NCBI GenBank assembly: GCA_944393585.1
Contig: CALYAR010000146.1
Span: forward strand, 1 to 45,799
Reading direction: 5' to 3'
DNA: 45,799 nucleotides
Origin: an uncultured Clostridia bacterium
GTDB taxonomy: Bacteria > Bacillota > Clostridia > CALYAR01
Part shown: in pieces, positions 1 through 45,799 of the stretch
Layout: each line of letters begins with the position of its first letter
Numbering within the stretch: the first letter of the stretch is position 1
The notes under the pieces: model-generated
The model's input: the letters and a program-made list of their open reading frames with translations, nothing else
Database searches by the model: none
Told to the model about the DNA's origin: nothing
Program-made: the position numbers and the translations under genes

Positions 1-1837
1 CGTCGATGGTTTGCTGTGCAGTCGGATCACCCAGTTTTTCTATGACTTCTTCACGGGAAGCATTGTCCTCCAGTCCAATGTTAAAGAGCAGCTCGCTTCC
101 GCCGTTCGCGTCAAAGCGGTAAACACCGGACAGCCCATGTTCGATCGCTTCGGGGGAATTCAGGTAAAAGCTTACGTTGTACCCGGGAATCACTTGTACT
201 GTGCCGTCTTCCCCGGTTTGAGTCACTTCTCCAAGATTATTGTAAATCAGTACGGTAGAGCCATCATCATTGGTCACAATTTCATTGGGATCCCCGTTGC
301 GGTAGATGACATACTCCTGATCCACGCCCCAGCGGCAGCGGTTAAAGTGAGCAAACTCTTCATCCACCTTGTGATTGGCCTTGAGCACTTTTGTAAGCTG
401 GCTGAGATCCGCGGCTAACTGATCCAAATCGCCGAATTTCTGTGTCATTTCTTCTCTGGTATAAATCTTCCGGTTTAACATATCTTCATTTTGACTGGTA
501 ATATCCTCTTTGGAAGGCGCCATGACAAATTCAATCCGGTCGGCATTTTGGATGAAGCACATCAGCAGAAGCGCATTATTCTCTGAATCGCTGCTGCGGA
601 AAGGAATATGCCCGATCATACCGTCTTTCCATACATAATAGACCGTCAAGCCGTAGGGTTCTTCCGCTGTATGGAGTTCAAAATGGTCCATATCGTAAAA
701 TCCGCTGTAATCGTCGTCAAGCAGCGAGATCAAAGCCCCGACTTTCGCATTGTCGCCGACATAATTTGTCTGATTTTCCTGCATTTGCTGCAAATTTTGG
801 GGTGCTAGTTCGATTGGCAGGGGTTTTCCTGTTGTGAGCAGGATAAAGGACAAAAACAGAAGCAGAACCCCGCCCGCAATGGAAGAATACAATTTGGTGC
901 TTTTTTGTCTCATAATGTTTCGAATCCTTTCTTTTAAAAATCGTTTTTCTGCAAATAACGCCGCTCCTGGGGGTAAAACCTGTATGCCGGCTGCTGTATT
1001 TACCACTGCTTCTGCATATCCGCGCTTTTCCGCCTGTGAGCAGTTTTTTACTACGCCTTCGTCGCAAAGCATTTCCATGTCCTGTTTCAACAGAAAAAAT
1101 GCAAGCCATACGGCAGGATTAAACCAATAAACCGCTTTTAAAAGATACAAAATGATATTGCATACTGCGTGTTTCTTTTTGATATGTACCAGCTCGTGAG
1201 CGATGACAGCCGTCAATTCCGCTTCGTTAGCACGTTCTGCCATACCGCGCGGCAATACGATCTTAGGACGGAAAACTCCGAACAAAAAGGGCGAGGAATA
1301 GGCGTCTGTCGGCCACAAACGCACCCTTCCCTTCGAAAGGTACTTTTCCCTGTTCTCGGCAAAGCACTGCTTTGCTTCCGGGAATTCTCCGCTTGCCGGA
1401 CGGCGAAGCCGAAAAGCCGTAACACAGTAGGTCAAGATAAAAAACAAAAGCATGATCCCAATTCCTGCAACCCAAAACCAGGTAAAAAACAGCTGCCAGG
1501 ACCACTGCGGATTGGCAGCTTCCGGTTCCGGCACAGAAATCGAATCAGAATCCTTTGCTTCCGCATTCGGAAATTCAGCATCGGTGCCTGCTTCAGACGG
1601 GAGGGAAAATGTACTTTGAACCGTCTCTTCTGCCGGCTGGGACACATAGGAAAACAGGCTGACTGGGCTCGGAATTTCAAACGGAAGCAGAAGCCGGAGA
1701 ACCAGAATCATCCAGGCAGCGCATCGAAACCGCGCCGACAGGCGAACTCCTGCCGCTGTGCGGACAATCCAGATCACCGCTGTAATCATAGCAGCACAGA
1801 AACTGATTCTTACAATCTCCAAAAAAATTCCACTCAT
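1..1837 (-). CDS. BlaR1-family M56 zinc metallopeptidase/signal transducer fused in frame to a DUF4825-like C-terminal domain; the 3' end runs off the left window edge
   Basis: Not in the ORF track because it has no stop in the window. Hand translation from ATG 1837-1835 (GGGGGA RBS 9 nt upstream) gives MSGIFLEIVRISFCAAMITAVIWIV... with hydrophobic TM segments. An HELVH zinc motif sits at nt 1184-1198, followed by YWFNPAVW. The frame stays open through M309 (nt 913) into MRQKSTKLYSSIAGGVLLLFLSFILL...NYVGDNAKVGALISLLDDDYSG (DUF4825-like signature), and the last 19 codons, translated separately, are also open to nt 2. Openness of nt ~60-700 between these two hand-translated stretches is inferred from the absence of a competing convincing ORF, not checked codon by codon. 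It lies 21 nt downstream of blaI. Confidence 0.8.
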   Translation of the reverse strand, partial: MSGIFLEIVRISFCAAMITAVIWIVRTAAGVRLSARFRCAAWMILVLRLLLPFEIPSPVSLFSYVSQPAEETVQSTFSLPSEAGTDAEFPNAEAKDSDSISVPEPEAANPQWSWQLFFTWFWVAGIGIMLLFFILTYCVTAFRLRRPASGEFPEAKQCFAENREKYLSKGRVRLWPTDAYSSPFLFGVFRPKIVLPRGMAERANEAELTAVIAHELVHIKKKHAVCNIILYLLKAVYWFNPAVWLAFFLLKQDMEMLCDEGVVKNCSQAEKRGYAEAVVNTAAGIQVLPPGAALFAEKRFLKERIRNIMRQKSTKLYSSIAGGVLLLFLSFILLTTGKPLPIELAPQNLQQMQENQTNYVGDNAKVGALISLLDDDYSGFYDMDHFELHTAEEPYGLTVYYVWKDGMIGHIPFRSSDSENNALLLMCFIQNADRIEFVMAPSKEDITSQNEDMLNRKIYTREEMTQKFGDLDQLAADLSQLTKVLKANHKVDEEFAHFNRCRWGVDQEYVIYRNGDPNEIVTNDDGSTVLIYNNLGEVTQTGEDGTVQVIPGYNVSFYLNSPEAIEHGLSGVYRFDANGGSELLFNIGLEDNASREEVIEKLGDPTAQQTID

Positions 1838-1858
1838 CTTTTGTTTCCCCCTGCATCG

Positions 1859-2248
1859 TCATTGCCTTTTGCTCTGCTTTTCTGCCTCATCTAAGATATC
1901 CCGAAGCTGTTTGATGTCTTCCGGCGTCAAATTTCTCCCCTGCGCAAATTGGGAAAACAAGGCCCGAAAAGACCCATGGTATACCCGCTGTAAAAATGTC
2001 TCGGTCTTTGCCGCCTGCACCTCTTCGCGGCGGCAGGCCGGAATGCAGAGGAAGCCGGGTTCCTTCCGTTTTAACACTCCTTTTGCTATCAGCCGCTTTA
2101 AAAAGGTATAGGTCGTATTTTTACTGTAGCCGCCGTTTTCCTTTTGTAAAAAGTACGCGGCAATCTCCTGCGCGCTGATCGCACCGCTGTGCCAGATCAC
2201 CTCCATAATTTCCAGCTCGCGGTCGGTTATTTCGGGTAATTGTTTCAT
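1859..2248 (-). CDS. BlaI/MecI/CopY-family winged-helix transcriptional repressor
   Basis: 129 aa. The N-terminus ITDRELEIMEVIWHSGAISAQEIAAY...TTYTFLKRLIAKGVL is typical of the penicillinase-repressor family. It sits directly upstream of the M56 peptidase gene. Confidence 0.9.
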   Translation of the reverse strand: MKQLPEITDRELEIMEVIWHSGAISAQEIAAYFLQKENGGYSKNTTYTFLKRLIAKGVLKRKEPGFLCIPACRREEVQAAKTETFLQRVYHGSFRALFSQFAQGRNLTPEDIKQLRDILDEAEKQSKRQ

Positions 2249-2259
2249 ATTGTCACCTC

Positions 2260-2317
2260 ATACTAATGCATTCGTATCGATCAATTTCATACTAACACTT
2301 TAGTATAGAGTTGTCAA
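2260..2317 (-). promoter_or_regulatory. Putative sigmaA promoter of the blaI-like operon with two dyad operators
   Basis: On the minus strand: TTGACA (2317-2312), 17 nt, TAGTAT (2294-2289). There are two 18-bp dyads, ATACTAATGCATTCGTAT (2260-2277) and ATACTAACACTTTAGTAT (2289-2306), 29 bp apart. One overlaps the -10 and one lies in the leader. Confidence 0.55.
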
Positions 2318-2542
2318 TAGGAAAAAATATTATATTTTTGTTACGATGTCTGTCGATATTGATTAAAAAATGATTCGATTAAAATACAACATGCTTTTTG
2401 CATAATTTCAAAAAAATCTGCTTGCAGAACCGTTTTGAACCGGTGTCAAAATGCGGATTTTTGCTGCTTTAAAAGCTTCGCCGGAATACAAAGTAAATCA
2501 ATCAGCGCCAAAATCTGATCAAAAGGCTGGAACAAACGAATA

Positions 2543-2571
2543 GCAGCGCAATGCACGTTGCATTGCGCTGC
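2543..2571 (-). terminator. Hairpin terminator after prmC
   Basis: The perfect inverted repeat GCAGCGCAATGCA/TGCATTGCGCTGC begins 6 nt after the prmC stop. The downstream T tract is weak (TATTCGTTTGTT). Confidence 0.5.
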
Positions 2572-2577
2572 AAAAAT

Positions 2578-3432
2578 TTATGATCTGCGAGCAGAAACAA
2601 CTCGCGGACGTCCGGCCAGATCATGCCGGACGCTGATTTCGTTCCATCCGTCGTTTTTCAGAATTTCAACAACTGCCCGCTCCTGTTCGCATCCGATTTC
2701 GAGAAAAAGCACTCCCCTCTTTTTTAAAAACTTTGGTGTAATCAGACTGATCCGGCGGTAAAAATCCAGGCCGTCCTTTTCATCGGTTAAAGCTCCCCGC
2801 GGCTCATAGTCCCGCACATCTGGTTCCAGCCCGGCCAAAACATCCGGCGGAATATAGGGGGGATTGGATAAAACCATATCATAGCTTCCCTCCGGAATCT
2901 CCTTCATGATATCGCAGTTCCAGAATCGGCAGCGTTGTGCAACCTGGCAGCGCTGCGCATTTTTTTCCGCCGTCTGCAAAGCCGCGTCGGATATGTCTAT
3001 TCCTGATACAACCGCTTGTTCCCAATACTTTGCCATGCTGACGGCAATCGCCCCCGATCCGGTACCAATGTCCAATACGCGGGCGGCCTGGTTCTCAAAA
3101 TCTTGTTTCAGGCAGTCCAGCGCCGCTTCCACCAAGCATTCTGTATCGCCGCGGGGAATCAGCACATGAGGATTCACCACAAAGGATAGCCCCATAAACT
3201 CTTTTTCCCCCAGCAAATATGCAACTGGAACATGAGCAGCACGCTGCTGTATCAGCTTCGTCAAACGGCCGTATTCTTCCAAATTCGGTTCATACTGCGG
3301 GTATCGGGCGGCAAACAGCGCGCCTTTTCCCATCACAAAATCGATTAGTATCCTCACATCTGTCGGAGCATCGGGTATTCCTGCCTCCCGCAGTTGAGTG
3401 CAGCAGTCGGCAAACAGCTTACGCATTACCAT
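2578..3432 (-). CDS. prmC: Peptide chain release factor N5-glutamine methyltransferase
   Basis: 284 aa. It has the SAM-binding motif VLDIGTGSGAIA and the catalytic motif NPPY (VLSNPPYIP). The HemK/PrmC layout and the position after a DUF1385 gene are typical of Firmicutes. Confidence 0.9.
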   Translation of the reverse strand: MVMRKLFADCCTQLREAGIPDAPTDVRILIDFVMGKGALFAARYPQYEPNLEEYGRLTKLIQQRAAHVPVAYLLGEKEFMGLSFVVNPHVLIPRGDTECLVEAALDCLKQDFENQAARVLDIGTGSGAIAVSMAKYWEQAVVSGIDISDAALQTAEKNAQRCQVAQRCRFWNCDIMKEIPEGSYDMVLSNPPYIPPDVLAGLEPDVRDYEPRGALTDEKDGLDFYRRISLITPKFLKKRGVLFLEIGCEQERAVVEILKNDGWNEISVRHDLAGRPRVVSARRS

Positions 3433-4436
3433 TTGTCGTCCTCTCTGTTTTCAGGAATTACGGCGTTCATTGATGCAATCGCCACTTCTATTTGCTTCTC
3501 ATTGGGTTCATTGGTTGTAAGCCTCTGCATCCAAAGTCCCGGTTTGGTGAGCAAAGCAACGCATTTATTTTTGCTTCTGCCGGCCAACTTGATAAACTCA
3601 TATGAAATTCCAGCAACAACGGGCAAAAGCAACAGGCGCAGTCCCATCCGTATCCATACATTTGACCAGGTAATAAAAGAGAACAGAATAATACTCACTA
3701 CCATAACAATCAAAAGAAAACTGGTTCCGCAGCGCGGATGAAACCGCGACTGCTTTTTTACATTCTCCACGGTCAATGGAAGCCCTGCTTCATAGCAAAA
3801 AATCGTTTTATGTTCTGCTCCGTGATAGCAAAATACGGTTTTGATCTCATCCATTCTGGAAACCAGAAAAAGATAAGTCAAAAATATAATCATCCGCAAA
3901 ATTCCTTCAAACAGATTCGCAAAAATTGCATTGTCCACAAAAGCAGAACTCGTCGCTGCAAACCCAGCGGGAAACTGAATGAAAGTACGGTTGGAAAATA
4001 TCTCGCGTATCAGCCCGGATAAGGCGGTGGGAAGCAGAATGAACATTCCAATTCCCAGAGCAAGCGCTACAACTACCGAAAAATAGATTAAATAGGTTTT
4101 CAGCTTATCGCCGCATACCTTTTCCAAAAATTTCTCAAAACGAGAGGGCTCTTCGCCTTCTTCCTCTTCTAACCCCGCCGCTTCAGCCGAAAACATAAGC
4201 GATTTCACGCCGGTCACCATACTGTCTATAAAAGCGAACACGCCGCGTACGACTGGAATTTTATCCAGTTTATGCCGTTTTACAAAAGACGACGTATCCT
4301 TTATATCAACCAAAATTTCATCATCCTGCTGGCGAACGGCAATAGCCGTTTTAAACGGCCCGCGCATCATCACACCTTCGATAACTGCCTGTCCGCCAAT
4401 CGATGTGATATGTTCTTTTTTTTCCAGATTCCCCAT
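3426..4436 (-). CDS. DUF1385 (YqhQ-like) membrane protein
   Basis: The ORF is open to 4466, but AGGAAGG 9 nt before the ATG at 4436 favours MGNLEKKEH... as the start. The motif GGQAVIEGVMMRG and multiple TM segments match the DUF1385 family. It overlaps prmC by 7 nt. Confidence 0.8.
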   Translation of the reverse strand: MGNLEKKEHITSIGGQAVIEGVMMRGPFKTAIAVRQQDDEILVDIKDTSSFVKRHKLDKIPVVRGVFAFIDSMVTGVKSLMFSAEAAGLEEEEGEEPSRFEKFLEKVCGDKLKTYLIYFSVVVALALGIGMFILLPTALSGLIREIFSNRTFIQFPAGFAATSSAFVDNAIFANLFEGILRMIIFLTYLFLVSRMDEIKTVFCYHGAEHKTIFCYEAGLPLTVENVKKQSRFHPRCGTSFLLIVMVVSIILFSFITWSNVWIRMGLRLLLLPVVAGISYEFIKLAGRSKNKCVALLTKPGLWMQRLTTNEPNEKQIEVAIASMNAVIPENREDDKW

Positions 4437-4564
4437 TTTGCACATCCTTCCTAACAGCCAAAACAAAATGCTCCAGCTAATTTCATCTTATCAAATTAAG
4501 CATGAAAGCACAAGATAAAATTTGTAAATTTTCTTTTTTGGAACTGCATCCAGAATTGGGCATC

Positions 4565-4592
4565 TTGACATTTTTCCTATTTCTGTTATACT
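4565..4592 (+). promoter_or_regulatory. sigmaA-type promoter of ssrA
   Basis: TTGACA (4565-4570), 16 nt, TATACT (4587-4592) with an upstream TG (extended -10). This lies about 20 nt upstream of the mature tmRNA 5' end. Confidence 0.6.
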
Positions 4593-4611
4593 AAAATATA
4601 CTCTATCATCT

Positions 4612-4957
4612 GGGGGCGCAATGGTTTCGACTGGGATGATGAACTACGAATAGCGGGTAGAGCTGGGTAACTCTGAAACTTCCCAATTAAAAATAAAAGC
4701 TAACAATAATAGAGTAGCAGTAGCTGCCTAATTAGGCGCTCATCCTGTCCGGAAGGACTGCGAGCCGGATTTGGGTGTCAAAACAGCAGTGCACGTGACC
4801 ATGCAAAGCTTTGCGCATGGCATGACAAATGAAGCTACCGGACGGCGGAGGTTGTTTGTGAACTCCGCCGCGAGGGAATCCTGATCACAAACTGCACCCG
4901 GAGAAGTTCGTACGGACTTGTTTCAGGACGCGGGTTCGACTCCCGCCGCCTCCACCA
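4612..4957 (+). ncRNA. ssrA: Transfer-messenger RNA (tmRNA)
   Basis: The 5' end is GGGGGCGCAATGGTTTCGAC. The 3' end is GGACGCGGGTTCGACTCCCGCCGCCTCCACCA, a T-arm plus encoded CCA. The acceptor stem carries the G3:U wobble. The internal tag frame GCT AAC AAT AAT AGA GTA GCA GTA GCT GCC TAA occupies 4699-4731. Confidence 0.95.
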
Positions 4958-4963
4958 AATACG

Positions 4964-4990
4964 AAAAACCGCCATAGGGGCGGCTTTTTT
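4964..4990 (+). terminator. Rho-independent terminator of ssrA
   Basis: AAAAACCGCC-ATAGG-GGCGGC stem-loop followed by TTTTTT. Confidence 0.8.
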
Positions 4991-5116
4991 GTTTTCTTAC
5001 ACGATTTTTACACGAATGTCATTTCACCTGCCTATTTATTAGAAATTTTTATTCCCGATATCTTACCCCAAGAAGATATTTTTTAATTTATCCATTCTCA
5101 GCATTTAAAATTTTAT

Positions 5117-5163
5117 TTAGCTGCTAAACAATACTTGACATAGCAGCCAAGCAGATTTATAAT
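5117..5163 (+). promoter_or_regulatory. Consensus sigmaA promoter with a flanking inverted repeat (candidate MarR operator)
   Basis: TTGACA (5135-5140), 17 nt, TATAAT (5158-5163). The inverted repeat TTAGCTGCTA (5117-5126) / TAGCAGCCAA (5141-5150) brackets the -35. Confidence 0.6.
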
Positions 5164-5196
5164 ATAGACAAATCCAAAAGAAATGAGGTCTGCAAC

Positions 5197-5718
5197 ATGC
5201 AATGTGAATTTGCCCGACAATTTTTTGAAATGTTGGCCGCAGTCACTGCTGTGCAAAAAGCACCTCGGACTTATTGCGGCGGCCAAACATTATATCATGC
5301 TGAAATCGACCTTTTAAAAAAAATCGATGAAAATCCAACTGCAAATGTCAGCATGCTTTCAGAAAAGTCCGGCGTTACCAAAAGCGCCGTAACGCAAATG
5401 AGCGGAAAGCTGTTAAACAAGGGGTTCATTGAACAATATCAAGATCCTAAGAATAAAAAGGAAAAGTATTTCCGTTTGACGCAGGAGGGTCAGCGGGTTT
5501 GCAGGGAACATGCTGAATGCAACAAAAATGCGGCCGGTGAAATGTGCAGCTATCTCTCTTCTCTGAGTGAAAGAGATAAAAATACCATTTTGGAATTTAT
5601 GAAGAGGATGACACAGTATATGCCGATTTGTTCATTTCTTTGCGAATGTGACCAAAAGGGGAATACTTGTTTTCAAACAACAGAAAAAGAAGGGACGGAA
5701 GAATCATGCTGGAATTAA
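5197..5718 (+). CDS. MarR-family transcriptional regulator with a Cys-rich C-terminal extension
   Basis: 173 aa. The winged HTH is VSMLSEKSGVTKSAVTQMSGKLLNKGFIEQYQDPKNKKEKYFRLTQEG. The C-terminus carries C145-X3-C149-X-C151-X6-C158. A GAGG RBS lies 8 nt upstream. Confidence 0.85.
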   Translation: MQCEFARQFFEMLAAVTAVQKAPRTYCGGQTLYHAEIDLLKKIDENPTANVSMLSEKSGVTKSAVTQMSGKLLNKGFIEQYQDPKNKKEKYFRLTQEGQRVCREHAECNKNAAGEMCSYLSSLSERDKNTILEFMKRMTQYMPICSFLCECDQKGNTCFQTTEKEGTEESCWN

Positions 5719-6476
5719 AAAATATTTCGTTTTCCGTTACCACTGAGGAAGAACGAAAAGAAAAGGGGATTTTAAAAAATATTAATCTAACAGTAGATCA
5801 GGATAGCTTTGTCGTGATAACAGGTCCGAACGGCGGAGGAAAATCCACCCTGGCTAAAATCATCATGGGCATCGAAAAGCCCACCGAAGGGAAAATCCTG
5901 TTTCATGGGAAAGATATTACAAACCTGGATATCAACGAGCGGGCCCAGCTGGGGATTGGTTTTGCTTTTCAGCAGCCGGTCCGGTTTAAAGGGCTTACGG
6001 TGAAAGACCTGCTGTACCTTGCAACCAGAAAAGAGATGAATACGGAAGAGCTGTGCACATATCTTTCCGAAGTAGGGCTCTGTGCGGCAGACTATATCGA
6101 CCGTGAAATTAATGCGAGCCTTTCCGGCGGAGAACTCAAGCGAATTGAAATCGCCATGCTGCGGGCAAGAGGCGTTGAGCTTTCGCTTTTTGATGAACCG
6201 GAGGCAGGAATCGATCTTTGGAGCTTCCAAAATCTGATCCGGGTGTTTGAACAGATCCGGGACGAAAAGCACGGCGCTGTTGTGATAATTTCGCATCAGG
6301 AACGAATTTTGGAGATCGCGGATCAGATCGTAATCATCTCAGACGGTGAAATTGCCGAGAGCGGGACAAAGGAAGAAATCCTGCCCAAATTATTATCCAA
6401 CTCAAGTGCTTGTAAATTTTTCAGAGCGGAGGGAATAAACGATGAAAAGCTTAGTGAACGAGGAACGGCCTGCTAA
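5706..6476 (+). CDS. sufC: SufC-like ABC ATPase (Fe-S cluster assembly)
   Basis: The ORF track starts at 5667, but MLELKNISF at the ATG 5706 is the usual SufC N-terminus. It has Walker A GPNGGGKST, a SufC-type signature LSGGELKRIEI and Walker B LSLFDEPEAGID. It overlaps the marR stop. Confidence 0.85.
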   Translation: MLELKNISFSVTTEEERKEKGILKNINLTVDQDSFVVITGPNGGGKSTLAKIIMGIEKPTEGKILFHGKDITNLDINERAQLGIGFAFQQPVRFKGLTVKDLLYLATRKEMNTEELCTYLSEVGLCAADYIDREINASLSGGELKRIEIAMLRARGVELSLFDEPEAGIDLWSFQNLIRVFEQIRDEKHGAVVIISHQERILEIADQIVIISDGEIAESGTKEEILPKLLSNSSACKFFRAEGINDEKLSERGTAC

Positions 6477-7395
6477 AAGCCCTTCCATCGTAAAAAAAAT
6501 ACTTCATACCATTGCAGACATTTCCGATACCCCAAAAGGCGCGTATAATATTCGCGTAGACGGCAAAAGCATCGGCCGGCAAAGCAGCCGCAACATTGAG
6601 ATCCGGCCGAAAGAAAAAGGGATGGGAATTGAAATTTATGTCAAGCCCGGAACCAAAGGCGAATTTGTCCATATTCCCGTTGTCGTGGACGAAAGCGGCT
6701 TTGCCGACATCGTTTACAATGACTTTTTCATCGGCGAAGACGCCGATGTCGACATTGTAGCCGGCTGCGGCATCCATAATGACGGGACGCACTTATCCCA
6801 GCACGACGGAATCCACACGTTTTACGTGGGAAAAGGGGCAAAAGTGCGGTATGTGGAAAAACATTACGGTGAAGGAAACGGCAGCGGAGAACGGGTTCTC
6901 AATCCAGTGACGGTAGTGCATTTGGACGAGGACAGTTATCTTGAAATGGAAACCGTGCAAATTGAAGGAGTTGACTCTACAAAGCGGGTTACCAAAGGGG
7001 ATCTAAAAGACCGTGCCCAGCTTGTAATCCGCGAAAAGATTATGACCAGCGGAAAACAACATGCTACTACGGAATTTGAAGTGAATTTGAACGGCGTCGA
7101 CTGCAGCGCAAATCTCATTTCCCGCTCTGTGGCAAAGGGGGATTCCTTTCAGGCGTTTTATTCCAAAATTGACGGCAATAACGCCTGCGCCGGGCACTCC
7201 GAATGCGATGCGATTATCATGGATCAAGCGTGTGTCAAAGCTGTGCCGGAAATCACGGCCAACCATGTCGACGCTTCCTTAATCCACGAGGCCGCAATTG
7301 GTAAAATCGCCGGTGAACAAATTACCAAACTAATGACATTGGGACTTTCCCAAAAGGATGCCGAAGCGGAAATTGTCCGCGGATTTTTAAAATAA
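6442..7395 (+). CDS. SufB/SufD-family Fe-S cluster assembly scaffold protein
   Basis: 317 aa. The C-terminal SufBD hallmark is SLIHEAAIGKIAGEQITKLMTLGLSQKDAEAEIVRGFL. A GGAGGG RBS lies 8 nt upstream. It overlaps sufC by 35 nt. Confidence 0.85.
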   Translation: MKSLVNEERPAKSPSIVKKILHTIADISDTPKGAYNIRVDGKSIGRQSSRNIEIRPKEKGMGIEIYVKPGTKGEFVHIPVVVDESGFADIVYNDFFIGEDADVDIVAGCGIHNDGTHLSQHDGIHTFYVGKGAKVRYVEKHYGEGNGSGERVLNPVTVVHLDEDSYLEMETVQIEGVDSTKRVTKGDLKDRAQLVIREKIMTSGKQHATTEFEVNLNGVDCSANLISRSVAKGDSFQAFYSKIDGNNACAGHSECDAIIMDQACVKAVPEITANHVDASLIHEAAIGKIAGEQITKLMTLGLSQKDAEAEIVRGFLK

Positions 7396-7597
7396 ACTCA
7401 TACTTACTGCCAATGTATAAATTATAGTGCCGCACAAGCAGCAATGTGCTATTTGCTCAGACGGCCTACCAATGAAAATACAATTCATTATTTCTCTTAA
7501 TATGGTAAAAGGGCGGGCGTAAACTATTTAATCATGAGGCGCATGGCCTCACGCAAGAAACAAACTGATTTAGAAAGGATGCTTTTCTACCGGCCAT

Positions 7598-7640
7598 AAT
7601 ACAAAGAGCAAAAAGCTAATTGCTTTTTGCTCTTTGTATT
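7598..7640 (+). terminator. Long perfect hairpin, probable terminator of the marR-sufCB transcript
   Basis: AATACAAAGAGCAAAAAGC / GCTTTTTGCTCTTTGTATT form a roughly 19-bp stem with a T-rich 3' arm. It lies about 200 nt downstream of the sufBD stop. Confidence 0.5.
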
Positions 7641-7673
7641 GGTGTTTGGAAAACCATTCATACGCTTTTTCAG

Positions 7674-7702
7674 AAAAAAGCTGCCGGATGCTGATCCGGC
7701 AG
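7674..7702 (-). terminator. Rho-independent terminator of the tepA-like gene
   Basis: On the minus strand, CTGCCGGA-TCAGCA-TCCGGCAG is followed by TTTTTT, about 60 nt after the stop at 7763. Confidence 0.7.
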
Positions 7703-7762
7703 TTTCGCTGTCTATCCGAGAAGTCACGCTGCGCTCGGAGATAATAAGCTGGCTGTCACAAC

Positions 7763-8515
7763 CTATTTTTTCGATTTGGACGGTTTATTCTTTTTTGATT
7801 TTTCTTTTTCCCTCTTTTTCTCGATGAGCGAATAGAGCTTTTCATAAGCGTCATGAATGCCGCCGCAGGCATCAATCAATCCGCATTCTACCGCTTCTTC
7901 GCCGAACAGAATGGTTCCGACGTCGTTTGCCATTTCACCGGTTTTCAGCATTAATTTTTTAAAATCCTCCGCTTTCATTTTGGAATTTTCCTCAACAAAG
8001 CGGGAAATCCTCCGCTGCATTTTGTCGAAATACTCAAATGTCTGAATTACGCCGATGACAAGACCGTTCATTCGGATGGGGTGAACCGTCATAGTGGCAG
8101 TCGGAGAGATAAAGGAGTAGTCGGCAGACACTGCCAGCGGCACCCCAATGCTATGCCCTCCGCCCAGTACCATACTAACGGTTGGCTTCGACATTCCCGC
8201 AATCATTTCTGAGATTGCAAGTCCCGCCTCTACATCGCCTCCAACAGTGTTGAGCAAAAAGAGGATTCCATCTGTTTTTTCATCCTGTTCGAGCAGGGCT
8301 AGCTGCGGCAGAAGATGTTCGTACTTTGTCGTTTTGTTCTGGCCGCCCAGTACCATATGTCCTTCAATCTGTCCTACAATGGTCACGCAGTGGATGTTGC
8401 CGCGTTTATTCTGTACGACAGCCTGTCCGTAATCCGATACCAGATCGGAATCAGATGGAGATTCATCTTCATTCTTATCGTTTTCTACCTTTTGGGGTTC
8501 CTGATCCTGATTCAT
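7763..8515 (-). CDS. tepA: TepA-like ClpP/crotonase-fold protease homologue
   Basis: 250 aa. [33 protein letters not shown]...[39 protein letters not shown] closely matches the Bacillus subtilis TepA pattern as I recall it. Confidence 0.85.
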
Positions 8516-8881
8516 TGCCGTCCCTCCTGTATCTATTTTTCATGAATAAATGATGAAATAATCAAGGCATTATTTTCTTTGCCGCAATACCGCTCAGTTT
8601 ATTGGATTGCTTCAATGGATACTGCCTGTCAGCAGTTTTGTCAAAGAGCTGATAAACCTATTATTTTCAGGATTTCACAAGATTATGCAGGAAAGCGGAC
8701 CTCGCTTTGTGTAAAGCGACGTTTTACAGAAACTTGACAAAAATTTAACTTAAATAGCTTGAAATTCACACCTCTATGGATTAAAATAAAATAGGATGAG
8801 ATTTGAAAACAAATTGCGATTTTTTTCACACTTGTTGCACTCATCCTCCTTTCATCGAATAAAAAATAAAAACAAAGGAAT

Positions 8882-9571
8882 GTGATGATGATGCAGTATA
8901 TTTTGGATACCGCACACTTGGAAAGTATCCGCCATGCGTTTGAATATTATCCAATCGACGGAGTAACGACCAATCCGACGATTATTTCCCGGGAACACTC
9001 CGACTTTGCCAAATTGATATTGGAGATCCGCCATTTGATCGGGGATGATAAAATGCTCCATATTCAGACGACGGGTGATACAGCAGAGCAAATGGTCCGC
9101 GAAGCAGTCGCTTTAAAAGAATATGTCGGGGGGAATTTTTATGCAAAAATCCCAACCTCAGAAGACGGAATTAAAGCGATGCGGGAAATTAAAAAAAGGG
9201 GAATTAACGTCACGGCCACTGCCATTTTTACACAGCAGCAGGCACTTATTGCAGCGAGAGCGGGGGCAGATTATGTAGCGCCCTATGTCAACCGCCTGGA
9301 CAACATTGCCAGCGACGGCGTTCAGGTCGTTGCAGACATTGTACAGCTGTTTCGGAATTTTGATATCAAAACCAAAGTCCTGTCTGCCAGCTTTAAAACG
9401 ACGGAACAGGTTCACAAAATTGCCCTGGCCGGAGGCCATGCTGTTACAATCAGTCCGGACCTTTTGTCCAATTTAATTTATCATCCGCTTACGAATTACG
9501 CCATCGACGACTTTAACGCTGATTGGGAGAGCGCCTATGGAAAAGTGGGCATTTTAGATCTATTAAAATAA
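8882..9571 (+). CDS. Small transaldolase / fructose-6-phosphate aldolase family protein
   Basis: Its roughly 226-229 aa include MQYILDTAHLESI...IDGVTTNPTIISRE, plus YAKIP and GINVTATAIFT. The start is ambiguous between GTG 8882 and ATG 8885/8888/8891. An AAAGGAA RBS sits at 8874-8880. Confidence 0.85.
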   Translation: MMMMQYILDTAHLESIRHAFEYYPIDGVTTNPTIISREHSDFAKLILEIRHLIGDDKMLHIQTTGDTAEQMVREAVALKEYVGGNFYAKIPTSEDGIKAMREIKKRGINVTATAIFTQQQALIAARAGADYVAPYVNRLDNIASDGVQVVADIVQLFRNFDIKTKVLSASFKTTEQVHKIALAGGHAVTISPDLLSNLIYHPLTNYAIDDFNADWESAYGKVGILDLLK

Positions 9572-9638
9572 CTGTCTCAGGCATTTGCATCACGTTTGGG
9601 CAGGGATTGTTTTTGTACAGTTAAAATGCAGCAAAAAC

Positions 9639-9680
9639 CTGTCTGCCGTATTTGACATATTCCGGCGGACAGTTTTTTTT
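9639..9680 (+). terminator. Rho-independent terminator of the transaldolase gene
   Basis: CTGTCTGCCG...CGGCGGACAG stem followed by TTTTTTTT. Confidence 0.75.
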
Positions 9681-9706
9681 ATTCTTGCTGCTTTGAAGTA
9701 AAAAAT

Positions 9707-9737
9707 GAAACCGTCTGCCTATAAGCAGACGGTTTTT
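9707..9737 (-). terminator. Rho-independent terminator after phoU (bidirectional shape)
   Basis: The AAACCGTCTGC-CTATAA-GCAGACGGTTT stem is flanked by A and T runs on both sides, 14 nt after the phoU stop. Confidence 0.75.
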
Positions 9738-9750
9738 CATATTATCCTTT

Positions 9751-10404
9751 TTACTGCATGTGGACGTGCTTGCCGGTGATATTGAAAATAGCCCATTCTG
9801 CAATGTTGGTCGTGTGATCGCCGACCCGTTCAAAATACTTGGCGATGAACATATATTCCGTAGCCGGCCTAATTAAGGCAGGATTTTCCGCCATCATTTT
9901 GCGGAACGTATCAACTTCTTCATAGAACAGACGGTCGACGTCTTCGTCACGGTCGCAAACCTGCGTAGCCAATTCTATGTTTTTCGACACATAAGCCTTA
10001 ACGGAATCCTTGACCATATCTTTGGCCCGATTCGCCATCTGAATCAAGCCCGAAAGATCAAACACGCCCTTTTCCACCTTCATTGATAAAATGACTTCGC
10101 TGATGTCCGCCGCATGATCGGCAATCCGCTCCAGATCAGTAATCATTTTCATTACGGCTGTTACAAGGCGCAAATCCCCCGCTAATGGCTGCTGTGTGGC
10201 AATGATGTTAATGCACATTGTCTCAATTTCCTGTTCCAAGTCGTCAATCACATCATCGTTATCATAGATTTTCTGTGCAAGCTCCTTGTCGTCTCGTTCC
10301 ATCGCATCGATGGAGTCTGCCAAGGCCTTTTCGGTTAAAACCGCCATCTTTAAAAGTGCGTCGTTTAATTCATTCAGACTCGCAATAAAAGCATTTCTCG
10401 TCAT
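9751..10404 (-). CDS. phoU: Phosphate signalling complex protein PhoU
   Basis: 217 aa with two PhoU repeats, each carrying an E(R/W)xxDHxxNI-type motif (LERIADHAADISE and FERVGDHTTNIAEW). Confidence 0.9.
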   Translation of the reverse strand: MTRNAFIASLNELNDALLKMAVLTEKALADSIDAMERDDKELAQKIYDNDDVIDDLEQEIETMCINIIATQQPLAGDLRLVTAVMKMITDLERIADHAADISEVILSMKVEKGVFDLSGLIQMANRAKDMVKDSVKAYVSKNIELATQVCDRDEDVDRLFYEEVDTFRKMMAENPALIRPATEYMFIAKYFERVGDHTTNIAEWAIFNITGKHVHMQ

Positions 10405-10439
10405 GAAAGCTACTCCCTTTCCATTCGATTCAAATTATT

Positions 10440-11819
10440 TTAGACATGAAGCGTAACGGTAAAAGTACTTCCTTCTCCCGGGGTACTCTCCACTCCCACA
10501 TCACCGTGATACAGATTGGCGATGTGCTTGACAATGGACAGCCCCAGTCCGGTACCGCCGTTCTTCTGGCTCCTGCCTTTATCTACACAATAAAAACGTT
10601 CAAAAATTCGTTCGCAATCATCCCGGTTCATCCCGATCCCGGTATCGTTTACTACAATCTGGACCCTGTCCTCTGGCAGCCGTTTGAGGATGACGGTAAC
10701 GCTGCCGTGCTCCTTGTTGTAGCGGACGGCATTGGAGACCAAATTGACCAGCAGCTGGCGAATTTTTGATTCGTCTGCGGTCATCTTAATTTCCTCGGAA
10801 GCTGACAGCTCCATCTGGATATTTTTCTCCTTTGCCAGCGGCGTAAGCATATCCAGCACCTCTTTTGCCAGCGCATTTAAAGAAAACTCTGCTACAGTTG
10901 GATCCTCTTCCATTTTTTCAATTTTGGATAAAACCAAAATATCATTAATCAAATTTTGAAGGCGCACTGCCTCAATATCAATGATTTTCAAAAAACGGTC
11001 GGCTACGTCCTTCTTTTCCATCGCCCCGCCGCGCAGCGTTTCGATAAAGCCCCGAATTGAAGTAAGCGGTGTTTTGAGTTCGTGGGAAACATTTGCAACG
11101 AAATCACTTCGCATACTTTGGAGCTTTTCAATTTCATCCATCTGTCCGTTTACTTTATCGGCCAGATTATTATATGCAACGGCGAGCTCTAGTATTTCAT
11201 CGTCAAATCCGGCAGAATCGATGATAGTCATCCGGGGCGCTTCAATATTTTTTTCTACATGATTTTTCAGCTTCTGAAGCGGCCCTACAATTTTTTTGGA
11301 AAAGCGCAGCGAAAGCAGCACAGCTGCAGCGGCACACAAAATACAGCATCCCACTACGGCCAGCAGAATATTCCTTAAAGCCCGGTCAGCGTTTTGCTGA
11401 GGCTTGCTGATCCGCAGCACCAAATCGTTGCCAATATCTTTTGCGGCATAATACTGGCGGGAATCTTCGTTATCGCTTTTTCGCTCCGAAAATCCAGTTC
11501 CTTCTAAAAAGGCTTCCACAATTTCAGGACGCTGTGCGTGATTCCCGTCCACCTCTTCCAATGTGTCAAACAGGACTGTTCCGCTTTTCTCTACTACTGT
11601 CATGCGGATATTCAAGATGGGCGCATATTTTTCCGCCAGCTGGTCATAGTCCCCCTCACGCAGCAGGGGATCCTGCTCAATAATGGAAAGCTCCAAAAGC
11701 ATTTCTTCCCGAATCTGACTTTTATAGTACCGGTCGGTAATGATGCAGCAGGCGCCGCCCACTGCAATTGCCGTACCCAAAATCAAAATTAAAAAATACC
11801 AGGTTATCTTTCGTTTCAT
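10440..11819 (-). CDS. phoR: PhoR-type sensor histidine kinase
   Basis: 459 aa with two TM segments. The H-box is SHELKTPLTSIRGF. The N, G1 and G2 boxes are NLVSNAVRYN, DTGIGM and GGTGLGLSIVKH. It sits inside the pst/phoU block. Confidence 0.85.
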   Translation of the reverse strand: MKRKITWYFLILILGTAIAVGGACCIITDRYYKSQIREEMLLELSIIEQDPLLREGDYDQLAEKYAPILNIRMTVVEKSGTVLFDTLEEVDGNHAQRPEIVEAFLEGTGFSERKSDNEDSRQYYAAKDIGNDLVLRISKPQQNADRALRNILLAVVGCCILCAAAAVLLSLRFSKKIVGPLQKLKNHVEKNIEAPRMTIIDSAGFDDEILELAVAYNNLADKVNGQMDEIEKLQSMRSDFVANVSHELKTPLTSIRGFIETLRGGAMEKKDVADRFLKIIDIEAVRLQNLINDILVLSKIEKMEEDPTVAEFSLNALAKEVLDMLTPLAKEKNIQMELSASEEIKMTADESKIRQLLVNLVSNAVRYNKEHGSVTVILKRLPEDRVQIVVNDTGIGMNRDDCERIFERFYCVDKGRSQKNGGTGLGLSIVKHIANLYHGDVGVESTPGEGSTFTVTLHV

Positions 11820-11828
11820 GGCCGGCTC

Positions 11829-12581
11829 CTAGAGATTAAAACGGTAACCTACGCCGCGGATGGTGGATATATAGGTCTCGTTTTTATCCCCCAGCACCTT
11901 GCGCAGGTTTTTGATATGTACGTCTACCGTTCGGGTATCTCCGAAATAATCATAGCCCCATACTTTGTTGAGCAGTACATCCCGCGATAACACATTGGGC
12001 GCATTGATGATCAGAATCCGCAAAAGCTCAAATTCTTTCAAGGTAAGGATCAAGCTTTCCTTTCCGTGAAACACCATATGCTTTGCCACATCCACCGTAA
12101 TATCCTGAGCGCGGAGTATTTCCTTCTCCTCATTCTCGTCTGTCTTTGCCTCATCTGAAGAGTTCTTCTGCTGCCAAGCAGCCTGCTCTACAATTTCATG
12201 CGCGGCATCAAAACGCCGCATAACAGCCCGAAGGCGTGCAATGAGCTCTTTCACGGAAAAGGGCTTTGTTACATAATCGTCCGCCCCCAGCTCGAGGCCG
12301 AGAATTTTATCAAACTCCTGATTTTTTGCCGTCAGCATGAGAATGGGTATGTTTTTCAGATCTGCATCGCCGCGGATCATTTTGCACGCGTCAATTCCGG
12401 ACATTCCAGGCAGCATCAAATCCAGAATGATCGCATCCGGTACTTCTGTTTTCAAACGTGATAAAAGGCCGAGCGCGTCCTCAAAGCAGACGCTTTCAAA
12501 CCCGTTTTCTTTCAAATTATAGTCCAGAAGCTCGCGAATATGTTCCTCGTCGTCTACAACGAAAACCTTTTTTCCCTGCAT
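11829..12581 (-). CDS. OmpR/PhoB-family response regulator
   Basis: The ORF track extends to 12707, but MQGKKVFVVDDEEHIRE at the ATG 12581 is the receiver-domain start, 1 nt after the pstB stop. The phospho-acceptor context is AIILDLMLPGMSG. The winged helix is TVDVHIKNLRKVL...RGVGYRF. Confidence 0.9.
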   Translation of the reverse strand: MQGKKVFVVDDEEHIRELLDYNLKENGFESVCFEDALGLLSRLKTEVPDAIILDLMLPGMSGIDACKMIRGDADLKNIPILMLTAKNQEFDKILGLELGADDYVTKPFSVKELIARLRAVMRRFDAAHEIVEQAAWQQKNSSDEAKTDENEEKEILRAQDITVDVAKHMVFHGKESLILTLKEFELLRILIINAPNVLSRDVLLNKVWGYDYFGDTRTVDVHIKNLRKVLGDKNETYISTIRGVGYRFNL

Positions 12582-12582
12582 C

Positions 12583-13332
12583 TTAACCAAACCTTCCGGT
12601 AATATAGTCTTCTGTACGCCGCTCCGAAGGGTTGTTGAAAATCTTGAGCGTATCGTCAAATTCCACAACCTCGCCCAGCAGGAAAAAGGCTGTTTTATCC
12701 GAAACACGGCCCGCCTGCTGCATGTTGTGCGTTACAATGATAATAGTATAATTATTCTTTAACGACAGCAATAAATCCTCTATTTTGCTCGTAGAAATCG
12801 GATCCAATGCACTGGTCGGCTCATCGAGCAGAATGACTTCCGGATCGACCGCCAATGCACGGGCAATACAAAGCCGCTGCTGCTGTCCGCCGGAGAGGCC
12901 AAGCGCGCTTTTTTTCAGCCGGTCTTTCACCTCGTCCCAGATCGCAGCGTCGCGCAGAGACTTTTCGACAATCTCATTGAGCCGGGCTTTGCCGCGGACC
13001 CCATGGGTACGCGGTCCAAACGCGATATTATCATAGATAGACATCGGGAACGGATTTGCCTTCTGGAAAACCATGCCCACACGTTTGCGAAGGTGATTGA
13101 CATCCATATCTCCATAGATATCCTCGCCGTCAAGCAGGACGTTTCCCGTGATGGAACAGCCTTCCACCAGATCGTTCATCCGATTGAGGCTTTTAAGCAG
13201 CGTCGATTTTCCGCAGCCGGACGGCCCGATAAACGCAGTAATTTTATTCGCTTCCAAATTCAAATTTATATTTTTCAAGGCCTGAAAATTGCCGTAATAA
13301 AGATCTAAATTTTCTATTTTAAATTTTTCCAT
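12583..13332 (-). CDS. pstB: Phosphate ABC transporter ATP-binding protein
   Basis: 249 aa. It has Walker [10 protein letters not shown], the signature [14 protein letters not shown] and the typical PstB C-terminus [13 protein letters not shown]. Confidence 0.95.
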
Positions 13333-13341
13333 TTGCTCCCC

Positions 13342-14271
13342 CTACCTTTCGATCGATTTCGCGGCAACCCGCTTTGCAAGCACCGCCGACAGGAAGTTGA
13401 TGACCAGTACAACGATCAGCAGCACAACCGCTGTCGCATAAGCCTGTTCCATATATAGCCCGTTATCGGTCAGAGCGTACATATGCACGGCCAGCGTCCG
13501 CGCAGACGACATCGGCGTCTTCGGCACCGCAGCAACCGTTCCGGAGGTATAAATCAGCGCCGCCGTTTCGCCTACAATTCTTCCGATAGCGAGGATCACG
13601 CCTGCTAATATGCCCGGTACAGCGGACGGAAGCACAATTTTAAATACCGTTCTCAGTTTGCCTGCGCCGAGTCCGAAGCTGCCCTCGCGGAGCATATCCG
13701 GAACAGCCAGCAGAGCTTCTTCCGTAGTCCGCATGACCAGCGGCAATATCATAATGGCGAGTGTAAACGCACCTGCGAGCAGAGAATATCCCCAATGCAG
13801 GGTTGTCACGAAAAACAGCATTCCAAACAGGCCGTAAACAATCGACGGCACACCGGACAGGGTTTCCGCCGCCATTCGGACGGCTCCTACAATTTTATTG
13901 CCGCGTCTTGCATACTCAACCAGGTAAATGGCTGCACCGATTCCAAGCGGTACTGCAATGATCAATGATAAAAGTGTCATAAAAATGGTCGAAATCAGCG
14001 CCGGCATCATAGATTGGTTTTCTGTCGAATAATTCCAGGAAAACAAATCCAGAGAAAGATTCGGTATTCCCTTGACCAAGATGTAACCGATTAAAAACAA
14101 TAAAACAGCAAAGGTCACAACTGCTGCCAAAATCACGAAGAGGAAAAGCACCAGCGATAACGGGCTTTTTTTATACTCGCGCAGTCTCTGTCGGACACTC
14201 CGGCGATTGATCGCCTGGATCGAATTTATATCCACTAATTCGCTGCTTTCTATGGTATTTTTCTTTTCCAT
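13342..14271 (-). CDS. pstA: Phosphate ABC transporter permease PstA
   Basis: 309 aa, a polytopic permease with an EAA-like loop (TTEEALLAVPDMLREGSFGLGAGKLRT). It is the second permease in pstS-C-A-B order. Confidence 0.9.
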   Translation of the reverse strand: MEKKNTIESSELVDINSIQAINRRSVRQRLREYKKSPLSLVLFLFVILAAVVTFAVLLFLIGYILVKGIPNLSLDLFSWNYSTENQSMMPALISTIFMTLLSLIIAVPLGIGAAIYLVEYARRGNKIVGAVRMAAETLSGVPSIVYGLFGMLFFVTTLHWGYSLLAGAFTLAIMILPLVMRTTEEALLAVPDMLREGSFGLGAGKLRTVFKIVLPSAVPGILAGVILAIGRIVGETAALIYTSGTVAAVPKTPMSSARTLAVHMYALTDNGLYMEQAYATAVVLLIVVLVINFLSAVLAKRVAAKSIER

Positions 14272-14272
14272 A

Positions 14273-15130
14273 CTATTTCATCCTCCTTTTCAAGAGAGAA
14301 AAACACAGATTGATAATGAGGATAAAGACAAACAGAACCACCGCTGTTGCAATCAGCGCCTCACGGTGCAGATCTGCGGCATAGCCCATCTCCATTACAA
14401 TGTTGGCGGTTAGCGTTCGCACGCCCTCTAATATGCTGTCTGGCATCCGGGCCTGGTTCCCTGCTACCATCATAACCGCCATAGTCTCGCCGATAGCACG
14501 GCCGATGCCCAATACAATTCCTGCCATAATTCCCGATTTCGCCGCCGGGAGCATGACAAAAAACACGCTTCGTTCGTGGCTGGCCCCCAATGCCAAAGCG
14601 CCTTCATAATAACTGTTCGGTACGGCGCGGATAGCCGACTCGCTCACTCCTATAATGGTCGGGAGGATCATAATGCCCAAAAGGATAGAAGCCGTTAAAA
14701 TACTGGCGCCTTTTGAGTCGAACAATTCCCGTACCAGCGGAACCAGTACAACCATGCCGAAAAATCCATATACAATCGACGGGATTCCAGCCAACAGCTC
14801 CACTGCCGGTTTGAGCGGCCGGTACAGCCGCTTCGGACAGAATTTAGCCATAAATACTGCGGTTAAAATGCCGATCGGTACACCAATAATAATTGCGCCT
14901 GCCGTAACGTATAAGCTTCCTACAATCATAGGAAAGATTCCAAAGGATGGCGGAACATCCACTGGAGACCAATCCATTCCAAATAAGAAATCAAAAACAC
15001 CGATCTCTGCCATGGGCGGAAAACCATTGGCAAAGAGGAAAATGCAAATTAATATGACTGCAAGAATCGAAGCGAGCGCAGCAATCAAAAATAAAATTCT
15101 AAAAACGAGCTCCAATACCCGCTGTTTCAT
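14273..15130 (-). CDS. pstC: Phosphate ABC transporter permease PstC
   Basis: 285 aa, a polytopic permease (SESAIRAVPNSYYEGALALGASHERS). It is the first permease after pstS. Confidence 0.9.
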   Translation of the reverse strand: MKQRVLELVFRILFLIAALASILAVILICIFLFANGFPPMAEIGVFDFLFGMDWSPVDVPPSFGIFPMIVGSLYVTAGAIIIGVPIGILTAVFMAKFCPKRLYRPLKPAVELLAGIPSIVYGFFGMVVLVPLVRELFDSKGASILTASILLGIMILPTIIGVSESAIRAVPNSYYEGALALGASHERSVFFVMLPAAKSGIMAGIVLGIGRAIGETMAVMMVAGNQARMPDSILEGVRTLTANIVMEMGYAADLHREALIATAVVLFVFILIINLCFSLLKRRMK

Positions 15131-15283
15131 TCCAATATCGCTCCATTCTCCGCCGAATTCGACTTATTTCGATGCTGACCACGGCGGATGGAGCACCGAC
15201 CTGCCCGAAGCTGCCGGGCGGATTCTGTTGGGCTGAGGCAACATTTGTCCGGCCCAATGAACACGGAGTTTTATGTATATGGC

Positions 15284-15312
15284 AAAAACCAAAAAGGATA
15301 TTTCCTTTCTGG
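15284..15312 (-). terminator. Intra-operon hairpin with U-tract between pstS and pstC (candidate attenuator)
   Basis: On the minus strand, CCAGAAAGGA-AATA-TCCTTTTTGG is followed by TTTTT, 46 nt after the pstS stop. It lies inside an unusually long 227-bp pstS-pstC spacer. Confidence 0.55.
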
Positions 15313-15357
15313 CCTGCCATGTTTGATTCATTGAATTTATATGAAGAATGAAAGGGC

Positions 15358-16314
15358 TTAGTCGATAACTTCGTCCCACTGTGTAACCGTACCGGTGAAG
15401 ATGTCTTTTACCTGTGCCGAGGTAAGATCCTCTGCGACATTTTCTGTGTTTACAATCACAGCTACACCATCGATTGCAATCTGAATACCAGTTAAGGATT
15501 CGAGTTCCGTATCTTTCAGTTCGCGGGATGCCATACCGATGTCGAGCGTTCCGTCAATTGCTCCCTGCATACCAGAGGTGGAATCGGTCTGCTGAATTTC
15601 AATTTCTGCGGACGGATTAACTGCCAGATAAGCTTCTTTCAGTTTTTCCATAACAGGTGTTACAGAAGAAGAACCGCCCACTGCGATTTTACCGGAAGGC
15701 TTATCTCCTGCATAAGCAGCCGCATTGTCGTCGACGGTGATGTAATTTTCTTCCGCAATGACATCCTGGCCTTCTTTGCTGAGAATAAAGTCGATAAAGT
15801 CTTTTGCAAGTCCGGTTGCTTCCCCTTTGGTTGCAATGTTGAACGGACGGGAAACCTTATAGGTTCCGGATTTAATATTTTCTGTGGTAGCTTCTGCTCC
15901 GTCAATTTTAACCGCTTTGACCGTATCGTTTAAGGAACCAAGAGAAATGTAGCCGATTGCATAGGTATTGTTCGCCACACTGGTCATTGCTGCGCCGGTG
16001 CTTCTCTGAATTTCAGCTTCTTCCGTTGTTTTGTCTGTTGTATTTCCATCCGCATCTTCCTCTTCAATTCCAAACAGTTCAACAAATGCGCCGCGGGTTC
16101 CGGAACCTTCTTCCCGGGAAACAACGGTAATCTCACTGCTCAGATCAAAGTCGGAGGAACCGCTCGGCGAGCTGGATGCAGATGCGCTCGGAGATGCAGA
16201 CGGGCTCGAACCATTGTCGCTGGTGTTGTTTGTGTTGTCACAGCCGGCAAAGATAAAGCTGAATGCCGTGATCATTGCCAATAAAATCAATGCACTTTTC
16301 TTTTTCATAATCAT
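15358..16314 (-). CDS. pstS: Phosphate ABC transporter substrate-binding lipoprotein
   Basis: 318 aa. The lipobox is FIFAGC, followed by a Ser/Asp-rich linker. The PBP fold motifs are SREEGSGTRGAF and GGSSSVTP. The likely start is the second ATG at 16308, 8 nt after GGGAG. Confidence 0.9.
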   Translation of the reverse strand: MIMKKKSALILLAMITAFSFIFAGCDNTNNTSDNGSSPSASPSASASSSPSGSSDFDLSSEITVVSREEGSGTRGAFVELFGIEEEDADGNTTDKTTEEAEIQRSTGAAMTSVANNTYAIGYISLGSLNDTVKAVKIDGAEATTENIKSGTYKVSRPFNIATKGEATGLAKDFIDFILSKEGQDVIAEENYITVDDNAAAYAGDKPSGKIAVGGSSSVTPVMEKLKEAYLAVNPSAEIEIQQTDSTSGMQGAIDGTLDIGMASRELKDTELESLTGIQIAIDGVAVIVNTENVAEDLTSAQVKDIFTGTVTQWDEVID

Positions 16315-16371
16315 TACTCCCTTTTTTCGTTTCTTTTCTATCTTTTTCTTTTTGCAGATTCATCATAATGT

Positions 16372-16470
16372 GGTTTTGTAAAGAAGCAGTGTTTGTTTTG
16401 TAAAGTTTCGGTAAAATTCTTCTAACGCTTAGGATTTCCGAACGGCCTGCTTTTATTCTGCCTTTGTAAA
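16372..16470 (-). promoter_or_regulatory. Candidate Pho boxes upstream of pstS
   Basis: TTTACA hexamers on the minus strand sit at 16382-16377, 16404-16399 and 16470-16465. Their spacings are 22 and 66 bp, both multiples of 11. The first two lie in identical 11-mers, CTTTACAAAAC. A TATGAT -10-like hexamer follows. Confidence 0.45.
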
Positions 16471-16550
16471 ATTAGCCGAACATAGCTATGAAAAGCAAAC
16501 ATGCGGAATCGTTAAAAAAATGGCGGATATTGTGAAAATAATGACCATAT

Positions 16551-16579
16551 TTGCATTTGAGGCACATTTGTGCTATATT
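16551..16579 (+). promoter_or_regulatory. Candidate sigmaA promoter upstream of the rnf operon
   Basis: TTGCAT (16551-16556), 17 nt, TATATT (16574-16579) with an extended -10 TG at 16571-16572. This would give a leader of about 260 nt. Confidence 0.4.
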
Positions 16580-16844
16580 AAAATAAATCTGTTCCGGAAT
16601 TTCATATGTTTAAATAAGGTAGACTTTGGATCAAAAAAATTTGCGATTTGTTATGGTCTGTCTTATTCTTTTGCAGTGAATTTATCCGTTTGCATAGATA
16701 TTTTTTAAAATATGAAAAAACGGAGCGTTTGGCAGCTAAAGCAAATACCGAAGAAAAATTCCCGCCCCAAGCATTATACCTGATACAAGACGGGGAAACT
16801 CTTGTTTTTAAACCGATAAAATTTTACTGAGAGGTGAAGTCCGC

Positions 16845-18191
16845 ATGTTAAAAACATTTCGCGGCGGTGTGCATTTGAGCGACCGGAAAGAGGCAACCTG
16901 CCATAAGGCAATCGAATACTCCGACGGCTGCGACGTTCATACGCTCTATCTGCAGCAGCACATCGGCGCGCCGCTCACTCCCTGCGTGAAGCGCGGCGAC
17001 CACGTTAACTATTGCCAGAAGATTGCCGACAGTGAAGCATATGTTTCCGTTCCGCTCCACAGCAGCGTTTCCGGGACGGTGCTCGCTGTTGAGGACCGGC
17101 TCAATCCCATGGGGCAAATGGCCAGCGCCATTATCATTGAAAATGATTATAAATTTACTACAGATCCGTCGATTGCCCCTTATCCGCATGTTGACCGGAT
17201 GAAACAGGAAGAAATTCTCAAGGCGATCCGCGAGGCGGGTATTGTCGGCATGGGAGGCGCAGGTTTTCCTACACACGTAAAGCTTTCGCCCGGAAAAGAA
17301 CGTCCGATTGATTATCTCATTATCAACGGAGCAGAGTGCGAACCCTATCTGACCAGCGATCACCGGGTCATGATTGAAAAAAACGAGGATGTTCTCTATG
17401 GTTCGCACGCTCTTATGCGGCTGTTGAATTTAAACGACGTGTACATAGGAATTGAAAACAACAAACGGGACGCAATCGACGTTTTGCGGAGCGTTTCCTC
17501 CCAATACAAGGGAATCCACATTGTTCCGCTGAAAACCAAATATCCGCAGGGATCGGAAAAGCAGATTATTTATGCGGTCTGCGGGCGGAAGGTTCCGCCT
17601 GGAAAGCTTCCGGCTGACATCGGCGTGCTCGTAACTAACATTGATACGGTCACGCAGATTTCCTATGCACTGAAAACCGGAAAGCCGCTGGTCAAGCGGG
17701 TTGTAACGGTCGCCGGCGACGCTGTAAAAGAAGCGAAAAACCTAATGGTGCCGCTGGGCATGAGCTTTGAGGAAGTTTTCCGCGCGGCGGGCGGCTTTGT
17801 CTCTCCGCCGTCGAAAATCATTAACGGCGGACCGATGATGGGTTTCGGCCAGTTTTCGACAGACGTCTGTGTAACGAAGGGCACTTCGGCCCTTCTGGCG
17901 CTCACCCAAAAGGAGGCCATGTTTTTCAATGAGACGCCCTGCATTAACTGCGGGCGGTGTGTGGAAGCCTGTCCCATGCGTTTAATGCCCAATATTCTGC
18001 GCAGGGCAGCCGGCGAACGGGATTACGAAACCTGCAAAAAATACCACATCTTAGATTGTTTTTCCTGCGGAACCTGCTCTTACATCTGCCCGGCGCGCCG
18101 GCACCTTTCCCAGTACATCCGCGATGCAAAGCAGACCATCCAAGCACAGGAAAAAGCACAAAAGGCAAAACAGCAGGAAGGAGGAAAGTAA
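16845..18191 (+). CDS. rnfC: Rnf electron transport complex subunit C
   Basis: 448 aa. It has MLKTFRGGVHL, the NADH/FMN-site motif GMGGAGFPTHVK, and two 4Fe-4S motifs (CINCGRCVEACP and CFSCGTCSYICP). Confidence 0.92.
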   Translation: MLKTFRGGVHLSDRKEATCHKAIEYSDGCDVHTLYLQQHIGAPLTPCVKRGDHVNYCQKIADSEAYVSVPLHSSVSGTVLAVEDRLNPMGQMASAIIIENDYKFTTDPSIAPYPHVDRMKQEEILKAIREAGIVGMGGAGFPTHVKLSPGKERPIDYLIINGAECEPYLTSDHRVMIEKNEDVLYGSHALMRLLNLNDVYIGIENNKRDAIDVLRSVSSQYKGIHIVPLKTKYPQGSEKQIIYAVCGRKVPPGKLPADIGVLVTNIDTVTQISYALKTGKPLVKRVVTVAGDAVKEAKNLMVPLGMSFEEVFRAAGGFVSPPSKIINGGPMMGFGQFSTDVCVTKGTSALLALTQKEAMFFNETPCINCGRCVEACPMRLMPNILRRAAGERDYETCKKYHILDCFSCGTCSYICPARRHLSQYIRDAKQTIQAQEKAQKAKQQEGGK

Positions 18192-18214
18192 GCAAAACAG
18201 CTTACAAACTAACT

Positions 18215-19192
18215 ATGAGCAAACAAACAAAGCTTACTGTATCAGCGTCGCCGCATATTGTCAGCCCTGTTACGACAAGCTCCATTATGTTCGACGTCAT
18301 TATCGCACTGCTGCCGGCCTGTTTTGGCGGCGTTTACTTTTTCGGATTCCGCAGCGCGGTACTGATCCTCTGCTCGGTCCTCTTTTGTGTGCTGGCCGAA
18401 GCAGTCTATAACAAACTAACCAAAAAACCGCAGACCGTCGGTGATTTAAGCGCCGTAGTGACCGGAATCCTGCTGGCGCTGAATGTACCAGTCACGCTTC
18501 CGATCTGGATGCTGGCCGTCGGCTGCCTGTTTGCTATTATCATCGTCAAGCAGCTGTTCGGCGGCTTGGGGTGCAACTTTGTCAACCCTGCTTTAGCGGG
18601 CCGGGCATTCATGCTGGCGAGCTGGGCAGGTGCGATGACCACCTTTGTCAAGCCCTTCGCCGACATCAGTCTGTTTTTCCCCGCTGCCGACACGGTTTCT
18701 ACGGCAACCCCGCTGGCAACGCTGAAGCTTGGCTCGGTTGAGGGGCTCTCGATTGTTTCCGCATTTTTCGGAAACACCGGCGGCTGCATTGGCGAGACCA
18801 GCGCACTGCTTATTTTAGCCGGCGCGGCATATTTACTGATTAAAAAAGTCATTTCCTGGCGAATCCCCGTCTGCTATCTAGCGACGTTCGCCCTTTTAAC
18901 CTTTCTGTTTGGAAAGAGTCAGTTCGATTGGAACTATACGCTTCTTTCCCTGCTGACCGGCGGCCTCTTATTCGGCGCATTCTTTATGGCGACAGATTAT
19001 ACGACTACGCCGTCCACGCCGCGCGGCAAGCTGATTTTTGGAATTGGCTGCGGCATTTTAACCTTTGTCATCCGCCGCTTCGGCGGTTATCCGGAAGGCG
19101 TTTCCTACTCCATCCTGCTGATGAATGTTGCAGCGCCGCTCATTGAGAAGGCTACGGTTCCAAAAGTATTCGGGGAGGTGCGTGCAAAATGA
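18215..19192 (+). CDS. rnfD: Rnf complex subunit D
   Basis: The ORF track starts at 17957 inside rnfC. The ATG at 18215 gives MSKQTKLTVSASPHI, the usual RnfD/NqrB N-terminus. The protein is polytopic, with the FMN attachment context FFMATDYTTTP. Confidence 0.9.
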   Translation: MSKQTKLTVSASPHIVSPVTTSSIMFDVIIALLPACFGGVYFFGFRSAVLILCSVLFCVLAEAVYNKLTKKPQTVGDLSAVVTGILLALNVPVTLPIWMLAVGCLFAIIIVKQLFGGLGCNFVNPALAGRAFMLASWAGAMTTFVKPFADISLFFPAADTVSTATPLATLKLGSVEGLSIVSAFFGNTGGCIGETSALLILAGAAYLLIKKVISWRIPVCYLATFALLTFLFGKSQFDWNYTLLSLLTGGLLFGAFFMATDYTTTPSTPRGKLIFGIGCGILTFVIRRFGGYPEGVSYSILLMNVAAPLIEKATVPKVFGEVRAK

Positions 19193-19758
19193 CAGCATTC
19201 ACAGCAGAACTAAAAAACAATTCTAAAGAAATTGTCCGGCCGGCTTTGATCCTCTTTTTGATTACCGTTATCATCGTAGGCCTTCTAGCAATTGTGAATG
19301 GTCTCACCGAAGACAAAATTGCAGAAAATAAGGTAATTGCCTACCAGAATTCGCTCAAAGAAGTCATGCCGGAAGCGGCTTCCTTTCAGCAGGTAAAAGA
19401 GGAAGAAACCCTTACGGTAGAACAGGCATTTGACGCCTCCGGCGCTTATATCGGCTCGTGCGTCCTAGTCACAACGACCGGATACGGCGGCGATCTTGAA
19501 GTCATGGTTGGCGTAGGCGCCGACGGCAAGGTAACCTCGATCGACATTCTGTCGTCCTCGGAAACCGCCGGTCTGGGAGCAAAGGCAAGCGGTGAAAGCT
19601 TCCGCGGACAGTTTGTGGGAAAAAGCGAAGCAAAACTAACGAAAGACGGCGGCGATATCGATGCAATCAGCGGCGCCACCATCACGTCGCGCGCTGTCAC
19701 CAATGCGGTTTCCGCTGCACTGGAAGCTGCTCAGTCAATCAACGGGGAGGGGAAATAG
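19189..19758 (+). CDS. rnfG: Rnf complex subunit G (FMN-binding)
   Basis: 189 aa with one N-terminal TM segment. The FMN-binding motif is IDAISGATITSRAV. There is an ATGA overlap with rnfD. Confidence 0.9.
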   Translation: MTAFTAELKNNSKEIVRPALILFLITVIIVGLLAIVNGLTEDKIAENKVIAYQNSLKEVMPEAASFQQVKEEETLTVEQAFDASGAYIGSCVLVTTTGYGGDLEVMVGVGADGKVTSIDILSSSETAGLGAKASGESFRGQFVGKSEAKLTKDGGDIDAISGATITSRAVTNAVSAALEAAQSINGEGK

Positions 19759-19761
19759 ACG

Positions 19762-20370
19762 ATGGGATTTTTCAAAGCACTGAAAGAAGGCATATTTAAA
19801 AACAATCCGACCTTTGTTCAGCTATTGGGCATGTGCTCTACACTTGCCGTTACGACAAATGTGAAAGATGCGATTGGCATGGGACTTTCTGCGACTGTGG
19901 TGTTAACGTGTTCCAACGCCGTCATTTCCCTGGTTCGAAAGCTGATTCCATCCAAAATCCGCATTGCGTCCTATGTAGTCATCATTGCAGGCTTTGTTAC
20001 AGTTATTGACCTGCTGCTGCAGGCATATCTTCCGGATTTGTCTGCTTCGCTGGGCATTTTCATTCCGCTGATCGTGGTAAACTGTATCATTTTGGCAAGA
20101 GCGGAGAGCTTTGCATCCAAAAATACCATTCTTCCTTCGATTGGAGACGGTCTGGGAATCGGCCTCGGATTTACCCTGGCCCTGCTCATCCTGGGAGCCA
20201 TCCGGGAAATTTTAGGTTCCGGTTCCATTTTGGGCATTCCCATCCTGCCGGAGAGCGTACCGGCCGTTATGATGATTCTCCCGCCCGGCGGCTTTATTGT
20301 TCTGGGGCTCTTGATTGGCCTGATCCACTACATCGGGGAAAAGAGAAAGGAGAAAAAAGCAAATGTTTAA
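19762..20370 (+). CDS. rnfE: Rnf complex subunit E
   Basis: 202 aa, [18 protein letters not shown]. It is a polytopic RnfE/NqrD-type protein. Confidence 0.9.
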
Positions 20371-20947
20371 AGAAATCATTGTTATCTCCTTATCGGCTAT
20401 TTTGGTGGAAAATTTTGTTTTGGTAAAATTTCTGGGAATCTGTCCGTTCCTGGGCGTTTCCAAAAAGACGGAGACCGCACTCGGCATGGGCATGGCAGTC
20501 ACGTTTGTCATGGCGCTGGCCTCGCTGTTTACCTACCTGCTCTATACCTATATTTTGGTTCCGCTGGACATGGAATATCTAAACACGGTAGCATTTATTC
20601 TGGTCATTGCCGTCCTGGTGCAGCTGGTGGAAATGGTATTGCAGAAAATGCTGCCGACGCTCTACAACGCGCTTGGCATTTATCTTCCCCTGATTACGAC
20701 GAACTGTGCCGTCCTGGGGGTTGCCCTTTTAAACGTCCAGGAAGGGTATAATCTGCTGTATTCGGTTGTGTTCGGAATTGCCGCGGCGCTGGGATTTACG
20801 CTTGCGATTGTGCTGTTTGCAGGCGTACGGGAAAAGCTCGCCATGACGGCAAAAATCTCCAAGCACATGGAGGGCTTCCCCATCGCCCTCGTCACTGCCG
20901 GCTTGATTGCATTGGCGTTTATGGGCTTTTCCGGCTTTCAGTTTTAA
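20363..20947 (+). CDS. rnfA: Rnf complex subunit A
   Basis: 194 aa, [19 protein letters not shown]. It is an RnfA/NqrE-type protein. Confidence 0.9.
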
Positions 20948-20959
20948 GGAGGGGATACG

Positions 20960-21757
20960 ATGTTAGCAAATGTACTGATCAGCGTCGGAATTCTCGGCGC
21001 ATTTGCCCTGGTGTTTGGAGCACTGCTTGGGGCGGCATCCATTATTTTTCAAGTAAAAAAAGATGCGCGTATCTCTCAAATTGAGGAAATTCTCCCGCAG
21101 GCTAACTGCGGCGGCTGCGGCTATGCCGGCTGCAGCGCGTTTGCCGAGGCTGTCGTGCGCGGAGAAGCAAAGCCCAACGGCTGTTCCGTTTCCAACGATG
21201 CAACTTACCAGAAAATCGGAGAGATTATGGGAATATCGGTAGAGAAACGGCGGCCCATGACCGCTCGGGTTATGTGCGCAGGCGACTGTCACAGCGCGCC
21301 GGTTCGCTATGATTATTTTGGGCCAAAGAGCTGCTATCACGCAAACCTGCTGGTCGGCGGCCCCAAAATGTGCAAATACGGCTGCCTGGGGCTCGGTTCC
21401 TGTGTTGCCGCCTGTAAGTTCGGCGCTTTGTCCATTGTAGACGGGATTGCCCGCGTCGATCCGGAAAAATGTACGGCCTGCGGAAGCTGCGTTGCCAACT
21501 GCCCGCGCGGTTTGATTCAGCTGGTTCCGAAAAATGCAAAATATATCCCCCTTTGCTCGTCAAAAGACAAAGGCCCTGCGGCCAACAAGGCCTGCAGTGT
21601 AGGCTGTATCGGATGCAAACTGTGCGAAAAGGTATGTCCGAAAAATGCCATTGCCGTCCGTGACAACCTCGCGGTCATTGATTATGACAAGTGCGTTTCA
21701 TGCGGGGTCTGCGCAACCAAATGCCCCCGCCACATCATCCGCAAATTTGGAAAATAA
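20960..21757 (+). CDS. rnfB: Rnf complex subunit B (polyferredoxin type)
   Basis: 265 aa with an N-terminal TM segment. It has CGGCGYAGCSAFAEA plus several CxxCxxCxxxCP 4Fe-4S motifs. Confidence 0.9.
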   Translation: MLANVLISVGILGAFALVFGALLGAASIIFQVKKDARISQIEEILPQANCGGCGYAGCSAFAEAVVRGEAKPNGCSVSNDATYQKIGEIMGISVEKRRPMTARVMCAGDCHSAPVRYDYFGPKSCYHANLLVGGPKMCKYGCLGLGSCVAACKFGALSIVDGIARVDPEKCTACGSCVANCPRGLIQLVPKNAKYIPLCSSKDKGPAANKACSVGCIGCKLCEKVCPKNAIAVRDNLAVIDYDKCVSCGVCATKCPRHIIRKFGK

Positions 21758-21786
21758 AAAAGACTCCGCCGGGCGGAGCCTTTGCA

Positions 21787-21810
21787 CTCTCGCCGCCAGG
21801 GCGGCGAGAG
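21787..21810 (+). terminator. GC-rich hairpin after rnfB
   Basis: CTCTCGCCGC-CAGG-GCGGCGAGAG is a perfect 10-bp stem, followed by only a partial T tract (TGTTCT). Confidence 0.5.
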
Positions 21811-21846
21811 TGTTCTGCGCTTTGCCAAGCGCAAAACCTTTGCATA

Positions 21847-21876
21847 CAAAAAGCGGCGACTCCAATCGCCGCTTTT
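21847..21876. terminator. Bidirectional Rho-independent terminator between rnfB and the HAD gene
   Basis: AAAAAGCGGCGA-CTCCAA-TCGCCGCTTTTT. The A and T runs on both sides suit the convergent genes. Confidence 0.7.
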
Positions 21877-21890
21877 TCATCCCATTTTAT

Positions 21891-22853
21891 TTATTGACCG
21901 CTCTGCAATATCCGATACAGATCGGGATTGGTATAGTCTTCCACTATAATGTGAACTCCAAGCTTCTTTTGAAGCTCCCTCTGGCGCTGCGCATCCGCAT
22001 CCAGTCTGCCCAGCGTCAGCGCACCTAACTGGACGCCGGCCGCGATTTCGCTCCGGCCGTCGCCGACTACTAAAATCTGCCTGCCTTCTATGCCAAGTTT
22101 TTCTGCCATCCGCTTCATGATGACGTCCTTTGGCAGCTTCTCGCTCCAGGACGAGCCGATCATTTCCTCTACCAGTTTTCCCGGCCCGACCGGATACCCC
22201 AGCGTCTCCACTTCCTCCATCATCCCGCGGCCCTGCTCTACCACAGCGCCGGTTACAAAATAATTCACAACTCCCTGCTCTCTGAGATAGCGGAGAAAGT
22301 CTATGCTTCCCCGGATCCGGAACCGCTCCGGCTCCTTCTTTGCCAGCTCCAGATTACGGTCACGGCAATAGGCGTTGAGCACCTTTTCATAAAAGCGGAA
22401 CAGCCGCGGCGTGTGCACGCTTAAGAATTCTTTCACCGAGTCCGGCTCCGCAAAAGAATCCAAATGTTCCTCTCCGGCGTAAATCTTCTGCACCTTCAGC
22501 GTATTTACCGCAGGATCGCAGGGAATTTGGACCGTCTGCTCTTCCATTGCGCGGCGAAGCGCCCACTCCATTTGTGTCAGCGCCGATAAACCAGCTGATT
22601 CCACGCAAAAGGCATCGGTTTCCGGAAGAGGGCGGCTCCCCGCCTGCGCAGCAAGCCGCCGGACTGCTTCATCGCTGTCGTATCCGTCATAAACGCCGTG
22701 TTCAATGACCTCATGCAGGACAATACTCATGACAGGCGGCCAGTCCCGAATACGCGAATGCGTACCGTCGATATCGTGAAAGGCATACGCAATCGGGCGG
22801 GGCCCAAACTCCCTCTGTACAATGGCACAGGGTATATAAACTGCTTTTATCAT
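21891..22853 (-). CDS. HAD-superfamily hydrolase with a large cap insertion
   Basis: 320 aa. Motif I is FHDIDGTHS (DxDGT), motif II is YFVTGA, and motif IV is VVGDGRSE. About 190 aa lie between motifs I and II. Confidence 0.75.
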   Translation of the reverse strand: MIKAVYIPCAIVQREFGPRPIAYAFHDIDGTHSRIRDWPPVMSIVLHEVIEHGVYDGYDSDEAVRRLAAQAGSRPLPETDAFCVESAGLSALTQMEWALRRAMEEQTVQIPCDPAVNTLKVQKIYAGEEHLDSFAEPDSVKEFLSVHTPRLFRFYEKVLNAYCRDRNLELAKKEPERFRIRGSIDFLRYLREQGVVNYFVTGAVVEQGRGMMEEVETLGYPVGPGKLVEEMIGSSWSEKLPKDVIMKRMAEKLGIEGRQILVVGDGRSEIAAGVQLGALTLGRLDADAQRQRELQKKLGVHIIVEDYTNPDLYRILQSGQ

Positions 22854-22871
22854 TTTACTGCGCTTTCCAAA

Positions 22872-23912
22872 TTAGAATTGCCAATGTTCCGGTCCCGGAT
22901 CTGAACAAAGGCCGATTAAATCGTCCAGATCTGCCGTCGCCAGACGGATCACGGAATCGCTTGCACTGTAATAGATCCGCACCTGGTTTCCTTCGTCCAG
23001 CAGCATAGCGCAGGGGAACAGCGCATTGCGGCGGAAGCCAAACTCTGTCTCATAGTATCCTTCCGGTACCATAAGAGGCAGACGGGACATTCCCACTACG
23101 CGCCAGGGTTCTTCCAAATCCAGAAGCGCAACGCCGATGGTGTAGCGTTTCTGCCATTTATCCTCCCAGCCGTTTTTCCCGCGCGTCGGATCGACATCCA
23201 CTGCATGGAAAATCATCAGCCAGCCTTTGTCGGTCTTAATGGGCGGCGCGCCCGGACCGATCTTGTCGTTGCAGAAGGGAACGTCCTCGGTTCCAAGCAC
23301 CAGTTTTGGATTCCCCCAGTAGACCAGATCCGGAGAATCGGAAAGCCAGATATCGAACTTGTGATAGGGACCGGTGCGGGAATAAATCGGCATCGGCCGC
23401 TCCAGGCGCACATAATGGCCGTTGATTTTTTCCGGGAACAGCGCCATATTCCGGTTATCCGGAAGCGCCAGCGATTTAATATCAAATGTCTTAAAGTCTT
23501 TCGTTACCATAATACCGCCGCGGATACCATGCACTGTGTCGACTGCAAAGCAGATATAGAATTCATCGTCGATGACGGTAACACGCGGATCCGATACACG
23601 GATGACCTCCTCGTTTTCCCAGGCAAAGCAGGGCTCCGGCTCTACGGTCCAATGGATGCCGTCCTTACTTTTGGCAAGCCCCAGATTGATCCGGTTCGAT
23701 GCCAATCCCATGGAATTGTTGCAGGGCACCAGCTTTTCCTCTTCGAAATTCCCAATATCGTTGCGGAACAGCATATAGTACTCTCCCTTGTGCTTGACGA
23801 CGCCCGCGTTGAACGTAAGCGCAGAAGGATAAGGCACATCCTTATAACTTAAAAGGATGTCAGGATAGCGCGTGATGACCGGGCTTGTTTTAAAATATTT
23901 TTCTTCCAGCAT
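22872..23912 (-). CDS. GH130-family glycoside (beta-mannoside) phosphorylase
   Basis: 346 aa. Five-bladed beta-propeller family patterns include FNAGVVKHKGEYYMLFR, EDPRV-like SDPRVTVIDDEFYICF, NRNMALFPEKINGHYVRLERP and GAPPIKTDKGWLMIFHAV. Confidence 0.8.
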   Translation of the reverse strand: MLEEKYFKTSPVITRYPDILLSYKDVPYPSALTFNAGVVKHKGEYYMLFRNDIGNFEEEKLVPCNNSMGLASNRINLGLAKSKDGIHWTVEPEPCFAWENEEVIRVSDPRVTVIDDEFYICFAVDTVHGIRGGIMVTKDFKTFDIKSLALPDNRNMALFPEKINGHYVRLERPMPIYSRTGPYHKFDIWLSDSPDLVYWGNPKLVLGTEDVPFCNDKIGPGAPPIKTDKGWLMIFHAVDVDPTRGKNGWEDKWQKRYTIGVALLDLEEPWRVVGMSRLPLMVPEGYYETEFGFRRNALFPCAMLLDEGNQVRIYYSASDSVIRLATADLDDLIGLCSDPGPEHWQF

Positions 23913-23952
23913 AAATGATTCTTCCTTTCCTGTATTTTTTTCTTTTGGCTTT

Positions 23953-23980
23953 ATTATAGCCGATTCTATCGATCGTTCAA
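23953..23980 (-). promoter_or_regulatory. Candidate promoter of the GH130-HAD operon
   Basis: On the minus strand: TTGAAC (23980-23975), 16 nt, TATAAT (23958-23953). Confidence 0.5.
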
Positions 23981-24041
23981 GTTCAGTTCCACGGAAAAAA
24001 TATAAAAAATCACGGTTATATCATTGATTATTAAAATAGAA

Positions 24042-24070
24042 TTGCAAAACAGCCGCCGCCCTGTTACAAT
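24042..24070 (+). promoter_or_regulatory. Candidate promoter of the AraC-family gene
   Basis: TTGCAA (24042-24047), 17 nt, TACAAT (24065-24070). A GGAGGAGG RBS follows. Confidence 0.55.
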
Positions 24071-24091
24071 AAGCACAGGAGGAGGGGCAAA

Positions 24092-24979
24092 ATGCAGCAG
24101 AAAATCGATTTGAAGGAACCGTTGCAGGGAGAAATGTTTTCATCTGATTTTCCGTTCCACATCGCAAGACGGGTGCTGGATGAAGCCTATGACCGGAAAA
24201 GCACGTTCCATTGGCATAAATATCTGGAACTGGAGGTCATTACAGGAGGCTGCGGTGTGCACTGCTTCAACAATGCGACCTATCGGCTGGAACGGGGAAG
24301 CGCCTATCTGGTTACGCCGCTCGATTTCCACAAAATCACATCAGCAGACGGCTCTGCTTTATCTCTTGTCAATATTAAATTCGGTCATGAACTTCCCGAT
24401 TCCTTTGTGATGGATCAAATCAGCGCAACTCCTACTCCGATTGCGGCTCAATTTGATTCGGAGGATTTTAAAGAATTTGAATTAGGGCTTTGCGCTCTGC
24501 TTTTTGAATACCAGTCACCCTCACCCGACAGTAAAGCAATGATTCGGGCTGTATTAAACCGGCTTTGCCTTTTGCTGCTGCGCAGAGCAAAAAAGCACAG
24601 GGGAAGTCTGGCGCTCTCCCCGTCCCATCAGGCGGAGGGCTCTGTCGTTCAGAAAATTGTGACCGATTTACAATACAGGTTTCGTTCGAAAATATCGCTT
24701 TCCGAACTGGCGGATCAATATCACTTTACACCCAATTATCTGGGCGAGCTCTTTTCGCGGACGATGGGAATTTCCTTTCACTCCTATCTGACGCGCCTGC
24801 GTCTGGACTATGCTTTTCGCCTGCTCACCCAAACCGGACTCAAAATTCACCAGATCAGCGCGGAATCCGGATTTCGTTCAGACTCCTACTTCATATCGGT
24901 ATTTCAAAAAGCCTATGGCACAACGCCCGCCCAGTATCGGAGGCAGATGGAGAATTCCTCTCATTCCGGCAGACCTTGA
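24092..24979 (+). CDS. AraC-family transcriptional regulator (cupin sensor plus two HTH)
   Basis: 295 aa. The N-terminal cupin-like region is HWHKYLELEVITGG. The C-terminal AraC signature is ISAESGFRSDSYFISVFQKAYGTTPAQYR. It is divergent from the GH130 operon. Confidence 0.9.
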   Translation: MQQKIDLKEPLQGEMFSSDFPFHIARRVLDEAYDRKSTFHWHKYLELEVITGGCGVHCFNNATYRLERGSAYLVTPLDFHKITSADGSALSLVNIKFGHELPDSFVMDQISATPTPIAAQFDSEDFKEFELGLCALLFEYQSPSPDSKAMIRAVLNRLCLLLLRRAKKHRGSLALSPSHQAEGSVVQKIVTDLQYRFRSKISLSELADQYHFTPNYLGELFSRTMGISFHSYLTRLRLDYAFRLLTQTGLKIHQISAESGFRSDSYFISVFQKAYGTTPAQYRRQMENSSHSGRP

Positions 24980-25183
24980 ATCGGGCCCGTTTCGCTTTCA
25001 ATCGACTCATATTTTATCCCGCCGATTTCGCTGCATGAAAATGCACCGGGCGACAGCAAATCCGCTTTTTGCTGAATTTCGAATTTTAGAAGGACCCAAA
25101 TGGAGAGCCCCGTTTTGTGAAATAACACAGAGCCTTTTATCCTTATGGCAGTGTAAACTTTTGTTAAGAGAGAAGGAGTGGCA

Positions 25184-25740
25184 ATGAAACTGTTGTTTTT
25201 GATCGGAAATACCTCAGTTGGAAAATGACCGTAGGACAGTAGCTGATGAAAATCACGAACCTGCGCCTGTTTCATAACCATATGACTATTGAGCCAGTCA
25301 TCGAAATATTCGGCGCATACAACAGCAAAGTAAGTGACCGGTTACGGGACGTGATCTTTGAAGAATTCGCTTCTTCCGGCAACTATGGATTGATTTTCAC
25401 TTTCCTGTGGGCCTTTGACCAGCAGGAGGATTGGGACTATGTGGAACATGTAAAGGAAATCTTCCGAAAGCAAAACGAAAACACGGAGTTTTATTATGCA
25501 GAACTTGTGGCATCCCAGCAAATCCGCCTGCAAAGGAATGTGACAGAAAACCGGCTGAGGCATAAAGCCTCGAAACGGAATGTTGCCGCCTCAAATCAGC
25601 GGTTGATCTGCGATGATGAGCGGTACCGTATGGAAAGCTACGACGGTGAAATCCCGTTTGAAAACTATCTGAAAATTGATAACTCCAATTTGCCGCCGGA
25701 AGATGCGGCGCGGCGGATCAGGGACTGTTTTCAGCTGTAA
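25184..25740 (+). pseudogene. Disrupted P-loop (shikimate-kinase-like AAA) kinase gene
   Basis: AAGGAG RBS, then ATG 25184 gives MKLLFLIGNTSVGK followed by TGA (25226-25228). One extra A in the GGAAAATG run would restore GK-MTVGQ, but that frame then hits TAG (25240-25242). The remaining 164-aa ORF (25246-25740) continues LMKITNLRLFHNHMTIEPV, typical of this kinase family, but lacks its Walker A. Confidence 0.65.
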
Positions 25741-25841
25741 TTTTTTATTTGGTAAAAAGGCTCTTTCTGGATTGTACCATATTTTTAAAAGTCCTTTTTA
25801 ATAAAAAAAGCCTGTATTTCTGTATTTATTTCAGCGGATAC

Positions 25842-25870
25842 TTGAGGGTTTTCTCGGACAATGCTATAAT
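25842..25870 (+). promoter_or_regulatory. Candidate sigmaA promoter of gltX
   Basis: TTGAGG (25842-25847), 17 nt, TGC-TATAAT (extended -10, 25865-25870). The leader is about 30 nt. Confidence 0.55.
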
Positions 25871-25904
25871 AAATAGCAAAAGTACTTTGGAAAGGAAGTT
25901 GTAT

Positions 25905-27560
25905 ATGAGTAAGGCAGTCGCTGATTTGATATATCCGGATTTAACAAAAAATTATGCCGATTATGAAGCGCTATATCCCATTCGGACCGAAGACGATTCC
26001 GTTTATACCACCCGCTTCTCACCCAGCCCCACCGGGTTTATGCACATTGGAGGGCTGTACGCAGCCTTGATTAACCGCATCTTGGCGAAAAGGAGCGGCG
26101 GAACGTTTTATCTGAGAATTGAGGACACCGATCAGAAAAGGCAGGTAGAAGGCGGCGTATCCGAGATCATCAGCACCTTAAACGAATTTGAAATCCAGTT
26201 TGACGAAGGCCCGGCCAACGAAACCGAGGATTACGGAAACTACGGGCCGTACCGTCAGTCGCGGCGGGGTGAAATCTATCAGGCGTTTGCAAAGCATCTT
26301 GTGGAAGAAGATAAAGCGTATGTCTGTTTTTGCACGGAAGAGGATATCGCGGAAATTCGAAAGAAACAGGAGGAAGATAACTGCAATTTTTTGGGATACT
26401 ATGGAAAATGGGCCAGGTGCAGGAATCTTCCGGAAGAAGAGGTGATTGCGCGGCTGAAGCGGGGAGAGGAATTTATCATCCGCCTGAAGTCTGAGGGAAA
26501 AGACGGCCAAACGCGGGAATTTTACGATGAAATCAGAGGGCCGCTCACGATGCCGGAAAACATTATCGATACGGTTTTAATCAAACGCGACGGCCTGCCC
26601 ACGTATCATTTTGCTCATGCCGTCGACGACCATCTGATGCGCACGACCGATGTGATCCGCGCTGATGAGTGGATTTCGTCCCTGCCGATCCATGTGCAGC
26701 TGTTTGAAACACTGGGCTTTCCGGTGCCCCGGTACAGCCATTTGAGCCCGATCATGAAAATGGACGGGAATTCAAAGAGAAAGCTGAGCAAGCGCAAAGA
26801 TCCCGAGGCGCGGGTTCATCACTATATGGAGCTGGGCTATCCCGTCAAAGCCGTGATTGATTATCTGCTCACGATTGCAAGTTCGGAATTTGAGGACTGG
26901 CGCAAGGAACATTCGGACGAGGACATCACCCAATTCCCCATTGACGTCAAGAAAACGGGAGTAGCCGGCGCCCTATTCGATCCGGACAAGCTGGACAACA
27001 TCGCTAAAAACTGCGTCGGCGCCATGAGCGGCGAGGAAATTTTCGAAACCGTATCGCAGTGGGCGGCTCAATTTGACGAAAAGCTGAACCAATATATCAG
27101 CGCGAATGGGGAGCGGTTCCAAAATTCCATTCCGGTCTGGCACGAGAGACGGCTGGATGTGAGAAGATGGTCGGATCTGATGAATTTTTATCCCTATCTC
27201 TATGACAGCGAATTTGACAACTGCAGCTGTGAGATCCCGGAAAAGATTCAAAACAACCGCGGCGACGTAATCTCCATTTTAACGGATTACCTTGCCTCGT
27301 ATGATTCCGCAGACGATTCCGACGTATGGTTTTCCAAGATTAAAGTCATTGCAGAAAAATACAATTATGCGGTCAAAATGGGCAAATACAAAAAGAATCC
27401 GGAGGATTACCGCGGCTCGATTGTCGATGTTGCGTCTTATATCCGGTTTGCAATCACCAGCCATTTTGATACGCCGGATCTGCACCAGATCATTTCCGTG
27501 ATCGGAGCGGAAGAGAGCATAGAGAGGGTAAGCCGCTTCCTGGAAAAGCTCAAAGGATAA
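25905..27560 (+). CDS. gltX: Glutamate--tRNA ligase (long form)
   Basis: The ORF track starts at 25749. The ATG at 25905, after an AAAGGAAG RBS, gives 551 aa. It has the class I HIGH region TRFSPSPTGFMHIGG and the KMSKS variant KLSKRK. Confidence 0.9.
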   Translation: MSKAVADLIYPDLTKNYADYEALYPIRTEDDSVYTTRFSPSPTGFMHIGGLYAALINRILAKRSGGTFYLRIEDTDQKRQVEGGVSEIISTLNEFEIQFDEGPANETEDYGNYGPYRQSRRGEIYQAFAKHLVEEDKAYVCFCTEEDIAEIRKKQEEDNCNFLGYYGKWARCRNLPEEEVIARLKRGEEFIIRLKSEGKDGQTREFYDEIRGPLTMPENIIDTVLIKRDGLPTYHFAHAVDDHLMRTTDVIRADEWISSLPIHVQLFETLGFPVPRYSHLSPIMKMDGNSKRKLSKRKDPEARVHHYMELGYPVKAVIDYLLTIASSEFEDWRKEHSDEDITQFPIDVKKTGVAGALFDPDKLDNIAKNCVGAMSGEEIFETVSQWAAQFDEKLNQYISANGERFQNSIPVWHERRLDVRRWSDLMNFYPYLYDSEFDNCSCEIPEKIQNNRGDVISILTDYLASYDSADDSDVWFSKIKVIAEKYNYAVKMGKYKKNPEDYRGSIVDVASYIRFAITSHFDTPDLHQIISVIGAEESIERVSRFLEKLKG

Positions 27561-27654
27561 GGCAGGGAAAAGACCCCTTCACGGAATATGATACTTGCAA
27601 AACGAAAATAATAAATAATACCGGCCCCAATGGGCAAAGCAAGGCCCTTCGGCG

Positions 27655-27683
27655 TTGACATGCCAATCAGAATGGGGTATACT
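27655..27683 (+). promoter_or_regulatory. Candidate sigmaA promoter of metG
   Basis: TTGACA (27655-27660), 17 nt, TATACT (27678-27683). Confidence 0.55.
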
Positions 27684-27761
27684 AAAACACAAACACTTTG
27701 AAGTTACGATACATGAGAGGAGGTTGCGGTTTTCTTTCCAGCAGAAGAAAACCGGACAGTC

Positions 27762-29699
27762 ATGATGGGAGAAGAGAACGCAATGGCAAGACCTGAATTT
27801 CCAAAAAGGGCAGTCGTTACCGCTGGTATGCCCTACGGCAATAAAAAGCTGCATTTCGGCCATATCGGAGGCGTATTCATTCAGGCTGATATCTACGCAC
27901 GCTTTTTGAGGGACCGGATTGGGCAGGATAATGTACTTTTTGTTTCCGGAACGGATTGTTACGGCGCAACGATTGAGGCAAGCTATGAGCAGGCAAAGGC
28001 GGAAGGCTTTGCCGGAAGCCTGGCCGATTATGTGGAACAAAATCACAAGGATCAGAAAGAAACACTCTCCAAATATCAGGTTTCTCCCAATTTATTCGGC
28101 GCATCGGCGCTGGGAGAAGCGGGAAAAATCCATGCGGCTCTGTCCAAGGATATTTTTATGCGGCTGTATGAAAACAAGCAGTTAAAGCTCGAGCAGACGC
28201 TGCAATTCTTTGACGAGGAAAAAGGCGTATTTTTAAACGGCAGGCAGGTGACCGGCCGGTGCCCCATACAAGGGTGCAAGTCTGAAATCGCCTATGCGGA
28301 TGAATGCTCTCTCGGACATCAGTACAACCCTTCGGAATTAATCAATCCTGTCAGCGTATTGTCCGGCATGACCCCCACGTTTGTAGCGGTCAAGAACTGG
28401 TTCTTTGATCTGCCCGCGTACGAAGAAAAGCTAAAGCAGGAAGTAGAGCGCTGGGAACAGAACCCCGCCTGCCGGAAAAGCTTGACGACAGTCATCCGTG
28501 ACTTTTTGAAAAAGCCTTCCATTTATGTGAAAAAAGAGCTGATGGAAAAGGTGGAGACGCTTTCCGGTGTGCCGGAGTATTCCGTCGTTTCAGAAGAGCA
28601 GAAGGCTTCGGTAGAACTGGTATTTGCCGATTTGGACGCGCGGACAAAGGCCGTTTCCATTTTCGAGGAAAACGGAATCCGTTTCCGCACCGGAAAAACC
28701 CTGGTGCCGTTCCGCCTTTCGGGCAATGTCAAATGGGGCATCCCGGTTCCGGAAGTAGAAGGTATGTCAGACCTGACGTTTTGGGTGTGGCCCGAATCCC
28801 TGTGGGCTCCGATCTCCTTTACCAAAACCTGTCTGGGCGACGGCATTGAAGGCAGAAAGTGGGAAGACTGGTGGAAATCCGACGAAGCCCAGGTGTATCA
28901 GTTTATCGGCGAGGACAATATCTATTTTTACGCCATCGCCGAAATGGGCCTGTTTATGGCCCTGCAGGAGGGCTTCCGCCTGCCGCTGATTATCCCGAAC
29001 CACCATTTGCTCTATGGAAAGAAAAAAGCTTCAAGCAGCGGCGAAGTGAAGCCTCCCAAAGCGGCGGAGCTGCTGGATTACTACACGCCGGAACAGCTGC
29101 GGCTTCATTTCATGAACGCAAGTTTGGGCGAGAGGAGCGTCAGCTTTGAATCCAAGGCGCTCCTTGGCAAGGATGACGGATTTGACCCGGTTTTGTACGA
29201 GGGGAACCTGGTTACGAATGTATTCAACCGCCTGGTGCGCTCGTGCTTCTATACGGTTCAGAAATACAACGGCGGCGAATATCCTGCCGGTACGGTGAGC
29301 GAGACGGTCAAGAAAAAATCCGACGAAACCATTCTCGCCTATGAGCGGATGATGGCGGAGCTTTCGTTTGATCAGATCTTTGAACTGCTGAATATATACC
29401 TCAAAGATGCGAACAAGGATTGGTCCGTGCGCAGCAAGAGCGAAGACCCCAAGGAAATCAATCAGCTTTTATTGGATCTGTTCCACGTCATTCGCGTCGC
29501 GGCAGCTCTGTTTCATCCCATTACGCCGCGCGGCTGCGAAATGATACGCGACTATTTGCGTGTGGACGAGCGCATCTGGGACTGGCAGTATATTTTTGAG
29601 CCGTTGGATTCTTTCGTGGAAGCCGGCCATAAGTTCCGCTTTTTGGAACCGCGCGTGGACTTTTTCGAAAAGCATCCGTCCCAGCTTGCACAAAAATAG
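27762..29699 (+). CDS. metG: Methionine--tRNA ligase, divergent form
   Basis: 645-aa ORF. The likely start is ATG 27783 (MARPEF), 8 nt after GGGAGAAG. It has MPYGNKKLHFGH (HIGH), the zinc knuckle CPIQGCKSEIAYADECSLGH and WGIPVP. The KMSKS position reads KASSS (nt 29025-29039). Confidence 0.85.
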   Translation: MMGEENAMARPEFPKRAVVTAGMPYGNKKLHFGHIGGVFIQADIYARFLRDRIGQDNVLFVSGTDCYGATIEASYEQAKAEGFAGSLADYVEQNHKDQKETLSKYQVSPNLFGASALGEAGKIHAALSKDIFMRLYENKQLKLEQTLQFFDEEKGVFLNGRQVTGRCPIQGCKSEIAYADECSLGHQYNPSELINPVSVLSGMTPTFVAVKNWFFDLPAYEEKLKQEVERWEQNPACRKSLTTVIRDFLKKPSIYVKKELMEKVETLSGVPEYSVVSEEQKASVELVFADLDARTKAVSIFEENGIRFRTGKTLVPFRLSGNVKWGIPVPEVEGMSDLTFWVWPESLWAPISFTKTCLGDGIEGRKWEDWWKSDEAQVYQFIGEDNIYFYAIAEMGLFMALQEGFRLPLIIPNHHLLYGKKKASSSGEVKPPKAAELLDYYTPEQLRLHFMNASLGERSVSFESKALLGKDDGFDPVLYEGNLVTNVFNRLVRSCFYTVQKYNGGEYPAGTVSETVKKKSDETILAYERMMAELSFDQIFELLNIYLKDANKDWSVRSKSEDPKEINQLLLDLFHVIRVAAALFHPITPRGCEMIRDYLRVDERIWDWQYIFEPLDSFVEAGHKFRFLEPRVDFFEKHPSQLAQK

Positions 29700-29727
29700 A
29701 ATTAAACTATGCCTTGGGCATGCGTGC

Positions 29728-29786
29728 AAAGCGAAGGCTTTTGCGGAATGGAACCATTTTAAATTCCGCAGAGCTTTCGCTTTTTT
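29728..29786 (+). terminator. Long compound hairpin terminator after metG
   Basis: The outer stem is AAAGCGAAGGCTT / GAGCTTTCGCTTT and the inner stem is TGCGGAAT / ATTCCGCA. TTTTTT follows. Confidence 0.7.
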
Positions 29787-29821
29787 GCGGGAATTTTGAT
29801 TCTAAAAAGCAAAATTCCCGC
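29787..29821. other. Second perfect hairpin immediately after the metG terminator
   Basis: GCGGGAATTTT / AAAATTCCCGC is an 11-bp stem with a 13-nt loop. It has no T tract on the plus strand. Its arm sequence resembles the inner stem of the preceding terminator. Confidence 0.4.
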
Positions 29822-30178
29822 AGGCACAAATTTCCGTAATTTTTTATACGCAATGAGTTTGCAAAGCAAACGAAATGGAATAACAAAAAATATACATTAG
29901 TTCCTGCGCCCGCCGGCGCAATTCAATGAAATACTATTTTTAAATAAAGCAATCAGGAAATGAATCGGAGCAGTAAAAAATCTGGAATCTCACGGCAGCA
30001 GGCATATATTTATTTGGTTTATTCCAGCTTCATTTGAAATCTATTTTATGGCCGCTTCAGCTGAATTGGTATCGCACGAGAGGCTTCGCCCTCTCTTTTT
30101 CTTGGCCAGAGCCAATTTGATTTTAAGGCTGGTTTTTCGTATGATGATTAGAGAAAACGTTTAACCGGGAGGGGTAAG

Positions 30179-31000
30179 ATGGAACAGCAGATCAACGGCG
30201 CACGCTTTTGTTTGAAGGAAGCATTTGACTTTTCGTTTTTAGGCCGGTATGGGGAGGTATTCAGCATTTTTGACCGGCAGGATTCCGGCTGTATTTGTTT
30301 TGGAGTGCAAAAGGATGGGGAGCGCCGGTTCGTGAAATTCGCCGGAGCTCCCACGGTAAACTATCGGGGAAAAAGGGAGGACGCCGTCCGGGCTTTGAAA
30401 AAAGCGGCCCAGGTCTACGAGGATCTGCGGCACGAAACACTGGTTCAGTTTTTATTCGGTGAAGAAATTGGAGGCGGATTTGCCGCTGTGTTCGAGTGGA
30501 CGGACGCAGAGTGCATGGGCAAACAATATTCCTCCCGGTACAAATTTTTTCAAATGCCCGCGGAAGAAAAAATGCAGATATTCCGCGACATTGTGCTTTT
30601 CCACAAATTTGCGGCGGAGCAGGGGTATGTTGCGGTTGATTTTTATGATGGAAGCATACTGTATGACTTTTCCCGGAAGAAAACCGTTCTGTGCGATGTG
30701 GATGCCTATTCCAAAGGGCCATTTGTCAATACCATGGGACGGATGTGGGGATCGTCGCGGTTTATGGCGCCGGAGGAATTCACTCTGGGCGCCCCAATCG
30801 ACGAGGTGACGAATGTTTATTTAATGGGGGCGACCGCTTTTGCACTGTTCGGCGGGGAAGCCTCCAGCCGGAATCCGGCAGATTGGGAGGCGGCAAAACC
30901 GCTCTATGAGACAGCGCAAAAGGCGGTAAGCGAGCGGAGAGAGGAACGCTATCCTTCCATTGGAGAATTTTGGGCCGTCTGGGAGAGAAATTCGCAATAG
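30179..31000 (+). CDS. Protein-kinase-fold protein with a non-canonical catalytic loop
   Basis: 273 aa. It has a VAIK-like RFVKFAG, DFYDGSILYD in place of HRDLKPxN, DVD in place of DFG, and an APE-like SSRFMAPEE. A GGGAGGGG RBS lies upstream. Confidence 0.65.
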   Translation: MEQQINGARFCLKEAFDFSFLGRYGEVFSIFDRQDSGCICFGVQKDGERRFVKFAGAPTVNYRGKREDAVRALKKAAQVYEDLRHETLVQFLFGEEIGGGFAAVFEWTDAECMGKQYSSRYKFFQMPAEEKMQIFRDIVLFHKFAAEQGYVAVDFYDGSILYDFSRKKTVLCDVDAYSKGPFVNTMGRMWGSSRFMAPEEFTLGAPIDEVTNVYLMGATAFALFGGEASSRNPADWEAAKPLYETAQKAVSERREERYPSIGEFWAVWERNSQ

Positions 31001-31127
31001 CGCCTTGCGAAAAGAAAGCTTCCCTCACCCGATTGCCCTGCTTCAATCCAAGGGCATGGGATAAAGACTCCGCTTGTACGGAAGCTTTAAACTGTCGAAA
31101 AAGCAGAGCGAAAGCTGGGCTATTAAA

Positions 31128-31761
31128 ATGAAGAAGCAAAAGAGAAACAGTAATAACAGAGATTCCGTAAGAGGAAAAATAGATGGGCTGTCGTAGAGAG
31201 CGCAGGGATGGACAGTTTGTCGCCAGAGAGGCATCTGCTACGGAAAACAGATGCAGCAGCGTACTTCAACCGGCTGTACAAAATGGCGGATCCTTTGTGC
31301 TGTGAAGATAACGGCCGGCAGAACATAGATGCAGCACTGTTCAAAATGGTGCTGATCCGGCATCTTTACATACAGCGAACAGCGGAAAAAAGAAAGTGTA
31401 AACGATCCGGACAGCGGATGATTCGTATGGGGGAGTCCAAGAGGAAGTTTGCCTATGAAGCCCACACAGCCTGCGATAAGCATGGATTTATGATGGAAAC
31501 AGTGGTGGCTCCTGGCAATTCCGAAGACAGCGCAGCGTTTGGAAAAGTGTACAGCAAAGTAATAGAACGGATCCAAAAGACGGAGGCGATCGTTGCGGAC
31601 TCGGCCTATAAGTCTCCGCCCGTTTGCAGGAACATGTCCGAAGATTGCAGGTTTTGTCCACAGCTTACAGGCGCTCCCGGACCAGCAAGGGCAGACATGA
31701 ATGGCGGAAATATGTATATAACAAGTATTATGATTGCGTGCGCAGCCGGGTTTACCAATAA
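31128..31761 (+). mobile_element. Degraded IS1182-family transposase gene (relic)
   Basis: The fragments lie in different frames. First comes MKKQKRNSNNRDS... then a stop. Next is LSPERHLLRKTDAAAYFNRLY...EDNGRQNIDAALFKMVLIRHLY, a DUF772-type N-terminus. That jumps directly to KFAYEAHTACDKHGFMMETVVAPGNSEDSAAF...EAIVADSAYKSPPV, the DDE region. Another frame then reads HEWRKYVYNKYYDC. There is an internal deletion plus frameshifts. I identified no terminal inverted repeats. Confidence 0.6.
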
Positions 31762-31891
31762 AAATTACTTTCTAGTCTTCTGCTTTTCTTCTCCCAATTA
31801 AAGGATCCTTCGACAACTGTAAAACCAGTGATTTTAAAAAGAAAAATATAAATCGGAAAAGCCATTAACCTTGATTAGCGGTTTCATTTTG

Positions 31892-31936
31892 AAAAAAGCC
31901 GTCCGGTGAAAAGGATAACCCTTTCATCAGACGGCT
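31892..31936 (-). terminator. Rho-independent terminator ending the giant-protein/subtilase operon
   Basis: On the minus strand, the AGCCGTC...GACGGCT stem is followed by TTTTTT, about 40 nt after the S8 gene stop. Confidence 0.7.
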
Positions 31937-31977
31937 GCCGTACATACATGATTTCCTTTCGGGAAACATATTATATT

Positions 31978-33390
31978 TTATTTTTCTAAAAATCTTTGCA
32001 ATATCACTGCGGCCTCAGCGCGGGTAGTGCTGCCTAAAGGATCGAGTATACCACCGCCTTTTCCGGAAATCAACCCCGTTCCAACTGCCCAGTTAACATT
32101 TTCCCTTGCCCAGCCGGAAACTGCGTCTGCATCAGCAAATACGGTCAGATCACCTTGGCTGTCTGTGTTTATGCCCTTGTAGTCCGCATAACGGCTCATG
32201 ACAGCTGCCATTTCCTCACGGGTGATATTCTGTTCCGGCGCAAACTCTGTATTGGAAACCCCTGCAATGATTCCGTTCTCTGTTGCCCAGCCGACAGCTT
32301 CAGCGTAATACGCATTTTCAGCAACATCATTAAATTTCAATACATTGTTTATTTGCGGTTCGCCTTCTGCCCTGTAAAGTATGGCAACAAACATCCCGCG
32401 TGTCATACTTCCGTCCGGGTTGAATATTCCGTCGCCTGTTCCGCTCATCCAGCCTTGATGGTATGCTTTTCTCACACTTTCATAATACCAGTCGTCTTCT
32501 CTGACATCATAAAAGCAAACTATTTCACCATGATCGAAAAGCCTGAGATTTTCATAAAACCGGTCGGGATTAAAAATGCCATATCCGCTTTTTTCGTCAT
32601 ACCCGGCATCACATATATCTTCGCAGCTGACTCTCATAAGATATCTTACCTGAGACGGTGTAAGATACGGATATTGTTCAAGCGCTGCCGACGCGTGAGC
32701 AGTGATCAAAGCTGCTGAATACGAGGTACCGCTTATCAGTTCGTAATCAGCTGCGTTTTTTATCGAGACCGCCTTCAGATCTTCACCGTACATAAGCATA
32801 TCAAGTCCGTTCCCTTGGCAGGAAAACTCTGCCGGCTCCAATTCATTGTCATGGCTTCCCACTCCGATCACCGTGTCATACGCGACAGGATAATATACTT
32901 CATCGCCGCTGTTGCCGCAGGCCGACACGATCAATACGCCTTGTTTCTCAGCATAATCCACAGCTTTTTCCAGGCGCTCATCGCCGGCTGGCACTCCGCT
33001 GCTTATATTGATAATTTGGCAGCCGTATACATCTACAGCATCATATATCGCATTGCAGATTGCTTCAATCCCTCCGTTCAGTACCGCGCCTGAAGCGAGC
33101 TTTGTATAATATACAAGCGGCACGATCAGGCTTTCGCTGCACGGCGAAACGATTTCTCCGTCTGCCGTGCCTGTAATAAGGCTTGCCACTCTCGTTCCAT
33201 GTCCAACCTCATCATCGGTGCTGCTGTTCCCTAAAACATAATTTTTGCCGCTGAGTATTTTTTCACTGTCGATAATACTTTCCTTTTCTTTTACACCTGT
33301 ATCGATTACCCCGATTTTAACAGAGGCGGCATATGCCGCCTCTGTTAAGAAAATAAGTATTAACGGTATGATTATTATAATTTTTTTCAT
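31978..33390 (-). CDS. Secreted S8 (subtilisin-family) serine peptidase without a prodomain, with three C-terminal SLH repeats
   Basis: 470 aa. The signal peptide is MKKIIIIIPLILIFLTEAAYA. The catalytic Asp is only about 9 residues later (GVID30TGV), with H64 (DEVGHGTRV), N160 (ACGNSG) and S223 (ISGTSYSAA). The SLH repeats start at FYDVREDDWYYESV, FNDVAENAYYAEAV and FADADAVSGWAREN (nt 31981-32514). Confidence 0.9.
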   Translation of the reverse strand: MKKIIIIIPLILIFLTEAAYAASVKIGVIDTGVKEKESIIDSEKILSGKNYVLGNSSTDDEVGHGTRVASLITGTADGEIVSPCSESLIVPLVYYTKLASGAVLNGGIEAICNAIYDAVDVYGCQIINISSGVPAGDERLEKAVDYAEKQGVLIVSACGNSGDEVYYPVAYDTVIGVGSHDNELEPAEFSCQGNGLDMLMYGEDLKAVSIKNAADYELISGTSYSAALITAHASAALEQYPYLTPSQVRYLMRVSCEDICDAGYDEKSGYGIFNPDRFYENLRLFDHGEIVCFYDVREDDWYYESVRKAYHQGWMSGTGDGIFNPDGSMTRGMFVAILYRAEGEPQINNVLKFNDVAENAYYAEAVGWATENGIIAGVSNTEFAPEQNITREEMAAVMSRYADYKGINTDSQGDLTVFADADAVSGWARENVNWAVGTGLISGKGGGILDPLGSTTRAEAAVILQRFLEK

Positions 33391-33394
33391 ATCC

Positions 33395-36300
33395 TTACCT
33401 GTTTGTCAACAATGCGTATATCAATTTTGTAAATATTGTCGCGCCCTCCGCGCGTGTCGCAATCCCCTGCGGTCTGAAACTCCCATCCTCGTATCCGACT
33501 ACGATTCCAAGGTTTTTAACAGTCTCAACAGAGTCGTATGCCCAATCGCTTATCAAAGCATCATCTGTGAATTTATCGACGGTTTCAGCCGCGTTATTAT
33601 AACCTTCATACTTCATATAGCGGTCTATCATCGCACAAATCTGCTCACGAGTAATCTTATCGTCCGGTCCAAAATGCTCTGCATCATATCCTTCGACAAT
33701 ACCATTGTATGAAGCCCACGAGACATATTCCTCATACCATGAACCCGACTCAACATCTGTAAAGCTGTGCTTATCATAAGCGCCCAAATTGCCATGTATT
33801 CTGCCGAGTATCGTTACAAACATCGCTCTTGTAAGACCTCCGTCCGGTTCAAACAGATTATCTCCCACACCGGCTACGATCTCTCTTATTGATGCGAAAT
33901 CCACATACTCGTACGCCCAGTTTGATTCCGTCACATCACGAAATGCAGTTCCATCGTCAGTGACGATTCTGTACTTTGCAGAAACAGGAGCAATGAACTT
34001 AAATACGCCGTCTATAACAGCAGACTTTGCAACTGTTATGTATGTTTTTCCGCCGTCTGTGCTGTACTGTGCAACCACATTATTTTCATTTTCAACATGT
34101 AACTGCTTATATTCAACAAGTTCGCCTTCGTCTGCGTCCATCGTTGCTATCACGTCTGTCATTATGATCACTGGACGCCCGCTGTTGCTTGTCTTAAAGT
34201 GCGCGGTTGCATGCACGATGGAATCAGGCATGATAAATTTGATTGTAGCGCTTGAGGTATCTTCCACAGTCACGCCGTCAAGTTCCCAATGGGAAAATTG
34301 ATATCCGCTTTCGGCTTGTGCGGTTAATGTAACTGTATCGCCCGGCGCATATTCGCCTCCGCCCGTAACCGTTCCGCCGACGGTCGAACCTACAACCACA
34401 ACATTGCCGGATGTGTTTTCAAGTGCTCCGAATGTTACACTCGCTGTCATCGGCGCTACGCTTGTAACATTAAACTGTCCTACTATATAACCTTCGCTTT
34501 GCTTATCCAATGTTATTTTTCCGTTCTCGTCAACTGCGGCATTCCCTGTGACAGGATTTACGGACCAATTAACAATATCGTCGTTAATTGTAAATCTTCC
34601 TGTGGGAGTTTCAGCCACAAGGCTCAGCTGGCCTTCATTCGTATCGCCCAATGTGCTTATATTCTTGTTTGAATAAAGCACGCCGTTATAATAAACGTCA
34701 ACACGGTTCACCTTGCCCAGTCCGGCATGGTTTATCTTTGCCTCATGCTCCGAAGCATTTCCTGCCTCATCCATTGACGTTATTTTTATGTCATGGGTCG
34801 AAACGCTCTGATCGATCATTAAATCGAAACTGAAGCAGCCGTTCCCATCAATATCTGCATCGAATTCACTGAACGGCACGTGATCCGCTGTAACTGTTCC
34901 GTCTATCTCGACTGTGATATATGTGTCAGGATCCGTAATGCCGGTTACAGTAAGTTTTCCGTCTTCGCCGAACAGGGAACCGTTTATGGGCGAGCTTACA
35001 ATAAGCCGCGGTTCCGTTGTGTCAACCGTGAACTTATGGTTATGCGAGAACGAATCATTTGTTTCGTCACTTCCCCATATTTCAAGCACATAATCATTGT
35101 CCGGAAGATCCGTTAACGGAATTGTAATTGTGCCGGCATCTGTAAATTCGCCGTAATATCCTTCCCTGCCTTCTTCATATCCGTTGGCTATGCTCCAGAC
35201 GCCCGTAAGCTTTTCATTCGATGAGACTGTAAATGTGACATTTCCGTCTGCGAAGAGCGTCCCGTCCTTATCGGATGATACGGATATTTCCGCCTGTGTA
35301 GGGGCGTTCAGCGTAACAGCACTGCCTATTACCTCTTCTCCAATTACCCGGTACGAACCGGCGTCCTCGGTCGCTTCATAGTACGGGCTTACTCCGATCT
35401 GATATCTTTTGCCGGACTCCAGGCCCACTTCGGCGGTTTCTCCCTCAACTATATTGCCTTCTTCGTCATAAACGGGCACATCGAATCTTCCGCCTACGAT
35501 AAGCTTGTTATCCGTTATGCTTGACTTTGGAATTTCCACTCCCGCAAAGTCCGTTAAGCTTCCATCCTCGTTGTATACATTTACAATATATCCCGATATA
35601 TTGCCAGGAATATCGTTCAGAACTGCCGCCAGGCAATAATCCCCTGCGTTTTCATAGGATACTATATCGGCTGCCTGCGGCTGGTCGGGATTTACATAGG
35701 ATATTTTACTGTCTGCAGCAATAGAATTGCTTACGACATTCTCCTGCGAATATACAGCTCTCACATAATAATCACCGCTTTGCAGGCCTTTCGGTATATC
35801 AAACGATGCCGATCCCGAAGAAATATCCGAAGGATCCGTATATACACCTAAAAGCATATCGCTGTCAGTGCTGTTTTCGGTCACCGTCTGCTCTTTTGTC
35901 AAATAGAAGCTTATCTTATCAAGCTCATTCAAGTTTTCGCCGCTGTATAACACATTGACCTTACCATCATTGCCGCTTGACGCCGTAAGCGCACTTACTT
36001 CCGGTATAGGCGCAACGCTCAGGATTGTGATATCTGTCGCAACGGGCGTTGTGATATTATAGGTTCCGCTTGTACCTTTGCCTGATGTGACAGCCAGCGT
36101 TGCCGTTCCGTCATTGAATGTGAGGTTTGCATTGGCGTCCGCATCGGGATACATCTTGATATTCGGAAGGCCGCTCATCTGTGAATACAGTTCCTGTGCA
36201 TGCTCCAGGCTCTTTGCCGGATAAACAAGCGTCATAATTTCATCTGAATTTCCGCCGATTGTCACCCGGTGCTCCATTCTTGTGTCAAGCGATTGAACAG

Positions 36301-39300
36301 AAGATTCGCCTAAAAGGACAGGCGTTGCATTCAAATCTGAAACAATCTGAGCCTGCGCTCCGGGACTTATATTCGTACCAATCTTCATATAGACATTCTT
36401 GCCCGCTTTTTCGTCATATCCTAAAAGGACAGGCTCGAGTCCCTGCAGCGATGGGAGCAATTCCGGATACGTCGGTTCCGCGCTGCCGACGCCGATGCCG
36501 AAGTCAAAACTATCTTCGTCTCCCCAATAATAGGCAATGCCGAGCCCTACACCTATGACTTCCACACTGCCCCATACCTTGTCGGTACTAATTCCTACCG
36601 AAGCACCCGCAATGTCAATTCCGCCGATAAGCCCCACATAGTCTGGGATCCGCACCCTGACTTTCGCGAACGCTTCAAAGAATACATCGTCATTTTCTTT
36701 TTGATCAACAACGATATATCCTCCTCCCGTCAGGATTTGGAACAAATCTACATTGATGGCAACATGGAAATACCATGTCGGCAGCCACTGAAGCTTCAGC
36801 CCTGCATACGGGATAACGGGCGGCGCGTTCGGGACGGAGTCAAGCCTCAGGTTTGACATGGAGAGGCTTATGCCCTGCAGGCTGAACATTCCGTCCGCCT
36901 GGCATGACATTACCTGGATCACCTTGATATAAAGCCGGAGCATAAGCTGCAATGTCGGAAGCTTATCCCTTACCATAATGGTTTCATACAGATTATCAAA
37001 TCCGCCGCCTCCGCCTGTAATGACAACAGCCCCTGCCGGATCCAGGAAAAAGCCCAGTGCCCCTGCCGGGAGATTACAGTAAACAAATAATTTATTCGGA
37101 ACCGGTATTTCATTATCCACGCTCAGCACTTCAAGGGAAGCACCGAAATCCAGGTTTGCAAATTTCAATCCGCCTTCCACTGTGAAGCTGTAATTTCTTA
37201 TTGTGTTTACTTCAAGGCGCGCATTTATCTGCGGCATCGCCTCTGTATAAGACGGAAGCACGATATCCGCGCCGGCGCGGAATCCATAGAATCCGCACAA
37301 ATCTTCTTCGTCCTCACTTTGTGCCGGAATAGATGCAAACAGGACGTCCCGCACCAGAATATTCATTGTCGCCGCCTGCTGCGACTGTATATACCGGTCC
37401 TCATCCGTGAGGTCGTTGTTCTTCCCGAAAAGGACGTTTGCCCTATCGCGCAGATCCCGGGGATGATAGTAATCATTAAAATCGAACGCTGTTAAAATGC
37501 GGTCAAATACATCGTCATACTTCATGTTGTTCTTGTATTTCTGCCCGTTCGGGATCAAAAAACCTATGTCAAAGGACGCTGTAAACGAAACGGTTTTGCC
37601 GACAGCGCTGCCGTTATCGTCATTTATGACGCCGAGTATCCCAAACCCGAGCTGGAATACCGACCCCGCTATCTGCTGCGCGAGATCCAGCCCTGTATGG
37701 CCCCATACCAGAGAAATATAGTTTACATTCGTCTCGTTCTGTCTCTCTCCATGCAGGTTGTATTCCAAAAGGCCGTATTCCTGACCGTTTTCAATACTCG
37801 TCAGCGCGGCCGGGACAGACGCGATATGCGTCCGTTCGCCTGAAGTATATAGTTTCCCGTCAAAGTCAACGTTGATCTTTCTGTTTGCCGCGTTAATATC
37901 ATCATTTTCATAATAGATCTCGATAATCCCATCCTGAAAATCAAGACATTGGTTAATGGTGTATACGTTGTTTGAACCCGACTGCGATGTTCCCGTAAGA
38001 TGCACCATGTTTCCGTGACCATCTGTTACCGCTTCAAATTCCCCTCTTATCTCCAAAAGAATTTCGCTGTAATTTTGATCTGTCTGCTTGTATGTATCAA
38101 ATTCGGCCTCATCTTTAAAGCTTAAAATTGTGTACACCTGATTCGGCGCAGGCGACTTATCCTGCACAACGGCAACGACCCCGTATACGTTATTTTTGTA
38201 TTTCGGGTCCTCGGAAAAGATAAGACGGAGCGCTTCGGAAGTGTAGGAAGAAGGCGTGCCTGGGGCTATGATCTCACTATCATACGCCGACTGCCTCCAG
38301 TTGATATATACATGATATGTGCCGGGCACATATTCTTCCGGCAGAATCAGCGTCATCGTTCCGAGCTCTGCATCGATCACGATATCGTTCGGATCAACCG
38401 TATAGCTGTTCAGTCCGTCATCCGACTCAAGCACGATAGAATAATGCGTCTGGTCGGTAAGCATGGAAAAATTCGTACCGGTAATGATGTACCTGTTCCC
38501 GCCTTTATGATACAAAATTTCCGGATCTGCTCCTGTAAATGTTACCTGAGGCAGATTTCCATCTCCGCCGGGACACAATATATTAAAGCTTTTGCTGCCT
38601 ATCATATTTGCGTTTGAAAAGGTCATCGTCCCGTCAGAAATGTCATAAACCCTGAGTTCTACTCTTCTGTATGCCGCGGATTCGCCGACGGACGCCTTGA
38701 ATTGGAATGTATAATCAAGGACATCGCCGGCCTTAAACCCTTCATATGTCACATAATACGGATTCATGCTGTTTGGCTCAAAATCCAGCTCATTGCCATC
38801 CATATCAAGCGGCGTTATCCCGTTTGTCGTGTATGCAGCGATCGCAATTTTGGGCAGATCATTGGAGGAAAAGTTAGCCATATTGATATTGACCGGGAAT
38901 GACGCATTTCCCACAGCTCCGCTTGCCGGGACATAGCTTTGCCTGTCCGCTGAAAGTTCAAGCGAATTCGGTGTAATGACGTTCAGCGCTACACTCTCTG
39001 AAGCGTCGACGTTGTAGTTAGAATAAACGCCATAGTAACAGCTTACGCTGCCGCTTTCATTTAATCCTATTTCGCCCAAATCATTGTATATCGCATAAGC
39101 GCTGTCTGCCGTCTGATATTCAATATTATTTGCGTTTGTAAATGTCATCGCCGGATCCGGAGTGTATTCAAACACCGTCGACGCAAGATTGTTCCAATGG
39201 GCAAAAACTGCTTTATACGCGGTTGTATTGATCGAATATGCCGCGATGCCTGAAAGTCCGTCATTATCAGACGCATAAATACTCTCCGGAATAAAGCCGG

Positions 39301-39913
39301 AAGAATACTCACTGCCTAAAATCTCCTTTTCACTGCCATATGTTACAGCGTAACCAAGATTGTCGTTTGCGTTATAATACGCATAATCCTGATTTCCGAG
39401 CGACGTATCGAACAAAATTCTTGATTTTATTTTCGCTGGGCTTCCCGATTTCACTTCAGCTTTATAGGAAATTGTTACCATGCCGTGCTGATTGCTCGCC
39501 GTATTCGGTATTTCTATTGTCTGCGTAAATTCAATGCCGTCAACGCTCCACACTGCTTCTATGCTGTCTGCAAGCTGCGTTACTGTCACATCCGAGCTGT
39601 CGAGTCCCAAAAATCCGTAGCTTCCGCCGAATATATATTCCTTCTTTTCCCCGTCACGTTCTACCTCAAACGAAGTAAAAGACGTATCATATTCTCCGTT
39701 GTGATATAATAAATCCTTATTATTGTCTGATTTTTTGAGTTTATCGCCTTCGGCGGTTTTGATTGCAAAACCGCCGTTTTCTGCAGATACATAGACTTCA
39801 ATATTTTCATTTGTTAAGCTGTATTCTCTTTCTCCTTCCGCATATGCAGTTAGAGGAATTATCATGCCCATAATCAGACTAAAGCACAATATAAGCGATA
39901 TACATTTCTTCAT
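33395..39913 (-). CDS. Giant (2172-aa) secreted surface protein with three C-terminal SLH repeats; function unknown
   Basis: The signal peptide is MKKCISLILCFSLIMGMIIPLTAYA, after a GAGAGGAG RBS. The first ~280 aa are unassigned. An IPT/TIG-like module (PQVTFTGADPEILYHKGGNRYIITGTNF) follows, then a Gly-rich central module of about 470 aa. Next come Ig-like modules (ITSMDEAGNASEH) and a divergent InlB-B-repeat-like module (GGTVTGGGEYAPGDTVTLTAQAESGYQFSHWELDG). The SLH repeats occupy nt 33398-33943. Confidence 0.85.
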   Translation of the reverse strand: MKKCISLILCFSLIMGMIIPLTAYAEGEREYSLTNENIEVYVSAENGGFAIKTAEGDKLKKSDNNKDLLYHNGEYDTSFTSFEVERDGEKKEYIFGGSYGFLGLDSSDVTVTQLADSIEAVWSVDGIEFTQTIEIPNTASNQHGMVTISYKAEVKSGSPAKIKSRILFDTSLGNQDYAYYNANDNLGYAVTYGSEKEILGSEYSSGFIPESIYASDNDGLSGIAAYSINTTAYKAVFAHWNNLASTVFEYTPDPAMTFTNANNIEYQTADSAYAIYNDLGEIGLNESGSVSCYYGVYSNYNVDASESVALNVITPNSLELSADRQSYVPASGAVGNASFPVNINMANFSSNDLPKIAIAAYTTNGITPLDMDGNELDFEPNSMNPYYVTYEGFKAGDVLDYTFQFKASVGESAAYRRVELRVYDISDGTMTFSNANMIGSKSFNILCPGGDGNLPQVTFTGADPEILYHKGGNRYIITGTNFSMLTDQTHYSIVLESDDGLNSYTVDPNDIVIDAELGTMTLILPEEYVPGTYHVYINWRQSAYDSEIIAPGTPSSYTSEALRLIFSEDPKYKNNVYGVVAVVQDKSPAPNQVYTILSFKDEAEFDTYKQTDQNYSEILLEIRGEFEAVTDGHGNMVHLTGTSQSGSNNVYTINQCLDFQDGIIEIYYENDDINAANRKINVDFDGKLYTSGERTHIASVPAALTSIENGQEYGLLEYNLHGERQNETNVNYISLVWGHTGLDLAQQIAGSVFQLGFGILGVINDDNGSAVGKTVSFTASFDIGFLIPNGQKYKNNMKYDDVFDRILTAFDFNDYYHPRDLRDRANVLFGKNNDLTDEDRYIQSQQAATMNILVRDVLFASIPAQSEDEEDLCGFYGFRAGADIVLPSYTEAMPQINARLEVNTIRNYSFTVEGGLKFANLDFGASLEVLSVDNEIPVPNKLFVYCNLPAGALGFFLDPAGAVVITGGGGGFDNLYETIMVRDKLPTLQLMLRLYIKVIQVMSCQADGMFSLQGISLSMSNLRLDSVPNAPPVIPYAGLKLQWLPTWYFHVAINVDLFQILTGGGYIVVDQKENDDVFFEAFAKVRVRIPDYVGLIGGIDIAGASVGISTDKVWGSVEVIGVGLGIAYYWGDEDSFDFGIGVGSAEPTYPELLPSLQGLEPVLLGYDEKAGKNVYMKIGTNISPGAQAQIVSDLNATPVLLGESSVQSLDTRMEHRVTIGGNSDEIMTLVYPAKSLEHAQELYSQMSGLPNIKMYPDADANANLTFNDGTATLAVTSGKGTSGTYNITTPVATDITILSVAPIPEVSALTASSGNDGKVNVLYSGENLNELDKISFYLTKEQTVTENSTDSDMLLGVYTDPSDISSGSASFDIPKGLQSGDYYVRAVYSQENVVSNSIAADSKISYVNPDQPQAADIVSYENAGDYCLAAVLNDIPGNISGYIVNVYNEDGSLTDFAGVEIPKSSITDNKLIVGGRFDVPVYDEEGNIVEGETAEVGLESGKRYQIGVSPYYEATEDAGSYRVIGEEVIGSAVTLNAPTQAEISVSSDKDGTLFADGNVTFTVSSNEKLTGVWSIANGYEEGREGYYGEFTDAGTITIPLTDLPDNDYVLEIWGSDETNDSFSHNHKFTVDTTEPRLIVSSPINGSLFGEDGKLTVTGITDPDTYITVEIDGTVTADHVPFSEFDADIDGNGCFSFDLMIDQSVSTHDIKITSMDEAGNASEHEAKINHAGLGKVNRVDVYYNGVLYSNKNISTLGDTNEGQLSLVAETPTGRFTINDDIVNWSVNPVTGNAAVDENGKITLDKQSEGYIVGQFNVTSVAPMTASVTFGALENTSGNVVVVGSTVGGTVTGGGEYAPGDTVTLTAQAESGYQFSHWELDGVTVEDTSSATIKFIMPDSIVHATAHFKTSNSGRPVIIMTDVIATMDADEGELVEYKQLHVENENNVVAQYSTDGGKTYITVAKSAVIDGVFKFIAPVSAKYRIVTDDGTAFRDVTESNWAYEYVDFASIREIVAGVGDNLFEPDGGLTRAMFVTILGRIHGNLGAYDKHSFTDVESGSWYEEYVSWASYNGIVEGYDAEHFGPDDKITREQICAMIDRYMKYEGYNNAAETVDKFTDDALISDWAYDSVETVKNLGIVVGYEDGSFRPQGIATRAEGATIFTKLIYALLTNR

Positions 39914-39944
39914 ATTTACTACTCCTCTCTGTATGAGCCGTTTT

Positions 39945-42900
39945 TTATTCCTGAATCAGCAGATGCGCTAAGAATACTTCTTTATTCTGGCGCACTACAT
40001 AAATCGTGTACCATCCCTCCTGCTCAAAGTTGTACCTATACTCGTCATTTACGCCGTTCTTTATACCGGCAGCTGTCATAGGCTGCATCCACGGCTTCAT
40101 CTGACCTGCCGTATAGAATCCCTTTGCGCAATAGACCTGATACGGTTCAAAAGCCGTTCCTAGAACAGAGTCGTCTGGCAGGCTTACGCTGATTGTATGT
40201 TCGCCCTTTGATGTTGTCACAACGCCTGTGTGTTTCGTAAAGATATCATCTACTTCCACCGTTGTAGCATTCTTTGAGTAAACACTCAGATAACGTATGA
40301 TATCGGCTGTGTTTCCGGCTTCGTCAGCCGCTGTTACCGTATATGCGTAATTGCCTATGGTATTTAGATCTGCCGGCAAGCCCGATCTGTCAACGGTAAG
40401 CGTGATATTTTCGGCACTGGATTTATCATCGCTTACAAACAAGCCGCTTGTGAGCATACCGTCATCAACGCTTGCAATATCGCTGCCCTGGCGTACATAT
40501 ACATAGTCCGAATCTGCCATAATTACAGGCGGCATGGAATCGCCGACCGCTATAGACACGAAGCAGTTCTCTCTGTTTCCGGCCTCGTCTGTCACTGTTA
40601 TTGTATAGAATCCGGCGCTTTGCGCTGTTAATGCAAGAATCGAACCGTCCGGCTCTGTTACTTTAAGGCTGTCGCTTGTTGTAAGGCCATCGTCCAAACT
40701 TACCGTTGCAGGCTTATTTACTGAAAGCTTGAACTCCGCTCCCGAAGGCGTGATCTGCTCCGGTATATCATACGCATAAACCTCCAGTTTTTTTGCATCG
40801 ATCTCATTGACATCGAAATTCACTTCGACAACATTTCCGACATTATCCGTAAACGAATACTCGTAAATACTATTTTCATATACGGTTTCTTCAAACGGAT
40901 CTTCCTTTGTATATGCGCCTCTGCCGTAGAATATGGTCTTATTATCGGCATATGCCCGGATTGTCGCACTGATTGGCTTGCTCGCTCCATCGCGCTTATT
41001 GTATATCACTTCCGTTGTGATATCCGGCACACTCTTATCTATGATGCCGTCTGGAACATTTATTTCAAGCGGCGTTCCGCTCTGACCGTTGAGCGCTTTA
41101 TACTGTACTCTTACGGAGGCCCCCTTTGTAAAAGTAACGATAGCCGAGCTTTCTGTATTTTTCGATATACTTACTCCGTCTTCCTCTGCTGCAGCCGTGT
41201 ATGCGCCGTCTTTCAGGATCTCAAGGTTCAGATCCCTGATATTTTTATTGAACGTAATGAACGCTTCAATGTCCCTGTTTGCAAATTCCGGCAATACAAC
41301 CTGCGAAGTATCGGATGACGGTGAATATGCGACAAGCCTTGCCACCGGCTTTGTATCGTCAATTTCCGCTATCGAGACCACTTTTGTCGTGACATTGCCG
41401 CACTTATCACTTACTGTAAATACAACGTTTCCGTTCTGAGCTGCAGTGTACAGGAACGTATCATTACCTCCTCTTGTGACGCCGCTGGGGCCCAGGACGG
41501 TCAATTCGTCAAAGCGGCTCACATCATCGGTTACGGTTAACTCAATCTCAACGCTGTAACCCTTTACTGTTTTCTTTACATTGCTGATGACCGGCGGCGT
41601 AAAGTCTATGATAAAGCCGCCGTCAAAGTCAAACCTTTTGCTTTGAAGATTATTTTCATCAACCATGACAAGCGAGAATTCAGCATCCTCTGAGTTAATG
41701 TAAATTATATCTCCGACAACTTCCACACCTTCAACATCCGCATTCTGCGCTGTTTCGTATGTAATGCCGGCTGTATCTTCTCCATAAGGCAGCAGCACTG
41801 TCTTTACGTTGTTGGGAGAAAGCGTTGAAGTTGTAATGCTGTACTTTGCCGCGCCGCCGTACTCATTAATCAGATCCTTGTACCTTTCGCTTTCTTCCTC
41901 GCCGATACTGCCTATTATTACAGAGGTGTTGTTCCTCTGCGCATAAATGGATACTTCCATATCCGGCAGCGTCTGGTATACCTGTTCGGATTTTCGTATC
42001 TCAACACCAAGTTCTGCGGTGCATTCCTGCATAAATCCGTAATCATCTGTAACCGTAAAGGTTTTTGTTGTTCCTACAGGATCATTGTAGGTGAATTTGA
42101 AACTGCTTTCTCCAAGCAATGACCTTTCCGGGTCAACAGTATTTACAACGAATGTCGCGTAATCATACGTATATTTCTGTCCGTTTTCATCTTCAAACAG
42201 CCCATTGGGGAAGCTCCACTGCGTTTCAAGCTCCGCAATTTCTTTGTTGATATAGACGTTTACCAAATATTCGGTAAGCAGACCCTCGTTGTTTTGAACA
42301 AGAACCTTGAACGTCCCGTTTTTCGTCACTTTGAGCGTTACGTCCGTATAAAATTCGCCGAAAGCTCCGGCGCTGCCGTCGCTCTGCCATACAGTCGCTT
42401 CACCGGCTTTCATAGACGAATCTATCACATAACCGCCCATCGCCTCCATGTTATAATCGTCATCATTTGGCAGCTCCACCTTAAAGCTGTTGCCGTCAAG
42501 CGACTTGATGCTTACATTCACAATATCTTTATCGCCGTCCTTGGCGTTTACTGCATATACGTCAAGCCTGTCGCCGTCAAATGCTTCGGGCGGCACGGTA
42601 TAAGTGACCTCATGCTCATCTCCGAAATGGTCTTTTACCGTAAGCGTGTATTCGCCGTCCTTATAAACAGGCATCGCTTCAGAGAACTCCCGGAACGTAT
42701 TCTCTGTATCGATCTCGCCTCTGATGCCTCTGTCCGTGAGCTTTGGCTCGGTCACTTCGGCCGGATTCTCCAAAGAAACGGAATAATATGGGGAAACGAT
42801 ATTCCCTTCCGGTCCGAACGGATGATTATCTCTGTCATACTGGAATTCATTCTCCGTAAATTGGATTTCCGGGATGTTCATCGCGCCAGTAGTGACGATA

Positions 42901-45799
42901 TCCGATTGATGTCCGACACGGTCGACAACATACAGGGAAATCGTTCCTGTGTATCCTCCGCTTCCCGCGGGGGCTGTAAACGTCATTCCGGCATAGATCT
43001 GCCCATCCAAAGGCCGAAGGGATCCGGTGTATTCCAATATGCCCATAGCAGTATTTTCCGGGCGCACACCGAACTCTGACTGTGAAAACTCTTCGATCTT
43101 AAAGAACCCATCATCATCGGTCAAAAGCCCATATCCTTCCAGAACCGCCCTGTACTCCGGATCATCATACCTGAGATACAGCTCCATATCCGACAGGTCC
43201 TCCTCAAATACGTCATCCATTACGGATATGCCCAGATCCGATCCGCCATGGCTTTCAATGGTGATAACCGGGTTTTCGGCATCGATCCTCTCGGCTTTGA
43301 CAGCGGTGTATCCGATAGCGCCGGCGCTGTTTACCGTATAGAACACTCTGTATTGTTCATCGCGTACGACCGCGTCGTCGCCCTCCGGAAAATCGGCGAT
43401 ATTCCCGTCAGGTGCGATCATTTTGACGGCGAGCTCCTCGCCCGCTCCGCCGCTTAATTCGGTGATGACCAACCGGCGTTCTGTCGCATAGCCGTCGTCC
43501 GCGCTCGGCGTAAATCCTACGGAAAGCTTCGGCGCCTCCTGTCTGGTGTCAAAAATAAGCGTATGGATATCGCTGAGTCCGCTGTACGGATTGACCGTCT
43601 GATAATATACGGTATTTATCGCATCGGCGACAAGATGCCTCTCGAAGTTAGCCACATACGTCAACCATTCCGCGCCGTCTTTTGTTTCTCCGTTGTCCTC
43701 GTTCCAAATACGGATCCTTTGCTCATAATCAAGACCGGCAAAATCAAGCGTGATAGTCGTCCTGTCCGTCAATGCAATGTCGATCGCTTTCGCCACCCCC
43801 AGATCCTGCGCTGTCTCCTGTGCGGAATCGAATTTCTGCTCATGCAAGACAGATACCTGTTCCGTTCCGCCATTATTATCCGGTACCTCTATATATGTGT
43901 TCTTAGTAAGTTTCTGTAAATACGCCTCGTCTTGCTGTGCGTTATTATAGCAGGCAAATATCTCGTCGCTTGTTGTGTAGAGTCCGTAACTGTATACACT
44001 GTCCCATTTCACAAACGTCTGAATATAGAATTCCAGATTTGTCCTGTCCTCCGTAAAGAAATCTTCATTCAGGCTTTCGGGAAGAACGATGTATTGTTCT
44101 TCTTCCGTCAACGACAGCGGAATCTCGAAGATAGGGTTATCGTTATTCGCTATATTGTCTGTGGCATACCCCAGCTTTAATACGACTCTCTCATAATCGG
44201 TCCACGCAAGGCCGTTTATTTCCGGAAGAGAAAGCCTTACTCGGATCGATTTTCCGTCAAGGCTCGTATTATATGTCGTCAAGCCATCCTCGCCGTATTC
44301 GGGCATTTGCCAGACGCCGCCGGTCGGGTCCAGCTCCCAGTCTACAGGCTCGAAATCGAACCCCGGCGCCAGAAGTACGCCTTGCACGGCATCAGAAAGT
44401 CCTCCCATACGGATGGTGTCCTCCGTTATGGAAATCGGTACGGGAACCGGAAGCGGACCGTTGGTTGTAAAATCCTCAATCGTCAAACCATTCCCGGAAA
44501 TCAATACATACGAAACGTCTCCGAAATACTCTCCGGTTGTTGTCAGATCCCGAATGAAATCGACGCTGCCCTCTGCCGGCGTAAGCAGGATTTGCTTTTG
44601 TGGATCAGTATTCTCGCTTCTTATATAATATGACCACTGCACATTCTCATCGGTAAGCATATTTTGCTGATCATCGGGGATATAATATTGGTCTACGATT
44701 GCTACTGCATAGCCATTCTCATTCGAATACGTATCCTTTATCATTAGGATCGTTTTCGCATTCGATGTGAAGTCCTCGATAACCCTATTAAAAATAATAT
44801 TCGGTGCGTATCCGTTTTCATTCTCGGTTGTTGCACGTTCTACTATATGGAAACTCGTGAGATTATACATAAACGGAAACGTGACCTGGCTTTCATTGCC
44901 GAAATTGTCTTCGACCGTATATGTAATAGTATAGTCCACTATCTCTCCCGCGTCCACGGCTTTCATCACAAATGTGATCGTGTTCGTCTTTCCGTCTTCC
45001 CCCGGAGTATAGATGATATCGACATTCTCATGAGAGCCCGGTCCCACATCGGTGAATGAGCCGTCGCTCGCCGATGCCTTGAATGTGTCAAAATTGATTC
45101 CGTTCTCATCCTCAAGCGTTATGCTGCATGAAAGATCATATGTGTTTGGCGTGTTTGCATTTGGCGCGATCGTCACACGGCTTGCATTGCCAAAGGTCGG
45201 ATTTGTCATATCAAGGGTATACGCCACCTGTTCCGATACAACAGTTCGGTTCCCGGCGACATCCTCCGCCATCACGTGTATGGTGGGACCTGTAATCTCA
45301 ATATCGCCTATTTTTATATAGATGTAAGTGTCGCCGCCGCTGTATAAATCAAAATAGTACGCACTGGCATCCGGCAGGTCTGTTCGGAACTGCTCGGTTG
45401 CGGGTATCCATTTATCTTCCAACTCGGCTTCAGTCATAACGGTATTGGATATGTAATACGAAAAGTATTGTTTTTCATAATATGCTTGCTCACCGCCGGA
45501 CACATAATAGTAGCTGCTGGGAAAACCGGTTAGATAGAAATATCCGCGCATCGTATCGATGCCGCTGGCGGCCACATTGCCGTTGCCGTCATCATCCGCT
45601 ATATTCAGCGGCACGCAGAAAATAGCGTCGTCATCAAAATTTGGTATCGGTTCAATCCGATCGATCGCGGGTCCCAATGTATCCAGCGCAAAATCTTGGT
45701 TGGCAAATATCCCTTCCTCTTTCAGATTGTGCACTCCGCACGGGTTTTTTGCGGAATCCAAAACATTGGAGCCGTCAATAGAAACAGGCGTTATCTTTC
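39945..45799 (-). CDS. Giant (over 1950 aa) Ig-like-repeat protein, N-terminus outside the window; function unknown
   Basis: The ORF track begins at a TTG (45761), but the frame is open to the window edge (upstream codons read ...KITPVSIDGSNV). It has many beta-sandwich modules ending in the D-x-x-G-N motif: AEDVAGN, VEDNFGN, VSDKCGN, FTDNVGN, VTDEAGN and AADEAGN. I saw no SLH, LPXTG or TM segment at the C-terminus. The stop lies 31 nt before the next gene. Confidence 0.8.
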   Translation of the reverse strand, partial: KITPVSIDGSNVLDSAKNPCGVHNLKEEGIFANQDFALDTLGPAIDRIEPIPNFDDDAIFCVPLNIADDDGNGNVAASGIDTMRGYFYLTGFPSSYYYVSGGEQAYYEKQYFSYYISNTVMTEAELEDKWIPATEQFRTDLPDASAYYFDLYSGGDTYIYIKIGDIEITGPTIHVMAEDVAGNRTVVSEQVAYTLDMTNPTFGNASRVTIAPNANTPNTYDLSCSITLEDENGINFDTFKASASDGSFTDVGPGSHENVDIIYTPGEDGKTNTITFVMKAVDAGEIVDYTITYTVEDNFGNESQVTFPFMYNLTSFHIVERATTENENGYAPNIIFNRVIEDFTSNAKTILMIKDTYSNENGYAVAIVDQYYIPDDQQNMLTDENVQWSYYIRSENTDPQKQILLTPAEGSVDFIRDLTTTGEYFGDVSYVLISGNGLTIEDFTTNGPLPVPVPISITEDTIRMGGLSDAVQGVLLAPGFDFEPVDWELDPTGGVWQMPEYGEDGLTTYNTSLDGKSIRVRLSLPEINGLAWTDYERVVLKLGYATDNIANNDNPIFEIPLSLTEEEQYIVLPESLNEDFFTEDRTNLEFYIQTFVKWDSVYSYGLYTTSDEIFACYNNAQQDEAYLQKLTKNTYIEVPDNNGGTEQVSVLHEQKFDSAQETAQDLGVAKAIDIALTDRTTITLDFAGLDYEQRIRIWNEDNGETKDGAEWLTYVANFERHLVADAINTVYYQTVNPYSGLSDIHTLIFDTRQEAPKLSVGFTPSADDGYATERRLVITELSGGAGEELAVKMIAPDGNIADFPEGDDAVVRDEQYRVFYTVNSAGAIGYTAVKAERIDAENPVITIESHGGSDLGISVMDDVFEEDLSDMELYLRYDDPEYRAVLEGYGLLTDDDGFFKIEEFSQSEFGVRPENTAMGILEYTGSLRPLDGQIYAGMTFTAPAGSGGYTGTISLYVVDRVGHQSDIVTTGAMNIPEIQFTENEFQYDRDNHPFGPEGNIVSPYYSVSLENPAEVTEPKLTDRGIRGEIDTENTFREFSEAMPVYKDGEYTLTVKDHFGDEHEVTYTVPPEAFDGDRLDVYAVNAKDGDKDIVNVSIKSLDGNSFKVELPNDDDYNMEAMGGYVIDSSMKAGEATVWQSDGSAGAFGEFYTDVTLKVTKNGTFKVLVQNNEGLLTEYLVNVYINKEIAELETQWSFPNGLFEDENGQKYTYDYATFVVNTVDPERSLLGESSFKFTYNDPVGTTKTFTVTDDYGFMQECTAELGVEIRKSEQVYQTLPDMEVSIYAQRNNTSVIIGSIGEEESERYKDLINEYGGAAKYSITTSTLSPNNVKTVLLPYGEDTAGITYETAQNADVEGVEVVGDIIYINSEDAEFSLVMVDENNLQSKRFDFDGGFIIDFTPPVISNVKKTVKGYSVEIELTVTDDVSRFDELTVLGPSGVTRGGNDTFLYTAAQNGNVVFTVSDKCGNVTTKVVSIAEIDDTKPVARLVAYSPSSDTSQVVLPEFANRDIEAFITFNKNIRDLNLEILKDGAYTAAAEEDGVSISKNTESSAIVTFTKGASVRVQYKALNGQSGTPLEINVPDGIIDKSVPDITTEVIYNKRDGASKPISATIRAYADNKTIFYGRGAYTKEDPFEETVYENSIYEYSFTDNVGNVVEVNFDVNEIDAKKLEVYAYDIPEQITPSGAEFKLSVNKPATVSLDDGLTTSDSLKVTEPDGSILALTAQSAGFYTITVTDEAGNRENCFVSIAVGDSMPPVIMADSDYVYVRQGSDIASVDDGMLTSGLFVSDDKSSAENITLTVDRSGLPADLNTIGNYAYTVTAADEAGNTADIIRYLSVYSKNATTVEVDDIFTKHTGVVTTSKGEHTISVSLPDDSVLGTAFEPYQVYCAKGFYTAGQMKPWMQPMTAAGIKNGVNDEYRYNFEQEGWYTIYVVRQNKEVFLAHLLIQE

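Follow-up and report, generated by a model that had tools for sequence, protein, structure and literature searches.

Several described systems share parts of their organisation with the locus analysed here. The giant Bordetella adhesin FhaB, longer than 2000 aa, is cut by its own envelope-anchored S8-family protease, SphB1, and processing there serves maturation or release and not degradation (PMC6070651, PMC4542190). In Clostridioides difficile the protease Cwp84, a papain-class cysteine protease with CWB2 anchors, shares its type of wall module with its substrate SlpA and is encoded near the substrate gene, and the product of SlpA is a two-protein surface complex of which one part is anchored (PMC5270738). 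Sap, EA1, S-layer-associated proteins and anchoring scaffoldins carry a canonical C-terminal triplet of SLH repeats, whose binding to wall polymer is established (PMC6081394). The type V pili of Bacteroidia are sortase-independent, protease-licensed filaments in which a conserved terminal strand docks into the next subunit (PMC9046445, PMC5954841). The present locus lies in a 45,799-nucleotide stretch of Clostridia DNA (the window) and comprises three minus-strand genes, which we call A, B and S8 and list in the direction of transcription with the signals around them:

39945..45799, minus strand: gene A, truncated at its 5' end, encoding an anchorless giant secreted protein
39948..40022, minus strand: extreme C-terminal segment of A, ...EQEGWYTIYVVRQNKEVFLAHLLIQE, a family-wide motif
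39914..39944, minus strand: A-B spacer of 31 bp, with ribosome binding site GAGAGGAG 8 nt 5' of the B ATG
33395..39913, minus strand: gene B, encoding a wall-anchored giant of 2172 aa, of which about 1830 aa form a conserved core
33391..33394, minus strand: B-S8 junction, a 4-bp gap, with ribosome binding site AGGTAAGGA overlapping the B stop codon
31978..33390, minus strand: gene S8, encoding a secreted subtilase of 470 aa
31891..31936, minus strand: intrinsic terminator, a hairpin at 31897-31936 followed by U6, which closes the operon

The open reading frames and junctions confirmed the layout given in a first-pass annotation of this DNA, three packed genes with gaps of 31 and 4 bp; a ribosome binding site stands at each of the two junctions. 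The same annotation had placed the only convincing terminator after the last gene, and this also held: the hairpin folded at −27.1 kcal/mol (z = −5.6), a value equalled by none of 200 shuffles, and a consensus scan of the operon strand found no terminator of like strength within the genes. Nucleotide similarity to close relatives ends at the terminator, and the downstream flank varies among them. Co-transcription of A, B and S8 is suggested by one line of evidence, their spacing; promoter-like matches were present within A and B. In relatives, A and B are separated by 12-61 bp, and the first gene of the operon, upstream, encodes a LuxR/GerE-type regulator, which here would fall outside the window; close relatives have a 118-aa ORF in addition. 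Our best reading is that the window contains the 3' portion of a surface-display module that is Sec-dependent and conserved in Clostridia.

Synteny was surveyed in 80 loci drawn from 233 species genomes bearing B. A lay directly upstream of B in 78 of the 79 loci fetched. Sixty loci had enough sequence downstream, and in 40 of these an S8 orthologue came after B in the same orientation. The remaining 20 informative loci had either nothing in place of S8 (16 loci) or a sortase-like gene (4 loci), and in one further MAG (L051) B and S8 were fused. Because one-third of the informative loci (20 of 60) lacked the protease, S8 is not essential to the A-B pair, and gene order indicates that the pair is the conserved core, with the protease a frequent but dispensable companion. 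The proposal that the three genes are conserved as a syntenic unit was upheld in distant Clostridia, with A-B adjacency near-universal, but the triad is not the minimal unit. Clustering of flanking ORFs identified the protease and regulators as the sole recurrent partners; no secretion ATPase, glycosyltransferase or chaperone recurred. The sortase-like gene encodes a degenerate protein of 194 aa and is found in place of S8 in no more than a few distant loci; since its match to the SrtD model was weak (E 8e-6) and no TLxTC motif was seen in it, we did not take it as a proven sortase.

The features of B were as follows:

39839..39913, minus strand: predicted signal peptide read from the sequence, aa 1-25, cleaved between ...PLTAYA and EGE
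38924..39838, minus strand: predicted N-terminal beta-supersandwich, aa ~26-330, galactose-mutarotase-like by AF2 and Foldseek
37646..38923, minus strand: run of predicted beta-sandwiches (Ig/TIG-like), aa ~331-756, AF2 pLDDT 66-87
36404..37645, minus strand: module 2, aa ~757-1170, delimited by AF2
36980..37033, minus strand: glycine-rich loop GGGGGFDNLYET, aa ~961-978, inside module 2
34409..36403, minus strand: distal core, aa ~1171-1835, with 22-39% identity across the family
34190..34399, minus strand: Flg_new_2 (divergent InlB B-repeat), aa 1839-1908, Pfam E 7.1e-20
33959..34141, minus strand: small pre-SLH beta module, aa ~1925-1985, kept in SLH-type members
33422..33952, minus strand: three SLH repeats with motifs TRAMF, TREQI and TRAEG, the cell-wall anchor

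The Sec signal peptide with its AYA context and the three SLH repeats had been noted at first reading, and both were upheld by sequence inspection and Pfam. The repeats were detected in three stretches (Pfam E 1.7e-32) and matched the B. anthracis Sap SLH structures 6bt4 and 3pyw (E 1e-11); in both B and S8 the third repeat has a TRAE-type motif, as in other SLH-anchored Bacillota proteins. SLH domains are received by a pyruvylated secondary cell-wall polymer (CsaB), and no csaB gene lay within the window. The anchor of B is exchanged among lineages while the core is kept, so that B homologues may end in SLH repeats, a transmembrane helix, a dockerin (P0031 and P0089) or LRR_5 with a basic tail; in contrast to SLH proteins, the SLH anchor is not a fixed trait of the B family. 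The pre-SLH module was also found in some loci without a protease and therefore is no marker of protease presence.

The most conserved part of B was the N-terminal supersandwich, with about 44 invariant residues, mostly polar or aromatic, and the motifs HWNNLA, TADSAYA[LM]Y and DTxLGxQDY. AF2 modelled it with pLDDT values mostly of 75-91, and Foldseek matched the model to the N-domains of GH94 phosphorylases, a GH38 mannosidase and OpgD and to the P1 domain of YidC, at E 1e-7 to 1e-4 and probability 1.0, yet with 8-12% identity and a TM of only ~0.15, which is normalised to the whole 1175-aa model. Pfam and profile searches gave no sequence-level match of this domain to any family. Among the best 150 matches listed, it was N-terminal in all full-length proteins (2000-3600 aa). 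The sandwich run that follows includes a weak Pfam match to TIG at aa 461-513, and the distal core is presumed, from matches to Big_13, Big_6 or Big_2 in B homologues, to consist of beta-rich Ig-like domains.

Module 2 was different. It is predicted to contain a helical insert and then about 18 long antiparallel strands in a beta-meander shaped like a barrel or belt (AF2 model for aa 676-1195, pLDDT 71.7, pTM 0.59), so that the description of both giants as beta-sandwich proteins is borne out by the sandwich domains of B but not by this large module. Foldseek detected no structural homologue of module 2 in the PDB and nothing in the viral library BFVD; the weak matches that arose were to outer-membrane barrels, best to ushers, LptD and TonB-dependent receptors, and to the ApoB100 belt, at TM <= 0.26 and rmsd 10-34 Å, and the hosts are Clostridia, presumed to be monoderm. 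As these were only low-TM barrels and belts, we withheld a barrel label. The glycine-rich loop within the module, with the family pattern GGGGG[FI]DNLY, has invariant columns at G279, D283, G286, G292, G294 and G296 (alignment A2, 80 sequences ~30-38% identical).

The reading frame of A is open to the edge of the window, with 1950 codons counted from 45797; the TTG at 45761 is merely the first start codon past the edge and not the real start of A. A full-length relative of 2408 aa (P0121), 87% identical to A, aligns from its residue ~463, and therefore about 460 aa of A are missing from the window. P0121 has a predicted Sec signal peptide cleaved between ...VYA and AGG. The A orthologues carry a signal peptide, and the earlier statement that A has no anchor proved true for the window copy and for all 58 complete orthologues. 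A had also been described as a chain of Ig-like modules. With the window copy alone, Ig-like Pfam matches were sub-threshold, whereas the orthologue profile supported the description, giving Bact_surface_Ig-like in 22 of 26 together with Ig-like modules from the PDB; A is composed largely of Ig-like (Big/DUF5011-type) domains with terminal D-x-x-G-N motifs.

Among the last 800 aa of A, 13 alignment columns are invariant, and 4 of them fall within the final 58 residues. The segment listed above follows the pattern G[FY]YT[LIV]Y..TQ[SND]R..[YF]....Y[VI][EQ]x-stop, in which T781 and Q787 are invariant, and the motif ends 1-3 residues before the stop in nearly all of the 58 complete orthologues. 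We regard it as a candidate docking element on the strength of this conservation. Distant A orthologues, only 21-27% identical, are collinear with A and lie directly upstream of B. Across the family A, aligned with MAFFT for a subset of orthologues, is far more divergent than B (10-30% versus 25-60% identity), a difference in keeping with a scaffold that is conserved and a partner that is exposed and variable. BLAST found no homology between A and B, and thus they are not paralogues.

S8 comprises three parts:

33328-33390, minus strand: signal peptide predicted from the sequence, aa 1-21, cleaved between ...EAAYA and ASV
32566-33327, minus strand: catalytic domain, aa 22-~275, without a propeptide
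31987-32517, minus strand: three SLH repeats, aa ~292-468, Pfam E 8.3e-33

The catalytic domain belongs to Peptidase_S8 (PF00082, 114.3 bits against a cut-off of 21.8, E 8.8e-33), and a PDB search matched it to subtilisins DY and Carlsberg at E 3e-26 to 3e-21. Subtilases are recognised by an Asp-His-Ser triad in that order and an oxyanion Asn in a subtilisin fold. D30, H64, N160 and S223 of S8 supply these residues and are invariant in 45 of 45 orthologues, from which the enzyme is predicted to be catalytically competent. In classical secreted subtilisins the signal peptide is followed first by an I9 propeptide, which acts as an intramolecular chaperone, and then by the catalytic domain. Residue ~19 of S8 aligns with residue ~21 of mature subtilisin, and the catalytic Asp follows the predicted cleavage site by 9 residues, and by 8-40 in most orthologues, which leaves no room for an I9 prodomain; Pfam gave no match to Inhibitor_I9 in S8. 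The classical subtilisin type (BPN'/Carlsberg) was therefore ruled out by the absence of the propeptide.

The best NCBIfam model for the S8 catalytic domain was mycosin (TIGR03921, E 1.3e-40), and QhpE and PatA/G were the other top matches, all below cut-off. Mycosins and S8 have in common that they lack a cleaved I9 prodomain, and some S8 orthologues share the C-terminal transmembrane anchor of mycosins. However, the mycosin score of 139.6 bits was half of the cut-off (278.75), S8 in the window has an SLH anchor instead, and no Ecc/Ess T7SS genes were found in the window or in any related locus, so that S8 was rejected as a T7SS mycosin. An SLH anchor is present in only about 40% of the S8 proteases. 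Because about half are without it, co-anchoring through SLH is a lineage trait and not the defining logic of the system; the co-anchored protease of the first-pass annotation is thus real here, where S8 and B each have three SLH repeats, but does not extend to the family. The protease had further been called dedicated, and this needs a wider sense. The same S8 clade is also found behind a second family of giant surface proteins, one unrelated to A and B. Six members of the clade were sampled independently, and in 5 of them the gene immediately upstream encodes a surface protein (or split pair) of >=2400 aa. Since the clade follows unrelated giants, S8 is dedicated to giant surface proteins generally and not to A and B alone.

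Searches with single sequences and with profiles gave no Pfam, NCBIfam or PDB family covering A or the ~1800-aa core of B; the sole sequence matches in the two proteins were the SLH repeats, Flg_new_2 and weak Ig-like domains. Literature on SLH proteins, subtilases and giant proteins in Clostridia contained no description of an A-B-S8 system that we could find. The view that the locus matches no characterised system is therefore upheld by Pfam, NCBIfam, PDB, Foldseek and the literature. Domain and motif searches of the window likewise agreed that it has no LPXTG signal or sortase, no cohesin or dockerin, and no T7SS. A, B and S8 contain neither an LPXTG-type sorting signal nor a C-terminal hydrophobic run and the window no sortase gene, which ruled out a sortase-dependent surface protein or pilus; Pfam detected no cohesin or dockerin in the three proteins, which ruled out the window proteins as cellulosome components. 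Foldseek also returned C3, C5 and A2ML1. Bacterial alpha-2-macroglobulins are recognised by a TED domain and by the CxEQ motif of their thioester; A and B have no CxEQ, the matches were at TM 0.07-0.12 and rmsd 23-40 Å, and this identity was rejected. Finally, a comparison of protease-positive with protease-negative loci revealed no cleavage or recognition motif in A or B that tracks the protease; the sole differences in B were in C-terminal modules, which go with the SLH lineage and turn up in some protease-less loci as well.

We put at about an even chance the proposal that B displays A on the cell and that S8 processes or releases them, the product being an adhesin or fibre. B would be the scaffold, its C-terminus fixed to the cell, here by the three SLH repeats on the secondary cell-wall polymer, and its ~1800-aa core would point outward, tipped by the carbohydrate-binding-type supersandwich. 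A, the fast-evolving Ig-array protein, would stay attached to the cell by binding B non-covalently, the likeliest contact being between the conserved C-terminal segment of A and the highly conserved N-terminal region of B, to give a two-protein assembly of ~4500 residues. S8, exported alongside and tethered here to the same wall polymer, would carry out limited proteolysis of A and/or B for maturation or release, and expression would be controlled by the upstream LuxR/GerE-type regulator. The analysis itself established the export signals, the anchors, the synteny, the catalytic competence of S8 and the modelled fold of the B tip; the complex, its interface, its adhesive role and the substrate of the protease we infer. 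Anchors that, of the two giants, occur in B only, are swapped between lineages and are absent from A fit a role of B in holding or displaying A. The invariant polar residues of the B tip and the dockerin variants fit a glycan-binding or enzymatic role equally well as partner binding, and the beta-meander of B is unaccounted for by display.

The nearest analogue for a possible mode of action of A-B-S8 is FhaB/SphB1, although the two differ in most particulars: FhaB is Gram-negative, is exported by two-partner secretion via FhaC, is a beta-helix and not an Ig array, and has no second giant partner; SphB1 is an autotransporter lipoprotein that is not in an operon with fhaB; and sequence kinship is limited to the S8 fold. 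The SlpA/Cwp84 parallel, which the first-pass annotation had drawn, is an analogy only, and identity with that system was ruled out: S8 is not papain-class, its anchors are SLH and not CWB2, and A and B are separate genes whereas one SlpA precursor yields two subunits, which are ~10x smaller and form the S-layer itself. From other SLH-anchored Bacillota proteins the locus differs in that the ~1800-aa B core and all of A belong to no described family and that there are no cohesins.

Three other explanations were considered. An unlikely one is that the module harvests or binds a substrate: the supersandwich of B, possibly with the beta-meander, would have a polysaccharide or glycoprotein as the ligand that it binds or processes, A would contribute further surface for binding, and S8 would digest substrate protein for nutrition instead of acting on A or B. 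The predicted fold of the B tip serves as a carbohydrate-binding or accessory domain in GH94, GH38, OpgD and a polysaccharide lyase, its invariant residues resemble a ligand site, and the dockerins of some B homologues suggest attachment to cellulosomes; no catalytic GH, PL or CE domain was detected in A or B, however. Glycoside-hydrolase genes do lie near the locus (GH130 in the window, GH43 and GH39 in locus L001) but are not kept from locus to locus. The protease is small, propeptide-less and strictly gene-linked, and its top NCBIfam matches, though below cut-off, are specific processing enzymes and not bulk degradative ones. Rather improbable, in our estimate, is that A and B are independent and merely co-expressed, A being released, for instance to form part of a matrix or biofilm, without binding B. 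The absence of an anchor from A and of detectable homology between A and B would suit this explanation, but the adjacency and order of the genes are near-universal, also in families with A at 21-27% identity, their spacing is tight, and an invariant A C-terminus and a hyper-conserved B N-terminus would be difficult to account for if neither had a conserved partner. That A and B constitute a two-component S-layer lattice matured by a wall protease like SlpA/Cwp84 is very improbable in spite of the classical SLH triplet of B and a wall-tethered protease gene that adjoins as cwp84 does slpA (PMC5270738), because A and B are 10-20x larger than typical S-layer subunits, many members use a transmembrane helix, dockerin or LRR tail, the dedicated regulator suggests conditional and not constitutive expression, and the downstream flank, unlike that of a fixed housekeeping locus, varies in close relatives.

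Returning to display of A by B, we also entertain, as a doubtful extension, a new sortase-independent Gram-positive filament without a dedicated secretion machine, in which the C-terminal strand of A would dock into the tip of B and S8 would license assembly or sever it later, the S8 clade being a general 'giant-adhesin maturase' for at least two unrelated families of >2000 aa. By analogy, the type V pilus would match the invariant C-terminus of A, the conserved N-terminus of B and the linked protease. Type V pilins differ in being 30-60 kDa lipoproteins that form long homopolymers on the outer membrane, and their protease is a cysteine gingipain; in A and B no sign of strand exchange was seen.

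We conclude that A-B(-S8) is an uncharacterised cell-surface module, of proposed function, that is conserved across hundreds of species of gut and anaerobic Clostridia. It is large (~5000 codons) and widespread, yet nameless, with ~4000 residues without Pfam coverage. If the A-B-protease logic is true, it would define the way in which the largest surface structures of many commensal Clostridia are built. It would then bear on how these bacteria adhere to mucus, to fibre or to other cells and, because A evolves fast, on antigenic variation; propeptide-less subtilases would gain a defined role, that of companions to giant surface proteins. Relatives of B occurred in at least 233 species-level genomes, and the B-tip domain matched, at E <= 1e-30, 236 clusters made at 50% identity; single clusters at 90% contained more than 4000 metagenomic sequences, and some of their contigs came from metagenome assemblies. 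Cultured hosts include Intestinimonas butyriciproducens An565, Eubacterium segne BX4, Oscillibacter sp. MSJ-31 and Sedimentibacter acidaminivorans DSM 24004. Cultured gut anaerobes among the hosts were Intestinimonas butyriciproducens, Flavonifractor, Eubacterium segne and Oscillibacter, which makes the question directly testable.

The three genes of the operon encode an anchorless giant protein (A), a giant wall-anchored protein (B) and a small subtilase (S8), and are arranged as follows.

39945 to the window edge, minus strand: A gene, open frame of 1950 codons counted from 45797
33395-39913, minus strand: B gene, 2172 aa
31978-33390, minus strand: S8 gene, 470 aa

The gaps are 31 bp between A and B and 4 bp between B and S8. 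The ribosome-binding site GAGAGGAG lies ahead of B, and that of S8, AGGTAAGGA, overlaps the B stop codon. A terminator hairpin at 31897-31936, followed by U6, lies 3' of S8 (-27.1 kcal/mol, z-score -5.6); none of 200 shuffles folded as well, and a pattern scan of the operon strand inside the three genes gave no comparable terminator. Pfam placed three stretches of surface-layer homology (SLH) repeats, a cell-wall anchor, in B and three in S8, as well as Peptidase_S8 in S8 and Flg_new_2 in B. The ORF, Pfam and folding results thus show that the first-pass annotation described the three packed ORFs, their gaps and domains and the closing terminator accurately; it also reported no LPXTG, cohesin or dockerin, and we found neither these nor a hydrophobic tail or thioester motif in the A, B and S8 proteins of the window. 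Its placement of the A N-terminus beyond the window was confirmed by a full-length relative, P0121 (2408 aa, 87% identical to window A), which has a Sec signal peptide …VYA/AGG; from this alignment, about 460 N-terminal residues of A, including the signal peptide, fall outside the window, and the TTG 'start' called for A is an edge effect of the window end. On the plus strand, opposite to the operon, 39751-39776 within the 5' end of the B gene also forms a strong hairpin resembling a terminator (11-bp stem, 7 GC pairs, T-run).

A search with B residues 1-1250 yielded a large family of 2000-2200-aa proteins, 31-41% identical, all unnamed or 'hypothetical' and with varying C-terminal domains; when one genome was scanned for each species, at least 233 stretches encoded a B relative. 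The 80 loci fetched for a context survey came from Oscillospiraceae, Lachnospiraceae, Clostridiaceae, Sedimentibacter, Anaerovorax and Ruminiclostridium, and included cultured Flavonifractor, Intestinimonas butyriciproducens, Eubacterium segne and Oscillibacter; the nearest relatives of the window were uncultured Clostridia MAGs and 'Candidatus Allobutyricicoccus pentlandensis'. A and B proved inseparable in genomes: of 79 analysable loci, 78 had an A orthologue ending immediately ahead of B, and in distant loci this upstream giant was a true orthologue (collinear, 21-27% identical, E 1e-30). Among the 60 loci in which B was complete and followed by 1.2 kb or more of sequence, an S8 orthologue directly followed B on the same strand in 40 (catalytic domain 33-85% identical), a small sortase-like gene took its position in 4, and 16 had neither; the start of an S8 gene was visible in four further truncated loci. 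From these counts around B we conclude that, across the 80-locus survey, the protease is not found randomly next to unrelated genes, the arrangement against which the first-pass annotation had set its proposal. The triad it envisaged is indeed co-conserved, but its invariable core consists of A-B, to which the protease is often added. When all flanking ORFs were clustered, no secretion ATPase, glycosyltransferase, chaperone or other recurrent partner emerged. In one MAG (L051:9911-17614) a 2567-aa ORF runs through B and its SLH repeats into the S8 catalytic domain, which has no signal peptide in front of it; we read this as either a Rosetta-stone fusion or a stop codon lost in assembly and, since it comes from one assembly, take it as suggestive. 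At L004:16543-17127 the protease position holds a 194-aa membrane-anchored protein, found just after B in L045, L059, L061 and L067 as well; it weakly resembles class D sortase (E 8e-6), the TLxTC catalytic motif is not evident, and B in these loci ends in LRR_5 and a lysine-rich tail.

The reading of A as a chain of Ig-like modules was borne out by a profile of its last 800 residues from 26 orthologues, which matched Ig-like modules in the PDB (7js4, 2kpn, SraP adhesin, titin); Bact_surface_Ig-like was present in 22 of the 26, with Big_13, Big_3 and HYR in other members. The domain-end motif D-x-x-G-N occurs about 11 times in window A. Every complete orthologue with a plausible start codon had a signal peptide, and no complete orthologue had an anchor, as had been proposed for A. 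Nearly all complete orthologues close with the segment G[FY]YT[LIV]Y..TQ[SND]R…Y[VI][EQ]x-stop, in which T781 and Q787 (alignment numbering) are invariant. A is far more variable (10-30% identity) than B (25-60%).

B is conserved from residue 1 to about 1830, where conservation collapses; the anchors beyond are SLH repeats, a transmembrane helix with a basic tail, a dockerin, or LRR_5 with a lysine-rich tail. The anchor of B is therefore interchangeable, whereas its core is not. An AlphaFold2 model of residues 26-1200 (37 homologues) had a mean pLDDT of 70.8, with the N-terminal 700 residues mostly at 70-90. In this model Foldseek assigned the first ~300 residues, the tip, a predicted galactose-mutarotase-like supersandwich fold, matching GH94 phosphorylase N-domains, GH38, OpgD, polysaccharide lyase and the YidC P1 domain (E 1e-7 to 1e-4). 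No other part of the protein is as conserved as the tip (51-62% identity across residues 51-150), and about 44 of its residues, most of them polar or aromatic, are invariant. Searching 1.84 billion representative proteins with a profile of the tip gave 236 clusters at E <= 1e-30; those of the best 150 matches that were full-length proteins carry the domain N-terminally and are 2000-3600 aa long. Residues ~331-756 are Ig/TIG-like sandwiches. Module 2, remodelled as residues 676-1195 with 80 homologues (pLDDT 71.7, pTM 0.59), is predicted to have a helical insert and, after it, about 18 long strands running antiparallel, and carries an invariant GGGGG[FI]DNLY loop; Foldseek gave weak likeness only (TM <= 0.26) to outer-membrane barrels (BtuB, LptD, PapC/FimD, Tom40) and the ApoB100 belt, and no match in a viral structure library. 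Of the two large B modules first thought unassignable, one therefore has an assignable fold, and the other, which has weak matches only and which we regard as structurally unassigned, is new here. Directly ahead of the SLH repeats lies a small beta module (33959-34141, minus strand; B aa ~1925-1985; ..PYY..DG.K..VP.S.V.DG.L.FIAP...Y.F), common to SLH-type B family members, including some without the protease.

D30, H64, N160 and S223 were kept in all 45 operon-linked proteases; judged by sequence, the catalytic residues are intact and the gene is linked to giant surface proteins. In most of the 45 the catalytic Asp lies 8-40 residues past the predicted signal-peptide cleavage site, so near that there is no I9 prodomain, in contrast to classical secreted subtilisins. 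About 17 have SLH anchors, about 20 (~300-aa proteins) none, and 2 a C-terminal transmembrane helix. The NCBIfam models that scored best describe proteases with specific processing roles (mycosin, QhpE, PatA/G), and each score was far below its cut-off. Searching with the catalytic domain only delimited a compact clade (identity at least 35%, then a sharp fall to 30%). Six members examined in their own contigs comprised one canonical A-B-S8 locus, one protease alone, and four directly downstream of another giant family, Flg_new-repeat surface proteins of 2100-3400 aa with N-terminal SLH or dockerin (L090:1-11251, L091:1486-10843, L092:2631-11359, L093:2083-10861). These giants had no BLAST similarity to A or B, and three of four ended in …D[IM]LGN. 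The clade, lying beside two unrelated giant families, thus accompanies giant surface proteins as a class. L093 also has a cohesin-containing protein ahead of its giant.

A, B and S8 all carry predicted Sec export signals, and there are wall anchors on B and S8 and none on A. We propose that B would serve as a cell-bound scaffold, its C-terminus at the wall or membrane and its tip distal, and would retain A at the cell, the best contact candidates being the invariant C-terminal segment of A and the hyper-conserved tip of B; the protease would cleave in limited fashion, maturing or releasing the assembly. FhaB/SphB1 of Bordetella is the closest working analogy (PMC6070651, PMC4542190). In a more novel and less probable reading, docking of a terminal strand would be licensed by the protease, as in type V pili (PMC9046445, PMC5954841). 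Alternatively, the tip may bind or harvest glycans, as its supersandwich fold, its invariant polar residues and the B variants bearing dockerin would favour, or A and B may act independently. That A/B form a true S-layer is unlikely; the analogy first drawn with Cwp84 and SlpA is acceptable as logic, but A/B/S8 agreed with none of the criteria for membership (PMC5270738). As the first-pass annotation held, the genes match no characterised system: our searches gave neither a database family nor a solved structure or paper for A, the B core or the operon. SLH, S8 and Ig arrays are known building blocks, and so is the broad concept of a giant surface protein served by a protease of its own; what is not already known is the pairing of A with B, the B core and the protease clade that lacks a propeptide. 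The module, whose function we infer, occurs widely among gut Clostridia, and cultured strains make it open to experiment.

The remainder of the window is ordinary chromosome.

4612-4957, plus strand: tmRNA gene (Rfam 150 bits; ARAGORN tag peptide ANNNRVAVAA)
16845-21757, plus strand: Rnf-type electron-transport operon (RnfC 16845-18191, RnfB-like protein 20960-21757)
25749-29699 (plus strand) and 22872-23912 (minus strand): GluRS/GlnRS-type and MetRS genes, GH130 mannoside phosphorylase with AraC regulator
31208-31801, plus strand: DDE_Tnp_1 transposase fragment, just past the operon terminator

Nucleotide similarity to five related loci (L001, L009, L010, L011, L039) stops at the operon 3' end, at or just before the terminator (region 31892-31975); the downstream flank therefore differs among related genomes. 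In L001, the closest long contig (B 92% identical to window B), the order is a 399-aa LuxR/GerE-type regulator, a 118-aa Cys-rich ORF, A (2408 aa), B (2182 aa) and S8-SLH (470 aa). A regulator combining an XRE-type HTH with a LuxR/GerE HTH recurred upstream of A in 21 loci of the survey, and response regulators in 16. The 118-aa ORF between regulator and A (…CGSCRF…CGCEKK; L001:2372-2728) had no family match; it is present in the window's close relatives, including L009, L010 and L039, with weak matches in three distant loci.
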